In this document: piece by piece, positions 1 through 16,663 of the stretch
Numbering within the stretch: position 1 is the stretch's first letter
Layout: each line of letters opens with the position of its first letter
Position numbers and translations under genes: made by a program
IMG/VR virus record: IMGVR_UViG_2690315994_000023
Source of the DNA: a virus
Lineage: Duplodnaviria > Heunggongvirae > Uroviricota > Caudoviricetes
Strand: one strand, 5' to 3'
Length of the DNA stretch: 16,663 nucleotides
Notes under the pieces: model-generated
Databases searched by the model: none
Told to the model about the DNA's origin: nothing
What the model saw: the letters and a program-made list of their open reading frames with translations, nothing else

Positions 1-171
1 TACCGCCGTGAAGGTTACGAATATGATTGCGTGATGCCTGTTTATCAGTTCCGGCGTGATTTTTCTCTGGTACAGACCGCGCCGCATAACGTGCCCACCA
101 GCAACGCCAGGGCACGGGCAAACATCCAGAAGCTGAAAACCATGGTTAACGGATTCAGGGGCAAGAAATGA
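1..171 (+). CDS. 3' end of an upstream ORF (5'-truncated by the window edge), hypothetical protein
   Basis: Frame 1 is open from position 1 to TGA at 169..171, and the stop overlaps the ATG of the next gene (ATGA at 168..171). It is under 60 aa so absent from the ORF track. The second island has an analogous small ORF coupled to its replicase (11592..11873). Confidence 0.35.
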   Translation, partial: YRREGYEYDCVMPVYQFRRDFSLVQTAPHNVPTSNARARANIQKLKTMVNGFRGKK

Positions 172-740
172 AAAGCGCACCGAACTTAAAAAAACAGCCT
201 TACGACAAGATGACCGAAGTCATTATTTTTGCGGGTAGTGATGCCTGGGCACATGCGAAACAGTGGCAGGAACAGGACGGGCGACTGGCTGGCGATAATG
301 TGCCTCCCGTTGTGCTGGCTGATGATCAACTGGATGAACTGGCAGACCTGAGAATCATCGACGAGGGGCGCTATTGTGTCCGGCTGTACAAGGCAGGCCA
401 CATCAGGCCATCAAATATTAATGCCATTGCGCACAAGCTGGCGGCGGCGGGTGTAACTGATGCGAATTATTACCCCGAAGGGATGCACAGCCATATGCGG
501 GAGAACTGGCGCGAATACCTGGAACGGGTGCGCGGGAAAGAGCCGGCGGAAGAAAAAAACCACCAGCGAAAAACCACGCTACCGATGAGCGTTGGATCTA
601 CCGGATACGACACGCAACTGGATTACGTGGTTAAGGGGATTATTCCGGCGGTATCGCTATGCAGCATATACGGGGCTAGCGGGTCCTATAAATCATTCCT
701 TGCCGGATCGTGGGCGTGCCATGTTGCCACTGGTCGCTAG
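168..740 (+). CDS. Replication initiator, N-terminal part: conserved N-domain plus Walker A P-loop, ending at an in-frame TAG
   Basis: The first ~105 aa align with the N-terminus of the replicase at 11857..13545 (shared FAGSDAW, HAK, AGD..PPV, QLD.L..LRIID.GR, KLA.AGV). The ORF ends just after a P-loop-like IYGASGSYKSFLAG motif, at TAG 738..740. Confidence 0.75.
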   Translation: MKSAPNLKKQPYDKMTEVIIFAGSDAWAHAKQWQEQDGRLAGDNVPPVVLADDQLDELADLRIIDEGRYCVRLYKAGHIRPSNINAIAHKLAAAGVTDANYYPEGMHSHMRENWREYLERVRGKEPAEEKNHQRKTTLPMSVGSTGYDTQLDYVVKGIIPAVSLCSIYGASGSYKSFLAGSWACHVATGR

Positions 741-779
741 TGGGGAGGCCGCAGGGTTGCACATGGTGCGGTTCTCTAT

Positions 780-1568
780 GTGGTTGGTGAAGGCGGTATA
801 GGTGTTCCGCGTCGTGTAAAAGCCTGGGAGGTTGTGCACGATGAGCAGGTGAAAAATCTGTATCTGGTAAACCGCCCCATCTTTCCGGCTGCCCCGCTTG
901 ATGTTGATGAAATGGTTATCGCTGCCCGTCAGGTGGAGCGGGAAACGGGTAAACCTGTACGCATGATTATTCTGGATACGCTGGCGCGTTGCTTTGGTGG
1001 GAATGATGAAAATGATTCCCGTGATATGGGGGCGTTTATCCGTGGTTGTGACGAACTGAAACGACGCACAGGGGCCACGGTGCTGGTGGTTCACCATTCC
1101 GGCAAGGATGAGACGAAAGGCGCGCGCGGTTCCAGTGCATTTCGTGCTTCGCTGGATGCTGAATACCGGATACGCAGGGAGGACGCAGGAAGCGAAGCGC
1201 TGGTTATCTCATGCACCAAAATGAAGGACGCGGAGGAACTCAAAGAAGCCGCATATGACTTACGCGTGGTGGAGCTTTTTACCGACGCTGACGGTGAATT
1301 AATCACGTCGCTGGTGGTGGTGGATGATCCGCGCCCTCCTGTTGAACTGGAGCGCATCGAGGAGGCAGGGAACAAGACGGAAAACCATACCGCGCTATGG
1401 GGATGCATACGTTCACGCACACAGCACGGCGACAAGTGCACGATCCCGCTGTTACGTGACGATATGAAAAAGCTGGGGTATGACACAAAACACCTTAAAC
1501 GATGGTTAGCCAAACTGGAAAAAGACGACGTGATCTACATTGACGGTGATGATGTAGGACCACTGTAA
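780..1568 (+). CDS. Replication initiator, C-terminal part: RepA/DnaB-like RecA-fold ATPase core
   Basis: It is in the same frame as 168..740 (both starts are 0 mod 3). Read-through gives ...ACHVATGR-TAG-WGGRRVAHGAVLYVVGEGG..., the layout expected after Walker A in RepA-like helicases. VLVVHHSGKDETKGARGSSAFRASLD resembles the conserved helicase core. The GTG at 780 has no Shine-Dalgarno, so it is probably not an independent gene. Confidence 0.7.
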   Translation: MVGEGGIGVPRRVKAWEVVHDEQVKNLYLVNRPIFPAAPLDVDEMVIAARQVERETGKPVRMIILDTLARCFGGNDENDSRDMGAFIRGCDELKRRTGATVLVVHHSGKDETKGARGSSAFRASLDAEYRIRREDAGSEALVISCTKMKDAEELKEAAYDLRVVELFTDADGELITSLVVVDDPRPPVELERIEEAGNKTENHTALWGCIRSRTQHGDKCTIPLLRDDMKKLGYDTKHLKRWLAKLEKDDVIYIDGDDVGPL

Positions 1569-1569
1569 A

Positions 1570-1767
1570 AAGTGGGCATTAAAAGTGGGAAAGGTGGGCG
1601 ATTTAACGGAATTTTAACAAAATTACCCACTTTCCCACGTGTATATATCCCAAAAAGTGGGCACTAAAAAAATACCTATGAAACAAGATGATATAAATCC
1701 CAAATTTCCCACGTTGGACGAAGTGGGAAAACGTAAAAAGTGGGCGAAAAAAGTGGGTAGAGGTGGG
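1570..1767. repeat. Iteron array, putative origin of replication of island 1
   Basis: Eleven copies of a 7-bp core. AAGTGGG or AGGTGGG sits at 1570, 1583, 1592, 1655, 1721, 1738, 1751 and 1761. Its reverse complement CCCACTT or CCCACGT sits at 1626, 1634 and 1708. An A/T-rich stretch (1601..1625) lies between the clusters, directly downstream of the replicase. Confidence 0.6.
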
Positions 1768-1770
1768 CAA

Positions 1771-2022
1771 ATGACTCAAAAACACAGAGACAGAACAGAG
1801 CCAAAATATAAAGCGTTAGACATGACAGAGCACGCCTTAAAGGTGGCAATCAGAACGATAGACCGCCACGCGGGGGAAGGATACGCGAAAGCACATCCCG
1901 AACTGATAAGCGCATTCATGACCACGACGGCGGCAAATTTTGCCACGCTGACAGAGCGGGAGATTGCGGAAGCTGAACAGGTGACAACCATCAACGTTAA
2001 AACCGGAGAGGTGGAATCATGA
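1771..2022 (+). CDS. Hypothetical protein (83 aa), translationally coupled to ssb
   Basis: ATG at 1771 is preceded by GAGGTGGG (Shine-Dalgarno-like). The track ORF 1639..2022 extends upstream through the iterons, and that extension is probably not coding. The stop overlaps the ssb start (ATGA at 2019..2022). Confidence 0.45.
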   Translation: MTQKHRDRTEPKYKALDMTEHALKVAIRTIDRHAGEGYAKAHPELISAFMTTTAANFATLTEREIAEAEQVTTINVKTGEVES

Positions 2023-2429
2023 CAGCACAGATAGCAGCTTACGGGCGGCTGGTGGACGACCCGCAGGTAAAACAGACCAGCAAGGGCACACCAATGACGC
2101 TGGCACGTATGGCGGTATCGTTGCCATGTAGTCAGGCGCAGGATGGGCAGGCTACGTTATGGCTATCGGTCATCGCATTTGGTAAGCAGGCCGACTTCCT
2201 GGCTAAACATCAAAAAGGCGATGTTGCCAGCGTATCCGGCACGATGCAGGTCAGCCAGTGGACCGGACAGAACGGGGAAACGCGGCAGGGTTATCAGGTT
2301 ATTGCAGACAGCGTAATCAGTGCCCGTGCGGCACGTCCTGGCGGGAACAGACGCAAAACCACAGGCACACAGGGTAATCAGCCACCAGCGGGAGGCGATG
2401 ACCCTTACGGTGACGGTATTCCGTTCTGA
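2019..2429 (+). CDS. ssb: Single-stranded DNA-binding protein (SSB, OB-fold)
   Basis: The OB-fold region (LWLSVIAFGKQADFLAKHQKGDVASVSGTMQVSQWTGQNGETRQGYQVIADSV) parallels the bacterial SSB core. It is followed by a Gly/Pro/Gln-rich linker and an acidic tail ending DDPYGDGIPF, matching the SSB C-terminal D-D-D-I-P-F type tip. Confidence 0.85.
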   Translation: MTAQIAAYGRLVDDPQVKQTSKGTPMTLARMAVSLPCSQAQDGQATLWLSVIAFGKQADFLAKHQKGDVASVSGTMQVSQWTGQNGETRQGYQVIADSVISARAARPGGNRRKTTGTQGNQPPAGGDDPYGDGIPF

Positions 2430-2439
2430 GGGGGTGGCG

Positions 2440-2712
2440 ATGGTACATGACCGCATAGCGGAAGAACTCGAGGCGAAAGGCTTTTACCGGAGGGCGGCGG
2501 CGCGATGGGGTGAAGTCATGCTGCTGGTGGAGACAGACAAGGAACGGCATCAGGTTACGATGCGACGGCTGGAATGTTCCAGGAAGGCACAGAAGCCACC
2601 GGAGCCGCCGGATAACTTCGGAGACCTGAGAAAGGCAGTAGATCGCACTTATGCTGAAATGGGTATAGATGGTGTAAGCGATGAAATATGGCGAAATTAC
2701 CAGGACAGATAA
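2440..2712 (+). CDS. PerC-family small transcriptional regulator (probable)
   Basis: A 90-aa protein starting at ATG 2440 (Shine-Dalgarno GAGGGGGTGG). The N-terminal IAEELEAKGFYRRAAARWGEVM matches, from memory, the PerC-family signature (AE.LE.KG..RRAA.RW). The track ORF 2320..2712 is an upstream extension overlapping ssb. Confidence 0.5.
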   Translation: MVHDRIAEELEAKGFYRRAAARWGEVMLLVETDKERHQVTMRRLECSRKAQKPPEPPDNFGDLRKAVDRTYAEMGIDGVSDEIWRNYQDR

Positions 2713-2718
2713 TCACAC

Positions 2719-2741
2719 AGCCGGAGCAATCCGGCTTTTTG
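2719..2741 (+). terminator. Rho-independent terminator after the PerC-like gene
   Basis: AGCCGGA-gcaa-TCCGGCT hairpin followed by TTTTTG. Confidence 0.7.
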
Positions 2742-2860
2742 TCATGTTTTGTAAATTATTTGTTCGTGGTTGTTCCACGTTGCTCGCTGACCGGAACGGC
2801 ATATTTTACCCGACCTGAATCATGATTATTCTCGCCCGTGGTGCCAGGACGCTGGGGCCA

Positions 2861-2910
2861 TTTTCCCGCCTGTTAATGTGCTCGCCAATATTCATTACCA
2901 GGCGGGAAAA
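2861..2910. promoter_or_regulatory. Perfect 12-bp inverted repeat (TTTTCCCGCCTG ... CAGGCGGGAAAA) with 26-bp spacer, upstream of the capsid gene
   Basis: Arms at 2861..2872 and 2899..2910 are exact reverse complements. The repeat lies in the ~285-bp leader between the PerC-like gene and the capsid operon. It has T upstream and A downstream on both strands, so it is not a terminator. Confidence 0.4.
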
Positions 2911-2999
2911 CGATCGGTGCGATTACTGATTTCCTTATGAAAAACGGTTGAGTGTTTGCCGCGTCCTGGAGTTCCTTACTTAACCCCAGGACTTTTTTT

Positions 3000-4157
3000 A
3001 TGCCGAGAATAATCGAATTACGCCAGCAGAAAACCGCCATTAAAAATCAGATGCGCGACATGCTGGAGAACGCGGAAAAAGAAAACCGCAGTCTTAACGA
3101 TGCTGAGGGCGCAAAATTTGACGAATTACGCGCTAAAGCTGAATCCCTCGATAAAGACATTTCCCGCCTTGAAGCCATTGCAGACGAAGAGCGCAGCAAG
3201 CCAGGTAAAAGCAGCCAGACCACTGACCCCGCAGAATTACGCAACTACATTCTGACAGGTGAAACCCGCGCATTAAGTACAGGCGTTCCCGCTGATGGTG
3301 GTTATACCGTTATCCCCGAACTGAACACCGAAATCATGCGAATGCTGACGGATGAATCCACCATGCGCCGCATCTGTACCGTGAAGAAAATCAGCAGCAA
3401 CGAGTTTAAGCAGCTTGTTTCCGCTGGCGGTGCGACCGTTAACCACGGTGAAGAGGGTAAGACACGCGAACAGACCAGCACCCCGCAGATTAACGAGGTG
3501 AGCATTAAGCTGTATCCGGTCTATGCGTACCCGCGCACCACACAGGAAATCGTGGATTTTTCCGATGTGGACATCCTTTCATGGCTGACGGGTGAGATTG
3601 GCGACACCTTCACGGAAACCGAAGAAAGCGATCTGGTTGTGGGCGACGGTGACAAAAAAGCAAAAGGCTTTTTATCCGTACCCCGTGCAGAGAAGAACGA
3701 CAAAGAGCGTGATTTTGGTACGTTACAGGTAATTAAACCTTCCGAATCTCTGGCGTGGACATCTGCGGACCCGCTGATCGACCTGAAATTTGCATTACAT
3801 AAAAAATACCGCAAAAACGCGGTCTGGGTGGTTAACTCCACGACGGCCGCAAAACTTCAGAAGGTGAAGAACGCGAACGGTGATTACATCTGGCGCGACC
3901 GTTTACAGGCGGGTGATCCTGATACGTTGCTGGGCCTTCCGGTCGAATATCTGGAGTTTATGCCTGATAACGTTATTGCCCTGGGTGACTTCAAACGCGG
4001 TTACTACATTGTTGATCACGAAACAGGTGTTCGCACCAGACCGGACAACCTCACAGAGCCGGGCTTCATCAAAATTTTCACGCAGAAATATTTAGGCGGT
4101 GGCGTGGTGGATTCGAACGCGATCAAGATTCTGGAACTGCCACAGGACGACGATTAA
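3000..4157 (+). CDS. Major capsid protein, HK97 family, with N-terminal scaffold-like delta domain
   Basis: ATG at 3000 with AGGA 8 nt upstream. The N-terminal ~100 aa are coiled-coil and charged (IIELRQQKTAIKNQMRDMLENAEKENRSLNDAEGAKFDELRAKAESL), typical of the HK97 delta domain. Length and C-terminal region fit the HK97 capsid fold. Context is protease and portal immediately downstream. Confidence 0.88.
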   Translation: MPRIIELRQQKTAIKNQMRDMLENAEKENRSLNDAEGAKFDELRAKAESLDKDISRLEAIADEERSKPGKSSQTTDPAELRNYILTGETRALSTGVPADGGYTVIPELNTEIMRMLTDESTMRRICTVKKISSNEFKQLVSAGGATVNHGEEGKTREQTSTPQINEVSIKLYPVYAYPRTTQEIVDFSDVDILSWLTGEIGDTFTETEESDLVVGDGDKKAKGFLSVPRAEKNDKERDFGTLQVIKPSESLAWTSADPLIDLKFALHKKYRKNAVWVVNSTTAAKLQKVKNANGDYIWRDRLQAGDPDTLLGLPVEYLEFMPDNVIALGDFKRGYYIVDHETGVRTRPDNLTEPGFIKIFTQKYLGGGVVDSNAIKILELPQDDD

Positions 4158-4167
4158 CAGCATACAG

Positions 4168-4188
4168 AAGGGGCTTAAAAGCCCCTTT
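4168..4188 (+). terminator. Hairpin plus T-run between capsid and protease genes (possible attenuator)
   Basis: AAGGGGC-ttaaaa-GCCCCTT followed by TAGTGTTTT. Confidence 0.4.
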
Positions 4189-4211
4189 AGTGTTTTATGG
4201 GTGAAAAAATT

Positions 4212-4769
4212 ATGAAGAGTATGGAAATCCGGTCATCGGAAATCACCACCAGCGCCAGCAACACGCTTACAGGCTACGTTGTTCGCTGGGATAACCTTTC
4301 AGAGCTGCTATGGGGGGAGTTTTACGAAAAATTCCAGCGGGGAGCGTTTACTGAATGGCTTGCAGCGGGTAATGACGTTCGCGGCCTGTATGAGCATGAC
4401 CACAGCATGTTACTGGGGCGCACCCGTTCCGGCACGCTGAAACTGGAAGAGGACGACACAGGGTTACGCTTTGAACTGACCCCACCGGATACCAGTACAG
4501 GGCGGGACGTTATCGAACTGGTTAAACGAGGTGATATATCCGGCATGAGCTTTGGCTTTCGCTCCCGTAAGGATGTATGGGATACCACAACAGATCCATG
4601 CGTGCGCACCGTGCTGGTGGCGGAACTGTACGAAATTACCGTTACATCCGTACCGGCTTACCCTGATTCCGGCGTGGAGCTGGCCCGCCGCTCCCTGTAC
4701 GAGCAGCACCCCGAAAAAATGCCGCGTGCGGATAATCGCCGCTGGTGGGCGGATTTAGCGGGGGTGTGA
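4212..4769 (+). CDS. Prohead maturation protease, HK97 family
   Basis: Motifs GYVVRWDN, LYEHD, LGRTRSGTLKLEEDDTGLRFE, GDISGMSFGF and ELYEITVTSVPAYPDS fit HK97-type prohead proteases. ATG 4212 has GGTGA upstream; the alternative ATG at 4197 has no ribosome binding site. Confidence 0.85.
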   Translation: MKSMEIRSSEITTSASNTLTGYVVRWDNLSELLWGEFYEKFQRGAFTEWLAAGNDVRGLYEHDHSMLLGRTRSGTLKLEEDDTGLRFELTPPDTSTGRDVIELVKRGDISGMSFGFRSRKDVWDTTTDPCVRTVLVAELYEITVTSVPAYPDSGVELARRSLYEQHPEKMPRADNRRWWADLAGV

Positions 4770-4770
4770 T

Positions 4771-5982
4771 ATGTGGCCTTTCAGAAGAAAAAAAGAGCAG
4801 CGCAGCATGACGCTTGATGAGTTTATGGCGCTGGCCGGCACATCGAACACGGGGGCGGGTGAGTACGTATCATCGGGGACAGCGGAATCACTGCCCGCCG
4901 TCATGAACGCCGTGACGGTCATCTCTGAGGCGGTGGCTACCATGCCGTGTTACCTGTACCTGGTACGCAATGAGAAGGGGAAGGAGGCCCGCGAGTGGCT
5001 TGATTCTCATCCGGTCGATCACATCCTCAACGAGCGCCCGAACGCGTGGCAAACCCCCTACCAGTTTAAGCGAATGATGATCCGCCACTGCCTGTTAAAC
5101 GGTAATGCTTATGCGGTGATTCGGTGGGGGCGTGATGGTTTTCCGGTGGCTTTACATCCTTACCCGCCGCAGTCGGTGAACGTGGAGCAGACAGGTGAGC
5201 ATAACTGGCGCTACTGCATCACTGACGCCTACACCGGAAACACCCGCAACTATTTACCGTGGGAGGTTCTCCACCTTCGTTACTCCACGGATGACGGTTT
5301 TATGGGGCGCTCACCTGTAACCATCTGCCGCGAATCGCTGGGGCTTGGGCTGGCCCAACAACGCCACGGCGCGAGCGTGATGCGTGATGGCATGATGGCG
5401 GCAGGGGTTATCACGTCAGGCGAATGGCTGGACGGCGTGAAGGGCAAACAGGCATTAGCCGCACTGGAACGCTACAAAGGGGCCAGAAACGCCGGAAAAA
5501 CGCCCATCCTTGAAGGGGGTATGAGCTATCAGCAGCTGGGCATGAGTAATCAGGATGCTGAATGGCTGGCCTCCCGTCGCTTCACCATTGAAGACATCGC
5601 CCGAATGTTCAACGTCTCGCCGATTTTTTTGCAGGAATACAGCAACAGCACCTACAGCAATTTCAGCGAGGCAAGCCGCGCATTTCTCACCATGACGATG
5701 CGCCCGTGGCTGGCGAACTTTGAGCAGCAGATAAAAAACGCCCTGCTGGTGGCCTCACCTGTACCTGGTATCCGGTATCAGGTGGAGTTTGACAGCGCGG
5801 ACCTGTTACGGGCCACACCTGGCGAACGCTTTGCCACCTATGAACGCGGCATCAAATCCGGCGTTATGTGCCCGAACGAAGCCCGCGAACGTGAAGGGCT
5901 GTCCCCGCGTGATGGTGGTGATGAGTTCAGCCAGGCATGGAAACAGGAAGTAAAAATCAGCGAGGGAGAAAAACCGGAATGA
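4771..5982 (+). CDS. Portal protein, HK97 family
   Basis: A 403-aa protein starting 2 nt after the protease stop. Its length, composition and position in the head module fit phage portal proteins. Confidence 0.85.
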   Translation: MWPFRRKKEQRSMTLDEFMALAGTSNTGAGEYVSSGTAESLPAVMNAVTVISEAVATMPCYLYLVRNEKGKEAREWLDSHPVDHILNERPNAWQTPYQFKRMMIRHCLLNGNAYAVIRWGRDGFPVALHPYPPQSVNVEQTGEHNWRYCITDAYTGNTRNYLPWEVLHLRYSTDDGFMGRSPVTICRESLGLGLAQQRHGASVMRDGMMAAGVITSGEWLDGVKGKQALAALERYKGARNAGKTPILEGGMSYQQLGMSNQDAEWLASRRFTIEDIARMFNVSPIFLQEYSNSTYSNFSEASRAFLTMTMRPWLANFEQQIKNALLVASPVPGIRYQVEFDSADLLRATPGERFATYERGIKSGVMCPNEAREREGLSPRDGGDEFSQAWKQEVKISEGEKPE

Positions 5983-6317
5983 ACATAGGGCGACTGCGTG
6001 ACAGGGTAACGATTCAGACCCTGAAACAGACCAGGGATATAACCGGCGAAATACTCGAAACGTGGGTGGACGGTCACACACTCTGGGCAAGCGTGAACAT
6101 GATCAGCAGCAAGGAGGCCATTTCATCGGGTGCAGAACTGGCGACTGGAACGGTAAGGATATGGATACGCTACAGGAAGGACATCAACGCCACCAGCCGG
6201 ATAAAGGTCAATACGGGGCCGCTGGCGGGGCGTGTACTGAATATCATCGGGCAGCCGCTGCCGGATGCCGCCAGGACACGCCTTGAAATTCTTTGTCGTG
6301 AGGGCGCGGAAAAATGA
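5979..6317 (+). CDS. Head-closure / head-tail joining protein (SPP1 gp16-like)
   Basis: ATG overlaps the portal stop (ATGA). A ~112-aa protein with RDRVTIQ ... GTVRIWIRYRKDI ... RVLNIIG motifs typical of phage head-tail joining proteins. Confidence 0.7.
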   Translation: MNIGRLRDRVTIQTLKQTRDITGEILETWVDGHTLWASVNMISSKEAISSGAELATGTVRIWIRYRKDINATSRIKVNTGPLAGRVLNIIGQPLPDAARTRLEILCREGAEK

Positions 6318-6610
6318 CAGAAGAACTTATCACCCTGGAAGAAGTGAAACTCCATTGCCGCATCGATGGCGACGAGGAAGACCAGTTAATCAGCGGATAC
6401 ATTGCCGCATCGCTTGAGGCGTGCCAGATACATATAGGCAGGCGCTTTGATGACGGGCTGGAGTTCACGCCAGCCATAAAGATTGGCTGCATGATGTTTA
6501 TCGCTCACCTGTACGAGAATCGCCAGCTGGTAGCGGATAACGCAAAAACGCGCGTACCCATGACGATTGGCGCGCTCTGGACGGCTTACCGTGATGTGGG
6601 GGTGTACTGA
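6314..6610 (+). CDS. Head-tail connector / DNA-packaging adaptor (gp6-like)
   Basis: ATG overlaps the previous stop. The N-terminal LITLEEVKLHCRIDGDEEDQLI and the IAHLYENR motif match gp6-like head-tail connector proteins. Confidence 0.7.
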   Translation: MTEELITLEEVKLHCRIDGDEEDQLISGYIAASLEACQIHIGRRFDDGLEFTPAIKIGCMMFIAHLYENRQLVADNAKTRVPMTIGALWTAYRDVGVY

Positions 6611-7050
6611 TGCCGTGGCAACCATTAAGACGATGCACAGAACCAGGCTGTAACAGGCGCGTGAAGTCCGGCAAGTGTGAGGAGCACAGGCGGGCGGCAT
6701 GGCGTGCAGAGGATGCCAGACGAGGACACCGCCGCGCGCGTGGGTACTCCAGACAGTGGGACAAATACCGCGCCATGTATCTGAGTAAAAACCCGTTATG
6801 CGTGCGATGCCTTGAGAAGGGGATATATACGCCCGCCGTGGTGGTGGATCACATTATCCCGATTAATGGCGGTGATGATGTTCTCTTCTGGCCCGAATGG
6901 AACCATCAACCATTGTGCCAGGCGTGTCATAACCAGAAAACGAAATGGCTTGATCCGGCAACAAAAAGCAAGCGTGCCGCAGGTGGATTTCATGAAGAGG
7001 AAGAACGGGCCGCTAACCGCAATAACTGGATGTATGACGCTGATGAATGA
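6610..7050 (+). CDS. HNH endonuclease (phage packaging-associated)
   Basis: Cys-rich zinc-binding motifs (CTEPGC..., CVRC) and the HNH signature VDHIIP ... NHQPLCQACHNQKT. It sits immediately upstream of terS/terL, as in cos-type HK97-like phages. Confidence 0.85.
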   Translation: MPWQPLRRCTEPGCNRRVKSGKCEEHRRAAWRAEDARRGHRRARGYSRQWDKYRAMYLSKNPLCVRCLEKGIYTPAVVVDHIIPINGGDDVLFWPEWNHQPLCQACHNQKTKWLDPATKSKRAAGGFHEEEERAANRNNWMYDADE

Positions 7051-7216
7051 GCGGGAACAAAACCGCCTTATCCGTGGACTTATAAGGCAGCGTGACGCAT
7101 GGAAGACACAGGAAACAGGGCATAAAGATAAAGCGTCAGGACGCGCAGAACGCATCACAGCGAAGCGATTAACCGACCGTGACCGCGAGGTTATGGAATG
7201 TTTCCGCAATCGCTGA
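7034..7216 (+). CDS. Hypothetical small basic protein (about 60 aa)
   Basis: ATG at 7034 (or 7043) in a frame overlapping the HNH 3' end. The track ORF 6812..7216 is an implausible upstream extension inside HNH. Confidence 0.3.
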   Translation: MTLMNEREQNRLIRGLIRQRDAWKTQETGHKDKASGRAERITAKRLTDRDREVMECFRNR

Positions 7217-7227
7217 TGAGGCTGTAT

Positions 7228-7272
7228 GACGGGGTGGGGGGCGTTTTCAGGACAAACCCGACCCCGCCGGGC
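7228..7272. other. Candidate cos / terminase recognition region (G-run and C-run imperfect dyad)
   Basis: GACGGGGTGGGGGGCG, a 13-bp spacer, then CCCGACCCCGCCGGGC, in the only sizeable intergenic gap between HNH and terS. Confidence 0.25.
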
Positions 7273-7339
7273 ACCGAACGCCTCCTCAAATTTTTATGCA
7301 CGGGAATTTTTTGAAAAATAATCTGGCGAAAAAATAAGC

Positions 7340-7696
7340 ATGGCAAGACCACCGAAAGCCCCCGCCTACCTGGATGATATCGCCGTGAAGCAGTGGCGGG
7401 AAAAATCGCGGCAGCTTGCGGAACGGGGAGACCTTACCCCCGCCGACTGGAGTAATCTGGAACTGTATTGTGTCAACTACTCCATTTACCGGAAAGCCGT
7501 TGCAGACCTTGCGGCGCGCGGGTTCAGCATTGTTAACAGTCAGGGCGGCGAGAGCAGAAACCCCGCATTAAGCGCAAAATCCGACGCTGAAAGAGTGATG
7601 ATAAAAATGGCCTCCTTGCTCGGTTTTGACCCGATAAGCCGCCGTAAAAATCCACCGGAAACAGAAGAAGAGGACGAGCTTGACCGCCTGGAATAA
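7340..7696 (+). CDS. terS: Terminase small subunit, P27 family
   Basis: A 118-aa protein directly upstream of and overlapping terL. The N-terminal PKAPAYLDDIAVKQWREKSRQLAERGDLTPADWSNLELYCVNYSIYRKA matches P27-family small terminases. Confidence 0.75.
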   Translation: MARPPKAPAYLDDIAVKQWREKSRQLAERGDLTPADWSNLELYCVNYSIYRKAVADLAARGFSIVNSQGGESRNPALSAKSDAERVMIKMASLLGFDPISRRKNPPETEEEDELDRLE

Positions 7697-9341
7697 GTAC
7701 GCAGAAGACGTAAAAACGGGCAAAATTCCGGCCTGTAAACGGCTGAAACAGGCCGTTAAACGGTACTTTTCGGACCTTGAAAGCCCCCTTTACACGTTCG
7801 ATCGTGAGGTTGTGGAGCGGTTTATTGCCTTTTCCAGGGTGTGCCCGCACGTAAAAGGCGCAATGCGCGGTAGCCCCATTGAGCTGGAGCCGTGGCAGCA
7901 GTTCGCCTTTGCGTGCATCCTCGGCTTTAAGGTTAAGGCCACCGGACGGCGCAAATACACGAGCGCCTTTATCGAAGTGCCGCGCAAAAATGCGAAATCC
8001 ACGACCGCCGCGATTCTGGCTAACTGGTTTTTGATTATGGAGAACGGTCAGCAGGATATCTACACCGCAGCGGTGAGCCGTGACCAGGCGCGGATCGTCT
8101 TTGATGATGCGCGTCAGATGTGCCTTTTATCCCGACCGTTACGCAGGCGGGTGAATATTCAGGCGCATAAGGTGATACACCCGAAAAGCAACAGCCTGTT
8201 AAAGCCGCTGGCAGCAAAAGCGGCAACCATTGAAGGTACAAACCCGAGTCTTGCCATTGTGGATGAATATCACCTGCACCCTGACAACGGGGTTTATTCC
8301 GCGCTTGAACTGGGAATGGGGGCGCGTCCGGAGGGGCTGTTATTTGCCATCACCACATCGGGGAGCAACGTTGTTTCAGCCTGTAAACAACACTACGACT
8401 ATTGCTGCCAGATACTGGATGGTGAAGAGGTGAACGAATCCATGTTCGTGCTGATTTACGAGCTGGATGATGAAAGCGAGGTTGACGATCCGGCGATGTG
8501 GATAAAGGCGAATCCAAATATCGATGTTTCCGTCGATCGTGAAAAACTGGCCTCAACCATCCAGAAAGCGCGGGGTATTCCGTCGCAGTGGGTGGAAATG
8601 CTCACCAAGCGATTCAATATCTGGTGTCAGGGGGCTACGCCGTGGATGGGTAACGGTGCATGGGCGGAGTGCGCCGGAACGTTCACGGAGGAAGATTTAC
8701 ACGGCCAGGAGTGTTACGCGGGGCTGGATTTATCATCCACAAGCGATATTTCCAGCGTGTGCTATGCCTTTCCGGTCGGTAAAACCATTATGCTGGTTTC
8801 CCGTCATTATCTGCCGGAGTTCCAGCTACAGAACCCCGCCAATAAAAACCGCGCTGTCTATCGTCAGTGGGCTAAAGCGGGCTGGATACGCACAACGCCT
8901 GGCGACTGCATTGATTACGACCGGATCAGAGATGACATCATGCAGGACGCGGAGAAATTTAATATCAGGCTGGTGGGCTTTGATACGTGGAACGCCACGC
9001 ATCTCAGAACGCAATTACAGGGGGCAGGTTTTGAGGTGGAGCCGTTCCCGCAAACCTACCTCAGATTCAGTCCGGCGGCGAAATCGTTCGAAGTTTTTGT
9101 TAACCGCAGGGTGATTGTGCATCGTGGCGATCCGGTGTTGTCCTGGTCGATGAGTAACGTTGTGATGCAGAGTGACGCGAACGCCAATATCAAGCCGAAC
9201 AAGAAAAAATCACCGAACAAGATAGACCCGAGCGTGGCGGCACTGATGGCGTTTGGCACATTCCAGGCAGAGCATGAGGATTTTGAATTCGATATGAGCG
9301 ATAGCCATAAGCAGCGACTTGCCGAATTTACCGGGATTTGA
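7680..9341 (+). CDS. terL: Terminase large subunit
   Basis: A 553-aa protein with a Walker A-like segment (EVPRKNAKST), a Walker B-like stretch (LAIVDEYH) and a C-terminal nuclease-like region. The start is uncertain: TTG at 7680, overlapping the terS 3' end. Confidence 0.88.
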   Translation: MTAWNKYAEDVKTGKIPACKRLKQAVKRYFSDLESPLYTFDREVVERFIAFSRVCPHVKGAMRGSPIELEPWQQFAFACILGFKVKATGRRKYTSAFIEVPRKNAKSTTAAILANWFLIMENGQQDIYTAAVSRDQARIVFDDARQMCLLSRPLRRRVNIQAHKVIHPKSNSLLKPLAAKAATIEGTNPSLAIVDEYHLHPDNGVYSALELGMGARPEGLLFAITTSGSNVVSACKQHYDYCCQILDGEEVNESMFVLIYELDDESEVDDPAMWIKANPNIDVSVDREKLASTIQKARGIPSQWVEMLTKRFNIWCQGATPWMGNGAWAECAGTFTEEDLHGQECYAGLDLSSTSDISSVCYAFPVGKTIMLVSRHYLPEFQLQNPANKNRAVYRQWAKAGWIRTTPGDCIDYDRIRDDIMQDAEKFNIRLVGFDTWNATHLRTQLQGAGFEVEPFPQTYLRFSPAAKSFEVFVNRRVIVHRGDPVLSWSMSNVVMQSDANANIKPNKKKSPNKIDPSVAALMAFGTFQAEHEDFEFDMSDSHKQRLAEFTGI

Positions 9342-9343
9342 AT

Positions 9344-9535
9344 ATGCTCAAACACAAGAAAATTGAGTCTGTGATCGACGAAATGGCACGTCAATTAGGC
9401 CATGAACTTAACGGGCAGGATAAGCTGGTAATCCGCACTAAAACAGCTATGGTGTTGGCCGCTAAACAGCGGTACCGTCAGCGCATGGAAGCGCCACCCT
9501 ATCAGTGGCGAAAGCCAGATAAATTAAGGCGTTGA
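9344..9535 (+). CDS. Hypothetical small protein (63 aa), last gene of the packaging operon
   Basis: ATG 9344 lies 3 nt after the terL stop, and a strong terminator follows. Confidence 0.4.
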   Translation: MLKHKKIESVIDEMARQLGHELNGQDKLVIRTKTAMVLAAKQRYRQRMEAPPYQWRKPDKLRR

Positions 9536-9556
9536 AAGAGGTTCATCCCCCTACAA

Positions 9557-9588
9557 AGCACCAGTATTGTTCTGGTGCTTTTTTGTTT
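9557..9588 (+). terminator. Rho-independent terminator at the end of island 1
   Basis: Perfect 8-bp stem AGCACCAG / CTGGTGCT with a 7-nt loop, followed by TTTTTTGTTTGTT. Confidence 0.8.
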
Positions 9589-9601
9589 GTTCAGAAAAAG
9601 C

Positions 9602-9625
9602 TGTATAAACATTTGTATAAACATT
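9602..9625. repeat. Perfect tandem direct repeat, 2 x TGTATAAACATT
   Basis: Copies at 9602..9613 and 9614..9625, between two terminators in the island junction. Confidence 0.6.
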
Positions 9626-9632
9626 AATAAAA

Positions 9633-9662
9633 AAGGCGCTTCCCCATGCCGAGTAGCGCCTT
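9633..9662. terminator. Bidirectional-type terminator hairpin (A-run, stem, T-run)
   Basis: AAAAAAGGCGCT, a 14-nt loop, then AGCGCCTTTTT. Confidence 0.6.
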
Positions 9663-9873
9663 TTTAATCAAGCAGTTAGCTAAATTGAATTAGTTCATGC
9701 CGTATTGTAAAATACAGAGTCATTATACGTAATTTATTATCACTCTAGATAATTTGTATTCATCATAAATAATTGATGCAGAACGAGATATTTATTTTTT
9801 ATTGGCTCGCATTGTATCATCAGTTATCAGTTACTCCCTGCATACAGTTGTCAAAAAGGTTGTCATTAACTCT

Positions 9874-11109
9874 ATGGCCGAAAATAAACTCTCAGATGTT
9901 CAATTGCGTGCGTTAACCCGCAAAGTCATCGAAAAACCTTTTGATGTTGCTGACGGTGGCAGCCTTTCTGTTCGCGTTACACCATCAAGGCGCAAAATCC
10001 TTGATGGCGAGAAGAGACCGGCCAATAACATCCAATGGTTGTTCCGTTATAAGAATAAGCATAAAAGCGCCAATACTTTGACGCTAGTGCTGGGCAAGTA
10101 TCCTGCCTTATCTCTTGCTGAGGCGAGGGTGAAACGCGACCAATGCAAACGGTGGCTTGCTCATAATCTAGATCCTAAAGACCAGTTTGACCAAGAGTCA
10201 GCAAAAACCATGAAACCTGTCACTATCAGGGAAGCATTGGAACGCTGGATTAATGAGTACGCGGCGGAAAACCGGGTCAACTTTGAAAGGCATAGACGCC
10301 AATTCGAAAGACATATTTATCCTTTCATCGGCGAATTGCCACTTGAACAGTGCTCTAAAGCAAGATGGATGGAGACATTTAGCAGAATCAAAAAAGTCGC
10401 GCCGGTAGCAAGCGGCTACATATTAGGTAACTGCAAGCAGGCGTTGATTCACAACCGCAGGCTGCACGATGTTTACAGTGATGCGCTGGAGGATATCAAA
10501 GTTACTGATGTTGGAAGAAAGCAGGCAAAACGTGATCGTGTTTTAACTTCTGAAGAACTTAGTGGCCTTTGGAATGCGCTAAAAAGCGAATATGCGTTTC
10601 TACCTTACTACACCGCGCTTTTAAAATTGCTAATAGTGTTTGGTGCAAGAACACAAGAAATTCGTCTTTCGACATGGTCGGAATGGAACGTGAAAGAATG
10701 GATTTGGACAGTTCCGCGAGAACATAGCAAGGGTGGGGAGAAAATCATCAGACCCGTGCCTGAATCTATACAGCCATTTATTTTACAGCTACGCCAAAAT
10801 CATCTTGATAGCGGAATGCTGCTTGGTGAAATGAAGAAACCCGAAGCTGTCAGCCAGTGGGGGCGTATCTTATACAGGCGATTAGAGCATTCAACGCCGT
10901 GGACGTTGCATGACCTGCGCCGCACTTTTGCCACCAGTCTAAATAACTTGGGGATAGCCCCGCATGTGGTTGAACAGTTGCTGGGCCACTCAATGCCAGG
11001 AGTGATGGCGGTGTACAACCGTAGCCAGTACATCCCGGAAAAACGGTTAGCCTTGGACAAATGGATAAAATATTTAGAAAAAATAAACCTTTTAAAATCA
11101 GATAATTAA
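9874..11109 (+). CDS. int: Tyrosine recombinase / integrase, P4 type
   Basis: An N-terminal arm-binding-like region (LSVRVTPSRRKILDGEKRPANNIQWLFRY) and a C-terminal catalytic region with HDLRRTFATSL and LLGHS...AVYNRSQY (tyrosine nucleophile). ATG 9874 is preferred over the track's TTG at 9802. Confidence 0.88.
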   Translation: MAENKLSDVQLRALTRKVIEKPFDVADGGSLSVRVTPSRRKILDGEKRPANNIQWLFRYKNKHKSANTLTLVLGKYPALSLAEARVKRDQCKRWLAHNLDPKDQFDQESAKTMKPVTIREALERWINEYAAENRVNFERHRRQFERHIYPFIGELPLEQCSKARWMETFSRIKKVAPVASGYILGNCKQALIHNRRLHDVYSDALEDIKVTDVGRKQAKRDRVLTSEELSGLWNALKSEYAFLPYYTALLKLLIVFGARTQEIRLSTWSEWNVKEWIWTVPREHSKGGEKIIRPVPESIQPFILQLRQNHLDSGMLLGEMKKPEAVSQWGRILYRRLEHSTPWTLHDLRRTFATSLNNLGIAPHVVEQLLGHSMPGVMAVYNRSQYIPEKRLALDKWIKYLEKINLLKSDN

Positions 11110-11218
11110 AAATTGATGATTATATAGAGTTATGTAGCGTTATTTGCAGTTAAGTTTATGAATTTAAAGGGTATTTACTGCTGATACAATTTGAGTATTA
11201 TTGTCATGTAGTAATAAA

Positions 11219-11243
11219 AAGCCCCCAGCAGAACTGAGGGCTT
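11219..11243 (-). terminator. Hairpin followed by a T-run only on the minus strand
   Basis: AAGCCC-c-CAG loop CTG-a-GGGCTT. The + strand has AATAAAAA upstream, so the U-run is on the minus-strand transcript, and no T-run follows on the + strand. Confidence 0.35.
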
Positions 11244-11403
11244 GAATAAGGCGGGGATCGGTTCACGTCGCCAAACAGAAAACCGAACCCCTTAATACCA
11301 AAAAGCCGGTGAAGGCTGTAATGGTCGCGTTCTTTGTTAACGCAACATAATCATAAATCATTACAGACCACATATCCACCGGCCATGTTTTGAGGGCCGT
11401 AAG

Positions 11404-11583
11404 ATGGAATTACTGACTGCTAAGCAAGTCACAACACTAACAACATTATCCCGCATGACTATCTGGCGCTATATCCAGGCTGGCACGTTTCCTAATTGCA
11501 TAAAATTAGGGCCAAAACGCGTGGCCTGGCGGCGCAAAGATGTTATGGCGTGGCTTGAAAGCCGCCAGCCAGTACAGCGCTGA
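11404..11583 (+). CDS. alpA: AlpA-family (MerR-like HTH) prophage transcriptional regulator
   Basis: A 59-aa ORF, below the track cutoff. LLTAKQVTTLTTLSRMTIWRYIQAGTFPNCIKLGPKRVAWRRKDVMAWLESRQ matches the AlpA helix-turn-helix pattern. It sits directly downstream of int, as in P4-like elements and PICIs. Confidence 0.8.
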   Translation: MELLTAKQVTTLTTLSRMTIWRYIQAGTFPNCIKLGPKRVAWRRKDVMAWLESRQPVQR

Positions 11584-11591
11584 GGTGGCTT

Positions 11592-11873
11592 ATGAAGAAA
11601 ACAACCGTAAATCAGGCTATCAGTCGCTATAACAGCCTGTTGCGTAACCCACAGCGCCAGTTAACCGTTGGCGAACTTACCGCCCAGCGTATGGCGGCAG
11701 CACAATTATTGTTGCAAGCATGCATTCGCGAAGGTGTAAACCGCCCGTGGACTATTGTTTCACGTCACGCCGCTATGGCTGATAGCCTGGTGCCGTTTCG
11801 CATCAGCGATTCTGAATCATGGGCGATGTATCTGGAGTTAAAACGCGGGGTGCGATATGAGAAACGCGCCTAA
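11592..11873 (+). CDS. Hypothetical protein (93 aa), translationally coupled to replicase 2
   Basis: ATG 11592 follows the GAGGTGG Shine-Dalgarno, and the 3' end overlaps the replicase start by 17 nt. Confidence 0.5.
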   Translation: MKKTTVNQAISRYNSLLRNPQRQLTVGELTAQRMAAAQLLLQACIREGVNRPWTIVSRHAAMADSLVPFRISDSESWAMYLELKRGVRYEKRA

Positions 11874-13545
11874 CGTTAAGCTATTACCTAAAGACCCTTT
11901 TACGGAAGCAATTATTTTTGCCGGTTCTGACGCTTGGAGCCATGCCAAGGGCTGGGAAGAAGGAATGGGTAAACAAGTTGCCGGTGACACTACTCCTCCT
12001 GTCTATCTTGGGCCAAGACAACTGGATGATTTAGATAATCTACGAATTATCGACGATGGTCGCCGGTCTGCGCGGGTATATCTGGCTGGTGATATTAAGC
12101 AACTTCAAATCAGCACTATTGCTGACAAGCTGGCAGTGGCTGGAGTTAAGGAAGCCCGTTTATTTAAAGGCATTACTGACCGTGAACCGGAAAAATGGAA
12201 CATGGACAGGCTTAGAGACGCCGCCCTACGCGGTGAAAGCCTGGTGGGCATGCTGCGCAAAGAAGAACGAGCAACCGCCGCAGCAACTGTAAAAGACATT
12301 CACGATATGGCTCCTGTATTAATGACAACCTGGCCAAATATTGGAAGCAATGGCCAGCCTTTAAACACACGCCCTAATGTTGAACGTCTATTAGATAACT
12401 ACAGCATTTCTGCAAAATATAATGAGATTAGCAAGGACGTTGAGGTTTTAGTACCTGGCGTTAGTGGCGGTTCAGATGCTCGCGATAACTGCGCTGTGAG
12501 TGAAATTTTAAGCCTCGCCGCACTGAACCGGTTACCAATGAGTAATATTGAAGGTCATATCAAAACTATCGCTGTGCGCAATACTTATAATCCTGTCAGG
12601 GATTTCATCAATCAACGTGAATGGGATGGACGAAGCCGATTTGCAGACCTGCTGAATACTATCAGCACGCCAGATGACTACAGTCGCGATCTGCTGGCCA
12701 TGCTGGTGCGTCGTTGGTTGCTGTCTGCCGTGGCGGCTGCTTACTTAGAAGCGGGTTTCTGGTCCAAAGGCGTGCTGGTTTTCCAGGGCGAGCAGTCACT
12801 GGGTAAAACAGCATGGTTTAAAGCGCTTCTGCCCCCTGACAATCGCAACCTGGTTAAGGTGGGAGCAACTATTGACCCCGGCAATAAAGACAGCGTGGCC
12901 AGCGCAATTAGTCACTGGCTTGTTGAGCTAGGCGAATTGGATGCGACGTTTCGCAAGGCGGATATTGCCAAGCTCAAAGCATTTATCAGCCAGGACCGTG
13001 ATGACCTGCGCCGCCCTTATGACCGGCTTGAATCGAAGTACCAGCGCCGCACCGTGTTTTTTGCGTCAGTGAACCCGAAACACTTCCTGGCGGATGACAC
13101 CGGGAACGTGCGCTGGTGGACCATTCCTGTAACTGCCGTTAACTACGAGCATGGCATAGACACACAACAATTATGGGCCGAAGTTCTTTCCTGGTTTGAA
13201 GCAGGTGAACGCTGGTGGCTGGATCGTGATGAAGAAGCCATGCTGGAAGTAGTGAACGAACAGCACGGGCAAACTGACCCGATTGAAGAAATGATATTGG
13301 CGCGTTTTGATTGGAACAGTGATCGCCTGGCTGCATATATAGAAATGACTGCAACGGATGTTCTGTTGTCTATTGGGCAGGATCGGCCAACAAAATCCCA
13401 GGCAACGCAGTGCGGTAACATTCTGCGAAAACTGACTGGAAGGGATGCACGTAGAACAAGTAAAGGGCGTTTTTACCTAATGCCACCGAAAGTTTTTGGA
13501 CAGCAAGACCATAGCTATTTTGATGGGCCTAACCGCCAGTTTTGA
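11857..13545 (+). CDS. Replication initiator: conserved N-domain + P4-alpha/VirE-like P-loop NTPase (primase-helicase type)
   Basis: The N-terminal ~105 aa are homologous to those of ORF 168..740. The central and C-terminal part has Walker A GEQSLGKTAWFKAL and downstream motifs (LVELGELD, RTVFFASVNP) of the P4-alpha / D5 / VirE-type superfamily-3-like NTPase found in satellite primases. Confidence 0.8.
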   Translation: MRNAPNVKLLPKDPFTEAIIFAGSDAWSHAKGWEEGMGKQVAGDTTPPVYLGPRQLDDLDNLRIIDDGRRSARVYLAGDIKQLQISTIADKLAVAGVKEARLFKGITDREPEKWNMDRLRDAALRGESLVGMLRKEERATAAATVKDIHDMAPVLMTTWPNIGSNGQPLNTRPNVERLLDNYSISAKYNEISKDVEVLVPGVSGGSDARDNCAVSEILSLAALNRLPMSNIEGHIKTIAVRNTYNPVRDFINQREWDGRSRFADLLNTISTPDDYSRDLLAMLVRRWLLSAVAAAYLEAGFWSKGVLVFQGEQSLGKTAWFKALLPPDNRNLVKVGATIDPGNKDSVASAISHWLVELGELDATFRKADIAKLKAFISQDRDDLRRPYDRLESKYQRRTVFFASVNPKHFLADDTGNVRWWTIPVTAVNYEHGIDTQQLWAEVLSWFEAGERWWLDRDEEAMLEVVNEQHGQTDPIEEMILARFDWNSDRLAAYIEMTATDVLLSIGQDRPTKSQATQCGNILRKLTGRDARRTSKGRFYLMPPKVFGQQDHSYFDGPNRQF

Positions 13546-13554
13546 GGTGATACT

Positions 13555-13779
13555 ATGAGTTATCGCGTATATATCATTGCTTTTGACCCGGAACACGGCA
13601 CCTACACCGAAACCGAAATCATGGAAGGTTTCGCCACTGAACAGGAAGCGGTAGACCATGCTCGCAATAGGCTGCCAGAGGTGCAGCAGGAACTGGCCAA
13701 GTTGGGTGAAAACCTGCTATGCAGCTACCGCATAAGGGTAGTGGATTCCGCTGAAATCTTGCCGTTTCTCCGCTCATAA
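13555..13779 (+). CDS. Hypothetical protein (74 aa)
   Basis: ATG 13555 follows the GAGGTGA Shine-Dalgarno, and a terminator lies downstream. Confidence 0.45.
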   Translation: MSYRVYIIAFDPEHGTYTETEIMEGFATEQEAVDHARNRLPEVQQELAKLGENLLCSYRIRVVDSAEILPFLRS

Positions 13780-13802
13780 TATCACAACGGTTGTTACCCA
13801 TT

Positions 13803-13834
13803 GCCCTGGCGAATGCCGGGGCTTTTTTTATTTT
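13803..13834 (+). terminator. Rho-independent terminator
   Basis: GCCCTGGC-gaat-GCCGGGGC hairpin followed by TTTTTTTATTTT. Confidence 0.7.
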
Positions 13835-13848
13835 CAAAGTGACGCCTA

Positions 13849-14151
13849 GGTGTCATTAATTTATAAGGTGTCATGGTAGGTGTCATTGTTCTCAAGCCAT
13901 AACCCGCAAGGGTTGCGACATTACTAATGACACCTATGACACCTATGACAGCATTTTTAAAGAAAATAACGACCACTGTAATAATGTAACAGTGGTCGTT
14001 ATACTTTATAGAAATGGGTGTCATGGTGTCACAGGTGTCATTCATTACAGTATCTTGTTTGTATTTTTCTTTAATAATCAGCGTGTTTCCCGCTATGACA
14101 CCTAATGACACCTTTCCAACATAACGCCGTCATGGTGACATTAGGTGTCAT
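13849..14151. repeat. Iteron array, putative origin of replication of island 2
   Basis: GGTGTCAT at 13849, 13867, 13879, 14017, 14034 and 14144. Its reverse complement ATGACACC at 13927, 13936, 14095 and 14105. Variants GGTGTCAC at 14025, GGTGACAT at 14134, and a partial at 13945. The array has an AT-rich centre. Confidence 0.65.
13966..14002. repeat. Perfect 14-bp inverted repeat (ATAACGACCACTGT / ACAGTGGTCGTTAT) with 9-bp AT spacer, at the centre of the iteron array
   Basis: Exact reverse-complement arms at 13966..13979 and 13989..14002. Confidence 0.6.
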
Positions 14152-14545
14152 CGCCATCTGCTGCCAAAAAAGTCAAGGTACTTCCGAGGGGGGTACAGCC
14201 TGCGGGGGCATTGGTCCCGCGTAATTCGCGTTGTGCGTGCCCCTACAAAACTCACTTTATGATTACGTCAAGTAAATCAATCATTTATGTGAATCCTATC
14301 AAAGCACTGGAACCATAATTGCGAGATTGCAAAATAAAGCGAACACGTTTTACACACGCTGAATTGTAAAGATGTGTAAATATCGATTACGCCGGATTAT
14401 GCCTGGTTATTTGCAAGTATTCATGGTTATAAGTTACTGATTTTACATTAAAAAGCTCACATTGTGGCTATTGTGTTCGGCCTGGTTACTGTATATCTTT
14501 AAGTCATTCCAGACGATTTATTGCACAACAACCGGAGCATTTTTA

Positions 14546-15430
14546 ATGAACGTTTTATCTCAACTTATCAACGACGCGTTGAACCACCAGGGCGGCCACA
14601 TTCGCACTGATGGCAACGGTGACATTACTCAATTCATCCCTGTGGAACCTGCAGCAGTTCGCTACCTGTCCATGAATGACGTGCTGACCCCGAAAGGCGG
14701 CAAGCAGACCACCTTCAACGCTGTTCTGGCTGAACGTTCACTGGTGGCACAGGCAGGCGCTGAAATCATCCGCATCCCTGGCCCGATGACCACGCCTCCG
14801 ACTGGCAACACCGGCGCAACGACTGGCCGCGAAGTGGCTGACCGCTTCGTTGTCGTTCGCCCTGGTGCGTTCGCCAAAGTGGCTGACGGCGAAGAAATCA
14901 CCATGAGCGGCCTGCCTTACCTGGTATCAGCGTTCAACCACAACAACGCACCGGCTTACGGCGTGGGCTACACCCTTAGCCGCAAGCAGATGAAACACGA
15001 CTTCGCAGACGATACCACGCTGGAAGTGGTCAACACCGCCATTGAACGCGGAATTGCTGACCTGGCTGATTTCGTACTGCTGAACCACCTGGAAACCGCA
15101 GCGGAAACGCTGGCCAGCCCGTCATTCACCGCAGTGGCGCAGAAGATTGCAGCCAAAAACCTGCGCTTTGATGAAGTTAAAGCCATTGTTGGCGGTGATT
15201 GCACCGGCCTGGAACTGCAAGACGGCGTTCTGCGTGCCTACGGTGTACGCGCTGAAATCAGCGGCCAGACTTCCAGCACAATCATTGGCGCTTTCGGCAA
15301 TGCAGCCGTTGCCCTGGATGATGAAATCCGCGTCACCGCCCGCCGCGTGCTGAATGGTGCCGTTGAAATCGTTGTGTGGGTGAACGCATCCGCACTGGTG
15401 CCTGACTCAACTATGTTCTGGAAGGCTTGA
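14546..15430 (+). CDS. Hypothetical protein (294 aa), Ala/Gly/Thr-rich, strongly optimised codon usage
   Basis: ATG 14546 has GGAG 7 nt upstream. Codon choice is heavily biased (CTG, CGC/CGT, GGC, ACC, AAC, TTC, GAA), unlike neighbouring genes. It has no signal peptide and no recognisable catalytic motif. Confidence 0.6.
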   Translation: MNVLSQLINDALNHQGGHIRTDGNGDITQFIPVEPAAVRYLSMNDVLTPKGGKQTTFNAVLAERSLVAQAGAEIIRIPGPMTTPPTGNTGATTGREVADRFVVVRPGAFAKVADGEEITMSGLPYLVSAFNHNNAPAYGVGYTLSRKQMKHDFADDTTLEVVNTAIERGIADLADFVLLNHLETAAETLASPSFTAVAQKIAAKNLRFDEVKAIVGGDCTGLELQDGVLRAYGVRAEISGQTSSTIIGAFGNAAVALDDEIRVTARRVLNGAVEIVVWVNASALVPDSTMFWKA

Positions 15431-15432
15431 TC

Positions 15433-15747
15433 ATGTGGTGGGGCAGCAAAAAAGCGGCAGCGGAGCGCGCTGCCCTGCCGGGTGAAATCCTGGCAGCTAT
15501 CGAAGGTGTGGCCATGTATGTGCGCCACGGTGATGAAAACACACCGCGCATCGTAGTGCAGCCGGTTGGCTGGTCAGGATTCATCTACAGCGATGACGCT
15601 GCTGAAAAATGGATTCGCAAGGCTTACCCGGAGCTTAAGCAGTACCAGATTGAACGCGCCGTGAATTACCTCGCTTCCCTGGTGCGCAGTCACTACCGCG
15701 AGCAGCGCCCGAAACAGAAGCGCGAAAGCTGGATGAACAGGTACTAA
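15433..15747 (+). CDS. Hypothetical protein (104 aa), translationally coupled to the upstream gene
   Basis: ATG 15433 starts 2 nt after the upstream TGA (TGATCATG). Confidence 0.5.
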   Translation: MWWGSKKAAAERAALPGEILAAIEGVAMYVRHGDENTPRIVVQPVGWSGFIYSDDAAEKWIRKAYPELKQYQIERAVNYLASLVRSHYREQRPKQKRESWMNRY

Positions 15748-15750
15748 GCC

Positions 15751-15915
15751 ATGAAACGACAAGAAACACGCCAGCACGTAACGGTACGCCTCGCCCCTGA
15801 CCTGGTGCGCCAGGTCGAAAGAGAGCAAGCCAAACTGGAACGCAGAACAGGCATCCGCCCTTCACGCAGCCAGGTGATTGAAAAGTTTCTGAGTAGCGGG
15901 CTGAACGGCAAATAA
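15751..15915 (+). CDS. Ribbon-helix-helix (CopG/Arc-like) DNA-binding protein, 54 aa
   Basis: Below the track cutoff. A predicted beta-strand VTVRLAP is followed by two helices (DLVRQVEREQAKLERRTG, SRSQVIEKFL), the classical ribbon-helix-helix layout. It starts 3 nt after the upstream stop. Confidence 0.55.
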   Translation: MKRQETRQHVTVRLAPDLVRQVEREQAKLERRTGIRPSRSQVIEKFLSSGLNGK

Positions 15916-16129
15916 TGGCCAAGAATACAGGTTTCACCGGTTCCCTGTGCCCCAAATAACCGGCCAAATTTAACCTTCATCGTTCCTCAGACGATGGATG
16001 CTGGAACCAGGTTGGTGGTCATCCTGGACGGTCAAAACCACCACTAATTCCACACCGGTTGCGCCGCACCTGTCACCTAAAAGCGCGCACTCACTTAATC
16101 ATCAACAACTATTGTTAGCGGCCAATACT

Positions 16130-16447
16130 ATGAAAAAACATGACCTGTACGAATCAATGAAAGAAGAAGCGCGTTTGATCCTTAGCGAAACAAAGCGTTT
16201 CCAAACCATTTCAGAGAAAAACCCTATCAGCTACGAAGCAGCCGACCTGCTGGCAAGCCTTCGCAACCGTTTAAACGCATTCGAACACATGACCGATGAA
16301 GCGGGCCGCATCATGCGTGACGAAGCGGAAAGCCACGCATCCGCCCTGGGACGCACGAAGTGGCAACCATCCAGCCGCATCAGTTCCGGTGAACGGGCCA
16401 AACGCCAGGCGGTGAAGCGCGGCGCTATCCTGGTACGGAGTGCATAA
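16130..16447 (+). CDS. Hypothetical charged, probably helical protein (105 aa)
   Basis: ATG 16130 is preferred. The track extension from 15998 is Ser/Thr/Pro/Trp-rich and low-complexity, so unlikely to be coding. Confidence 0.4.
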   Translation: MKKHDLYESMKEEARLILSETKRFQTISEKNPISYEAADLLASLRNRLNAFEHMTDEAGRIMRDEAESHASALGRTKWQPSSRISSGERAKRQAVKRGAILVRSA

Positions 16448-16456
16448 GGGGGCACC

Positions 16457-16663
16457 ATGCTGGACCGTATTCACACAAAACCGGAAGGAACAAACCCCTG
16501 GCCTGAACTGGTGGATATGGTCCTGCCAAAAGTTCTGGCGTGCAACACAGCGGAGGAAATGCAGAAACAGCGAGACTACCGCACCGAATGCGCCCTGCAA
16601 CTGGCCGCTGCCGCCTTGCGGGCAATCGGTGAACACACCCTTGCAGAAAATTTACTTAATTAA
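16457..16663 (+). CDS. Hypothetical protein (68 aa)
   Basis: ATG 16457 follows the AAGGGGG Shine-Dalgarno, with TAA at the window end. Confidence 0.4.
   Translation: MLDRIHTKPEGTNPWPELVDMVLPKVLACNTAEEMQKQRDYRTECALQLAAAALRAIGEHTLAENLLN

Follow-up and report, generated by a model that had tools for sequence, protein, structure and literature searches.

[quoted passage not shown] Its capsid has T=4 architecture, holds 15.5 kb and, according to a published overlay, shows the HK97 fold. Classical Gram-negative PICIs carry int, alpA, pri-rep and at most a capsid-morphogenesis gene plus terS/rpp, without portal, connectors or terL (PMC10085698). In E. coli PICIs, PerC homologues and allelic Pri-Rep/ori variants have been described (PMC6092414; PMC11773190), and replicase gene flow among PICIs and cf-PICIs has also been published.

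We analyzed a viral DNA stretch of 16,663 nucleotides (the window). Positions 1-9704 are, with a probability of about 0.92, the right-hand 9.7 kb of an approximately 15.6-kb cf-PICI of the EcCIEDL933 type, whose insertion site is the 3' end of fis on an E. coli-type chromosome; this copy is mosaic, has a broken replicase and is followed in tandem by a second satellite, called element 2 below (Table 1). The assignment to the cf-PICIs is strongly supported, the kind of satellite has already been described and, judged by sequence, this copy is nearly identical to the E. coli prototype. The cf-PICI itself is thus ordinary. What is unusual in this copy is the stop codon in its replicase and the second satellite placed back-to-back with it at the same chromosomal site, and it is this neighbor that is the less expected item. 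The amber replicase pseudogene, the fis-derived att end and the tandem second satellite are the new points.

Table 1. Features of the window, with coordinates, strand and supporting evidence
Feature	Position	Strand	Evidence or remark
DUF4222 gene, 3' part	1-171	+	PF13973 on source contig; window and contig start inside gene
RepA-family (AAA_25) helicase/replicase pseudogene	168-1568	+	Pfam AAA_25, split over two fragments, 168-740 and 780-1568
Putative replication origin	1569-1770	.	Two AAGTGGG-type iteron sets around AT-rich core
83-aa ORF, phrog_1231 (unknown function)	1771-2022	+	89% identical to EcCIEDL933 counterpart
SSB	2019-2429	+	Pfam SSB, E 4e-17; 136/136 identical to EcCIEDL933 SSB
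PerC-family regulator	2440-2712	+	Pfam PerC, E 1e-44; 88/90 identical to EcCIEDL933 PerC
HK97-type major capsid protein	3000-4157	+	Pfam Phage_capsid, E 1e-61
Prohead serine protease	4197-4769	+	Pfam Peptidase_S78, E 3.5e-48; 99.5% identical to EcCIEDL933
Portal	4771-5982	+	Pfam Phage_portal, E 1e-90; 99.3% identical to EcCIEDL933
Head closure / head-tail adaptor	5979-6317	+	Pfam Phage_HCP; 93.8% identical to EcCIEDL933
gp6-like head-tail connector	6314-6610	+	Pfam Phage_connect_1; 99% identical to EcCIEDL933
HNH endonuclease of packaging machinery	6610-7050	+	Pfam HNH; 98.6% identical to EcCIEDL933
60-aa ORF, phrog_3173 (unknown function)	7034-7216	+	60/60 identical to EcCIEDL933
Intergenic, HNH block to terS; candidate cos site	7217-7339	.	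Position only
TerS (P27 / Terminase_4 type)	7340-7696	+	Pfam; 118/118 identical to EcCIEDL933
TerL	7680-9341	+	Pfam TerL_ATPase and TerL_nuclease; 97.6% identical to EcCIEDL933
63-aa terminal ORF, phrog_7271	9344-9535	+	fis-site type of 3' end, not EcCIEDL933 type
Intrinsic terminator closing packaging operon	9555-9581	+	10-bp stem with 5 GC pairs, then T run
Two tandem TGTATAAACATT repeats, candidate arm-type integrase binding sites	9602-9625	+	Tandem Repeats Finder
att site: cf-PICI right end and element 2 left end	9627-9704	.	fis terminator copy and core TTAGTTCATGCCGTA
Element 2 tyrosine integrase	9874-11109	+	Pfam Phage_integrase and Arm-DNA-bind_3
Element 2 AlpA	11404-11583	+	Pfam
Element 2 orf93	within 11404-13545	+	
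Element 2 VapE-type replicase	11857-13545	+	Pfam
Element 2 origin, ATGACACC iterons in both orientations	13849-14151	.	10/11 window copies here versus 0.6 expected by chance
Element 2 predicted HK97-fold capsid homologue, 294 aa	14546-15430	+	AlphaFold model and Foldseek

Head and packaging genes

Of 1-9535, 93% is coding, and the genes all lie on the + strand and run in the order RepA-family helicase, iteron origin, SSB, PerC, capsid, protease, portal, head closure, connector, HNH, TerS and TerL. A preliminary description had recognized here a complete HK97-type head and packaging set downstream of a replicase, an iteron origin and an SSB, and had placed it in the capsid-forming PICI class. 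Pfam supports every gene so named, the capsid, portal and terminase identities included, with matches to all eight head and packaging families as well as to SSB, PerC and the AAA_25 helicase. The eight genes that define a cf-PICI are contiguous on the + strand at 3000-9341 (Pfam E values from 1e-8 to 1e-90) and all intact, and the gene list of the element fits the published definition (PMC10085698). The class assignment is further borne out by the capsid, of which 384/385 residues are identical to chain B of PDB 9GYI, the EcCIEDL933 capsid structure cited by its structure paper, and by DNA identity to EcCIEDL933 of 96-98%. As the preliminary description had also stated for 1-9535, tail, baseplate and lysis families were absent from the Pfam and PHROG matches in 1-9704, and neither tail nor lysis families were found in the 5.9-kb left half of the element in assembly GCA_024548525.1. 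The portal, adaptor, connector and TerL in 4771-9341 rule out a classical, non-capsid-forming Gram-negative PICI.

For three additional small ORFs, the only matches are to PHROGs without an assigned function. The true start of perC is at 2440, a terminator-like hairpin lies 3' of this gene at 2719-2736 and another hairpin lies 3' of the capsid gene at 4167-4188. By analogy with the HK97-type HNH-TerS-TerL packaging described for cf-PICIs, the interval 7217-7339 is a candidate cos site.

If this element works as published for the prototype, a helper prophage would induce the island via AlpA, and the island would excise, with replication starting at the Rep/iteron origin that it carries. Small T=4 capsids of the HK97 fold would then be built from island-encoded capsid, protease and portal proteins, the island's own HNH-TerS-TerL machinery would package its DNA, and the adaptor and connector proteins would dock helper-phage tails. 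Helper induction, small capsids and helper-tail transfer are experimental results for the prototype alone, to which this copy is linked by the near-identity of its proteins.

Replicase, origin and ends of the element

The window begins in a DUF4222 gene that EcCIEDL933 and strain 2013C-4991 likewise have ahead of their replicases. The next ORF had been described as a RepA-like replicase; the family assignment stands (AAA_25), but the gene is interrupted by an in-frame TAG at 738-740, which had been missed. A C>T change at 738 converts Gln191 to an amber codon just past the Walker A motif. Nothing else distinguishes the 1401-nt gene from the intact allele of 2013C-4991, on which ground we regard the nonsense mutation as recent. 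Besides the source assembly, a single read set showed the amber allele. This copy of the cf-PICI probably cannot replicate on its own, so that transfer would be poor, or would depend on complementation in trans by a second RepA cassette. A suppressor tRNA or another RepA cassette in trans could mask the effect of the amber codon; in complete E. coli genomes the RepA cassette is found at up to three places per genome.

Given that the amber codon lies in the element's sole replicase gene, the locus might alternatively be a cf-PICI by descent only, now an inert and decaying relic that neither amplifies nor transfers. Inactivated copies do exist, some of those in complete genomes being split by insertions or IS1 (matches in two to three pieces), and the restriction of the amber allele to the source assembly and a single further read set is in keeping with such a fate. 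Nonetheless, we consider this unlikely, at perhaps one chance in several, since all other element genes in the window are intact and 89-100% identical to those of a functional prototype, the lesion is a single recent change, and packaging at a low level without replication, or complementation in trans, is possible.

The cf-PICI has a replication module of its own, with Pri/Rep and then an iteron origin, though with the Rep gene interrupted. The iteron origin claimed in the preliminary description held up: all seven exact AAGTGGG copies of the 16.6-kb window fall within 1570-1757 (about two expected window-wide), and degenerate and inverted copies are also present, around a core of 34% GC (0.34 in 1601-1720). 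This position and layout agree with those described for Gram-negative PICI origins (PMC6092414) and argue for 1569-1770 as the probable replication origin.

The same description had suggested that the RepA, an unrelated iteron type, SSB and PerC might mark an undescribed cf-PICI lineage. EcCIEDL933 does have a DUF927 protein with TAACCCGCA iterons in place of the helicase domain and iterons seen here, and because the iterons differ from the TAACCCGCA type, helicase domain and iterons appear to be swapped together. However, SSB and PerC are already found in the prototype, at the same place and with 100% and 98% protein identity, respectively. Of 5,426 complete E. coli genomes, 666 carry the RepA and AAGTGGG cassette (285 at an identity of at least 99%), often together with the same head module, and both the Pri-Rep allelic variants and the replicase gene flow noted above are on record. 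At the level of gene content a new lineage is therefore already refuted, and we give it very little credence. At least 80% of 1-9800 is present in 340 complete genomes.

Likeness to EcCIEDL933-type elements ends at about 9307-9335, and 9290-9640 has a full-length match in only three cf-PICI-bearing complete genomes, QL57EC among them at 98%. The module had been placed at 1-9535, with the operon ending at strong terminators next to a foreign integrase. The terminators (9555-9581, and at 9630-9667 another hairpin carrying a T run) and the integrase are as described, but the element itself runs on to the att core at 9690-9704. This core, TTAGTTCATGCCGTA, is the reverse complement of the last fis codons, and the same core flanks elements in two other sequences. 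The adjacent TGTATAAACATT repeats may bind the integrase.

The source contig begins at window position 1, inside the element. A contig of GCA_024548525.1, which is 100% identical to the window over a 737-nt overlap, carries the left half in the order yhdJ, attL, int, a 309-aa ORF, AlpA, small ORFs, DUF4222 and RepA. Its yhdJ-side attL and the att site of the window form an 82-nt direct repeat, 94% identical, and the att and arm repeats are present at both ends. Joining the left half in that contig to the part of the element in the window gives a composite, from two assemblies, of about 15.6 kb, against a cf-PICI size of 10-18 kb with att repeats. The preliminary description had looked to the upstream flank and to att repeats for further evidence of a satellite: in the contig of GCA_024548525.1, int and alpA are present and tail genes are absent within 5.9 kb, and the direct repeat is there. 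As int and alpA are found at the left end in this contig and in 3/3 complete relatives inspected, the present copy, whose left 5.9 kb lies beyond the window and source contig, presumably carries them too.

The neighboring satellite

The integrase at 9874-11109 had rightly been attributed to another element; that element is a second satellite, unrelated to the cf-PICI, lying in tandem directly to its right and using the same att site as the cf-PICI right end. Its integrase is 54% identical to that of the fis-site cf-PICI, and its VapE replicase shares the N-terminal ~120 aa of the cf-PICI replicase at 50% identity. The 294-aa protein of element 2 gave no Pfam or PHROG match. Its AlphaFold model (pLDDT 76) returned 220 Foldseek matches in the PDB at E<=1e-3. 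Almost all of the 50 listed are capsid or encapsulin shells of the HK97 fold, among them the structures of the SaPIbov5 Ccm and the P4 procapsid. The model thus points to an HK97-fold capsid homologue, and some homologues of this protein are fused to a prohead protease. Relatives of element 2 occur as 9-kb circles and plasmids. Much in element 2 fits a classical Gram-negative PICI (int, alpA, VapE pri-rep, the predicted HK97-fold homologue and a length of about 9.3 kb); in contrast, a tape-measure gene, which lies just outside the window beyond element 2's own att and integrase and belongs to element 2 rather than to the cf-PICI, falls outside that description.

The shared att site, the head-to-tail arrangement and the homology of the two integrases raise the question of whether the two satellites move as a single composite unit in excision or transfer, as tandem elements with related integrases can in principle use the outer att sites for excision. 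Such a unit is very improbable. Its combined ~25 kb would have to be set against the ~15.5 kb held by a T=4 cf-PICI capsid, each element is found alone at the fis site in other genomes, the tandem junction occurs in 0 of 5,426 complete E. coli genomes, and the iterons of the two differ.

Comparison with known elements

In its head and packaging genes the cf-PICI has the protein families of phage HK97, together with the logic of HNH-dependent, cos-type packaging. HK97, however, is a complete phage of 40 kb that carries tail and lysis genes and has a T=7 capsid, and a search of the PDB with the capsid sequence found no HK97 chain at E <= 0.001. A complete HK97-like temperate prophage (~40 kb) is excluded by the absence of tail, baseplate/tip and lysis genes from the ~15.6 kb between the att sites. 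Because the window starts at a contig end, with its upstream part unseen in the source assembly, the element might also be read as one end of an ordinary HK97-like prophage, comprising the head and packaging genes, whose tail and lysis genes would lie further upstream. This reading is close to refuted and hardly credible, as in the 5.9 kb upstream the overlapping contig has nothing but int, alpA and small ORFs and then yhdJ, the close relatives examined are all islands of ~14.5-15.5 kb without tail genes, the att repeat stands at both ends and the capsid is of the T=4 satellite type.

These relatives, in EDL933, 2013C-4991 and QL57EC, have chromosomal genes on either side and carry int and alpA at their left end. 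The closest complete relative of our cf-PICI is that of 2013C-4991 (NZ_CP027355.1, in tqsA), which is 98% identical over 1-9335 and has the same RepA/iteron cassette, but differs in its intact RepA, integrase, insertion site and 3' terminal ORF. The cf-PICI of QL57EC (NZ_CP172108.1, yhdJ-fis) shares the insertion site, att core, arm repeats, 3' terminal ORF and terminator, and its integrase region is 94% identical to that of the left half in GCA_024548525.1. In contrast to our element, it has a P4-family primase as replicase, head and packaging DNA that is only 70-77% identical, and no adjoining second satellite.

With EcCIEDL933, twelve proteins (the small ORF, SSB, PerC and capsid through TerL) are 89-100% identical, those for head and packaging 94-100%, and the 96-98% DNA identity extends over 1760-9335. 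The two elements also have in common the DUF4222 gene and the N-terminal domain of the replicase, at 74% DNA identity, and are of similar size (~15.6 kb here versus 15.4-15.5 kb). Apart from the AAA_25 RepA and its iterons, our copy is unlike EcCIEDL933 in its amber codon, in the absence of a 328-bp stretch that contains a small ORF and, in the prototype, lies between perC and the gene for the capsid, and in its last ~400 bp and att, which belong here to the fis 3' end and there to a site between roxA and phoQ. Altogether, this cf-PICI is a mosaic, in which the head and packaging genes, SSB and PerC of the prototype are combined with a different but common helicase/iteron cassette and with the last ~400 bp and att of a fis-site element.

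Gene content and ends of the capsid-forming island

The gene array of positions 1-9535, determined from a six-frame ORF listing together with Pfam scans, is unbroken, lies entirely on the + strand and is 93% coding. Scans with Pfam and PHROG profiles matched no tail, baseplate or lysis family in this interval. A strong terminator is located at 9555-9581 and a second hairpin with a T run at 9630-9667, after which the integrase of another element begins. This gene array, the lack of matches to tail, baseplate or lysis families, the terminators and the other element's integrase together confirm the observation in the preliminary description of a head and packaging set without tail or lysis genes that ends at terminators next to a foreign integrase. 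[quoted passage not shown] The gene set of the island, with the integrase and AlpA taken from a left half in another assembly (see below), fits this definition and its proteins are close to those of the prototype, EcCIEDL933 of Escherichia coli EDL933, so that the earlier assignment to the cf-PICI class was right.

Features of the capsid-forming island, the neighboring element 2 and the shared replicase domain
Feature	Position	Strand	Basis or remark
DUF4222 gene, 3' part	1-171	+	ORF listing/Pfam
AAA_25 RepA-family helicase gene	168-1568	+	Pfam
Shared N-terminal domain, RepA	168-530
83-aa ORF	1771-2022	+	PHROG of unknown function only
SSB	2019-2429	+	Pfam
PerC	2440-2712	+	Pfam
HK97-type major capsid protein	3000-4157	+	Pfam
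Peptidase_S78 prohead protease	4197-4769	+	Pfam
Portal	4771-5982	+	Pfam
Head-closure protein	5979-6317	+	Pfam
gp6-like connector	6314-6610	+	Pfam
HNH endonuclease	6610-7050	+	Pfam
60-aa ORF	7034-7216	+	PHROG of unknown function only
Small terminase, Terminase_4	7340-7696	+	Pfam
Large terminase	7680-9341	+	Pfam
63-aa ORF	9344-9535	+	PHROG of unknown function only
Element 2 integrase	9874-11109		54% identical to fis-site cf-PICI integrase
Element 2 AlpA, VapE-type replicase and several small ORFs
Shared N-terminal domain, element 2 VapE	11857-12220
Element 2 origin			Ten ATGACACC iterons
Element 2 294-aa protein			Predicted HK97-fold homologue (AlphaFold model)
Element 2 tape-measure protein, 757 aa	Just past window end
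Shared N-terminal domain, DUF927 protein	L005 (EcCIEDL933 region) 5039-5402

The window corresponds to 1-16663 of contig CYBJ01000003.1 (assembly GCA_001284825.1), and because this contig begins at window position 1, the left part of the island is missing from it. A contig of assembly GCA_024548525.1 (L007), with 100% identity over its 737-nt overlap with the window, carries in order acrEF-acrS-yhdU-yhdJ, attL, a 408-aa integrase, a 309-aa ORF, AlpA, a Rha-like ORF, small ORFs, DUF4222 and RepA, and this left half of an island contains no tail or lysis genes. Joining the two assemblies gives a composite island of 15.6 kb, which is the size of the prototype. The 309-aa ORF between int and alpA (L007 5427-6356) sits in the usual slot of accessory or defence cargo; neither Pfam nor PADLOC gave a match for it, and the island of strain QL57EC has a DUF6387 gene at this position.

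At the right end, the likeness to EcCIEDL933-type elements stops at approximately 9307-9335, and the remainder (the 63-aa ORF and terminator) is of the type found in cf-PICIs inserted between yhdJ and fis, e.g., QL57EC (98%). Positions 9627-9704, which match the attL of L007 at 94% identity over 82 nt, hold a copy of the fis terminator and the core TTAGTTCATGCCGTA, the reverse complement of the final codons of fis. Just inside the right end lies a pair of TGTATAAACA repeats (9602 and 9614), which are candidate arm-type sites; the same pair is found beside the integrase gene in L007 and at a further locus, L003.

An amber codon in the replicase gene

The replicase gene differs from the intact gene of strain 2013C-4991, encoding 466 aa, at a single one of 1401 bases, a C>T change at 738 that converts CAG (Gln191) to TAG (codon 738-740). 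The amber stop falls 15 codons past the Walker A motif GASGSYKS, and as a result the Pfam AAA_25 match is split across two ORFs. Exact-sequence look-ups of the two replicase fragments identified no carriers of the allele beyond the source assembly and a single independent Logan read set (L009), and we rejected the possibility that it is a common allele. Three contigs with an apparent 190-aa fragment (L007, L008 and L010) do not lend it support: they are independent short-read contigs from other samples, all of which end at the equivalent of window positions 737-739, with the wild-type C in any that extend to 738. The mutated codon lies inside a perfect 7-bp hairpin, CCACTGG-TCG-CCAGTGG (727-743), and the contig ends could reflect a repeat boundary, an assembly bubble or an IS insertion.

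We infer that autonomous replication was recently lost in the present copy. Suppression or trans-complementation of the amber replicase is possible, since genomes carry as many as three RepA cassettes. This natural cf-PICI combines a one-base replicase knockout with head and packaging genes that are otherwise pristine, and could serve as a natural test of the role of replication in capsid formation and transfer.

A second satellite-like island at the fis site

From 9705 onward, the window is 99.9% identical to an island of ~9.3 kb that other E. coli strains carry on its own between yhdJ and fis. This element 2 occupies 9705-16663 and extends past the window end; a full copy is present in L002 (6078-15409). 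The att stretch at 9627-9704 closes the cf-PICI on its right and element 2 on its left, so that both satellites sit in tandem at a single site. Among 5,426 complete E. coli genomes, not one covered the junction (9450-9950) to at least 80%. Co-packaging of both islands as a composite unit was rejected on size, ~25 kb versus a 15.5-kb capsid. A 105-aa ORF on the - strand (13794-14111), which related genomes list as a hypothetical protein, lies wholly over the ATGACACC iteron array and is unlikely to be a gene.

The 294-aa protein of element 2 gave no sequence-level match in Pfam, PHROGs, PDB sequences or a tblastn search against 50,697 phage records, and its fold was recognized only through a structure model. 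The AlphaFold model (pLDDT 76) had 220 PDB structure matches at E<=1e-3; among the 50 matches listed, nearly all are HK97-fold capsid or encapsulin shells, including SaPIbov5 Ccm and the P4 procapsid. The protein therefore models as an HK97-fold capsid homologue, and fusions to a prohead protease occur among its own homologues. The tape-measure protein shares 66% identity with its counterpart in virulent Jilinvirus myophages, while the other element 2 proteins had no match in a 20-kb tail-proximal stretch of a Jilinvirus genome. A 149-aa ORF remained without a match in searches that included Pfam and PHROGs, and PADLOC had no match in eight accessory ORFs of both elements. A role of the tape-measure gene as a Tai-type tail-assembly defence was discarded, as the Tai paper names the tape measure in its reference list alone. 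The literature searched yielded nothing relevant on satellites with tape-measure genes.

Relatives of element 2 without an integrase (L012-L016) occur as circles of 9,062 bp, which in four read sets are exact rotations of each other, and as non-mobilizable plasmids of 8.9-9.3 kb in E. coli, Proteus and Salmonella (NZ_CP083588.1, CP054330.1, NZ_CP104987.1, NZ_CP100673.1). Their primase types vary among DUF5906, PriCT_2, toprim and VapE, and we found no description of such ~9-kb elements in the literature searched. It is tempting to speculate, at odds of about one in four, that element 2 belongs to an undescribed ~9-kb satellite family existing both as fis-integrated islands and as free circular plasmids, with swappable primase/helicases, an HK97-fold capsid homologue and a Jilinvirus-like tape measure, and that unrelated satellite types use the 3' end of fis as a common landing pad, on which they stack. 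A still weaker extension of this proposal is that the replicase-dead cf-PICI persists because of stacking at fis. The cf-PICI itself leaves little room for novelty; what novelty is open concerns its tandem partner.

Relation to EcCIEDL933 and module exchange

The capsid protein is identical at 384 of 385 residues to chain B of PDB 9GYI, cited in the cryo-EM study of the EcCIEDL933 capsid, which describes a T=4 shell 47.5 nm across with a capacity of 15.5 kb. In EcCIEDL933, every packaging gene is needed for transfer and alpA for induction (10.1101/2022.09.08.507074). We placed this island in the EDL933 chromosome at NZ_CP008957.1 1680329-1694760. Its DNA is 96-98% identical to window 1760-9335, save for a 328-bp segment (L005 8511-8837) that separates perC from the capsid gene and contains a 74-aa ORF; this segment is missing from both the window (2713-2999) and strain 2013C-4991. 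Twelve proteins, from the 83-aa ORF through TerL, are 89-100% identical, with SSB, TerS and the 60-aa ORF at 100%, and SSB and PerC hold the same position in both islands. Among the complete genomes, the closest copy is the tqsA-inserted island of 2013C-4991 (98% over window 1-9335).

The sole module that differs from EcCIEDL933 is window 523-1760, comprising the helicase domain and iterons, where the prototype has a DUF927 protein and TAACCCGCA iterons instead of RepA and AAGTGGG. The exact AAGTGGG motif occurs seven times in the window, in every case within 1570-1757 and so immediately behind the helicase stop codon, whereas ~2 copies would be expected over the 16.6 kb. Further degenerate (AGGTGGG) and inverted (TTTCCCAC, CCCACTTT) copies are present, and the iterons flank a 34%-GC core on both sides, from which we infer that this region acts as the replication origin. 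Upstream, window 1-522 has 74% DNA identity to EDL933, corresponding to a conserved replicase N-terminal domain of ~120 aa common to the AAA_25 RepA, the DUF927 protein of EcCIEDL933 and the VapE of element 2 (50% protein identity between RepA and VapE). As only 523-1760 differs, with iterons and helicase domain both replaced, the sequence comparison argues that the helicase/ATPase domain and its iterons swap as one unit behind the conserved N-terminal domain. This provides a clear example of module shuffling, in which the integrase/att end also swaps, independently of the head module.

The suggestion that this gene combination may represent an undescribed lineage does not hold. SSB and PerC are present in the prototype, PerC homologues have been described from E. 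coli PICIs (PMC6092414; PMC11773190), and published work already covers allelic variants of Pri-Rep as well as the exchange of replicases between PICIs and cf-PICIs (PMC10085698; PMC6092414). Among the 5,426 complete E. coli genomes, the RepA/AAGTGGG cassette occurs in 666 (285 of these at >=99% identity) and window 1-9800 is covered to at least 80% in 340. With an element so near the prototype and hundreds of sequenced copies, we rate it as already known, and the preliminary description correctly recognized a satellite class that had been described before. What the present copy adds is modest: an amber replicase, mosaic ends and a tandem insertion, with two different satellites stacked at one att site. 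The cf-PICI class, described in 2022-2023 as satellites that make their own capsids and steal only tails, is unchanged by the present element.

Follow-up and report, generated by a model that had tools for sequence, protein, structure and literature searches.

Introduction

When the replicase gene of a satellite island is interrupted by a single stop codon inside its ATPase domain, the question arises whether the gene has been knocked out, is read through, works as two separate pieces, or has been misread in sequencing. Such a stop lies near the left end of the stretch of DNA analysed here, a window of 16,663 nucleotides, which represents the first 16.7 kb of contig CYBJ01000003.1 in the E. 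coli assembly GCA_001284825.1 and begins at nucleotide 1 of that contig. The sequence-only reading of this window had pointed out two open reading frames (ORFs) parted only by an in-frame TAG, and had offered three explanations side by side, namely a recent nonsense mutation that makes the satellite replication-defective, an amber codon read through in a suppressor host, and a sequencing error.

The island and its neighbourhood

To judge from its gene content, the island is a capsid-forming phage-inducible chromosomal island (cf-PICI) of the EcCIEDL933 type, a well-known kind of satellite, integrated in the E. coli chromosome. The cf-PICI family and its prototype EcCIEDL933 have been described (PMC10085698; bioRxiv 10.1101/2025.02.11.637232), and its core components include a capsid of its own, a protease, a portal, a head-tail adaptor or connector, TerS and TerL (PMC10085698). 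This core head and packaging set is present in the window. An intact module on the plus strand (3000-9341), identified by Pfam-annotated gene calls, encodes an HK97-type major capsid protein, an S78 prohead protease, a portal, a head closure protein, a head-tail connector, an HNH protein, a small ORF, TerS (P27 family) and TerL, and its products match those of a RefSeq relative. Between the replicase gene (rep) and this module lie a hypothetical gene (1771-2022), a gene for SSB (2019-2429) and one for a PerC-family regulator (2440-2712), all on the plus strand and intact. The replicase and its cognate origin also belong to the set, and here the replicase gene is present, though broken, and is followed by iterons at 1566-1770. 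Between the end of TerL (9341) and the next integrase (9874) no tail or lysis/holin genes were found, only a 63-aa ORF.

The resulting order of DUF4222, rep, SSB, PerC, capsid, protease, portal, head closure, connector, HNH, TerS and TerL is shared with islands of the EcCIEDL933 type. The present copy differs from them in the premature amber in rep and in the absence of the integrase/regulator end from the window. In E. coli 2013C-4991, a 99.8%-identical relative, an integrase and an HTH regulator start the island, and here the left end lies off the contig. None of the 13 other island genes in 1771-9341 differs in length from its counterpart in the intact relative, as would be expected if the event is very recent.

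Behind the cf-PICI, in tandem with it, comes a second satellite-like element (9874-16663). It carries a tyrosine integrase gene (9874-11109) and a gene for a VapE-domain protein (11857-13545) preceded by an HTH gene, and several of its ORFs belong to no Pfam family. Related elements of both kinds are also found in E. coli 2017.06.05CC, where they occur in reverse order between yhdJ and fis and the last gene of the VapE element is annotated as a tail tape measure protein.

The source contig begins inside the DUF4222 gene, and the assemblies of other strains often break within rep (contigs L004 at 10572, L005 at 1644 and L007 at 940). Many members of the 90% clusters are fragments named 'partial' RepA, AAA ATPase or 'DNA primase'. 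These assembly breaks would fit a left half of such islands that is repeated within genomes.

One reading frame with a single internal stop

The rep frame runs over 466 codons (168-1568), and its translation contains one internal stop, the TAG of codon 191 at 738-740. This premature amber stands on the plus strand between the codons of the conserved Gly189 and Trp192, where relatives have CAG for Gln191. Upstream of it, the N-terminal fragment (168-740, plus strand) starts with ATG, comprises 190 codons and the stop, and encodes the N-terminal domain (aa 1-147) together with the beginning of the ATPase domain, including Walker A. Downstream, the C-terminal remainder (780-1568, plus strand) is a GTG-started ORF of 262 aa that encodes Walker B, the HHSGK motif and the C-terminal specificity region, and lacks Walker A and a usable ribosome binding site. 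The two ORFs share one frame, and the 13 codons between them are all sense.

At the 5' end of rep, the DUF4222 gene, whose 3' part occupies 1-171 on the plus strand (Pfam DUF4222 and gene calls), ends in a TGA that overlaps the rep start as ATGA (168-171), and rep is therefore probably translationally coupled to DUF4222. For the downstream ORF, no Shine-Dalgarno-like sequence was found 5' of GTG 780, which is positioned 40 nt 3' of the stop, and a promoter/terminator scan of 1-2100 revealed no internal promoter. The only Shine-Dalgarno-like run ahead of an in-frame start is GGAGGT (827-832), which cannot serve GTG 834 because the spacing of 1-2 nt is too close; GTG 834 is moreover placed past both the Walker A and the Glu-strand motifs. 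With the AAA_25 domain interrupted at codon 191, no single ORF covers it, and the rep gene of this island is a RepA-family pseudogene rather than a working member of the family.

The interrupted domain

The frame at 168-1568 is predicted to encode a RecA-fold replication initiator-helicase of the RepA family (Pfam AAA_25). When translated through the stop, the protein matches AAA_25 with 151 bits (cut-off 27), continuously over profile positions 19-194. The N-terminal fragment accounts for positions 19-61 and the C-terminal fragment for 80-194, and it is therefore one domain that has been cut in two. Residues 1-466 of the read-through protein match positions 1-465 of the 465 in the PHROG 2850 profile (E = 2e-262); the family is therefore one of single polypeptides of such length. 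An NCBIfam search of Rep returned sub-threshold RadA matches only.

Along the plus strand, the catalytic motifs are the Walker A or P-loop motif GASGSYKS (672-695, aa 169-176), the strand GAVLYVVGEG (765-794, aa 200-209) ending in Glu208-Gly209, Walker B ILDTLAR (963-989), which includes D270, and the HHSGK motif (1083-1106, aa 309-313). K175, E208, D270 and HHSGK 309-313 are all encoded, and the uninterrupted protein is a putative ATPase and helicase. The C-terminal ~55 codons (1401-1565) presumably form an origin-recognition domain. The stop itself is located in the loop between the post-P-loop helix and the Glu208 strand.

RSF1010 RepA (PDB 1g8y) was the only solved relative found by sequence. 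The alignment is weak (aa 150-321, E = 0.006) and extends across the stop site, pairing GASGSYKS with the GGAGKS P-loop and GAVLYVVGEG with the VIYLPAED strand. The hexameric helicase of RSF1010 (1g8y/1nlf) thus resembles Rep in the RecA-fold core of aa 150-321, including the P-loop Lys, the Glu strand, Walker B and the HH motif, whereas Rep adds an N-terminal domain of ~147 aa and a C-terminal domain of ~145 aa and has Tyr in place of the Gly before the P-loop Lys. In RSF1010, the initiator (RepC) and the primase are separate proteins.

The sequence-only reading had claimed that both ORFs belong to one frame, that the downstream ORF has no ribosome binding site, and that the stop divides one RecA-fold domain between GASGSYKS and GAVLYVVGEG. 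These claims are borne out by the translation, by the inspection of possible restart sites, by the split and read-through AAA_25 matches, and by the alignment to RepA-type helicases.

The residue that precedes the P-loop Lys is Gly in 53, Tyr in 47 and Phe in 28 of 138 representative homologues, and Tyr here. The Walker A of the clade can be written GxSGS[Y/F]KS, a family-wide departure from GxxxxGK[ST] at a normally invariant Gly. Residues 3-129 of Rep (window 168-550) have no Pfam family and match positions 84-190 of the 1064 in PHROG 864, a 'DNA primase' profile. 'DNA primase' is also the name of some NCBI records for fragments of Rep, and no catalytic primase domain was identified in the N-terminal domain of Rep.

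Homologues across the split site

The C-terminal fragment was searched against 1.84 billion representative proteins, and the 150 best matches were taken. About 140 of these homologues reach the start of the fragment, and with four exceptions they continue upstream of it for 43 residues or more. An alignment of 146 of the 150 matches contains 138 sequences that span the site, and in all of these Lys175, Glu208 and Gly209 are conserved without exception. The residue at position 191 varies (P in 45, D in 26, E in 19, S in 10, and others) and is always a sense residue; it is a variable loop position, and any amino acid inserted there would therefore probably leave an active protein.

The four exceptions comprise P0037, P0137 and P0148, which begin at the V-L-Y-V strand, and P0048, which begins just downstream of it after 21 unrelated residues. 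Homologues consistently encoded as two proteins broken at this point, each with its own start, would have spoken for a natural split; what the loci of the exceptions displayed, where they were read, is frameshifts. P0037 is found on metagenome contigs L010 and L011, where the frameshift precedes Walker A, and P0148 on metagenome contig L012, where a frameshift separates two adjacent AAA_25 ORFs in the loop that holds the stop here, between Walker A and the Glu strand. Both were accordingly rejected as natural splits, the gene callers having restarted at the first start codon. The frameshifted homologues on these contigs (L010 2040-2420, L011, and L012 595-1000) are AlpA-linked, and their frameshifts could be assembly errors or independent pseudogenes.

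Origin and rarity of the stop allele

The evidence on the origin of the stop is a specific single-base difference from relatives and involves no statistical pattern, so that a comparison with chance does not apply. The closest intact allele is a 466-aa gene in E. coli 2013C-4991; over 1401 nt, it and the present gene differ by a single base, the transition C738T, which changes CAG to TAG. The rep of E. coli CB9615 is identical to the window over nt 168-1400 save for the same base. Close homologues of Rep are single 466-aa genes, and in the 30 E. coli sequences that match window 1-2400 best, the annotation gives a single 'helicase RepA family protein' gene each.

We scanned an 81-mer centred on nt 738 against 5,426 complete E. 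coli genomes, among which 383 carry a matching stretch. The C allele is exact in 371 of the 383 carriers, and O157:H7 genomes share the identical rep 81-mer. The T allele has no exact match in any of the carriers or elsewhere in the 5,426 genomes, and a TAG-bearing 41-mer has none in 185,579 species-representative genomes and JGI metagenome contigs. A mutational hotspot at a Dcm site was considered as the cause of the transition and rejected: the wild-type context is GCCAGTG and not CCWGG, and deamination of 5-methylcytosine at a Dcm site therefore provides no explanation. The best reading of the stop would be an ordinary, recent and strain-private knockout that involves no new mechanism, and the first of the three options offered at the outset is thereby favoured by the comparison with related islands.

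Alternative explanations

Could the true base at 738 be C, and rep be intact? The absence of the T allele from the complete E. coli genomes and the other scanned collections would fit such an error, as would the fact that the nearest allele differs at no other position. An exact look-up of the 190-aa product, however, returned five contigs, and in one of them, a 1.6-kb contig of the Logan run ERR6139593, the same TAG recurs in its interior. At 1403, 1409 and 1425 this contig has the CB9615-type bases instead of those of the window, and it breaks off just short of the next variant, a pattern that fits a sample with two rep variants in which small bubbles were collapsed. The T allele therefore exists in reads beyond those behind the source assembly; the run could be a re-sequencing of the same strain. 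In addition, the source contig is listed for two samples in the look-up, no known paralogue with T is available for mis-merging, and short-read assemblies of isolates seldom contain substitution errors in the consensus. Because the second run carries the TAG, the error proposed in the earlier reading is very unlikely. The contigs L004, L005 and L007, also returned by the look-up, were rejected as further cases, since they end at nt 737-739 and their match is an artefact of exact look-up; the C allele is present in L004 and L005, and L007, which ends at nt 737, does not reach the variable base. If the stop is real, some full-length Rep might still be made through a suppressor tRNA of the glnV/supE type or through basal near-cognate read-through. 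Suppression of the supE type would exactly reverse the change from CAG to TAG by restoring the wild-type Gln, and the tolerance of position 191 for many residues would make other insertions acceptable as well. Against this, a search of the window for tRNA genes that might act as suppressors found none, wild isolates seldom carry suppressor alleles, and a stop codon followed by U, as the TAG is here, is a comparatively efficient termination context in E. coli. A literature search on natural amber suppressors in E. coli yielded nothing usable. Programmed read-through would further be expected to leave a stop conserved among relatives, and as no relative has a stop at this site, with T in 0 of the 383 carriers, nothing suggests a programmed event or a conserved recoding site. 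On balance read-through is unlikely.

It is scarcely credible that the 190-aa product and a 262-aa product of re-initiation at GTG 780 assemble into an active ATPase. The homologues that begin at or near the V-L-Y-V strand, and the adjacent AAA_25 ORFs of L012, might be seen as precedents, but the genes on L010, L011 and L012 are frameshifted and reveal no conserved two-gene design, while one ORF is kept in 371 genomes. GTG 780, without a ribosome binding site and shortly past the stop, is a poor place to restart, and the cut would leave the P-loop and the catalytic Glu of a single fold on different polypeptides. A different way out would be for the knockout to be tolerated because Rep is provided in trans by a co-resident island whose iterons have the same specificity. 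Up to 12 places per genome match window 1-2400, the start of the contig inside the island would be consistent with a repeated left part, and the branch pattern of ERR6139593 suggests a second rep variant in that sample. Supply in trans, however, needs the same Rep C-terminus and the same iteron type. The second variant in ERR6139593 has a CB9615-type C-terminus, which goes with different iterons (AAGTGAG), and what the second element of the window has is a VapE-type protein unrelated to Rep, so that this form of rescue is highly unlikely. Taken more broadly, the proposal that the cf-PICI persists as a conditionally replicating satellite, with the amber suppressed at a low level or the function supplied by a co-resident island, is quite unlikely; if true, it would describe a satellite dependent on another satellite or on the decoding state of its host.

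The presumed replication origin and the specificity of Rep

The presumed replication origin of the island (1566-1770) follows directly after the rep stop codon. Nine of the 10 ARGTGGG sites in the window fall within 1570-1767, in both orientations, around stretches of ~66% A+T. In the origins of SaPIs, which have the same layout, the C-terminal winged-helix domain of Rep reads iterons that lie directly downstream of rep (PMC9371898). In a comparison of the window with CB9615 (window 1401-1770 versus 7401-7770 of its sequence L002), the Rep C-terminus and the iterons of the two islands diverge jointly from codon 412 through the origin and become similar again at the next gene, whereas the 1233 nt of rep upstream of the variable end are identical except for the TAG. 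The iterons are AAGTGGG in the window and in 2013C-4991, and every one of them is AAGTGAG in CB9615. This co-variation supports the view that Rep may be an origin-specific initiator as well as a helicase, and the Rep C-terminus and the origin together look like an exchangeable specificity cassette.

The self-loading initiator-helicases of SaPIs (Rep/PriRep) share with the present Rep the succession of an N-terminal domain, an ATPase domain and a C-terminal domain, the downstream bidirectional iterons around an AT-rich core, and, presumably, the origin specificity of the C-terminal domain (PMC9371898). They differ in being SF3 or SF6 helicases, whereas Rep is a RecA-fold protein of the RepA/DnaB-like kind (AAA_25). 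Rep is therefore analogous, and not homologous, to the SaPI Rep proteins in its ATPase class.

Predicted consequences and significance

Taking these lines together, the stop is very probably a recent, private nonsense mutation, C738T, in the rep gene of a cf-PICI, which would leave the satellite without autonomous replication. With Gln191 turned into an amber, translation would stop shortly beyond the P-loop, with 190 residues made. This product would keep the N-terminal domain and the P-loop and would be without the Glu strand, Walker B, the HH/sensor motifs and the C-terminal domain, the part of Rep that would presumably read the AAGTGGG iterons directly downstream. A functional restart product is not expected, and one that did arise would be without the P-loop. 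Given a truncated Rep and no restart product, the island should be unable to fire its own origin. Upon induction by a helper phage, it would then excise, its origin would stay silent, and its amplification and packaging would be poor as a result. The loss of Rep activity and the replication defect are predicted here from the position of the stop within the gene.

Untranslated mRNA can expose the genes that follow it to Rho-dependent polarity, and the ~830 nt of rep mRNA beyond the stop could have this effect on the downstream genes of the island.

For annotation, the two ORFs should be recorded as one rep pseudogene (Q191amber) and not as two 'putative prophage proteins', and it should not be taken for granted that this copy of the island is mobilisable at normal frequency. 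As a natural rep-null allele that is isogenic at rep with the intact copy of 2013C-4991, it may offer, together with that copy, a ready-made control pair for asking how far the transfer of a cf-PICI depends on the island's own replication. The importance of the mutation beyond annotation is small. The more useful lead is the co-varying cassette of Rep C-terminus and iterons, which may help to explain how islands of this kind exchange their origin specificity.

Follow-up and report, generated by a model that had tools for sequence, protein, structure and literature searches.

The locus described here raises the question of what a dense cluster of short repeats, lying directly 3' of a helicase gene, is used for and which protein reads it. 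The cluster occupies positions 1570 to 1767 of the stretch of DNA that was analyzed, which measures 16,663 nucleotides and is called the window below (all coordinates refer to it). A first-pass annotation, made from the letters alone, had taken the cluster for an iteron-type origin in the place 3' of the replicase where PICI origins usually lie. We computed the array and its significance, its layout in relatives, the fold of the C-terminal end of the helicase, and the co-variation between residues of this protein and bases of the repeats. The earlier reading is supported in each of its parts, and the comparison with relatives goes further: the layout is conserved in 76 loci, and the repeat word co-varies with a residue of the winged helix of the helicase. 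We consider it probable that 1569-1770 is the replication origin of the island and that it is read by the C-terminal winged helix of RepA.

Host element and genes around the array

The window is part of an E. coli chromosome, and positions 1 to approximately 9400 form the right two-thirds of a capsid-forming PICI (cf-PICI). In this first island, the gene for the RepA-family helicase is followed by a 202-bp spacer, an 83-codon gene, and the genes for a single-stranded-DNA-binding protein (SSB), PerC, and the HK97-type capsid, protease, and portal proteins; after the portal gene come those for head completion and connector proteins, HNH, TerS, and TerL. Every packaging gene in 2952-9341 has a Pfam match, which places the element among the cf-PICIs. 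The island of NZ_CP027355 is 99.8% identical and runs from integrase to terL inside a split tqsA gene, with a length of about 14 kb, and in an O157:H7 relative the genes follow one another as in the prototype, EcCIEDL933. Between about one-quarter and one-third of complete E. coli genomes contain a cf-PICI, and cf-PICIs replicate after induction (10.1101/2022.09.08.507074, Fig. S3 legend).

The gene directly 5' of the array is repA (168-1568, plus strand, 466 codons), which encodes a RepA-family helicase (AAA_25, RecA-fold, DnaB/RSF1010-RepA-like). The first-pass annotation had placed the array downstream of the first replicase, and this holds, with one nonsense codon in the gene; Pfam AAA_25 is matched by both fragments. 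The TAG codon at 738-740 (Q191*) results from a single C-to-T change at 738 compared with the intact 466-aa RepA of NZ_CP027355, and all relatives have CAG. This change is private, as it occurs in 0 of 5,426 complete E. coli genomes (best match, 99.7%). Judged by the sequence, either repA is a pseudogene in this strain or the base is a sequencing error. With the nonsense codon in place, firing of the origin would require an intact RepA of matching specificity in trans. The protein with Q191 restored is identical to WP_053877286.1.

The first gene after the spacer (1771-2022, plus strand) codes for a hypothetical protein of 83 aa with no Pfam or NCBIfam match. Its real start is ATG 1771 and not GTG 1639. 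In all six E. coli records examined, PGAP starts this gene at the ATG equivalent to 1771 and leaves the spacer unannotated, and the spacer alignment contains 1-nt indels upstream of this ATG in relatives. The doubt expressed previously, that the open reading frame starting at 1639 is probably not coding where it runs through the repeats, was therefore justified. The island-encoded SSB (2019-2429, plus strand; Pfam SSB, E=4e-17) probably belongs to the same replication module. For PerC, the mechanical open reading frame at 2320-2712 starts at GTG 2320 and overlaps the SSB gene; the start of the PGAP homologue corresponds to position 2440.

Repeat content and statistics of the array

There are 11 GTGGG cores in 1570-1767, present as seven AAGTGGG, two AGGTGGG, and two ACGTGGG copies, eight in direct and three in inverted orientation. 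The 11 copies in both orientations reported earlier are thus a correct count if the two degenerate forms, AGGTGGG and ACGTGGG, are allowed. On the plus strand, AAGTGGG starts at 1570, 1583, 1655, 1721, 1738, and 1751 and AGGTGGG at 1592 and 1761; on the minus strand, there is AAGTGGG at 1626-1632 and ACGTGGG at 1634-1640 and 1708-1714. All seven exact AAGTGGG copies of the 16,663-base window fall within 1570-1757. For A[AG]GTGGG, 9 of the 10 copies in the window lie inside 1560-1780, and for the GTGGG core this is 11 of 36. The iteron core measures 7 to 10 nt, and the spacing between iterons is irregular, at 9 to 17 bp.

A comparison of motif density with shuffled sequence and with the rest of the window had been proposed together with the origin reading, and it showed strong enrichment in 1570-1767. 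When any 7-mer and any 200-bp window were allowed (6- and 7-mers were scanned), the seven copies exceeded the result of all 200 dinucleotide-preserving shuffles (mean 3.4, maximum 5). When only the spacer was shuffled (n=2000), GTGGG occurred 0.79 times on average and at most 4 times, compared to the 11 observed. These statistics exclude chance as the source of the array. A longer unit of 25 nt (starting with GTAAAAAGTGGGC) occurs three times, at 1565, 1650, and 1733, with spacings of 85 and 83 bp, or about eight helical turns. This suggests either a higher-order periodicity in the origin or an origin that was built by triplication.

The window contains two satellites in tandem. The integrase gene of a second island (9802-11109) is located about 460 bp after terL of the first one (7680-9341); in NZ_CP027355, the same site holds the first island only, followed by the tqsA remnant. 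The second island has an unrelated array, with about 13 copies of AGGTGTCAT in both orientations at 13848-14154, which is the sole other word cluster in the window that beats the shuffles. About 300 bp separate this array from the 3' end of the VapE-type primase/replicase gene (11857-13545), and the array surrounds A+T-rich stretches at approximately 13950-14015 and 14040-14090. It is probably the second island's own classical PICI origin.

Organization of the spacer

The array fills the 202-bp non-coding spacer between the end of repA at 1568 and the ATG of the next gene at 1771. The array had been described as flanking an A/T-rich stretch, and both base composition and duplex stability agree with this: the spacer has a G+C content of 39%, compared to 51% for the window, and within the part of the window that belongs to the first island, no 100-bp stretch has a less stable duplex than 1600-1700 (dG of -119.9, against a mean of -143.9 and a standard deviation of 8.7).

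The left array consists of three direct iterons, AAGTGGG at 1570-1576, which starts 2 nt after the repA stop codon, AAGTGGG at 1583-1589, and AGGTGGG at 1592-1598. A first A+T-rich spacer without repeats (GATTTAACGGAATTTTAACAAAATTA, 1599-1625) leads to the pair of inverted iterons at 1626-1640. Between the inverted copy and the next direct copy lies a conserved central element, TGTATATAT (1640-1648), which is almost invariant in the alignment of E. coli spacers and is a candidate nucleation site for melting. The central direct iteron AAGTGGG follows at 1655-1661 and forms, together with 1626-1632, a perfect 8-nt inverted repeat (CCCACTTT / AAAGTGGG) with the two parts 20 nt apart. The next stretch, 1662-1707, is a repeat-free, A+T-rich gap of low stability and constitutes the putative DNA-unwinding element; the spacer alignment shows little conservation of its sequence and a maintained composition. 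An inverted iteron (1708-1714) marks the left edge of the right array; in its place, relatives have a direct copy a few nucleotides downstream. The right array itself has four direct iterons (1721-1767, plus strand). The last of these, AGGTGGG at 1761-1767, overlaps the GAGGTG ribosome-binding site located 5 nt upstream of ATG 1771, and this overlap is retained in relatives that use other words (GTGAGGAATG, GTGGGGAATG).

We found no DnaA box (with up to 1 mismatch) in 1569-1770 and no IHF site in the spacer, and a scan of the spacer and its vicinity gave no sigma-70-like promoter and no intrinsic terminator. The array sits inside a unidirectional transcription unit. A spacer without any of these sites fits with a self-contained initiator and with transcription through the origin. 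Folding of the spacer as RNA or single-stranded DNA revealed nothing besides the inverted copies. In the remainder of island 1, the shuffle scan and the stability profile showed no other repeat cluster and no other A+T-rich candidate origin.

Conservation of the layout in relatives

We compared the region following repA in 80 loci of other Enterobacterales (RepA identity of 52 to 72%), five E. coli variants, and one Klebsiella element and retained the loci with at least 5 copies of a word in the 240 nt after the repA stop codon. This resulted in 76 loci, with RepA identities between 52 and 100%, from Escherichia, Xenorhabdus, Pectobacterium, Serratia, Morganella, Kosakonia, Klebsiella, and other genera. 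The same layout is present in these 76 loci: direct copies, an inverted copy, TGTATATA, a direct copy, an A+T-rich gap of about 45 nt, and again direct copies. Counted from the repA stop codon over all 76 loci, there are 153 direct copies at +0-29, 104 inverted copies at +40-69, 70 direct copies at +70-89, and 238 direct copies at +130-199. The interval at +90-129, which is homologous to the gap at 1662-1707, is nearly empty, with 5 copies. The mean A+T content of this homologous gap is 71%, compared to 49% for the 3' end of repA. Of the 76 loci, 23 have inverted copies at +130-139. A TATA-type element between the central pair of copies is found with a loose pattern in 65 of the 69 loci that have the pair and with a stricter pattern in 44 of the 76, and the spacing of the central pair is 24 nt in 52 loci.

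In nine of about 85 loci, the arrays are eroded or absent within 240 nt of the repA stop codon. These loci with fewer than 5 copies (L023, L031, L050, L068, L071, L072, L074, L076, and L079) include some with a damaged repA, such as an internal deletion in L023 and an altered C terminus in L079. They may be decaying elements, or their origins may be located elsewhere.

Two of the other loci deserve separate mention. In Xenorhabdus beddingii (L004), the GTGAGGA array is directly followed, at 4290-4390 of that locus, by a second array of GTGGGGA/ATGGGGA, complete with an inverted copy and a TGTATAT element, so that two origin-like arrays of different specificity lie in tandem. The Klebsiella pneumoniae element (L087, CP018459.1; 16,971 bp, circular) is a cf-PICI-like element that was deposited as a non-mobilizable plasmid. 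It carries genes for an integrase, RepA, capsid, adaptor, TerS, and TerL, and its array follows the standard layout, with GTGCGGC iterons and S442. An additional gene of 3.4 kb is annotated as tail tape measure protein and would not be expected in a cf-PICI. The GC skew of this circular element was uninformative.

Co-variation of the repeat word with residue 442 of RepA

The 5' half of the iteron, AAGTG, is constant, and the 3' half is lineage specific. The latter is GGG in the window, GGGGA in O157 and in several Pantoea and Kluyvera loci, GGGGGA in Pectobacterium, Serratia, and Morganella, AGGA in Xenorhabdus, and CGGCA in Kosakonia, Phytobacter, Enterobacter, Kluyvera, and Klebsiella. All copies in one element carry one lineage word (GTGGG, GTGGGGA, TGGGGGA, GTGAGGA, or GTGCGGC). 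In E. coli 89-3156, GTGAG is present at all 11 positions where the window has GTGGG, with the same spacing. Such a concerted change of the word is the signature that would be expected of an array of sites read by one co-evolving protein.

Of all RepA alignment columns, that of residue 442 shares the most mutual information with word class, and only residues 438, 442, 452, and 458 rise above 1.5 bits. The identity of residue 442 goes together with the variable base in 76 of 76 loci, with H for G in 13, K for G in 30, N for A in 25, and S for C in 8. The pairing of H or K with G, N with A, and S with C corresponds to the usual amino acid/base preferences. From the GTGAG array we had predicted beforehand that E. 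coli 89-3156 would have N442, and this was confirmed. Its RepA reads DVKNMRRWL at this position, compared to DTKHLKRWL in the window; the last 70 residues differ at about seven positions, of which four lie at 440-444.

The tail of RepA is exchanged in a modular way. In L033 compared to L038 and L039, and in L036 compared to L035 and L037, the helicase cores are 94 to 95% identical, the segments formed by the last 42 residues are 38 to 42% identical, and the words differ. In an ordering of the loci by helicase core, elements of the GTGGGGA and GTGCGGC classes are mixed with one another. The gene upstream stays unchanged, and the gene downstream shows no correspondence with the repeat class. As the DNA coding for the tail adjoins the array, linkage contributes to the co-variation and is not fully separable from selection. 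The occurrence of the same residue-base pairs in distinct core lineages, with few flanking substitutions, argues for recognition and not for linkage alone. The N/A pair recurs in Xenorhabdus, E. coli 89-3156, and "Candidatus Pantoea bathycoeliae" (L081), and the S/C pair recurs in Citrobacter (L003) and in the Klebsiella element (L087). Genomes with two islands do not always have different words: the pairs in Xenorhabdus and Pectobacterium share a word, and the pair in Pantoea dispersa differs.

The predicted winged-helix tail of RepA

Residues 395 to 466 of RepA (1350-1565, plus strand) form a predicted C-terminal winged-helix domain. In a structure model of 262 residues, a winged helix is predicted with confidence for the C-terminal 65 residues; the ATPase part of this model is poor (pLDDT 40 to 70), and the model was used for the tail only. 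The third helix of the winged helix comprises residues 443 to 452 (1494-1523, plus strand), and in the model H442, the specificity residue (codon at 1491-1493, plus strand), forms its N-cap. A profile search of PDB sequences found no sequence relative of the tail; Atg16, which came up in this search, was rejected as a chance hit. In the phage collection there were only core-level relatives of the helicase, all of them without the tail.

The helicase core gives a weak match to RSF1010 RepA, a hexameric helicase (1g8y, E=0.006). We detected no primase domain in RepA, and the motor is not of the SF3/D5 type. The neighbor of the array is an AAA_25 helicase and no Rep_3-type protein was found, nor is there a RepB or RepC homologue among the neighboring genes. 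Residues 1 to 130 of RepA (168-557) align at 72% identity with the start of a "primase-like DNA-binding domain-containing protein" located on a 10.8-kb E. coli plasmid (NZ_CP148328), and in most non-E. coli relatives these N-terminal 130 residues are replaced by an unrelated N terminus. The exchanged N terminus and the variable tail together indicate that the replicase is modular at both ends.

Comparison with known origins

PICI origins are located 3' of rep and have two sets of iterons that flank an A+T-rich region (PMC6092414, PMC9371898). For SaPI Reps, it was shown that a C-terminal winged-helix domain reads 6 to 12 short iterons just 3' of rep, around an A+T-rich center, and that no loader is needed (PMC9371898). 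The array in the window has the corresponding properties: the first iteron lies 2 nt after the stop codon of the putative initiator gene, a position immediately 3' of repA that is found likewise in the 76 loci; there are 11 iterons, within the range of six to twelve penta- to heptanucleotides, with a GTGGG core and the consensus AAGTGGG; two sets surround the A+T-rich gap at 1662-1707; and a C-terminal winged helix is predicted in RepA. The likeness to SaPI1, SaPIbov1, and SaPI5 (PMC9371898) thus extends from the short (5- to 7-nt) iterons in two blocks and both orientations, immediately 3' of rep, to an initiator that is itself a helicase, with a C-terminal winged helix as the predicted reader and Rep and ori matched per element. 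The orientation of the copies resembles, but does not coincide with, the SaPI rule of at least two opposed iterons on each side. The window has two inverted copies to the left of the gap (1626-1640) and one to the right (1708-1714), and in the family the inverted copies lie to the left of the gap, with copies to the right only in 23 of the 76 loci.

The motor is where the two systems differ. SaPI Reps are AAA+ superfamily-3 helicases that move 3' to 5', with a primase encoded or fused upstream, whereas RepA of the window has a RecA-fold AAA_25 ATPase of the RepA/DnaB-like type, no detected primase domain, and no detectable sequence similarity to SaPI Reps. Relatives of this ATPase move 5' to 3'.

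The element EcCICFT073, whose cloned rep-ori maintains a plasmid (PMC6092414), shares with the window the host species, the satellite class, the unidirectional gene order, and two iteron sets flanking an A+T-rich region (pri-rep-ori; PMC6092414, Fig. 2), but its replicase is a Pri-Rep (primase/VapE or D5 type) and its iteron words are different. The cf-PICI lineage with a RepA-type helicase was outside the analysis in that paper (PMC6092414). The second island in the window, with its array at 13848-14154, is of the classical EcCICFT073-like type.

For plasmid RSF1010 (IncQ), the likeness consists of the nearest solved relative of the helicase core and of iterons next to an A+T-rich region. In RSF1010, however, a separate RepC reads 20-bp iterons and RepA is tail-less, whereas in the window the predicted reader domain is fused to the helicase. 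With only the core related, an extra winged-helix tail, and neither RepB nor RepC, the island does not belong to the IncQ group. In satellite P4, the alpha protein binds the origin through a C-terminal winged-helix domain, which reads short, repeated octamers, and one polypeptide recognizes and unwinds the origin. The first island resembles P4 in being an E. coli satellite for which both functions would reside in one protein, but alpha is a primase plus SF3 helicase, its repeats lie in two separated regions (ori and crr) and use other words, and we detected no sequence relation. The AAA_25 motor, the lack of a detected primase domain, and the single compact array set the island apart from the P4 alpha/ori-crr type (for a mention of P4 alpha and its ori, see PMC6092414).

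Classical iteron plasmids (F RepE, R6K pi, pPS10 RepA, and RK2 TrfA; PMC4980987) have a winged helix that reads iterons beside a DNA-unwinding element and a specificity that determines incompatibility, as is proposed for the window, but their initiators are not helicases, their iterons of 17 to 22 bp are spaced at the helical repeat, and they have DnaA boxes and need host DnaB-DnaC. The iteron core of 7 to 10 nt, the spacing of 9 to 17 nt, and the lack of a DnaA box place the array outside this class (Rep_3/RepE/pi, WH1-WH2). With Orc1/Cdc6, SV40 large T antigen, and papillomavirus E1, there is an analogy at the level of fold and architecture only, and generic winged-helix regulators score almost as well.

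Alternative readings of the array

The array could instead be an operator, through which the winged helix of RepA or another regulator controls transcription of, or read-through into, the SSB, perC, and packaging genes, with replication starting elsewhere or by means of the helper phage. This would suit an array that is embedded in a transcription unit running in one direction, has neither a terminator nor a sigma-70-like promoter in its vicinity, and overlaps the ribosome-binding site of the next gene with its last copy. Initiators that bind iterons commonly autoregulate, as is known from iteron plasmids. However, the same lack of a promoter leaves no promoter-like site to regulate, and the eleven sites, arranged in two blocks that enclose a conserved A+T-rich gap and a TATATA element, are more than an operator would require. 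No other candidate origin is present in island 1, and the arrangement matches that of PICI origins proven by experiment (PMC6092414, PMC9371898). We therefore regard an operator without origin function as improbable; within the origin reading, the iteron sites might also serve autoregulation.

It is also conceivable that the array is an origin with a different reader, either a host factor or another island protein, so that RepA would act as helicase only, in an IncQ-like manner. RSF1010 RepA, to which the core is closest among solved structures, lacks a DNA-binding tail and relies on RepC, and these islands do encode several small proteins of unassigned function. Against such a separate reader, only the C-terminal approximately 40 residues of RepA track the repeat class, and neither flanking gene does so: the one upstream does not change, and the one downstream shows no such correspondence. 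The rule linking residue 442 to the base holds in every one of the 76 loci and correctly gave N442 in advance, the tail is confidently predicted to be a winged helix, and the spacer has no DnaA boxes or IHF sites. A reader other than RepA is accordingly very unlikely.

A third possibility is that the repeats are a packaging recognition site (cos/pac) or a site for satellite recombination. The island has its own TerS, TerL, and HNH genes, and terminase small subunits often recognize repeated short sites. Nevertheless, the word co-varies with RepA and not with packaging genes, and the array lies 5.5 kb from terS, whereas cos sites of the HK97 type adjoin the terminase genes. Moreover, the second island, which lacks a terminase, has an equivalent array beside its own replicase, and we give this possibility hardly any credence.

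As far as sequence analysis reaches, a coding region (open reading frame 1639-2022 or the minus-strand open reading frame 1603-1785), a structured RNA, and a chance low-complexity stretch are refuted and can be set aside with near certainty: mechanical open reading frames do cross the region and its RNA fold is slightly more stable than that of shuffles (z = -1.85), but the shuffle statistics exclude chance, relatives have frame-breaking indels and annotated starts always at ATG 1771, Rfam gives only chance-level matches to eukaryotic miRNAs and snoRNAs (E = 0.5 to 1), and the fold signal is accounted for by the inverted copies.

Proposed mechanism and implications

For an origin read by RepA, we propose a scheme modeled on the SaPI Reps (PMC9371898) and on the origins of Gram-negative PICIs (PMC6092414), from which we infer binding, melting, self-loading, and the use of the host primase (DnaG). 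After induction by a helper phage and excision, RepA subunits would bind the iterons cooperatively. The C-terminal winged helix would read the iterons, with the invariant R445, W446, and K449 of the third helix contacting the constant AAGTG half and residue 442, aided by residues 440, 443, and 444, reading the variable base. RepA would then assemble on both sides of TGTATATAT and the A+T-rich core, melt the core, and load itself as a ring helicase, so that neither a separate initiator nor a loader would be required. The SSB of the island and the primase and polymerase of the host would complete the replisome.

The kind of origin as such is already known, since SaPI and Gram-negative PICI origins are established to be read by the winged helix of the replicase. 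What has not been described is the origin of the cf-PICI lineage and its RecA-fold motor, both of which are absent from the literature searched. In the cf-PICI papers searched there was no mention of iterons or of an origin, and searches for the repeat words together with "iteron," or for a fusion of a RepA helicase with a winged helix, returned nothing relevant. The departure from the characterized PICI and SaPI replicases is the motor, which is a RecA-fold AAA_25 domain and not an SF3 AAA+ domain, and there is a reasonable chance that this helicase-initiator is a mechanistic variant. We see it as an even question whether RepA of these islands represents a distinct class of self-loading initiator-helicases, in which a RecA-fold motor (SF4-like, of the RSF1010-RepA/DnaB type) carries its own origin-reading winged helix, converging on the solution found by SaPIs, P4, and SV40, presumably with the opposite polarity and with a specificity largely set by residue 442. 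RecA-fold helicases of the RepA type are not known to load themselves.

cf-PICIs are widespread and move between species, and in the literature searched their replication module has not been dissected. The present analysis provides a concrete element of 200 bp and a domain of 70 residues, together with a family-wide architecture and a specificity rule based on one residue. If the behavior of this system is ordinary, it is simply the expected origin of one more PICI lineage, as a satellite specialist would anticipate. The origin reading would also account for the presence of differing tails on closely related helicases, as these would reflect replicon specificity or incompatibility between satellites, and the four natural pairs of word and residue could be used as orthogonal mini-replicons. 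If a RecA-fold helicase does load itself, origin recognition would be fused to a DnaB-like motor, whereas cellular systems use separate proteins for these functions. If the 442 code is true, it would make these satellites a set of natural, re-programmable, orthogonal replicons, in which co-resident or competing satellites do not cross-activate each other.

Follow-up and report, generated by a model that had tools for sequence, protein, structure and literature searches.

An inverted repeat before the capsid operon of an Escherichia coli phage satellite as a probable hairpin of a two-fold leader RNA

Introduction

What does a perfect inverted repeat do in front of the capsid gene of a phage satellite? 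The DNA that we analysed (the window) is a stretch of 16,663 nucleotides from the viral record IMGVR_UViG_2690315994_000023. It is an Escherichia coli capsid-forming PICI (cf-PICI). The cf-PICIs are recently recognised, widespread satellites that make their own capsids and borrow their tails. In the cf-PICI literature that we searched, no promoter, leader or RNA of the capsid operon was described, and induction by AlpA was the sole control step mentioned. The initial annotation of this locus noticed a 12-bp dyad upstream of the head genes and speculated that it was an operator or activator site, possibly bound by the product of a nearby PerC-like gene or by a late activator of the helper phage. 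Here we compare the locus with its relatives and ask whether the dyad works as DNA or as RNA.

Results

The dyad in the window

The two arms, TTTTCCCGCCTG (2861-2872) and CAGGCGGGAAAA (2899-2910), are exact reverse complements with 26 nt between them, at precisely the positions first given. They lie after the PerC-like gene and its terminator, as described, and the "about 90 bp" to the capsid start is 89 nt from the end of the 3′ arm to the ATG, which is at 3000 and not 3001. The repeat extends to 18-nt arms (2861-2878 and 2893-2910) with 17 of 18 positions paired, a 14-nt loop and a T/C mismatch at 2873/2898. The features around it are listed in Table 1.

Dinucleotide shuffling produced a perfect 12-bp inverted repeat (spacer of 60 nt or less) in 5.7% of windows, at a mean of 0.11 per window, and the window itself has two more such loci, near 13.97 and 14.1 kb. 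Improbability by chance is therefore a weak argument for the dyad, and its real support is comparative. The outermost pair, T2861-A2910, is a minority allele: 28 of the 32 distinct E. coli/Shigella-type leaders carry C2861. Since this C closes the neighbouring hairpin P1 (G2838-C2861), the usual dyad comprises 11 perfect pairs, a mismatch and 5 more pairs. The commonest stem polymorphism in E. coli, C2865T, turns its pair into a U.G wobble (6/32 leaders), and across these 32 leaders the stem is less variable than the loop.

Table 1. Features of the capsid-operon leader and its neighbours, with positions in the window.
Feature	Positions	Strand	Basis or remarks
PerC-family gene	2440..2712	+	Pfam PF06069, E 4.5e-45
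Intrinsic terminator of upstream gene	2719..2743	+	Scan; stem-loop 2719-2736 (7-bp stem, 4-nt loop), then T-run
Conserved box TTTTGTAAATTATTTGT	2747..2763	+	Found in E. coli, Rosenbergiella, Citrobacter, Erwinia and Gilliamella leaders
-35-like hexamer TTTACC (predicted)	2805..2810	+	-33..-28 relative to P1 start in both leader families
-10-like hexamer TATTCT (predicted)	2827..2832	+	16-nt spacer; -11..-6 relative to P1 start in both families
P1 hairpin GUGGU.CCAG[GACG]CUGG.GCCAU, invariant GACG loop	2838..2861	+	MFE fold; -14.3 kcal/mol alone
Long-range helix, 5′ strand CCAGGACGC, copy of the SD-bearing arm	2844..2852	+	9/9 complementary to 2961-2969
P2 hairpin (the dyad)	2861..2910	+	Loop 2879-2892; -23.5 kcal/mol alone; pair probabilities 0.84-1.0
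Weak hairpin, contains ATCGGTGCGA (2913-2922)	2912..2931	+	MFE fold
Long-range helix, 3′ strand GCGUCCUGG	2961..2969	+	Overlaps anti-SD arm of P3
P3 hairpin GUCCUGG / CCAGGAC	2963..2992	+	Encloses Shine-Dalgarno (SD) AGGA (2988-2991)
U7 tract, terminator-like	2993..2999	+	Directly after P3; abuts start codon
HK97-type major capsid gene, first of packaging operon	3000..4157	+	Pfam PF05065, E 1.1e-61; RefSeq annotation of near-identical island

Several simple roles were considered and rejected. The dyad is not an intrinsic terminator: TTTT precedes it and AAAACG follows it on both strands, there is no U-run, and it was not called by the terminator scan. Nor is it the PICI replication origin, as the iterons AAAGTGGG, many copies in both orientations, occupy 1565-1770 directly after repA and not the dyad. 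By analogy with HK97, cos is presumably located between the HNH gene and terS (7217-7339), where a repeat search gave nothing decisive. Variation in the dyad is compensatory and tolerates wobble pairs, and thus it does not resemble a terminase DNA site.

Predicted fold of the leader

The minimum free energy (MFE) fold of the window's leader combines P1, P2 and P3 at -64.7 kcal/mol, and folding is stronger than in shuffles (z = -4.15). P3 consists of 7 bp around a 16-nt loop. In this predicted fold its pairs have probabilities of 0.99-1.0, and AGGA has an unpaired probability of 0.0, so that the SD is occluded. The P3 stem is kept, with a different loop, in the divergent leader L063, and L006, L007, L275 and L109 likewise have a start-proximal hairpin. 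Seven or eight T residues follow P3 in 32/32 leaders of the E. coli/Shigella type. As a terminator, P3 with U7 fits only loosely because of the 16-nt loop.

The 18-nt-arm hairpin, the 9/9 repeat 2844-2852/2961-2969 and the hairpin 2963-2992 share strands. When the long-range helix was enforced, the energy was -56.2 kcal/mol. Overall, the SD-occluding fold is the more stable by 6-8.5 kcal/mol; the gap is 6.3, 6.9 and 8.0 kcal/mol in the relatives L006, L007 and L275, respectively. The fold with the long-range helix has negligible equilibrium probability. Downstream of P2, the segment ATCGGTGCGA is similar to GTCGGGCGGC, the P2 3′ arm in the L089/L275 type, and it may be the vestige of a 3′ partner for the P2 5′ arm or an alternative one.

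Pairing is conserved among related leaders

We sorted related leaders into two families. Family 1 contains the 32 distinct E. coli/Shigella-type leaders, and family 2 contains leaders with other stems after P1. A hairpin stands directly 3′ of P1 in more than 150 distinct leaders; its sequence differs and its loop ranges from 11 to 45 nt. The stems include GGCCGUUUAA/UUAAACGGCC, AGCCG.../...CGGCU, UGUCCACCCGG/CCGGGUGGACA, UGUCCACCUGG/CCAGGUGGACA, GGCCGUCAG/CUGACGGCC, GCCGCCUGAC/GUCGGGCGGC and others, and at least 15 different ones occupy this place in family 2. Conservation of the dyad in related islands thus has two sides: the hairpin is widely kept, whereas the sequence is kept only in close E. 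coli/Shigella relatives.

In a plain MAFFT alignment of 92 leaders, 93% of the cells in all helices were paired, compared with 32-49% when partners were slid. Both sides changed in 15/26 pairs of this alignment, and 0/500 shuffles reached the observed covariation. For P2 alone, all 9 pairs changed on both sides with 92% of cells paired. Alignment by covariance model gave 95% paired cells and 18/26 covarying pairs, with both-side changes in 9/10 P2 pairs, a count which understates the pairing in family 1 since the model joined the E. coli P2 5′ arm to 2913-2922 and not to the 3′ arm of the dyad. We therefore prefer the MAFFT alignment and direct inspection. Because of the same mispairing, the case for homology between the dyad and family-2 P2 depends on position and on the common 5′ arm CCGCCUG. 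On the sense strand, P2 shows 27 G.U-compatible against 9 A.C mismatches.

The inner-stem pairs of P1 covary between the families (UA/CG, CG/AU and AU/GC/CG). Alignment column 74 pairs with column 69 within P1 (AU 81, GC 6, CG 4) and with column 197 in the long-range helix (UA 82, CG 6, GC 4). Columns 69/202 and 76/195 covary too. One base of P1 therefore covaries both with its local partner and with a distant partner beside the anti-SD strand, which argues for two mutually exclusive folds, although the covariation of P1 and the long-range helix involves only three sequence states, hence few independent events, and the viral pattern search prescribed part of P1, which biased the sample to one state. 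RNAalifold independently picked the long-range helix as the consensus.

The covariance model, R1, matched the window at 2835-3002 with 60 bits (E 4e-15). It found one strong match per cf-PICI locus, always in the direction of the capsid gene and with its end at the capsid AUG (89 matches in 99 sources). A further R1 search gave such a match in 50/66 sources, along with six weak minus-strand matches (E 0.02-0.64). Between leaders with near-identical flanks the P2 cassettes are swapped, with hardly any variation in P1 and P3, and one and the same P2 type is combined with at least 4 different upstream variants. When P2 class was compared with island proteins in 92 long loci, all genes were associated through shared ancestry and none rose above background linkage.

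The logic of these leaders recurs in types that R1 misses. In L309/L314, a stable central hairpin lies between a 5′ copy of the start-proximal arm and a hairpin at the start codon; the leaders of the Gilliamella loci L009/L323 have a long central hairpin. In the related cf-PICIs L304, L306, L307, L310, L312, L313, L316 and L317 the leader is short and unstructured (-3.9 kcal/mol in L306), which indicates that capsid expression in itself can do without the leader module. Family 2 lacks both a U-tract after P3 and a canonical SD in the ribosome-binding region, and the transcription-termination component may accordingly be incidental or confined to E. coli.

Genes upstream of the leader

Whatever stands upstream, the leader accompanies the capsid gene. 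Its upstream neighbour is perC, a 75-aa ORF, a ProQ/FinO gene followed by the 75-aa ORF, or a divergent gene. In relatives, perC is replaced by other genes or split from the leader by them, and the same terminator is found 3′ of the 75-aa ORF. The proposed link to the PerC-like protein is thus not borne out: perC is a context gene whose connection to the dyad is not demonstrable. The 75-aa ORF (phrog_1957) was rejected as an obligatory partner, as it is directly upstream in only 86/243 leaders and is missing from the window.

Upstream box and promoter-like hexamers

In about 135 of the 155 distinct leaders, the box TTTTGTAAATTATTTGT starts 87-89 nt 5′ of P1. Fifteen of the 155 have no match to the box pattern, and the remaining leaders have it at other offsets. 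It is retained where the upstream gene is divergent. Judged on sequence, it is the strongest candidate for DNA-level control of the capsid operon, ahead of the dyad. The island has no second copy (up to 3 mismatches allowed), and a single copy does not speak for a repeated AlpA-type site. The island encodes an AlpA-family regulator (RefSeq annotation of a near-identical island).

The promoter-like site before P1 agrees with the consensus at 8/12 positions, is under the threshold of the promoter scan and was not called. The corresponding hexamers in family 2 are TTTACT/TTTACA and TATCTT. From this weak site, transcription is predicted to start at about 2838. The fixed position of the hexamers before P1 in both families and the persistence of the leader behind divergent genes imply that the leader has its own promoter.

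Occurrence and database searches

The window's leader type is present in about 360 of 5,426 complete E. coli genomes, and relatives of the leader are present in hundreds of metagenomic and viral contigs. No Rfam 15 family matched the window or 7 related loci at gathering score. An E-value search of 2650-3100 returned only plant miRNA-precursor (long-hairpin) models at chance level, far below their gathering scores. Among 50,697 phage records, the window's leader had no match and the family-2 leader had 3, one of which is a 16.5-kb "induced prophage" of cf-PICI size. On these comparisons, the leader is a candidate new RNA family.

Discussion

A leader with two predicted folds

The dyad is very probably cis-regulatory, and to this extent the first proposal of a control site for the capsid operon holds: it does lie in the operon leader. 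Its character as a DNA operator or activator site does not fit the varying half-sites and spacing. We propose instead, with a probability of about 0.6, that the dyad is the P2 hairpin of a two-fold, SD-hiding leader RNA of about 160 nt for the capsid and packaging operon, and not a protein-binding DNA site. The leader would be laid out as P1 (2838-2861), P2 (2862-2909), a linker, P3 (2963-2992), U7 and the AUG. In the OFF fold, P1, P2 and P3 would form together and hide the SD, with a terminator-like P3-U7 in the E. coli lineage. Alternatively, the 5′ half and loop of P1, CCAGGACGC (2844-2852), could pair with the anti-SD strand GCGUCCUGG (2961-2969); in this ON fold the long-range helix would enclose P2 and free the SD arm and the U-tract hairpin. 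P2 would be present in both folds. Its role is likely architectural, as a compact and stable spacer that brings two distant strands together, which would explain the conservation of its pairing despite changes in its sequence and apical length. As the OFF fold is the thermodynamic default, some factor would have to favour the ON fold when capsids are needed.

Two-fold leaders that hide or expose a ribosome-binding site are known from the lambda cIII mRNA, translational attenuators and riboswitch expression platforms with their anti-anti-SD, anti-SD and SD strands. Like these, the cf-PICI leader has three strands with exclusive pairings, an SD within the start-proximal hairpin and an upstream competitor copy, and both of its pairings are supported by covariation. 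It differs in that the competitor strand is itself locked in the 5′-terminal hairpin P1, a fourth element, and in that a sequence-variable P2 is enclosed by the long-range helix. It also differs in belonging to phage satellites and to no Rfam family.

Among satellites, the immunity leader of P4 also contains internal complementary segments that control downstream genes; there, a processed trans-acting CI RNA (seqA/seqB/seqC) prematurely terminates the early operon (PMC10111431). The complementary segments of the cf-PICI leader are, in contrast, conserved, not specificity-bearing, and located before the capsid gene.

A broader and distinctly tentative view is that cf-PICI capsid operons are gated by a modular riboregulator which was built several times from different sequences, in which a helper-phage signal or an island RNA-binding protein flips the switch and the swapped P2 is the specificity element. 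If so, its types would be that of E. coli, the widespread GACG-loop type, L309/L314 and possibly Gilliamella, all built on similar lines: a copy of the start-proximal arm is locked away, the central hairpin can be exchanged and the ribosome-binding site is occluded.

Alternative explanations

P2 could be a hairpin for processing or stability, either as an RNase III site or, with the 5′-terminal P1, as a protector of a long-lived capsid mRNA. RNase III cleavage sites occur in the leaders of lambda N and of T7 early genes. The long, near-perfect stem (in the window, 11 + 5 bp around one mismatch; in family-2 stems, 10-14 bp), the predicted position of P1 at the extreme 5′ end, and conservation of the structure alone, as expected of a nuclease or stability element, would all suit this explanation. 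A strong hairpin at 4167-4188, after the capsid gene, would bracket a stable capsid mRNA. However, it leaves unexplained both the three-way covariation of P1 and the anti-SD region and the recurrence of a competing arm in leader types that the model misses. The preferred substrate of RNase III is an RNA duplex with few interruptions over about two helical turns (roughly 20 bp), and the P2 stems are shorter. We think it unlikely as the whole explanation, and it is compatible with the switch model rather than exclusive of it.

Control might also be exerted on transcription, by P1-P2 as a put-like antitermination RNA or by a terminated transcript like the lambda 6S RNA, running for about 160 nt from the promoter to P3-U7, that needs an antiterminator of the island or the helper to be read through. 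The put RNA of HK022 is a cis-acting antiterminator RNA with two stem-loops, and P1 and P2 are likewise two adjacent stem-loops immediately after the predicted promoter and start; the likeness to put is one of description only, and the P1/anti-SD pairing has no counterpart in put. With the lambda PR′-6S RNA-tR′ arrangement, the E. coli-lineage leader shares a promoter, a short structured leader and a hairpin with a U-tract before the first late (head) gene. P3 and U7-U8 abut the AUG in every family-1 leader, a partial terminator lies between the capsid gene and the protease and portal genes, and an AlpA of Pseudomonas is an antiterminator, as the island's AlpA-family regulator might be on this account. 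But lambda relies on Q antitermination, and we found no Q gene and no Q-binding-type element. P3, with its wide loop and 7 bp, makes a poor terminator and was not called by the scan. Family 2, L309/L314 and the Gilliamella types have no U-tract after the start-proximal hairpin, which indicates that termination is not the conserved feature, and the presence of the SD within P3 suggests control of translation. We regard transcription-level control as rather improbable.

The operator proposal, in which the PerC-like protein, another island regulator or a late activator of the helper binds the palindrome as DNA, seems to us improbable on the comparative data. Like known palindromic operators, the dyad is perfect and lies in a regulatory intergenic region, the sole large non-coding stretch before the capsid operon, with the regulator gene perC adjacent in the window. 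Its half-site core CCCGCCTG is kept throughout the E. coli/Shigella family, even in the divergent L063. Within this family 1, however, the distance between the cores is 27 bp in L063, 34 bp in the window and 39 bp in L051/L053. Together with the loops of 11-45 nt, such distances are incompatible with a dimer that reads two half-sites on one face of the DNA. Family-2 hairpins after P1 are of unrelated sequence and carry compensatory changes, and wobble-compatible changes are favoured on the sense strand, so that pairing and not sequence appears to be under selection. Unconserved half-sites at varying spacing argue against a DNA operator. In addition, the dyad would lie at about +24 to +73 of the predicted transcript, downstream of the promoter-like hexamers, the gene upstream of the leader varies, and copies of the half-site are not found beyond chance.

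The hypervariable hairpin could instead determine specificity, as part of a cis-antisense or trans-acting RNA pair or as an RNA operator for an island-specific protein, and so define immunity or compatibility groups of co-resident satellites; P4 CI/seqA-C, c4 of P1/P7 and plasmid copy-control RNAs would be its analogues. The swapping of P2 cassettes between near-identical flanks would suit such a determinant, and in one relative a gene for a ProQ/FinO-family RNA chaperone lies 5′ of the leader with the 75-aa ORF between. Yet no minus-strand promoter or terminator was evident, the G.U bias favours the sense strand, and no complement of at least 11 nt to any part of the leader was found elsewhere in the window, where three 10-nt matches are at chance level. 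The semi-conserved base and variable apex of the stem are those of peripheral helices in structured RNAs. We give this explanation very little weight. Finally, that the dyad is a neutral palindrome without function, of the kind seen in about 6% of shuffled windows, is most improbable and is contradicted by the comparative data, namely the compensatory changes in the hairpin after P1 in more than 150 distinct leaders and the lower variability of the stem within E. coli.

Significance for cf-PICIs

If the dyad is indeed a hairpin of a two-fold leader, these satellites would gain a post-transcriptional control point in a leader RNA that can hide the ribosome-binding site of the capsid gene. P1, P2, P3 and the box at 2747-2763 would be mutable handles on the timing of satellite capsids relative to the helper. 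Should the more tentative modular riboregulator also hold, satellite capsids would be made only when helper tails are coming.

The inverted repeat and the predicted capsid leader

Two 12-mers at 2861-2872 and 2899-2910 are exact reverse complements, as in the initial annotation, which suggested this dyad as an operator or activator site. They lie downstream of the perC terminator (2719-2736) and 89 nt before the capsid ATG at 3000. A perfect 12-bp inverted repeat was found in 5.7% of shuffled windows and by itself is not rare enough to convince. The dyad extends to 18-nt arms (2861-2878 and 2893-2910) with 17 of 18 pairs formed around a 14-nt loop.

When the predicted leader, a 5′ RNA of ~160 nt before the capsid gene, was folded as the sense strand, the dyad formed the second of its hairpins (P2), the predicted energy was -64.7 kcal/mol and the Shine-Dalgarno sequence (SD) was fully paired. 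The leader is far more structured than its shuffles (z = -4.15). The arm CCAGGAC (2986-2992) holds the SD AGGA and is followed by T7 and then the ATG. Its partner GTCCTGG (2963-2969) is common to a second repeat, in which CCAGGACGC (2844-2852) is complementary at 9 of 9 positions to GCGTCCTGG (2961-2969). Forcing this long-range helix carried a penalty of 8.5 kcal/mol. In the stretch 2937-2951, AUGAAAAAC opens a mini-ORF of four codons; in the MFE fold, its surroundings pair with the U7-AUG region.

Features of the island and its capsid leader
Feature	Position	Basis
RepA-type helicase	168-1568	Pfam
SSB	2019-2429	Pfam
PerC-family protein	2440-2712	Pfam
Promoter-like hexamers, between box and P1	2805-2810 and 2827-2832	conserved
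P1, sense-strand RNA	2838-2861	predicted fold
P2 (dyad), sense-strand RNA	2862-2909	predicted fold
Weak hairpin, sense-strand RNA	2912-2931	predicted fold
P3, sense-strand RNA	2963-2992	predicted fold
Major capsid protein, HK97-type	3000-4157	Pfam
Prohead protease, portal, head completion and connector proteins, HNH		Pfam
TerS	7340-7696	Pfam
TerL	7680-9341	Pfam

Related leaders and covariation

Homologous loci (L-numbers) were collected by comparing the capsid protein with genome contigs and with viral contigs, a capsid alignment with metagenome contigs and a P1 sequence pattern with viral contigs, and by BLAST against E. coli genomes. The leader type of the window occurs in ~360 of 5,426 complete E. 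coli genomes at 93-100% identity. Family 1 comprises leaders from E. coli and Shigella and the divergent L063. Family 2, with 140 distinct sequences, comes from Citrobacter, Erwinia, Rosenbergiella, many metagenomic contigs and some E. coli (e.g. L275). The two families were aligned by MAFFT via P1 and the CGUC region. The P2 5′ arm of the L089/L275 type, GCCGCCUGAC, resembles CCCGCCUG of the window, and a U-tract 3′ of P3 is found in family 1 only. At the outermost dyad pair, the window has the rarer allele: position 2861 is C in 28 of 32 distinct family-1 leaders.

A hairpin after P1 is kept widely in related islands, but its sequence and spacing vary, and close E. coli/Shigella relatives alone share the dyad sequence. 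Family-2 leaders carry hairpins of many differing sequences directly 3′ of P1, with loops of 11-45 nt, and some of these are three-way junctions. MAFFT, run unguided on 92 leaders, gave an alignment in which each of the nine P2 pairs (9/9) had changes on both sides (for example UA 40, AU 24, CG 12 and UG 12, or AU 56 and GC 34), and 92% of P2 cells were paired. The whole structure was 93% paired, compared with 32-49% when partners were slid, and 0 shuffles reached the observed covariation score.

The covariance model R1 gave a single strong match at each locus. Every one was on the capsid strand, with its end at the AUG (89 matches, 99 sources); the window matched with 60 bits (E 4e-15). On further sources, R1 gave strong matches in 50 of 66, plus six weak minus-strand matches (E 0.02-0.64). 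Its alignment had 95% of cells paired and 18 of 26 pairs covarying. ATCGGTGCGA (2913-2922) is similar to the L089-type P2 3′ arm and is the partner that the covariance model picked for the P2 5′ arm.

Read on the sense strand, P2 mismatches favoured the wobble type (27 G.U versus 9 A.C). The commonest stem polymorphism in E. coli, C2865T, gives a U.G pair, and the stem is less polymorphic than the loop. In family 1, the half-site cores are 27, 34 or 39 bp apart. Taken together, the covariation, the R1 matches, the wobble bias, the more variable loop and this spacing argue against a DNA site read by a protein at two half-sites and speak for the dyad as a structural RNA helix whose pairing is under selection.

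Two predicted alternative folds

The inner P1 stem and the long-range helix have one strand in common, and this strand covaries with both partners. At the column equivalent to window 2852, three sequence groups differ in concert: the pair with the P1 partner is A-U, G-C or C-G, and that with the distal partner is correspondingly U-A, C-G or G-C. The covariation of P1 and the long-range helix is based on three sequence states. Single changes gave wobbles (GAUG in L090, GGCG in L112/L140). RNAalifold took the long-range helix as consensus unprompted; the local-hairpin fold was favoured by 6.3-8.5 kcal/mol in four representatives.

Two more groups have leaders missed by R1 (L309, L314 and L315; L009, L323, L324, L326, L347 and L354). 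In L309 and L314, the start-proximal arm is copied at the 5′ side, a stable hairpin of 12-14 bp stands at the centre and a further hairpin adjoins the start codon. The Gilliamella leaders L009 and L323 have a long central hairpin. Because of these layouts and the evidence for two folds, we read P2 as a central helix that would form in both and would hold the two competing strands near each other. Such a role would explain the conservation of its pairing only.

Probable control element and predicted promoter

The island has a single copy of a box, TTTTGTAAATTATTTGT (2747-2763), which even very divergent cf-PICI leaders have kept, from that of E. coli to that of Gilliamella. In ~135 of 155 distinct leaders, it begins upstream of P1 at a distance of 87-89 nt. 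The DNA element that actually controls the capsid operon is probably this candidate. Both families also have TTTAC(C/T/A) at -33..-28 and TAT(T/C)(C/T)T at -11..-6 from the first P1 base. From these motifs we infer a weak promoter, probably activator-dependent, whose transcript would begin with P1; in the promoter scan of the window, this site was below call. The leader is retained behind divergently oriented genes (L056, L057), and therefore the capsid operon would have its own promoter. In many family-2 loci (L006 ~2790-2830), an intrinsic-terminator-like hairpin, CCCCUGUCUCUGACGGGGG, lies in the box-to-hexamer interval, and its U-run overlaps the -35 position.

One cf-PICI group (L304, L306, L307, L310, L312, L313, L316 and L317; ~350-603) retains the box and an upstream terminator, and its leader is ~45 nt, CA-rich, unstructured and without a canonical SD. 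The structured module is therefore optional.

Upstream genes and island layout

The PerC-like protein had been suggested to bind the dyad. The gene upstream of the leader changes among relatives, which leaves this link unsupported: it is perC, a 75-aa phrog_1957 ORF, a ProQ/FinO gene with the phrog_1957 ORF, or reverse-oriented accessory genes. The phrog_1957 ORF (75-90 aa) is conserved in the perC-leader interval of many relatives (L002 708-932, L275 4722-4970). It is absent from the window (site between 2712 and 2714), apparently lost by a ~354-bp deletion that left a single terminator. In the E. coli cf-PICI L275, a ProQ/FinO-family RNA chaperone gene (4201-4731) takes the place of perC, with the phrog_1957 ORF and then the structured leader just after it, a possible hint at RNA-level control.

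The window is an E. coli capsid-forming phage-inducible chromosomal island (cf-PICI). A close relative in E. coli 2013C-4991 is integrated in tqsA, and its gene order (int and alpA-like HTH, then further on repA, ssb, perC and capsid, and later terL) matches the organisation reported for EcCIEDL933 (10.1101/2022.09.08.507074). In repA, C738T turns CAG into a TAG stop relative to the intact gene of NZ_CP027355, and this island copy may be replication-defective as a result. Directly 3′ of repA (1565-1770), an AT-rich stretch is surrounded by the iteron AAAGTGGG, which is repeated many times in the two orientations; this region is likely the replication origin. At the capsid/protease gene junction, a strong 9-bp hairpin with a partial T-run (4167-4188) could be a partial terminator or 3′ stabiliser, raising capsid output relative to the downstream genes. 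Behind the last island ORF lies a strong terminator (9555-9581). In the chromosomal flank downstream of the island, a cluster at 13877-14151 consists of perfect inverted repeats of 11-14 bp, possibly REP-like.

Relation to known leaders

The leader had no match in Rfam 15, no ncRNA annotation lay under its matches in RefSeq, and it was not described in the cf-PICI and PICI literature searched. The cf-PICI capsid leader is outside any described family. Judged from its predicted folds, its mode of action would be that of known leaders that have alternative folds and occlude the SD.

Follow-up and report, generated by a model that had tools for sequence, protein, structure and literature searches.

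The ~340-bp gap at positions 9536-9873 between two islands is most probably a hybrid attachment site at the 3' end of fis, in which the attR of one satellite (island 1) is fused to the attL of a second (island 2), and in which a 12-bp tandem repeat provides arm sites for the island 1 integrase (Int). The analyzed DNA, hereafter the window, is a stretch of 16,663 nt corresponding to nt 1-16663 of contig CYBJ01000003.1 (GCA_001284825.1), labelled L018. Judged from alignments, the junction occupies the E. coli yhdJ-fis intergenic region. Part of it is present next to fis in every one of 5,426 complete E. coli genomes.

The initial annotation had offered two alternatives, an attR/attL hybrid of tandem satellites or integrase arm-type sites. 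Our analyses suggest that both are right at once, as the two halves of the junction match the attR of solitary island 1 and the attL of solitary island 2, and the 12-bp repeat, a candidate arm-type site, recurs in both arms of islands with the type-A integrase. The left half (to 9705) shows no difference from the attR found in six single capsid-forming PICIs (cf-PICIs) abutting fis (L013, L016, L017, and L019-L021), and the right half (9627-9880) shares 98-100% identity with the attL that solitary island 2 has next to yhdJ (L002/L012). These halves overlap in a copy of the fis terminator and in the core. In individual genomes, window 9300-9706 aligns to the terL...fis end of a single cf-PICI located between yhdJ and fis in strain QL57EC, and window 9627-9880 aligns to the boundary of yhdJ and the int leader of solitary island 2 in strain E62.

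Island 2 occupies the site alone in at least 44 complete genomes, L002 and L009-L012 being examples of the solitary state, and its leader was found in 45 of the 5426 complete E. coli genomes. The type-A P' arm occurs in 4-15 of them. The reverse order, island 2 followed by a different cf-PICI, was detected in one complete genome, that of strain 2017.06.05CC (NZ_AP027790.1, L004). The occurrence of the islands both singly and in reverse order identifies the junction as the attR of island 1 fused to the attL of island 2, and runs against the refuting outcome named in the initial annotation, in which comparative genomics would show 1..16663 always moving as one unit. The exact junction was found in 0 of the 5426 complete E. 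coli genomes; an IMG/VR entry (L072) contains it at 99.993% identity. Of the three att sites of the tandem array, two (the junction and attR) are on the source contig, and we infer the third (attL) from a relative, L006.

The two islands and the layout of their junction

Window 1-9535 contains the replication and late half of a cf-PICI, island 1. Its genes encode a RepA-like AAA_25 protein, SSB, HK97 capsid, protease, portal, head-tail connectors, HNH, TerS, TerL, and a 63-aa ORF; the island 1 integrase lies off the source contig. Over positions 1-9307, island 1 shares 95.7% identity with islands of O157:H7 strains and 98.1% with a tqsA-integrated island of strain 2013C-4991 that has a different integrase. 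In the tqsA sister cf-PICI (L142, NZ_CP027355.1), homology breaks at 9307, 35 nt before the terL stop. This break, given the 98% identity of the body, indicates that an int-attP cassette including the small terminal ORF was swapped. That ORF, the last of island 1 (9344..9535, + strand, a called gene of the source contig), matches phrog_7271, a family of unknown function (E = 8e-47). Since homology to the sister island ends at 9307, the ORF travels with the att arm, and we assign it on this basis to a fis-type right-end module.

The RepA-like AAA_25 helicase gene (168-1568) is split by a C-to-T amber mutation (CAG to TAG) in the codon at 738-740, the sole difference in 1401 nt from the intact gene for the 466-aa protein in L016. 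Island 1 may thus be replication-defective, and perhaps immobile even if able to excise. Three copies of AAAAAGTGGGCA, spaced 83-85 nt, lie at 1565-1757, right after this gene, and may be the origin iterons of island 1.

Island 2 measures 9.3 kb and is an int-AlpA-VapE element. Its tyrosine integrase (9874..11109, + strand, 411 aa) has the domain pair PF13356 (Arm-DNA-bind_3) and PF00589, and is followed by an AlpA-type regulator (11404-11583; Phage_AlpA/HTH_17, phrog_66) and a VapE primase-helicase. Both islands have their own replication gene, and the N-termini of the two products are homologous. Dense direct and inverted ATGACACCT/GGTGTCAT repeats at 13877-14154, 3' of the VapE gene, are probably a replication origin or operator array of island 2. 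The last gene is preceded by five ORFs lacking Pfam and PHROG matches (14546-16663); it lies beyond the window (L018 16685-18958) and encodes a 757-aa tape-measure homologue (phrog_28, E = 3e-127; PF10145). It is unusual for a satellite to have a tape-measure gene while lacking capsid and terminase genes, and searching the literature for tape-measure genes in satellites gave nothing relevant.

The ends of the window, 1 and 16663, are database boundaries rather than biological ones. The left end is the first base of the source contig and falls within a DUF4222 gene, and the right end is that of the L072 entry, 22 nt 5' of the tape-measure gene. We also considered the window as a circularly permuted single 16.6-kb island with the junction as its attP. 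This was rejected: the termini do not overlap, no ORF runs across the window ends, and the two halves have separate replication genes.

The junction begins with an intrinsic terminator, T1 (9555..9590, + strand), identified by terminator scan and RNA folding. Its 10-bp stem (9555-9564/9572-9581) closes a 7-nt loop and is followed by the T-run TTTTTTGTTTGTT. The predicted RNA fold has a free energy of -14.8 kcal/mol (z = -4.7), and 0 of 200 shuffled sequences were as stable. A strong terminator had been placed here at 9557..9588, with hairpin coordinates off by 2-4 nt. T1 is kept in all type-A attR arms and is the predicted end of the island 1 packaging (late) operon. The second hairpin, T2 (AAAAAAGGCGCTTCCCCATGCCGAGTAGCGCCTTTTT, 9629-9665), had been described as bidirectional-type at 9633..9662. 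It has a U-run on both sides, and its predicted free energy is -22.6 kcal/mol on the - strand compared with -15.0 kcal/mol on the + strand, so it is truly bidirectional, with the minus strand stronger. A GC-rich stem-loop with a U-run, the hallmark of intrinsic terminators, is thus present in T1 on the + strand and in T2 on both strands. T2 is identical to the K-12 fis terminator over 37 nt, and from this identity we regard it as an island-borne copy with no fis gene to terminate here. The proposal that two terminators end the packaging operon therefore holds for T1 and fails for T2.

A second block common to both type-A arms (L006/L001), TATTGTTCYRGTG(C)TTTTTNTTTGTT, covers window 9566-9592 and comprises the 3' half of T1 with its T-run. 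Its local alignment score is 29, compared with 15.2 +/- 2.3 for shuffles, and the spacer between block and doubled motif is exactly 12 nt longer in one arm than in the other. The block may be an additional protein site or may have been left by an arm duplication.

The region between the core and int (9706..9873, + strand) is the P arm of island 2 and has 100% identity to the leader that the solitary element carries next to yhdJ. As annotated initially, it is an AT-rich integrase leader (29% GC, compared with 51% for the whole window), and the integrase starts about 200 bp beyond the second hairpin, with its ATG at 9874, 208 nt away. The initial annotation was also correct that no tRNA-like sequence is present: ARAGORN detected no tRNA or tmRNA in the window, ruling these out as the target. 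There is no tRNA at the junction because the integration target is the 3' end of fis. No Rfam family reached its gathering score within 9200-10200, and a known RNA family in the junction was dismissed because the only matches were sub-threshold sRNA hits caused by the hairpins.

The fis target and the crossover

The fis 3'-end target had been overlooked, as had the doubled motif of island 2 itself (9847-9870). The gene order yhdJ, island(s), fis is found in L001, L002, L004, and L018. We mapped the crossover by aligning the K-12 empty site between yhdJ and fis (attB) with attL, attR, and the junction, a comparison with an empty site that the initial annotation had recommended. The crossover is confined to AGTTCATGCCGTA, since the island-borne copies diverge outside it (e.g., TCA rather than TTA in QL57EC). 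The core of 13-16 nt corresponds to fis codons 95-98 (Tyr-Gly-Met-Asn) and the stop codon on the minus strand. Its 16-mer, TTAGTTCATGCCGTAT (9690..9705), is single-copy in the window and recurs at L018 19036-19051, the outer right boundary of island 2, abutting fis; a shared core repeat at an outer boundary, proposed as a check, is thus present. The reverse complement of window 9690-9704 equals the published identity block TACGGCATGAACTAA (PMC10111431), and the pattern TACGGCATGAACT(A/G)A occurs in reverse complement at both 9690-9704 and L018 19036-19050.

As the source contig begins inside island 1, the left boundary of this island is visible in the relatives L006 and L001 alone. In L006, which is from a different assembly and is 100% identical over the 737-nt overlap, the boundary reads yhdJ-terminator-core-CTGTCAG...int. 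Element-borne terminator copies are present at attR sites, so that fis receives a substitute 3' end and terminator from the island. A second core-like word, TTCATGCCGT, was observed in the P' arm of island 2 (L018 19014-19023), 26 nt left of the core.

Between T2 and the core is a perfect match to the IHF consensus, AATCAAGCAGTTA (9666..9678, + strand), a candidate bending site. The window has only two WATCAANNNNTTR matches, this one included, compared with 0.7 expected. Among 56 distinct left arms, 41 have an IHF-like match (at most one mismatch) at -23/-24 relative to the stop, kept partly through common descent of the fis 3'-UTR copies. A promoter-like sequence, TTGAAT-17-TAAAAT (9685..9713, + strand; consensus scan), spans the core and is speculative. 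Its -35 element comes from the left partner and its -10 element from the P arm of island 2. As the -35 element, the junction has TTGAAT, single-island attL has CTGAAT, and the reconstructed island 2 attP has TTGACT with an 18-nt spacer. Through such a core-spanning promoter, expression of island 2 int might depend on the recombination state.

Doubled motifs in the integration arms

The initial annotation reported an exact 2 x 12-bp tandem repeat between the hairpins, and we recovered it as two copies of TGTATAAACATT at 9602-9625 (+ strand). It is the sole exact 2x12 duplication in the window; ~1.1e-3 such duplications are expected by chance per window and 8e-5 within the junction. The type-A motif also occurs ~20 nt 5' of the type-A int ATG in L001 and L006, and hence in both type-A arms. 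When P and P' arms were compared by k-mers without bias, the doubled motif was the longest common word in three integrase types: TCTGTATAAACATT in type A, TGTGCAGTCAGTGGTGCAGTCA in type B, and GGTTGTCA in island 2.

We collected attR sites by scanning IMG/VR for the core, and 46 of them adjoin fis. In 45 of these 46, a 12-periodic doubled motif starts 86-90 nt (~88) left of the fis stop, against a background rate of 5e-4 per position. On the other side, the doubled motif starts +129/130 nt from the core, just 5' of int, in 25 of 29 P arms; the remaining four are all from island 2, where GTTGTCA starts at +142. The motif of island 2, GTTGTCAAAAAG GTTGTCATTAAC (9847..9870, + strand, 12-bp period), overlaps the int ribosome-binding site. 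It is short (7-8 nt, GTTGTCA x2), and its partner is GTTGTCAGTACGGTTGCAA at L018 18961-18979, in which the second P' half-site is an imperfect GTTGCAA. Compared with types A and B, this pair is shifted ~13 nt toward int relative to the core, with the spacing kept: the copies are 232 nt apart in the reconstructed island 2 attP and 233-234 nt apart in types A and B.

The motif sequences fall into several classes: TGTATAAACA, GTGCAGTCA, GTGTAGTCA, GTGTATCAC, GTGGGGTAC/GTGGGGCAC, TGTATAACA, and GTTGTCA. Within relatives, the two half-sites differ at 1-2 positions (e.g., TGTATAAACATC TGTATAAACATT), which indicates that the perfection of the repeat here is incidental, but its doubling is not. In one metagenomic contig (L094, IMG/VR 3300045988_131243, position 338, - strand), a type-B P' arm runs through the core directly into a type-B P arm. 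This contig could be either an excised attP or a homotypic tandem.

Two other functions for the repeat were tried and rejected. A LexA box was considered for CTGTATAAACAT, which does not fit CTG-N10-CAG, and the other motif classes are unlike it. A packaging or ori iteron is contradicted by the presence of the motif upstream of int and by island 2, which has no packaging module and carries its own doubled motif at equivalent positions.

All these integrases, including the island 2 Int and the type-A Int of L006, have the PF13356 Arm-DNA-bind_3 domain. The island 2 Int shares 53-55% identity overall, and 43-47% in its first 100 aa, with the other two integrase types at the fis site and has weak matches to the solved N-domains of CP4-like integrases, 3JU0 and 3JTZ. 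Median identity of Int N-domains is 99% for pairs with the same motif and 56% for pairs with different motifs, among few independent lineages. The motif sequence varies with the Int N-domain and not with AlpA, so the repeat is probably an integrase arm-type site. By this correlation, the two copies of TGTATAAACATT are probably the arm-type (P') site of the type-A integrase of island 1; the pairing of this Int with the junction motif is extrapolated from L006 and L001.

The junction could instead be the same hybrid att site with its doubled motif bound by AlpA/excisionase or another accessory protein, which we consider unlikely. AlpA-type proteins are excisionases and regulators (phrog_66). The binder of an analogous motif in helper-embedded PICIs (HE-PICIs) is left open in PMC10111431. 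Int and alpA are adjacent, and most co-variation cannot separate them. However, both arms contain the motif, which gives four co-oriented half-sites, the arrangement that an Int tetramer would be expected to use. Xis sites of the lambda type, by comparison, are confined to one arm. Discrimination between the two proteins comes mainly from one recombinant lineage, L140, Int and alpA being otherwise linked. Its AlpA is 95-98% identical to those of three islands with GTGCAGTCA (L068, L078, and L108), yet its motif is GTGTATCAC and its Int N-domain is just 57-60% identical to theirs. The retention of AlpA alongside a diverged Int N-domain and motif favours the Int arm-binding domain as the reader. 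That the repeat is a functionless duplication arising by chance or replication slippage is scarcely credible, although it has two copies only and lies in AT-rich DNA. The chance expectation is low, as given above, and different sequences are doubled at the same offset in nearly all attR sites and again 5' of int; these comparative data effectively refute such an origin.

Two further explanations concern the contig as a whole. A false join through the repeated fis terminator and core in a short-read draft is a highly improbable source of the junction. The assembly is a draft whose contig starts inside island 1, attL has a near-repeat of ~77 nt (9629-9705), and no complete E. coli genome among the 5426 has the exact junction. 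Against an artefact, the same contig joins the P' arm of island 2 to fis (L018 18959-19051), so island 1 cannot be fis-proximal and the order is self-consistent. Moreover, the flank 5-8 nt left of the core has the island-1 allele AAATTGAA and not the chromosomal AACCTGAA, the second database entry has the same junction, and both islands target the single fis gene and hence must be in tandem in some order, the reverse tandem being present in a finished genome. It is also very unlikely that 1-16663 is one composite element that moves as a unit, with the junction an internal relic. All genes are co-oriented and the arrangement recurs in two database entries, but elements of the island 1 type are solitary at fis in the six cases above, island 2 is solitary in its many complete genomes and precedes a cf-PICI in one, and the junction keeps a complete core and intact arms. 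The combined ~27 kb also exceeds the 10-15 kb reported for cf-PICIs.

Proposed recombination and comparison with known systems

We propose the following organization for the hybrid attR/attL site with Int-bound arms. T1 would stop the late operon of island 1, and the TGTATAAACATT half-sites beyond it would dock the island 1 integrase through its N-terminal arm-binding domains (P' arm). In a single-island lysogen, the T2 copy would replace the native fis terminator, itself displaced to attL. An IHF-like site follows T2 and may be used by IHF, and strand exchange would take place in the 13-16 nt core. The P arm of island 2 then ends with its own doubled motif (GTTGTCA x2), followed by the start of int. 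In the tandem state, fis would be terminated by the hairpin of island 2 (L018 18987-19011), and T1 together with the orphaned fis-terminator copy would insulate island 2 int from the late operon of island 1.

Since the core is shared and the arm motifs are private to one integrase, each Int could excise its own island while the other stays. For island 1, its attL (type-A P motif) would pair with the junction (type-A P' motif), leaving B-core-P(island 2). For island 2, the junction would pair with the fis-proximal attR. We infer such independent excision of each island, and Int rather than another protein as the binder of the motif. The order of arrival of the islands cannot be deduced because both histories yield the same junction.

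A broader reading, to which we give about even chances, is that at least six or seven Int lineages use one 13-nt fis core, each with a private doubled arm motif ~233 bp apart. If so, orthogonal arm codes would let satellites stack at one attB and each retain independent excision, with neither cross-excision nor fusion. The integration module, whose parts (P' arm-core-P arm-int) adjoin one another only in the circular form, would then be a swappable cassette, which would explain the homology break at 9307 relative to the tqsA sister island. The motif classes offer natural specificity variants for the study of DNA recognition by arm-binding domains, and the tandem offers a test of whether arm-site orthogonality keeps co-resident satellites independent. 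For annotation, the junction marks the end of island 1 and the start of island 2, accounts for the absence of a tRNA, and identifies the second hairpin as a displaced fis terminator.

PICIs at fis are well documented. Mageeney et al. (2023, NAR Genom Bioinform, PMC10111431) reported about 3,565 of them, with an identity block that extends into the fis terminator, cited experimental excision of the Klebsiella fis PICI Kpn47.16.fis within that block, and described two simple PICI/PICI tandems at fis, in which the att sites are three in number and related. Tandem fis PICIs are therefore already published, and the junction is a new instance of a known arrangement. Our islands share with these PICIs the fis 3'-end target with yhdJ opposite, the identity block, and an integrase followed by AlpA. 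Unlike the published tandems, the pair is heterotypic, consisting of a cf-PICI (type-A Int) and a VapE/tape-measure element of 9.3 kb, with only 55% identity between their integrases.

The same study described a doubled motif, tgTGTATTGCantgTGTATTGCa, in HE-PICIs, at distances of 81 bp (upstream) and 132 bp (downstream) from the attP centre, and called it unique to HE-PICIs and absent from fis PICI attPs (PMC10111431). The sole new point of our work is that fis PICIs carry doubled motifs as well, with the same architecture and lineage-specific sequences. As in HE-PICIs, the motif has a 12-bp period, two half-sites per copy, and two co-oriented copies flanking the crossover, at starts of ~-88 and +130 in fis PICIs compared with 81 and 132 bp. 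The integrases belong to a related clade, and the type-A half-site has TGTAT in common with the HE-PICI motif. However, the window contains TGTATAAACATT x2 and not tgTGTATTGCantgTGTATTGCa, and is not a member by sequence; the fis PICI target is a chromosomal gene and not a prophage late gene; and fis PICIs have at least six or seven motif classes on one shared core. The doubled 12-bp motif is a general feature of the integrase clade rather than specific to HE-PICIs.

cf-PICIs of the EcCIEDL933 family are reported to be 10-15 kb long (bioRxiv 10.1101/2022.09.08.507074). Island 1 resembles them in its full late module from HK97 capsid to TerL and differs in that its integration module is of the fis type, with a 98% identical sister in tqsA using another integrase. 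P4-like satellites have the same Int domain pair (PF13356 and PF00589) and an AlpA-type regulator but target tRNA genes; no tRNA is present at the junction, where integration is instead into a protein-coding gene at its 3' end.

The attP of phage lambda contains the arm-type sites P1, P2, and P'1-3, the IHF sites H1, H2, and H', and Xis sites. The fis satellites are similar in having a heterobivalent Int with an N-terminal arm-binding domain, tandem arm sites in both arms, and an AT-rich P arm, and the succession of core, candidate IHF site, and tandem arm sites resembles C'-H'-P'1-3. They differ from lambda in having two + two half-sites instead of two + three, and a terminator hairpin inside the P' arm. 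Lambda and HK022 have their arm sites in common and differ in core specificity. The fis satellites are the inverse, sharing the core and differing in their arm motifs.

Follow-up and report, generated by a model that had tools for sequence, protein, structure and literature searches.

The window, i.e., the whole stretch of 16,663 nucleotides that was analysed, contains two phage satellites integrated in tandem into an E. coli chromosome: a capsid-forming PICI (cf-PICI, island 1) and an int-alpA-VapE island (island 2). Each appears to carry its own replicon, comprising an initiator-helicase gene (rep) followed by an iteron origin (Table 1). The genes of island 1 are in the same order as in the related locus L001 (rep, ori, SSB, PerC, capsid, protease, portal, HNH, TerS, and TerL), where int and an HTH regulator gene lie upstream of rep. 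In island 2, the ORF list and a comparison with locus L002 place int (9802-11109) and alpA (11404-11583; product matching Phage_AlpA, E=3.5e-13) ahead of rep and the iterons. Both islands have the rep-ori module in the single direction, int - alpA - ... - rep - ori, by which Gram-negative PICIs and cf-PICIs are recognised. The genes immediately upstream of rep are unrelated between the two.

Table 1. Replication features of the two satellites in the window.
Feature	Coordinates	Strand	Evidence
Island-1 (cf-PICI) replication initiator-helicase gene, 466 codons, amber-interrupted	168..1568	+	Frame-1 translation, single internal stop
Shared N-terminal domain, island-1 copy, residues 1-122	168..533	+	BLASTP against island-2 copy
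Island-1 variable replicon cassette (linker, helicase, C-terminal region, and iterons), non-homologous to EcCICFT073	534..1842	+	L024/L001 DNA comparison
AAA_25/RepA-like RecA-fold ATPase domain, residues 148-315	609..1112	+	Pfam PF13481, E=1e-43
In-frame TAG, Gln191 to amber, directly after Walker A GASGSYKS	738..740	+	Alignment with L001
Island-1 origin, ~12 RRGTGGG copies in both orientations around an A+T-rich centre	1565..1775	.	Motif counts
Island-2 replication initiator-helicase gene, 562 aa	11857..13545	+	ORF list, translation, L002 annotation
Shared N-terminal domain, island-2 copy, residues 1-120	11857..12216	+	BLASTP, AF2 model
Helicase half, residues 159-547, a homologue of the C-terminal half of the primase-helicase from Enterobacter phage Arya	12331..13497	+	
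Island-2 origin, at least 10 AGGTGTCAT copies in both orientations around an A+T-rich inverted repeat (13952-14016)	13847..14154	.	

The island-1 initiator-helicase is matched over its full length by phrog_2850, and its ATPase weakly matches RSF1010 RepA (1g8y, E=0.006). The original prediction had worked with ORF 168..740; this ORF is a fragment cut by a nonsense codon, the true gene running on to position 1568. At the homologous place L001, which is 99.8% identical across the locus, has an intact 466-aa gene annotated “helicase RepA family protein.” The interrupted codon reads CAG in L001 and TAG in the window, this C to T change being the sole difference in 101 nucleotides. The amber codon falls between Walker A and the remainder of the ATPase, so that the RepA/AAA_25 helicase lacks an intact reading frame. 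An exact match to an 81-nucleotide probe across the TAG was absent from all 383 complete E. coli genomes in which the segment occurs, and the nearest sequences among the matches listed were one mismatch off. Judging from its sequence, the island-1 replicase copy in the window is probably defective, and the amber codon itself could be a sequencing error.

The island-2 gene, whose L002 counterpart is annotated “VapE domain-containing protein,” encodes a VapE-like ATPase (PF05272, E=4.5e-48, residues 252-470) with the Walker A motif GEQSLGKT at residues 311-318. This region matches PDB entry 7pds (“Similar to D. nodosus vapE”; E=2e-16), while the last 92 aa give a weak, sub-threshold match to DUF3874 (E=6e-4).

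The two replicases are homologous at their N termini. BLASTP aligned the products of ORF 168..737 and ORF 11857..13542 with 62/123 identical residues (50%), 67% positives, and E=1e-34, over residues 1-122 of the island-1 protein and 1-120 of the island-2 protein, and found no significant alignment beyond the shared N terminus. The value first proposed by eye, ~45% over ~105 aa, was thus slightly conservative and the similarity is well above noise. Profile searches likewise bore out that the C-terminal modules differ, AAA_25/RepA-like in island 1 versus VapE-like/SaPI-Rep-like in island 2. A recent recombination between the two islands was considered and rejected, there being no DNA similarity anywhere between them and only the N-domain emerging in tblastx.

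The iteron families also differ as predicted, each being clustered at its own origin. All seven exact copies of AAGTGGG in the window lie within 1570-1757 (1.98 expected over the whole window), and 10 of the 11 copies of GGTGTCAT lie within 13849-14151 (0.56 expected). Both origins are downstream of rep and consist of two sets of short iterons around an A+T-rich region, as described in PMC6092414.

The N-domain was not matched by any Pfam or NCBIfam model. Its family numbers ~136 representatives among 1.84 billion proteins, with members in Enterobacterales and Pasteurellaceae, the latter retaining the domain at 20-30% identity; no member from a Gram-positive source turned up in these family searches. 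Among 50,697 phage records 3 contain the domain, as do 15 of 72,556 plasmids. In full-length members the domain starts at residue ~1, the few offset matches being fragments or likely mis-started ORFs. The Pri-Rep protein of EcCICFT073 has an N terminus 62% identical to the island-1-type domain (E=1e-47) and 47% identical to that of island 2 (E=2e-27), its similarity to the window-type proteins ending after residue ~125. An AF2 model of the island-2 domain is a confidently predicted alpha/beta fold (pLDDT 92.2). Only A4, G23, and L56 are invariant across the family, P5, A26, P48, and A93 being nearly so, and the median pI of ~6.1 is neutral on DNA binding. An obligatory conserved partner gene upstream was also considered and rejected: DUF4222 precedes rep in 13/22 loci and at least five other families do so elsewhere, beside a constant N-domain.

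A locus search with a narrower N-domain alignment gave 19 related loci. The domain is joined to four classes of partner, namely AAA_25, VapE, DUF927, and D5_N+DUF5906+Pox_D5 (D5_N/SF3), and its clades cut across them. In a single genome, the N-domains of L008 (DUF927) and L009 (D5_N) are 97% identical; the corresponding figures are 92% for L007 (AAA_25) against L006/L013 (D5_N), 94% for P0124 against P0125, 82% for island 1 against P0121 (DUF927), and ~80% for island 2 against L004/L005 (D5_N). The breakpoints of the mosaics can be placed on the DNA. L008 and L009 have in common a block of 550 bp (97.6% identity) that spans -129 to +420 of the gene; to a distance of ~3 kb in both directions it is their sole similarity, and another block, of 1 kb and 80% identity, lies ~3 kb downstream. 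EcCICFT073 and cf-PICI DNA match collinearly as far as codon ~120, bear no relation to each other over the helicase and origin, and are homologous again thereafter. In this comparison, of L024 with L001, homology is lost at L001:14533 and regained at L001:15843, which correspond to window positions 533 and 1843. These data support the domain shuffling among satellite initiators that was originally suggested from the two window sequences, on a far broader basis of four helicase families, mosaics, and cross-cutting N-domain similarity.

Overall, the pattern suggests, with somewhat better than even confidence on our part, that both initiators are built on one modular plan in which a constant N-domain acts as an adaptor for a swappable helicase-origin cassette. 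The constant part would be the alpha/beta domain of ~120 aa at the N terminus, which is typical of Pri-Rep proteins in Gram-negative satellites of the PICI type. The variable part, attached through a short linker, would comprise the helicase core, the C-terminal DNA-binding region, and the cognate iterons. The cassette of island 1 would be of the RepA/AAA_25 type and that of island 2 of the VapE/SF3 type, the latter presumably derived from an Arya-like phage primase-helicase. Cassettes would be exchanged by recombination, the left breakpoint falling where the N-domain coding sequence ends and the right one just past the origin.

The comparison of origins bears on which part of the protein recognises them. 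Iterons follow the helicase/C-terminal cassette and not the N-domain: the D5_N class has P4-like GTGAACA/TGTTCAC variants, the DUF927 class TGGGACAA, TGAACCA, and GTGGGTTA, the AAA_25 class AAAGTGGG or TTGCCGCA, and the VapE class AGGTGTCAT. Hence the N-domain does not recognise the origin. The original prediction had left open that the domain might do so, as would be in keeping with the N-terminal DNA-binding domains of some initiators and with the position of each replicase next to its own iterons. This reading is now effectively excluded, and we give it hardly any credence, since near-identical N-domains adjoin unrelated iterons, as in L008 (TGGGATAAG) and L009 (GTGAACAG), whose domains are 97% alike, and in L007 (TTGCCGCA) and L013 (GTAGACAC), at 92%. 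Across the 20 origins compared, no common motif was detected beyond A/T runs, leaving no candidate N-domain binding site. Iteron families follow, besides helicase class, the extreme C terminus: in L006 and L013, whose N-domains and helicase cores are near-identical, the last ~40 residues are only 25-32% identical and the iterons differ. In SaPI Rep and Cch, too, iteron binding has been located in the C-terminal winged-helix domain (PMC9371898). Direct support for recognition of iterons by the C-terminal region comes from this covariation, chiefly within the D5_N class; in the case of the window proteins, such recognition is suggested by analogy and by the sub-threshold DUF3874 match. It is the helicase/C-terminal cassette that would carry origin specificity, in line with SaPI Rep and P4 alpha.

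The position of the N-domain coincides with that of a primase in related proteins. Residues 159-547 of the island-2 protein align without gaps to residues 365-753 of the phage Arya primase, with 254/389 identities (65%). The first 364 residues of Arya contain PriCT-2 and Toprim_3/4, in place of which island 2 has the N-domain and linker (158 residues). In P4 alpha, a Zn-ribbon (residues 30-66) and Toprim_3 (210-299) precede D5_N, and in PHROG profiles the matched helicase parts come after 400-515 profile positions in families named “DNA primase” or “DNA polymerase/primase.” In Pfam searches, the Zn-ribbon and Toprim_3 were absent from both window proteins and from 22/22 full-length members. 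By alignment, then, the N-domain takes the place of the primase half of the phage relatives.

The same positional argument could be turned the other way, to read the domain as a minimal, divergent Toprim-type primase and the proteins as true primase-helicases, as the names “DNA primase” and “Pri-Rep” imply. The domain occupies the exact Toprim position of P4 alpha and the Arya primase, EcCICFT073's pri-rep-ori stretch alone sustains plasmid replication (PMC6092414), and the donor-type proteins all had a primase half, which means that some source of priming is needed. We nevertheless consider this reading improbable in view of what the domain lacks. No Toprim match was obtained with Pfam at E <= 0.1 or with NCBIfam, hhalign gave probabilities of 0.06-0.2% against P4 alpha alone and against P4-type and Arya-type Toprim profiles, and PDB sequence searches with narrow and broad N-domain profiles returned no match. 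The Toprim Glu at the end of beta-1 is missing: beta-1 (residues 18-22, AIIFA) ends in Ala22, followed by the invariant G23, where genuine Toprims in the relatives read CEGYATG or AEGYATA. The DxD after beta-3 (residues 71-76) is also missing, being replaced by A-G-[D/H/E/L/N/K/V/Q], and the family has no invariant acidic residue. With a size of only ~120 aa, the domain has neither a zinc ribbon nor an N-terminal RNA-polymerase subdomain. Foldseek against the PDB returned nothing at E <= 0.001, only non-significant Argonaute-MID and other Rossmann-like matches; against viral models there was one significant match, to a 112-aa protein, and matches to primases were weak. The N-domain is therefore, as far as its residues and profiles indicate, probably non-catalytic.

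A different possibility is that the shared segment owes its conservation chiefly to serving as a recombination arm or to its linkage within the left arm of the island, as a passenger or spacer with no specific biochemical role in replication. The mosaic boundaries do fall on it, the exchanged block in E. psidii takes in 129 bp upstream of the start codon, and many of the copies in databases are cut short or joined to other genes. A passenger would not, in our judgement, be expected to be under strong protein-level purifying selection (dN/dS of 0.06-0.25 between proteins of different helicase class), nor to have kept 50% amino-acid identity between the window copies with no DNA similarity left. 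Its confidently predicted fold, its retention in Pasteurellaceae despite low identity, and its constancy beside upstream genes of at least six families argue in the same direction, making this explanation, too, an unlikely one.

We therefore return to the adaptor reading. The N-domain would form a constant tier of the hexamer and link any helicase installed next to it with factors for priming or of the replisome that come from the host or the helper; the DnaG primase is the most plausible of these. Otherwise, the domain may handle ssDNA, like the inactive primase-like N-domain of human Twinkle. E. coli holds both major N-domain clades, and the clades are not cleanly bound to host taxa, which counts against an adaptor strictly specific for a host factor. 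More speculatively, the domain might be a “universal coupler” not described before and confined to Gram-negative satellites of the PICI type. It would stand in for the primase half of primase-helicases captured from phages or plasmids and supply priming in trans, by recruiting host DnaG or a helper-phage primase/replisome component or, less likely, would be a minimal primase of a new kind; we put this forward tentatively and would not wager on it. If true, a satellite could plug in any helicase-origin cassette (SF3, SF4/RepA, DUF927, or VapE) and change its replicon incompatibility without re-evolving the connection to the replisome.

Satellite replicons decide which satellites coexist, as the two in tandem do here, and how they are amplified after induction. 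The rule suggested for the Gram-negative PICI lineage is to keep the small N-terminal domain, to swap the helicase, DNA-binding region, and origin together, and to discard the primase of the donor. The domain, which is compact, well folded, and nearly absent from phage and plasmid records, could serve as a marker of the satellite lineage. The widespread annotation of such proteins as “DNA primase” has no recognisable primase domain behind it. The rule also bears on how the non-DnaB helicases of satellites obtain their primers.

Several known systems resemble parts of this arrangement. Island 1 pairs an N-terminal domain whose fold may be Toprim-like with a RepA/DnaB-type ATPase, which can be compared with T7 gp4 and human Twinkle (a primase-like N-domain and a RecA-type hexameric helicase) and with RSF1010 RepA; no sequence homology is detectable, and island 1 has no zinc-binding domain. 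According to the abstract of PMC9860392, the N-terminal domain of human Twinkle has lost primase activity and has DNA-binding activity, and we propose it as an analogue for a non-catalytic N-domain. SaPI Rep (Rep1, PriRep5) has its origin downstream of rep, with two opposed iteron sets around an A+T-rich centre, and its design has three tiers, an N-terminal domain, an ATPase, and a C-terminal winged helix, to which the layout of the window proteins may correspond. In the SaPI protein the winged-helix domain binds the iterons and the N-terminal domain is without known function (PMC9371898, which cites 7PDS). SaPIs differ in their Gram-positive host lineage and in having a bona fide primase, separate or fused.

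P4 alpha follows the same logic: one polypeptide joins a priming region at its N terminus to a helicase and to a C-terminal region that binds iterons, with 8-bp iterons adjoining. The D5_N-class satellite proteins have the D5_N + DUF5906 + Pox_D5 composition of alpha and iterons that resemble P4 type I (TGTTCACC). P4 alpha differs in having a zinc ribbon and Toprim_3 where the satellite proteins carry the ~120-aa N-domain, and the window proteins belong to other helicase families. The Arya-type primase (PriCT-2 + Toprim_3/4 + VapE) corresponds to island 2 in its helicase and C-terminal region and departs from it in its first 364 residues, where island 2 carries the N-domain and linker.

The closest counterparts are the Gram-negative PICIs and cf-PICIs themselves, which have the same succession of int - alpA - ... 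- rep - iteron origin (with its A+T-rich centre) - (SSB, PerC) - packaging genes. At the start of the EcCICFT073 Pri-Rep stands the N-domain found in the window proteins; this Pri-Rep belongs to the D5_N/SF3 class and the window proteins to the AAA_25 and VapE classes. In the searchable papers, the Pri-Rep variants are not described as a constant N-domain with four unrelated helicase cassettes, nor is the missing recognisable primase domain in the “Pri” part remarked on. For E. coli Pri-Rep, “4 allelic variants” have been reported (Fillol-Salom et al. 2018, PMC6092414), and the modular rule would explain both these variants and the paraphyly of primase-replicase trees.

In the window, which derives from E. 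coli, two phage satellites are integrated in tandem. A capsid-forming PICI (cf-PICI; reference locus L001) matches positions 1-9307 at 98% identity; its genes are, in order, int, an HTH regulator, small ORFs, a DUF4222 gene, a "helicase RepA family protein," SSB, PerC, capsid, protease, portal, head-closure and connector genes, HNH, TerS, and TerL. Positions 9627-16663 are 99.9% identical to another island, flanked in strain E62 by yhdJ and fis (locus L002), with the gene order integrase, AlpA, 93-aa ORF, and "VapE domain-containing protein," followed by several hypothetical genes. Since a cf-PICI abuts fis in other genomes, tandem placement at one att site is plausible, and both islands may use the same site. 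As a satellite, island 2 is unusual. Capsid and terminase genes are absent from it; a homologue of the tail tape-measure protein (757 aa; phrog_28, E=3e-127) is encoded in the L002 island just outside the window. A satellite carrying only a tape-measure gene might alter its helper's tail.

The original prediction gave the two rep proteins a shared N terminus, unrelated helicase modules, and distinct iterons, and these points stand. By pairwise alignment, residues 1-122 (island 1) and 1-120 (island 2) share 62/123 identities (50%; E=1e-34), with no alignment between the proteins outside this region, here called the N-domain. The C-terminal modules fall into different Pfam families, AAA_25 in island 1 (E=1e-43; RSF1010 RepA also matches this protein weakly) and VapE-like in island 2 (E=4.5e-48), the latter protein also matching PDB 7pds ("Similar to D. 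nodosus vapE"; E=2e-16). The iterons differ and cluster tightly, both sets lying in two orientations that flank an A+T-rich center. The end of the island-1 ORF at position 740 was not upheld: the gene runs from 168 to 1568 and is split by an in-frame TAG. The codon is CAG in L001. This segment is present in 383 complete E. coli genomes, and in none of them did an 81-nt probe across the TAG match exactly; unless the base was missequenced, the island-1 replicase here is thus a nonsense mutant. The cf-PICI of this strain is probably replication defective, or else a sequencing error accounts for the amber base.

Features of the two satellites and of reference loci (window coordinates unless a locus is named)
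Feature	Position	Remark
Island-1 variable cassette	about 534-1842	from EcCICFT073 versus cf-PICI comparison
In-frame amber TAG (CAG to TAG, Gln191)	738-740	island-1 rep, right after Walker A
Island-1 iterons	1570-1757	7/7 AAGTGGG copies
Satellite junction	9308-9800	likeness to cf-PICI reference stops 34 nt before terL end; similarity to yhdJ/fis island begins at 9627
Perfect 12-bp tandem repeat, TGTATAAACATT x2	9602-9625	satellite junction
ORF, hypothetical protein in reference genome	13794-14111 (-)	almost wholly overlaps island-2 iteron array
G+C-rich hairpin then T run, GCCCTGGCGAATGCCGGGGCTTTTTTT	13800-13835	between 74-aa ORF 3' of rep and iterons
Island-2 iterons	13849-14151	10/11 GGTGTCAT copies; expected 0.56
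Five ORFs without Pfam or PHROG match, then tape-measure homologue	14462-16663 and L002:15147-19559	island 2, past rep and ori; homologue just outside the window
Erwinia psidii DUF927-class origin	L008:6140-6440	iterons CTTATCCCA / TGGGATAAG, similar to DnaA box consensus TTATCCACA
Iterons of a D5_N-class Pri-Rep pair	L019:5764-6050; L021:5764-6050	GTGTATACC versus GTGTTCAT
DUF4222 gene end overlapping rep start		L001, L004, L007, L010, L011, L013, L014, L017-L019, L021, L022, L024

Domain shuffling among satellite initiators, as originally proposed, proved to be general. Across 22 full-length members (Pfam scan) and 19 genomic loci (BLASTP against those references), the N-domain is joined to four partner classes, i.e., AAA_25, VapE-like, DUF927, and D5_N + DUF5906 + Pox_D5 (the helicase half of P4 alpha), and N-domain similarity cross-cuts them. 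N-domains are 97% identical between the Erwinia psidii loci L008 (DUF927) and L009 (D5_N), 94% between database proteins P0124 (AAA_25) and P0125 (D5_N), 92% between Citrobacter locus L007 (AAA_25) and Kluyvera D5_N proteins, 82% between island 1 and P0121 (DUF927), and about 80% between island 2 and loci L004 and L005 (D5_N). At the DNA level, L008 and L009 have in common a 550-bp block (97.6% identity) that begins 129 bp 5' of the start codon and reaches codon ~140, the sole similarity within about 3 kb on each side; some 3 kb downstream there is a second, 1-kb block (80% identity). The experimentally studied PICI EcCICFT073, whose Pri-Rep also begins with the N-domain, is collinear with the island-1-type cf-PICI between the integrase gene and roughly codon 120 of rep (93-98% identity just 5' of rep, 55-92% within the N-domain), is unrelated across the helicase and origin, and regains homology before the SSB gene. 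Between proteins of different helicase class the dN/dS of the N-domain is 0.06-0.25, indicating protein-level constraint and hence more than a recombination arm. We have hardly any doubt that a shared domain is combined with shuffled cassettes; in these modular initiator-helicases, the comparisons show the helicase, C-terminal region, and origin traveling jointly as a cassette.

What the N-domain replaces is apparent from the closest relatives of the island-2 helicase half, which are ~765-aa phage proteins such as the "DNA primase" of Enterobacter phage Arya. Island-2 residues 159-547 align with Arya residues 365-753 at 65% identity with zero gaps, and Arya residues 1-364 contain PriCT-2 (15-86) and Toprim_3/4 (234-333) domains; in P4 alpha, likewise, a zinc ribbon and Toprim_3 directly precede D5_N. 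In the PHROG profiles matching each of the two window proteins, from families named "DNA primase" or "DNA polymerase/primase," the helicase part begins after 400-515 profile positions. From these comparisons the satellite proteins resemble primase-helicases of phages or plasmids with the primase half exchanged for the ~120-aa domain. The constant part of these satellite initiators is the N-domain, in place of a primase.

The N-domain had no match in Pfam, NCBIfam, or PDB sequences, and an exhaustive HMM search found only 136 matches among 1.84 billion representative proteins. Full-length members have it from residue ~1 onward; the few matches placed elsewhere are fragments or likely misstarted ORFs. 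Close members are from Enterobacterales and distant ones (20-30% identity) from Pasteurellaceae, e.g., Mannheimia, Haemophilus, Avibacterium, and Aggregatibacter, the two groups in which Gram-negative PICIs have been described. It occurs in 15/72,556 plasmid and 3/50,697 phage records, one of the latter a 16.5-kb "induced prophage" taken as a satellite because of its size. In P0094, P0116, P0073, and P0150 an in-frame fusion joins it to SSB, PerC, or major capsid protein, and these proteins look like deletion derivatives minus the helicase-origin cassette; many other matches are frameshifted or truncated, as would be expected if satellite replicases often decay. A DUF4222 gene overlaps the rep start region by 4 nt (ATGA) in 13/22 loci of any helicase class and may be translationally coupled to rep; island 2 has at this position an unrelated 93-aa ORF with a 17-nt overlap.

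Could the N-domain recognize the origin? Iteron families track helicase class: the D5_N class adjoins P4-like GTGAACA/TGTTCAC variants (type I repeats are annotated in P4 itself), DUF927 adjoins TGGGACAA, TGAACCA, or GTGGGTTA, AAA_25 adjoins AAAGTGGG or TTGCCGCA, and the VapE protein adjoins AGGTGTCAT. Iterons are unrelated between L008 and L009 and between L007 and L013 despite 92-97% identical N-domains; very probably, the N-domain is not the origin determinant. The L006 and L013 proteins, almost identical in N-domain and helicase core, have only 25-32% identity over their last ~40 residues and adjoin different iterons. No motif beyond A/T runs was common to 20 origins. This agrees with SaPI Rep and SCC Cch, in which iteron binding is assigned to a C-terminal winged-helix domain and the N-terminal domain has no known role (PMC9371898). 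The L019 and L021 proteins differ at only 9 residues, of which three (N559T, M562V, A579T) fall within the last 30, yet adjoin different iterons, which looks like a natural origin-specificity switch. The minus-strand ORF overlapping the island-2 array is probably not a gene, and the nearby hairpin resembles an intrinsic terminator that would shield the origin from transcription of rep.

Nor is the N-domain likely to be an active Toprim-type primase. AlphaFold2 predicts a confident alpha/beta domain (pLDDT 92.2, pTM 0.87; beta1, alpha1, beta2, alpha2, beta3, alpha3, beta4, beta5, alpha4), for which Foldseek returned nothing from the PDB at E <= 0.001 and only weak primase matches among viral models; hhalign against two genuine Toprim profiles gave probabilities of 0.06-0.2%. 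Where genuine Toprims have [C/A]EGYAT and DxD, the N-domain reads IIFAG (Ala22) and AG[D/H/E/L/N/K...]. Family-wide, only A4, G23, and L56 are invariant and P5, A26, P48, and A93 nearly so, with no acidic residue among them. None of these tests supports homology to Toprims; Toprim ancestry is conceivable, if on the doubtful side. We would instead picture the N-domain as a noncatalytic tier joining any plugged-in helicase to host or helper priming or replisome factors. DnaG recruitment would be the most economical form of this idea and ssDNA handling an alternative; primase recruitment specifically we consider rather unlikely, and we lean toward the overall picture of shuffled modular initiators with an adaptor N-domain. 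The abstract of PMC9860392 describes human Twinkle as having a primase-like N-terminal domain that binds DNA but is no longer active as a primase.

Fillol-Salom et al. 2018 (PMC6092414) described four Pri-Rep allelic variants among E. coli PICIs and demonstrated that pri-rep-ori works as a replicon. De Sousa et al. 2023 obtained primase-replicase trees that are paraphyletic between PICI and cfPICI, and noted identical left arms; Mageeney et al. 2023 pooled Pox_D5, D5_N, DUF927, Prim-Pol, and Prim_Zn_Ribbon proteins as one "Primase" cluster. Neither our literature search nor the searched passages of these papers yielded a description of a common N-domain, of its replacing the primase half, or of a breakpoint at its end. 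The N-domain/cassette arrangement is real, coherent, and testable, but stays within what is already known of mosaic satellite replicons.

Follow-up and report, generated by a model that had tools for sequence, protein, structure and literature searches.

The window analysed here is a stretch of E. coli DNA of 16,663 nt, with a mean GC content of 51% (0.51), that carries two islands. Island 1 occupies bases 1-9307 and is a capsid-forming, PICI-type element, with genes for a RepA-type helicase (168-1568), SSB, major capsid protein, prohead protease, portal, head completion protein, HNH endonuclease, TerS, and TerL. The reading frame at 7680-9341, which the original prediction had taken for the island-1 replicase, encodes the large terminase subunit, the helicase being the product of the gene at 168-1568. 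The island-1 repA has an in-frame stop at codon 191 that is missing from the orthologue of strain 2013C-4991. Island 2 starts with a tyrosine integrase gene (int, 9802-11109, plus strand), followed by alpA, encoding AlpA (11404-11583, plus strand), an ORF of 93 aa, rep (11857..13545, plus strand), encoding a VapE-domain protein of 562 aa, and a conserved ORF of 74 aa (13555..13779, plus strand), which was called at the same place in the Pantoea, Enterobacter, and Klebsiella relatives and gave no match in family searches. The int-alpA-rep operon is closed by an intrinsic terminator (13803..13830, plus strand), formed by an 8-bp GC-rich stem and then a T run, with the stem kept in all relatives, and the next operon begins at ~14546.

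In strain E62, island 2 lies alone between yhdJ and fis, spans ~9.2 kb, and ends with a gene annotated as phage tail tape-measure protein. Its int, alpA, rep, origin (ori), and cos run in the plus direction throughout, which is the gene plan of Gram-negative PICIs (8-12 kb, with a specific att site). The 1-kb region around the repeat array described below is carried by 49 of the 5426 complete E. coli genomes searched; the site adjoining fis is also occupied in Pantoea and Klebsiella. The yhdJ-fis site is missing from the att sites of Table S1 of PMC6092414, and a literature search found no description of this island family beside fis; EcCIMP1 was considered as an identity for island 2 and rejected, being a different island. 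Island 2 is best explained as a phage satellite of ~9 kb that has the order int-alpA-rep-ori-cos and is inserted beside fis.

Downstream of the terminator, at a distance of 19 bp, begins a dense repeat array extending from 13849 to 14151, limits that coincide exactly with its outermost repeat copies. Its start lies 304 bp after the rep stop codon, with only the 74-aa ORF and the terminator between. The 8-bp core GGTGTCAT or its complement occurs exactly 11 times in the 16.6-kb window, with 10 of these copies inside 13849-14151, against a chance level with a mean of 0.56 and a maximum of 3 across the window; none of 200 dinucleotide-preserving shuffles of the whole window reached 11. Permitting one mismatch added three copies to the array, at 13945 on the minus strand (GCTGTCAT) and at 14025 (GGTGTCAC) and 14134 (GGTGACAT) on the plus strand. 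The original prediction, which had proposed about 13 copies in both orientations, located 3' of the island-2 replicase and with a core unlike the island-1 repeat, agrees with these data on all three points: motif enumeration gave 13 copies (10 exact and 3 with one mismatch), the array follows the terminator of the rep operon, and the sole other repeat cluster of the window is AAGTGGG, present seven times at ~1450-1900 in island 1. No second GGTGTCAT cluster was found elsewhere in the window, so the array is single. The extended consensus of the iteron is (A/T)A-GGTGTCAT, with AGGTGTCAT in 9 of the 13 copies.

The copies are arranged in five blocks, within which the spacing is 8-18 bp and mostly 8-12 bp. 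Block I (13849..13886, plus strand) has three direct copies of GGTGTCAT at 13849, 13867, and 13879, spaced by 18 and 12 bp, and is conserved in relatives. Block II (13927..13952, minus strand) consists of ATGACACC copies at 13927, 13936, and 13945, the third being ATGACAGC, with 9-bp spacing, and would form the left flank of the core origin; its mirror on the right flank is block III (14017..14041, plus strand), with GGTGTCAT at 14017, 14025, and 14034, the middle copy being GGTGTCAC, spaced by 8 and 9 bp. Two ATGACACC copies at 14095 and 14105, with 10-bp spacing, make up block IV (14095..14112, minus strand), and block V (14134..14151, plus strand) contains GGTGACAT at 14134 and GGTGTCAT at 14144, also spaced by 10 bp, and shows the lowest conservation of all blocks. 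Blocks III and IV are separated by an AT-rich spacer of 53 bp (14042..14094; 32% GC), in which lie the 40-bp windows with the least GC (20%) in the region.

Blocks II and III flank the central AT-rich segment (13953..14016), the presumed melting region, with 64 bp and 27% GC (0.266) compared with 0.51 for the window. Within it, the 14-bp perfect inverted repeat with a 9-bp spacer that had been described in the AT-rich centre was recovered exactly at 13966-14002, as ATAACGACCACTGT (13966-13979) and ACAGTGGTCGTTAT (13989-14002). It is the longest perfect inverted repeat of the window, and composition-preserving shuffles (n = 40) reached 11 bp at most. The core as a whole (13926-14042), from block II across the AT-rich arms and the palindrome to block III, is a near-perfect dyad of 117 bp, with a single-stranded DNA fold of -39.3 kcal/mol (z = -10.6). 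Close relatives keep the ACCACTGT-N-ACAGTGGT core with the outer palindrome positions unpaired, and the Pantoea array has another inverted repeat, of 6 bp, at the same spot. Among 21 related arrays, a central inverted repeat with shuffle p < 0.05 was present in seven, which is above chance and far from universal. Since many of these arrays are without it, the central palindrome was rejected as a general origin feature; the perfect 14-bp form is specific to the lineage of the window and is dispensable for defining the origin. It may assist melting, for example by extruding a cruciform or hairpin, or be the binding site of a dimeric factor.

The Rep protein belongs to the VapE family of self-loading helicases/initiators (Pfam VapE-like domain, E-value 4.5e-48) and is divided into three parts: an N-terminal module (~150 aa), the ATPase domain (~250-475), and, at the C-terminus, a winged helix (~484-548). 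Its only PDB sequence match is 7PDS (E-value 2e-16, residues 232-476), the complex of SaPI1 Rep with DNA (PMC9371898). An AlphaFold (AF2) model of Rep, built from a 17-sequence alignment, had a mean pLDDT of 69, and the significant matches in a fold search with this model were the six chains of 7PDS only (E-values of 4e-11 to 9e-10), with alignments of 470-495 columns to a target of about 450 residues. In the model, residues 475-542 have a helix-strand-helix-helix-strand-strand topology with pLDDT of 79-86 and are predicted to be a winged helix. Unlike its phage relatives, Rep is devoid of Toprim primase domains, so priming would be performed by the host or a helper. Searches of Pfam, NCBIfam, and PDB sequences with the N-terminal domain of Rep gave no match. 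Over its first ~115-120 aa, Rep shares 50% identity with the N-terminus of the otherwise unrelated island-1 RepA helicase, and the first ~115 aa are 47% identical to the N-terminus of the EcCICFT073 pri-rep product; a module of ~115 aa is therefore common to three unrelated island replicases. This module is conserved between Reps with differing iterons and might serve to bring in a primase of the host or of a helper.

Islands with the same gene order adjoin fis in other enterobacteria, with Rep proteins sharing 79-80% identity with that of the window in Pantoea stewartii, 62% in Klebsiella michiganensis, and 61-62% in a third relative. All fis-side relatives have a big non-coding gap 3' of rep with an array in the same place. 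The Pantoea array is built from GGTGTCAC / ATGACACC in a window-like layout, and the array cores are TGGACCCT in K. michiganensis and GTGCAGAT in the third relative. Two relatives (L003 and L005) have no gene between rep and the array, which starts 42-49 bp past the rep stop. Alignment of six GGTGTCAT-type origins, from E. coli, Klebsiella, Enterobacter, one unassigned sample, and Pantoea, showed that 70% of the iteron columns are invariant compared with 46% in the rest of the array (Fisher p = 6e-5). In this alignment, blocks II and III are almost invariant, with all three copies of block II unchanged in the six sequences, and block V is the most eroded.

Comparison of Rep proteins and their iterons revealed natural domain swaps in which changes in the C-terminal domain are paired with changes in the repeat. 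In a protein alignment, identity between P0087 and P0088 is 95-99% as far as residue 475 and only 42% in the C-terminal domain, and these two have different iterons. The Reps of the window and of Pantoea diverge in the N-terminal domain (59% identity), agree closely in the C-terminal domain (94%), and have the same iterons, while the window Rep and P0090, at 12% and 63% identity in these two domains, respectively, have the core GGTGTCA in common. The iteron core therefore follows the C-terminal winged helix of Rep and not its N-terminal or ATPase domains, a change in the one being always matched by a change in the other, and this co-variation is the signature expected of an initiator and its binding sites.

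A scan covering one genome per species returned 31 distant VapE loci, none of them from enterobacterial species representatives, in hosts including Pseudomonas, Burkholderia, Cupriavidus, Celeribacter, Thauera, Desulfovibrionaceae, Synergistaceae, and others. Most of the loci with enough downstream sequence carry a locus-specific 7-8-mer in 6-11 copies at most 900 bp 3' of the gene, compared with at most 4 copies of any 8-mer in upstream control regions. The five-block layout recurs in most of the ~20 distant loci that were mapped to scale, with spans mostly of 260-320 bp and a separate 6-8-mer core at each locus, and the array starts 5-85 bp after the rep stop across L003, L005, and the distant loci. 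The largest gap is AT-rich relative to its own locus in 21 of 21 related arrays, and more than 20 different iteron cores were found among the relatives.

Five-block arrays are also present in phages of the genus Jilinvirus, namely Arya (39400-39700, core GGTGAC, one base apart from GGTGTC) and ECO1230-10 (28431-28859, core TAGTCCCA), where they accompany a VapE-type gene. Rep shares 65% identity with the Arya primase over the helicase and C-terminal domain, and the tape-measure-like gene of the island, located outside the window, encodes a product 68% identical to the Arya tape-measure protein over residues 2-492. Searching the array by blastn against 50,697 phage records gave no match, and the origin is therefore not DNA copied from a sequenced phage, unlike the adjoining cos. 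No clustering of GGTGTCAY was found in phage Arya, and ECO1230-10, which has the closest cos, uses TAGTCCCA, observations that weaken the idea of a satellite sharing the origin specificity of its helper. The comparison indicates that the origin module is common to the island and the phage lineage and that its specificity is not.

The cos assignment concerns a segment (14167..14239, plus strand) outside the origin and in the same non-coding module. This segment matches non-coding DNA of phages ECO1230-10 and ep3 at 98.6% identity and that of HeidiAbel at 97.3%. For Enterobacter phage Arya, the linear record opens exactly at the base that corresponds to window position 14201, shortly before terS, and the right end of the record corresponds to the left half of the cos site in island relatives; the end of the ECOO78 record corresponds to window position 14217 on the other strand. 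The cohesive end therefore probably lies within 14201-14217, and these matches mark 14167-14239 as a Jilinvirus-type cos packaging site, naming Jilinvirus as a candidate helper. Induction and packaging by such a phage would have indirect support from this cos, at 97-99% identity to the E. coli phages, and from the homologues of the phage tape-measure protein and helicase. The distance from the end of the array to cos is 50 bp. A scan for IHF sites found none inside the array; an IHF-like site at 14275-14287 in the cos region is not significant alone. A search of the literature library returned no paper joining Jilinvirus to satellites.

The combination of a VapE-type replicase with an array at its 3' side can be compared with the origins of staphylococcal and Gram-negative islands. 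SaPI Reps are self-loading helicases whose C-terminal winged helix recognises the iterons, and SaPI origins contain 6-12 iterons of 5-6 bp directly downstream of rep, with a central AT-rich region and at least two iterons per side in opposite directions (PMC9371898). Gram-negative PICI origins follow the same plan, and a rep-ori segment of EcCICFT073 supports plasmid replication (PMC6092414). The comparison with PICI origins that had been proposed for this region is borne out in that island 2 has opposed iteron sets around an AT-rich segment 3' of rep (PMC6092414, PMC9371898), with three minus-strand (13927-13952) and three plus-strand (14017-14041) iterons flanking the 64 bp of 27% GC. As in SaPIbov1, SaPI1, and SaPI5, there is a homologous VapE-type helicase with a C-terminal winged helix, an origin downstream of rep, iterons opposed around an AT-rich centre, and a specificity that varies by element (PMC9371898). 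In contrast to SaPIs, the island-2 iterons are 8-9 bp and not 5-6 bp, the array comprises 13 copies in five blocks over 303 bp with a second AT-rich spacer, and rep is separated from the origin by the 74-aa ORF and a terminator; moreover, the host is Gram-negative, the operon is alpA-type and unidirectional, and a primase, whether separate or fused, could not be recognised. The arrangement published for such origins, two sets around an AT-rich region, is simpler than the five-block layout. Reading of the EcCICFT073 sequence directly showed GGTAGA 11 times, mostly as GGTAGA(C/T)A, in both orientations, within the 289 bp that follow pri-rep. This E. coli int-alpA island resembles island 2 in having a two-orientation array directly after the replicase gene. 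However, beyond the N-terminus its replicase, annotated as a DNA primase family protein, is unrelated and has no VapE match, the iteron sequence differs, the att site is ycfD-phoQ and not yhdJ-fis, and the helper has a lambdoid cos. Since the validated EcCICFT073 origin has 11 repeats, most with an 8-bp core, the length criterion of 5-6 bp is probably specific to SaPIs.

The Jilinvirus arrays of Arya and ECO1230-10 share the five-block layout with island 2, and the phage primase-helicase is the 65% identical relative of Rep mentioned above, whereas the phage arrays lie ~2 kb from the primase gene with several small genes between, the phage protein has Toprim primase domains, and the array cores are distinct. 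In satellite P4, octamer iterons are read by the C-terminal DNA-binding domain of the helicase-initiator and the genome is packaged via cos (PMC6092414, discussion); replication requires two separated elements, ori and crr. Island 2 is likewise an enterobacterial phage satellite with octamer iterons and cos, and unlike P4 it has a single compact array. The P4 alpha protein was not recovered as a relative of Rep, which matched only VapE in Pfam and only 7PDS in the PDB. A P4-type ori/crr was therefore rejected, as Rep matches only VapE and SaPI Rep and the array is single, and the element is not P4-like because its Rep is in the SaPI Rep (VapE) family. Iteron plasmids such as pSC101, R6K, RK2, and F have direct repeats of 17-22 bp, a WH1-WH2 Rep, and a need for DnaA and DnaB-DnaC (PMC4980987). 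Initiator-binding repeats beside an AT-rich unwinding element, both predicted here, are common to these plasmids and island 2. However, island 2 has inverted repeats of 8 bp and an initiator that is itself a helicase, and a search of 13849-14151 with up to one mismatch found no DnaA box, so an iteron-plasmid origin was rejected. A text search of the literature for the motif returned irrelevant primer matches only.

Taken together, the array is very probably the PICI/SaPI-type replication origin of island 2, an assignment that is made because of the homology of Rep to SaPI1 Rep and the co-variation between the iterons and the C-terminal domain, and from which binding, melting, loading of a double hexamer, and origin activity are predicted by analogy. 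The location of the array inside a 770-bp intergenic region upstream of the next operon could suggest another role, with the repeats acting as operator sites for AlpA, for the 74-aa or 93-aa protein, or for an autoregulating Rep in the control of the operon at ~14546; weak promoter-like hexamers overlap the array as well, though they are no more numerous than in shuffles. However, the repeat core follows the C-terminal domain of Rep, and ~400 bp and the cos site lie between the array and the start of that operon. In addition, L003 and L005 keep the layout without the 74-aa ORF, and in Arya and ECO1230-10, as well as in distant taxa with other neighbours, the array goes with a VapE-type gene. 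Operator sites are thus an unlikely explanation of the array, which may nevertheless be regulatory as a second role because it is placed upstream of an operon and next to cos.

The proximity of cos raises the question of whether the repeats belong to the packaging signal. Relatives with wholly different repeats (TGGACCCT, GTGCAGAT) keep the same cos type, the Arya DNA flanking cos has no such repeats, the phage arrays are more than 2 kb from cos, and the array of the window is on the side of cos opposite to that of the phage terS. These observations make it very improbable that the repeats are small terminase subunit sites (cosB-like R sites) of the adjoining cos, as might be proposed from the end of the array 50 bp upstream of a Jilinvirus-type cos and from the repeated Nu1-binding sites of lambda cosB. 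It had also been considered that the repeats could turn out to be part of a conserved coding or RNA gene. RefSeq annotates a hypothetical protein of 105 aa on the minus strand (13794..14111) that reads through the repeats, an ORF regarded from the beginning as a mere translation of them; its frame is interrupted by stop codons in five of five relatives (L041, L040, L037, L039, and L002), one of which has a 97% identical Rep, and it was uncalled by gene callers in relatives and gave no protein family match. As for an RNA product, the dyad fold is very stable, and a permissive Rfam scan matched generic miRNA-hairpin models only, far below threshold, which is explained by the dyad symmetry of the array, while the scan of the window against Rfam 15 at the gathering score returned no match. 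Furthermore, the sequence motifs of blocks I, IV, and V are conserved even though these blocks have no pairing partner, and the terminator precedes the array. A product encoded by the region, either the 105-aa protein or a long hairpin RNA, is accordingly even harder to credit than terminase sites, and we regard this ORF as spurious.

Under the origin assignment, initiation could proceed as follows. Once the operon is switched on, Rep, as a hexameric helicase of the SaPI-Rep type, would bind the 8-9-bp iterons via its C-terminal winged helix, and the inverted triplets at 13927-13952 and 14017-14041 would orient two Rep hexamers around the 64-bp segment of 27% GC. The duplex would melt in this segment, the hexamers would self-load in opposite orientations and, once loaded, would unwind outward bidirectionally, with primers coming from either host or helper. 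Additional, cooperative binding would probably occur at the outer blocks I, IV, and V. The replicated DNA would then be cut at the neighbouring cos by the terminase of the helper.

A broader reading, which is possible and, taken as a whole, rather doubtful, would join these observations. The five-block layout (>>> << AT >> AT << >), mostly of 260-320 bp, would be an undescribed and phylum-spanning origin design coupled to VapE-winged-helix helicases, and island 2 would belong to a so far undescribed class of satellites, of the cos type and with Jilinvirus myophages as helpers, having captured a helicase-origin module of the helper lineage, the cos, and the tape-measure gene, with the primase domain replaced by the ~115-aa N-terminal module shared with two unrelated enterobacterial PICI replicases.

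The origin plan itself has already been published for PICIs. The present analysis locates the putative origin of an uncharacterised fis-side island family found in E. coli and also in Klebsiella, Enterobacter, and Pantoea, and corrects a spurious RefSeq protein annotation. The natural swaps of C-terminal domains and iterons within this family would offer ready pairs for studying how self-loading helicases of the SaPI type read their origins, and the Jilinvirus-type cos, by naming a candidate helper phage, would make the island experimentally tractable.

The VapE-family replicase of island 2 is followed by an iteron array (window 13849-14151), and comparable arrays were found at distant VapE loci (L006-L033) when the 0-900 bp past the gene were examined. 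Past most of these VapE-winged-helix genes, which come from Pseudomonas, Burkholderia, Cupriavidus, Celeribacter, Thauera, Desulfovibrionaceae, and Synergistaceae among others, a locus-specific 7-8-mer is repeated 6-11 times in the pattern >>> << gap >> gap << >, as in the island-2 array, mostly over 260-320 bp. The iteron of two Pseudomonas loci (L006 and L008) is CGTTCACC, which resembles the type I iteron of phage P4, TGTTCACC. Five-block arrays with a layout identical to that of the island-2 origin array are also present in two Jilinvirus phages, Arya (39400-39700, core GGTGAC) and ECO1230-10 (28431-28859, core TAGTCCCA). In both phages the array lies about 2 kb downstream of a primase-helicase gene and directly upstream of the late activator gene, and is probably the phage origin; neither genome record carries an annotation for these putative origins.

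An N-terminal module of approximately 115-120 aa is common to three island replicases (47-50% identity, E 9e-38 and 2e-27): the VapE-type protein of island 2 (window 11857-12210), the RepA/AAA_25-type protein of island 1 (window 168-530), and the primase-family pri-rep of the Gram-negative PICI EcCICFT073 (L047 4542-4890). Apart from this module the three replicase types are unrelated. The module had no matches in Pfam, NCBIfam, or PDB, nor does its sequence co-vary with that of the iterons. Two further short contigs, L042 (10.6 kb) and L043 (9.4 kb), each carry a gene for a 692-aa Rep whose N-terminus differs but whose winged helix is similar. The GGTGTCA iteron array is present in L043, and a single GGTGTCA copy was detected within the gap examined in L042, where a Nu1-type small terminase gene follows past the non-coding gap. 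No integrase was called on the examined stretch of either contig. The two may represent variants or circular forms of the satellite.

Island 1, which stands in tandem with island 2, belongs to the capsid-forming PICI-type elements and encodes a major capsid protein (window 2952-4157) and a large terminase subunit (7680-9341); the latter ORF had been taken for the island-1 replicase in the original prediction. Its RepA helicase gene (168-1568) contains an in-frame stop at codon 191, about 738-740 (...ATGR*WGGRR...), and the orthologue in E. coli 2013C-4991 is one uninterrupted 466-aa CDS. This strain has probably lost the activity of the island-1 helicase.

Downstream of the cos site and an IHF-consensus site (14275-14287), an 8-bp inverted repeat, TTTACACA...TGTGTAAA (14348-14381), and a stretch conserved in Pantoea, GGATTATGCC..TTATTTGCAAGTATTCA (14390-14460), precede the 14546 operon and may constitute its promoter or operator.

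At the island end, a PhageMin_Tail tape-measure gene is found in island 2 past the window end, where it is the last gene (L001 19186-21459), and in two related islands (L002 10807-13107 and L003 10669-12765), with products of 698-766 aa. The Arya tape-measure protein shares 68% identity with the E. coli island copy over residues 2-492, and a tape-measure homologue of the presumptive helper inside a satellite is unusual. The cos site itself (14167-14239), 50 bp downstream of the array, is of the Jilinvirus myophage type; its identity to phage DNA is 98.6% with ECO1230-10 and ep3, and 97.3% with HeidiAbel. Window position 14201 matches the first base of the Arya genome record and the end of the ECOO78 record falls at 14217, the cohesive end probably lying within 14201-14217. 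The site suggests packaging of island 2 by a Jilinvirus-type helper.

Follow-up and report, generated by a model that had tools for sequence, protein, structure and literature searches.

A predicted HK97-fold major capsid protein gene beside a helper-type cos site in a 9-kb island of Escherichia coli

The window analyzed here, a 16,663-nucleotide stretch of viral DNA (IMG/VR record IMGVR_UViG_2690315994_000023), contains a typical cf-PICI at positions 1–9689 and, adjoining it, the element that we call island 2 (Table 1). Positions 14100–16663 are 100% identical to E. coli MY1-8. In contig L001 of this strain, island 2 is bounded by identical 17-bp direct repeats at 13591 and 22937, the right one of which lies at the stop codon of fis, and is 9,346 bp long. 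The repeat fits the fis att consensus given in PMC10111431. Island 2 has the layout of a Gram-negative PICI, with co-directional int–alpA–primase/replicase–ori and an att site at the 3' end of fis, and the initial annotation was right to treat it as a satellite. The AlpA-like protein is 43% identical to a Pseudomonas island protein with a Pfam Phage_AlpA match. The origin contains more than 12 copies of AGGTGTCAT within 13847–14154 (repeat families D1–D4, D7, D9, D10 and I2–I21). A minus-strand open reading frame that overlaps this array (13794–14111) is probably no gene because it has a CAI of 0.19 and a GTG start.

Table 1. Features of island 2 within the window (positions count from the first letter of the window)
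Feature	Position	Strand	Remarks
attL core of island 2 (TTAGTTCATGCCGTATT)	9690..9706	.	at the same time the boundary to the tandem island upstream
Tyrosine integrase	9874..11109	+	Pfam Phage_integrase, Arm-DNA-bind_3; start per RefSeq CDS
AlpA-like excisionase/regulator	11404..11583	+	weak NCBIfam excisionase match
VapE-type primase/helicase replicase	11857..13545	+	Pfam VapE-like domain 4.5e-48; PHROG DNA primase
Replication origin, iteron array of AGGTGTCAT in both orientations	13847..14154	.	repeat families
cos site copied from Jilinvirus helpers	14167-14239	+	73 bp, 97–99% identity
AT-rich leader, candidate regulated promoter/operator	14240..14545	+	direct repeats TATGCCTGGTTAT (14398) and TATTCATGGTTAT (14418)
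Predicted HK97-fold major capsid protein, 294 aa	14546-15430	+	AF2/Foldseek
Capsid-partner protein, 104 aa	15433-15747	+	always the next gene after the MCP gene
Probable ribbon-helix-helix DNA-binding protein, 54 aa	15751-15915	+	hhalign, family conservation
105-aa protein	16131..16447	+	internal ATG of ORF 15998-16447; 105 aa also called in plasmid forms
68-aa protein	16457..16663	+	directly 5' of the tape measure gene; weak similarity to Ps_71 (E = 3e-3)

Three genes follow the origin on the plus strand, separated by only 2 and 3 nt, with a purine-rich stretch ahead of every ATG. RefSeq annotates the same three coding sequences in E. coli MY1-8, and the initial description of tightly coupled genes downstream of an origin is exact to the coordinate. 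Codon usage of the first gene had been called strikingly optimized. With weights of the Sharp–Li E. coli set, this gene does rank highest in the window (CAI 0.52, followed by 0.47 for the 104-aa gene and 0.17–0.41 for all others), but the optimization is only moderate and resembles that of fis (0.51), accB and accC (0.52 and 0.53) and mreB (0.55); the head gene of phage Bas97 reaches 0.53. At a CAI of 0.52, high expression of the first gene appears likely, as had been proposed. Its product contains 13% Ala, 10% Val, 9% Gly and 8% Thr. The operon had been taken to end at 15915. This boundary does not hold: the plus strand contains no detectable terminator-like site from 14546 to the end of the window, and the conserved genes go on. 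The 105-aa protein encoded downstream matches no family in Pfam, PHROGs, NCBIfam or PADLOC; its C-terminus resembles by eye that of the Pseudomonas protein Ps_74, and it is possibly a tail-assembly accessory. Searches with the three operon proteins and their neighbors against the same four collections gave nothing significant. The anti-phage or toxin–antitoxin cargo that had been considered for this position is not signalled, PADLOC being empty.

The product of the first gene is, by structure prediction, a major capsid protein (MCP) of the HK97 fold. Its AF2 model (pLDDT 76, pTM 0.75) shows the HK97 fold, which is defined by N-arm, E-loop, P-domain with a long spine helix and A-domain; in the model the spine helix spans residues 157–185. 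Foldseek returned 244 PDB and 229 BFVD matches at E ≤ 1e-3. The best 50 of the 244 PDB matches are capsids of phages, GTA and satellites, encapsulin shells and one engineered nanocage, and the best 50 of the 229 BFVD matches are, where named, capsid or prohead proteins. Against many solved capsids the Foldseek probability is 1.00, with alignments of 265–330 columns for a query of 294 residues. The fold was assigned through structure only: no curated capsid family of Pfam, PHROG or NCBIfam (for example, PF05065 Phage_capsid) matches the protein at E ≤ 0.01, and a sequence search of the PDB gave no match with either a single sequence or a profile. The initial annotation had assigned this protein to no family and left its function unknown. 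This view fails because the model clearly adopts the HK97 MCP fold, a known structural family, and relatives are fused to a Peptidase_S78 domain. The operon falls into the morphogenetic class, which had also been listed for such a position.

The MCP family comprises 275 representatives at E ≤ 1e-3. Homologues P0093, P0094 and P0096 begin with a Peptidase_S78 prohead protease domain, as do many representatives that are about 500 aa long, and this domain shares 49.5% identity with the protease portion of the Bas97 head fusion protein. The association with a prohead protease is thus a property of relatives; the 294-aa copy itself contains neither a protease nor a scaffold (delta) domain, and no scaffold was identified for it. 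A tblastn search with the MCP against 50,697 phage records returned nothing, and when the MCP family was compared by hhalign with the head fusion of the helper, the protease part aligned but the MCP domain did not. On these grounds we no longer regard the MCP as recently copied from that of the helper.

One link to a helper is a copy of a phage cos site that precedes the MCP gene by 307 bp. It matches the intergenic DNA that separates the lysis genes from terS in the Jilinvirus phages Bas97, ECO1230-10 and ep3, and includes a putative 13-nt cohesive end (GGGGCATTGGTCC, 14205–14217). This 13-mer occurs at both termini of the linear ECOO78 record, and in the Arya record it follows 4 nt after the first base. 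The cos site is also present in plasmid forms of the element. The region 14160..14545 had been proposed as a promoter; one part of it is this phage cos, and the remainder stands as a candidate promoter/operator. The last gene of the island, which starts 22 nt past the end of the window (L001 20586–22859), codes for a 757-aa tape measure protein (TMP; Pfam PhageMin_Tail, 3.5e-39) with 65% identity over its full length to the TMP of Bas97. Within this gene, identity at the nucleotide level rises to 92% over a stretch of 524 bp. The primase gene is 76% identical at the nucleotide level to that of Bas97 across window positions 12700–13439 (744 nt). No Jilinvirus-like prophage turned up in 5,426 complete genomes of E. 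coli, which were searched for both near and distant matches, and therefore the helper must come from outside.

The second gene product, the 104-aa partner, is homologous to Ps_99 (E = 2e-17) and Sa_155 (E = 1e-4) within an alignment of eight members. It matches no enzyme family in Pfam, PHROG or NCBIfam, and a fold search with its low-confidence model (pLDDT 68) was uninformative. Its basic C-terminal tail ends with the residues SWMNRY. A motif of the form [S/G]-W-x-x-x-aromatic aligns in seven of the eight family members, at the extreme C-terminus in five and followed by a short extension in two. This basic-Trp pentapeptide ending is the same as that at the C-terminus of helper-type large terminases (TerL): it occurs on TerL of Bas97 and PPpW-3 and on 65 of 120 TerL clusters, and no other late protein of Bas97 and PPpW-3 has the [S/G]-W ending. 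In lambda gpA, loss of the last five residues abolishes docking to the portal (PMC4856287). Because its basic-Trp tip copies the portal-docking tip of TerL, the 104-aa partner may tether a foreign shell protein to a stolen portal, or may compete there. Covariation of the partner tail with the TerL of the embedding prophage fails in Salmonella: this TerL has no Trp tail, yet the partner of the satellite within that prophage has one.

The third gene product is probably a ribbon-helix-helix (RHH) protein, as initially proposed. A seven-member profile of the 54-aa family aligned by hhalign with six RHH proteins (Arc, Mnt, CopG, ParD, RelB and NikR) over 41 columns in the full-length canonical register, at a modest P of 7.8e-4 and a probability of 25%. 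Pfam contributes weak matches to RHH_1 (E = 0.026) and RHH_5 (E = 0.055) in two relatives only, and the PDB gave no match by sequence or profile. This protein probably regulates the module, possibly via the direct repeats at 14398–14430 of the leader. Integrated and plasmid forms share this leader with a conservation of about 95%, despite their differing replication modules. No sigma-70-like site was found in it, and the 13-bp direct repeat of the leader occurs in helper-type phage no more than expected by chance.

The triad of MCP, partner of about 100 aa and probable RHH protein of about 55 aa was found in all eight contexts that we sampled, which comprise an E. coli chromosome, Pseudomonas, Salmonella, circular 9,062-bp plasmids, and soil, marine and other metagenome elements. 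The 54-aa family occupies the third position in seven of them; the Salmonella counterpart lies upstream of the MCP gene. All sampled elements, whether integrated or circular plasmids, measure 8.6–9.8 kb (9,346; 9,166; 9,844; 9,062; 8,854; 8,847; and ~8,568 bp), and this range holds across different backbones, with or without the 2.3-kb TMP gene. The plasmid forms are circles of 9,062 bp without integrase, and their replicase has PriCT_2/DUF5906, the domain set of P4 alpha. Their homology to the integrated forms starts exactly at cos, and the replication modules differ. The Salmonella relative is inserted in a late (head) gene of a prophage, and the Pseudomonas relative adds a gpX/"baseplate hub" homologue that is 47% identical to that of the helper. 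Portal or terminase genes are found in none of the eight elements. More broadly, neither island 2 nor the eight sampled relatives carry the portal, prohead protease, connectors or terminase of cf-PICIs, whose head genes are limited here to the protease domain fused to the MCP in some relatives. No island-2 protein matches an Rpp-like or terminase family in Pfam, PHROG or NCBIfam; in their place the island has the cos of the helper itself. The P4-like genes Sid, Psu, Delta and Epsilon have no family match in island 2 either, and the gene order differs too. We rejected a defective prophage remnant because the att sites are precise, the genes are intact, copies exist as circles and the element is conserved in several genera. 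Our literature searches on satellites with an MCP and a TMP yielded PLE11, EPIPs and examples of cf-PICIs but no description of this element. This type of satellite seems to be widespread but undescribed.

We consider it probable, with some reserve, that the triad is the conserved morphogenetic core of a ~9-kb satellite that parasitizes Jilinvirus-type (Iiscvirinae) myophages. The best reading of the element is a minimal capsid-encoding satellite, which would combine the portal, terminase and tail parts of the helper with its own shell and TMP. Upon infection by a Jilinvirus, the satellite would replicate from its own origin and then turn on its late module. Abundant MCP and the 104-aa partner would build a shell on the helper portal, TerS and TerL of the helper would cleave satellite DNA at cos and package it from one cos to the next, and the filled heads would join helper tails assembled around the satellite TMP. 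Beyond an MCP gene next to a helper cos, this whole scheme, including the particles, their transfer and the dependence on a helper, is inferred. The MCP showed no detectable sequence similarity to the helper MCP domain, and its fit with the portal and head-completion proteins of the helper is therefore only presumed. The conserved length of about 9 kb suggests a small capsid, about T=3–4, which would exclude the 41-kb helper genome. The lengths fit equally well with tetramers cos-packaged in helper-sized heads, because four satellite genomes (36–39 kb) amount to about 90% of the helper genome length. Both the capsid size and the role of the 104-aa partner are put forward as proposals. A stronger version would see here the smallest self-encapsidating tailed-phage satellite so far, with a scaffold-less T=3–4 shell recruited to the portal by a TerL-mimicking adaptor and its own TMP, and would take the triad as a widespread unnamed family on chromosomes, 9-kb plasmids and helper prophages. 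We regard this version as tentative and rather doubtful.

Instead of forming a shell of its own, the MCP could redirect capsid size by co-assembling with the helper capsid protein, for example as pentamers, into smaller heads, as Ccm of SaPIbov5 does with phi12. The SaPIbov5 procapsid entry 7rwz_C is indeed among the structural matches of the 294-aa model, SaPIbov5 is also a cos satellite with a capsid-protein homologue (PMC8569155), and the scaffold and protease that are missing from the E. coli MCP could be supplied in trans by the 682-aa head fusion of the helper. Ccm, however, is homologous in sequence to the helper capsid protein, whereas here both tblastn against the 50,697 phage records and hhalign were blank in the MCP domain. 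Mixed lattices are less likely because of this missing similarity. Many members of the MCP family are self-contained protease–MCP fusions, and the high CAI suggests that the protein is made in bulk and not just in the quantity needed for vertices. We judge such co-assembly to be unlikely. A similarly improbable scenario is one of interference or defense, in which MCP, partner and TMP would serve mainly as poison subunits or decoys against helper assembly and protect the host population, while the satellite itself would travel as concatemers of about four units in helper heads. The four-unit length calculated above would suit this scenario, a TerL-tail mimic could block terminase docking, and a satellite defense that targets tails is known from PLE11 (PMC12987554). 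Capsid genes of other Gram-negative PICIs are reportedly dispensable for transfer (PMC10111431), which also weighs against the main reading. Against mere decoys speak the complete HK97 fold, which has been conserved long-term across E. coli, Pseudomonas and marine elements, and the fusion of the MCP in many lineages to an apparently intact prohead protease, which fits a maturing shell. The element length is tightly kept even without the TMP gene, and PADLOC is empty.

A third alternative would be an encapsulin-like nanocompartment for metabolism or storage, unrelated to DNA packaging, in which the shell encloses a cargo with a C-terminal targeting peptide. The best structural matches include encapsulins, the gene that follows the shell gene codes for a conserved C-terminal peptide, and a link to encapsulins has been drawn for small HK97 elements that have an integrase but neither portal nor terminase (bioRxiv 10.1101/2025.06.18.659913). 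This idea is difficult to reconcile with a helper-identical cos directly upstream, a helper-type tape measure gene downstream and a prohead protease fused to relatives of the MCP. The 104-aa partner has no enzyme family match, and its C-terminal peptide is like a terminase tail and unlike the targeting peptides known from encapsulins. We consider a nanocompartment to be very improbable.

Known satellites follow one of two strategies: P4, SaPIs and PLE reshape the capsid of their helper by means of small scaffolds, whereas cf-PICIs carry a complete head module of their own. If island 2 is indeed a minimal capsid-encoding satellite, it would represent an intermediate strategy of piracy, which contributes a shell protein, one partner and a TMP and reuses the cos, portal and terminase of the helper. 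It could also provide a natural case of an HK97 capsid that is very small and filled with DNA. Should the mimicry of the terminase tail prove real, it would offer a simple handle on how a foreign shell is recruited to a portal and how portal and terminase dock. Judging from the plasmid forms, phages may be able to transmit some of the small enterobacterial plasmids that are classed as "non-mobilizable". HeidiAbel (Bas97), a candidate helper, is part of a public collection of E. coli K-12 phages.

The closest comparison is with the cf-PICIs of Alqurainy et al. 2023, as cited by PMC12987554 and PMC10085698. They are likewise chromosomal satellites with int–alpA–primase and an HK97-fold MCP of their own that need helper tails, and putative tmp genes are present in some of them (PMC12987554, Extended Data Fig. 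10). In about 11–18 kb, cf-PICIs encode a complete set of head and packaging functions, namely MCP, protease, portal, connectors and one or more terminase subunits, whereas island 2 has only the MCP, the ~100-aa partner and the RHH-like protein with a copy of the helper cos in about 9 kb, and also exists as integrase-less plasmids. SaPIbov5 shares with island 2 a helper cos and a capsid-fold gene, which in SaPIbov5 alters head size (PMC8569155). Ccm is homologous to the helper capsid protein, whereas the island-2 MCP is not detectably like the Jilinvirus MCP domain, and island 2 differs further by its Gram-negative hosts, myovirus helper and tape measure gene. Like island 2, P4 is a small satellite whose helper, P2, is a cos phage with a contractile tail; it has the helper cos, its own primase–helicase and both integrated and plasmid states. 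In contrast to island 2, P4 has neither a capsid protein nor a TMP and remodels P2 capsids by the external scaffold Sid together with Psu.

In PLE11, a satellite TMP is also built into otherwise helper-derived tails, which are chimeric with respect to TMP, TAC and BhuB (PMC12987554). The TMP of PLE11 is about 20% identical to that of its helper, compared with 65% for island 2, in which we identified no Rta-like gene. The Vibrio cholerae PLEs differ from island 2 in that they use the helper coat protein with the external scaffold TcaP and have no MCP of their own (PMC10945586). The fis-integrating PICIs of Mageeney et al. 2023 share the fis att site and tandem occupancy, and the Salmonella relative, inserted in a late (head) prophage gene, has the configuration of a helper-embedded PICI (HE-PICI; PMC10111431). 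The PICIs described there have lambdoid helpers and capsid genes of the lambda gpE type, and are not known to include the island-2 MCP family, its cos, its TMP or an Iiscvirinae helper. Finally, portal-less "mini" HK97 elements (bioRxiv 10.1101/2025.06.18.659913) are also smaller than 11 kb and combine an HK97-fold shell gene with an integrase and a replicase but no portal or terminase. In contrast to these elements, which are proposed to be tail-less and related to encapsulins, island 2 carries a helper cos and a tape measure gene, features that suggest particles with a tail and packaging by a terminase in the classical manner.

The 294-aa protein, which the initial annotation could not assign to any family, is predicted to be the HK97-fold major capsid protein (MCP) of the satellite that starts at window position 9690 (island 2). 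Searches of Pfam, PHROGs, NCBIfam, PADLOC and PDB sequences found no match. A large protein collection contains 102 homologues from Enterobacterales and Pseudomonas; one lies in a UniRef cluster named 'Phage major capsid protein', and three are 463–465-aa fusions with an N-terminal Peptidase_S78 prohead protease. An AlphaFold2 model from a 25-sequence alignment (pLDDT 76, pTM 0.75) contains a 29-residue helix at residues 157–185 and returned 244 Foldseek matches in the PDB at E ≤ 1e-3. The best 50 of these are phage, GTA and satellite capsids (HK97, P4, SaPI1, SaPIbov5, PLE), encapsulin shells, and one engineered nanocage. BFVD gave 229 matches, and the named ones among the best 50 are capsid or prohead proteins. 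The fold is assigned from these structural matches. The protein contains no delta/scaffold domain, and the E. coli copy no protease domain.

The MCP gene is followed, after spacers of 2 and 3 nt, by genes for a 104-aa protein (the partner) and a 54-aa protein. All three ORFs of this triad were found exactly where they had first been placed (see table). The genome of E. coli MY1-8 is 100% identical to window 14100–16663, and RefSeq predicts the same three CDSs as "hypothetical proteins". The proposed position downstream of an origin also holds, since an iteron array with more than 12 copies of AGGTGTCAT in both orientations precedes the triad. A 105-aa RefSeq hypothetical protein overlaps this array; its ORF has a GTG start, the lowest GC content (0.39) and a codon adaptation index (CAI) of 0.19, and is probably not a gene. 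With Sharp-Li E. coli weights, the CAI is 0.52 for the MCP gene and 0.47 for the partner gene, against 0.17–0.41 for all other window genes; E. coli fis (0.51), accB/accC (0.52/0.53) and mreB (0.55) served for comparison. The codon usage of the MCP gene, initially called strikingly optimised, is indeed biased, but stays below the level of ribosomal proteins. The value for the partner suggests that this protein is made in structural amounts. No terminator-like site was found on the + strand from 14546 to the window end; the transcription unit probably extends as far as the gene for the tape measure protein (TMP), whose start lies 22 nt past that end.

Coordinates of features in the window
Feature	Position	Strand	Remark
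SSB	2019–2429		island in 1–9689
PF05065 capsid protein	2952–4157		island in 1–9689
Peptidase_S78	4197–4769		island in 1–9689
Portal	4771–5982		island in 1–9689
HNH	6610–7050		island in 1–9689
TerL	7680–9341		island in 1–9689
AAA_25 replicase, two ORFs	168–740, 780–1568		island in 1–9689
17-bp repeat, left copy	9690–9706		island 2 boundary
VapE protein	11857–13545		
Primase-gene stretch	12700–13439		C-terminal part of VapE
105-aa ORF	13794–14111	−	
Iteron array	13847–14154		
cos site	14167–14239		
13-mer	14205–14217		
Leader direct repeats	14398–14410, 14418–14430		
Further leader sequence	near 14479		
294-aa ORF (MCP)	14546–15430	+	purine-rich stretch before ATG
104-aa ORF (partner)	15433–15747	+	purine-rich stretch before ATG
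54-aa ORF	15751–15915	+	purine-rich stretch before ATG

The MCP family comprises 275 representatives at E ≤ 1e-3. We sampled eight contexts: the E. coli chromosome, Pseudomonas, Salmonella, enterobacterial plasmids, and soil, marine and other metagenome elements. A 98–158-aa homologue of the partner directly follows the MCP or protease–MCP fusion in all eight, and seven of them then have a 52–61-aa homologue of the 54-aa protein; in the Salmonella exception, an 82-aa gene that aligns to this family sits upstream of the MCP. The backbone consists of an integrase and/or a primase-helicase, the TMP gene occurs in some elements and is absent from others, and none of the eight elements contains a portal or terminase gene. 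Between E. coli and Pseudomonas, identities are 39% for the MCP, 32% for the partner (104 vs 99 aa, E = 2e-17), 35% for the 54-aa protein (vs 53 aa, E = 9e-5) and 34% for the TMP; the 68-aa protein matches one of 71 aa (E = 3e-3).

The 757-aa protein at the island end carries Pfam PhageMin_Tail and is, over its full length, 64–66% identical to the TMP of the ~41-kb myophages HeidiAbel_Bas97 (Bas97), ECOO78, ECO1230-10, ep3 and Salmonella PT1, which belong to the genus Jilinvirus (subfamily Iiscvirinae); identity to the TMP of Pseudomonas phage PPpW-3 is 41%. At the nucleotide level, three stretches of the island match Bas97. A 524-bp stretch of the TMP gene, just past the window end (MY1-8 locus L001, 22083–22606), is 92% identical; since the rest of the gene is only ~69% identical, this difference suggests that the satellite and helper TMP genes recently recombined. 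In the primase gene, identity is 76% over 744 nt. The third stretch, 73 bp with 97% identity (98.6% in ECO1230-10 and ep3), lies in the phage between the lysis genes and terS. It includes the 13-mer GGGGCATTGGTCC, which stands at both termini of the linear ECOO78 record and 4 nt downstream of the start of the Arya record. This stretch is the cos site of the helper and precedes the MCP start codon by 307 bp. Bas97-type phages encode TerS, a GpA-type TerL, a portal and a 682-aa protease–scaffold–MCP fusion. The satellite module occurs in 66 of 5,426 complete E. coli genomes; a resident Jilinvirus-type phage was found in none of them, consistent with the report that Jilinvirus phages are mostly lytic (PMC11990801). 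The Pseudomonas island also encodes a 79-aa Phage_tail_X (gpX-like) protein (L005/L006, 12289–12528) that shares 47% identity with the 69-aa 'baseplate hub' protein of Bas97; with the TMP, this satellite therefore replaces at least two tail components.

By BLAST, the C-terminus of the Pseudomonas partner matches that of Bas97 TerL end to end. TerL ends in ...KRRGGGWVSRW in Bas97 and ...GRRKGWVNNF in PPpW-3; the partners end in ...KQKRESWMNRY (E. coli), ...SRRTSWVSRW (Pseudomonas, 99 aa), ...YGGGWFSQI (Salmonella, 155 aa), ...CSWLTDY (L019) and ...SSWVHGF (L023). The motif aligns in seven of eight partner proteins, at the extreme end in five and before a short extension in two, and W100 is invariant in close homologues. 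A W-x3-aromatic/aliphatic ending occurs in 65 of 120 clusters of this TerL family, and no other late protein of Bas97 or PPpW-3 has a TerL-type ending. Lambda gpA is the archetype of this terminase family; there, the nonsense mutation Aam42, at the fifth-to-last codon, abolishes prohead binding and portal docking (PMC4856287). From this effect and the shared C-terminus, we infer that the partner would contact the helper portal at the terminase docking site. However, the motif is missing from the TerL of the Salmonella prophage in which an embedded variant resides. Among the 120 clusters of Bas97-related GpA-type TerL (P0262–P0381), about half end in a basic stretch followed by G-W-V/A-x-x-W/F, and a sub-clade that includes the Salmonella prophage TerL has an Arg-rich tail without Trp.

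The 54-aa family consensus, xVTVxLxxELxxxLxxERxxLExxTGxxxSxSQ, follows a ribbon-helix-helix (RHH)-like pattern of strand, helix, G-x-S and helix. A seven-member profile aligned to Arc/Mnt/CopG/ParD/RelB/NikR over 41 columns in canonical register (P = 7.8e-4, probability 25%), and two relatives gave weak matches to Pfam RHH_1 and RHH_5. The RHH assignment in the initial annotation is thus probable. The conserved leader before the MCP gene contains two 13-bp direct repeats, TATGCCTGGTTAT and TATTCATGGTTAT, spaced 20 bp apart, with GCCTGGTTAC further downstream. The helper-type phage lacks the direct repeats, which are a candidate operator for the RHH-like protein.

The elements occur in several physical forms of similar length: integrated in E. 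coli (9,346 bp) and Pseudomonas (9,844 bp), embedded in a Salmonella prophage (9,166 bp), as an enterobacterial plasmid (9,062 bp), as circles of 8,854 bp (L019) and 8,847 bp (L022), and as L021 (about 8,568 bp). Three Logan contigs (L010–L012) are exact rotations of one integrase-less 9,062-bp circle with k-1 terminal overlaps and a PriCT_2/DUF5906 replicase. Five such plasmids, isolated from E. coli, Proteus or Salmonella, are listed in PLSDB, four of 8.9–9.3 kb and one of 17.4 kb, all typed non-mobilizable; these (NZ_CP083588.1, CP054330.1, NZ_CP104987.1, NZ_CP100673.1, CP077066.1), like L009–L012, carry a cos–MCP–partner–RHH–TMP cassette. The 17.4-kb plasmid has two matching places and is possibly a dimer; one plasmid carries VapE and an AbiEi antitoxin gene. 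Plasmid and integrated forms become homologous exactly at cos and remain so through the leader and MCP, so the mobile 'late' cassette begins with cos. The Salmonella enterica relative (GCA_018535225.1, L003 4672–13838) codes for a protease–MCP fusion, the 155-aa partner and a TMP-like protein of 521 aa. With the 16-bp repeat ATCCCCAAACAAACAG on either side, it interrupts the gene for the protease–scaffold–MCP head protein in an Iiscvirinae-like prophage, near residue 450. The satellite thereby splits the capsid gene of its own helper, an example of the helper-embedded configuration described in PMC10111431.

That elements with unrelated backbones stay near 9 kb, whether or not they carry the 2.3-kb TMP gene, speaks for a constraint set by head size. 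Scaled by volume from a 41-kb head presumed to be T=7, 9–10 kb by our estimate fits T=3–4. Alternatively, tetramers may be packaged in helper-sized heads, as four copies equal about 90% of the helper genome. As to the shell itself, tblastn against 50,697 phage records and hhalign against the head fusion detected no sequence similarity between helper and satellite MCPs. This result and the self-contained protease–MCP fusions in relatives lead us to favour an autonomous shell over co-assembly in the manner of Ccm, the SaPIbov5 capsid-protein homologue.

The element combines a predicted HK97 MCP within a conserved triad with the cos of the helper and with a TMP and a primase segment that resemble those of the helper, and exists in circular and integrated forms, all without portal and terminase genes. 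We surmise that, upon Jilinvirus infection, the element would replicate and express its late cassette. MCP and partner would assemble on helper portals, the helper terminase would package element DNA from cos to cos, and tails with the satellite TMP would be attached to the filled heads. For the tail step, PLE11 provides a demonstrated precedent (PMC12987554).

The element belongs among the phage satellites. It shares an own MCP with capsid-forming PICIs (cf-PICIs), but is devoid of portal, protease, connectors and terminase. Like SaPIbov5 and P4 it carries a helper cos, and like P4 it occurs in plasmid and integrated forms, yet it contains none of the Sid, Psu and Delta proteins of P4-like satellites. 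An own TMP is shared with PLEs and EPIPs (PMC12987554; PMC12822802), and integration sites with fis-integrating and helper-embedded PICIs; in contrast to classical Gram-negative PICIs, it has no Rpp or TerS redirection. In the literature searched, of incomplete coverage, we found no description of the triad, its Jilinvirus link or the terminase-tail mimic. The element merits attention: it is found widely, is mechanistically distinctive and can be tested with a helper that is available.

In E. coli MY1-8, the island occupies the interval between yhdJ and fis, spans 9,346 bp and is bounded by the 17-bp direct repeat TTAGTTCATGCCGTATT, the fis att site of PICIs. Its gene order is int, alpA, 93-aa ORF, VapE primase, 74-aa ORF, iteron ori, MCP, 104-aa, 54-aa, 149/105-aa, 68-aa and the 757-aa protein. 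The replicase is modular: the first 114 residues of VapE share 68% identity with the N-terminus of the AAA_25 replicase in the Salmonella relative (L003 7771–9189), and the C-terminal part of VapE is the Bas97-like primase stretch. Both the fis att site and its tandem occupancy are already described for PICIs in PMC10111431. A second satellite, of cf-PICI type, occupies window 1–9689 and shares this att site with island 2 in tandem; the tandem junction occurs in none of the 5,426 complete E. coli genomes. The AAA_25 replicase of this neighbour is split into two ORFs, which suggests a frameshift or a pseudogene.
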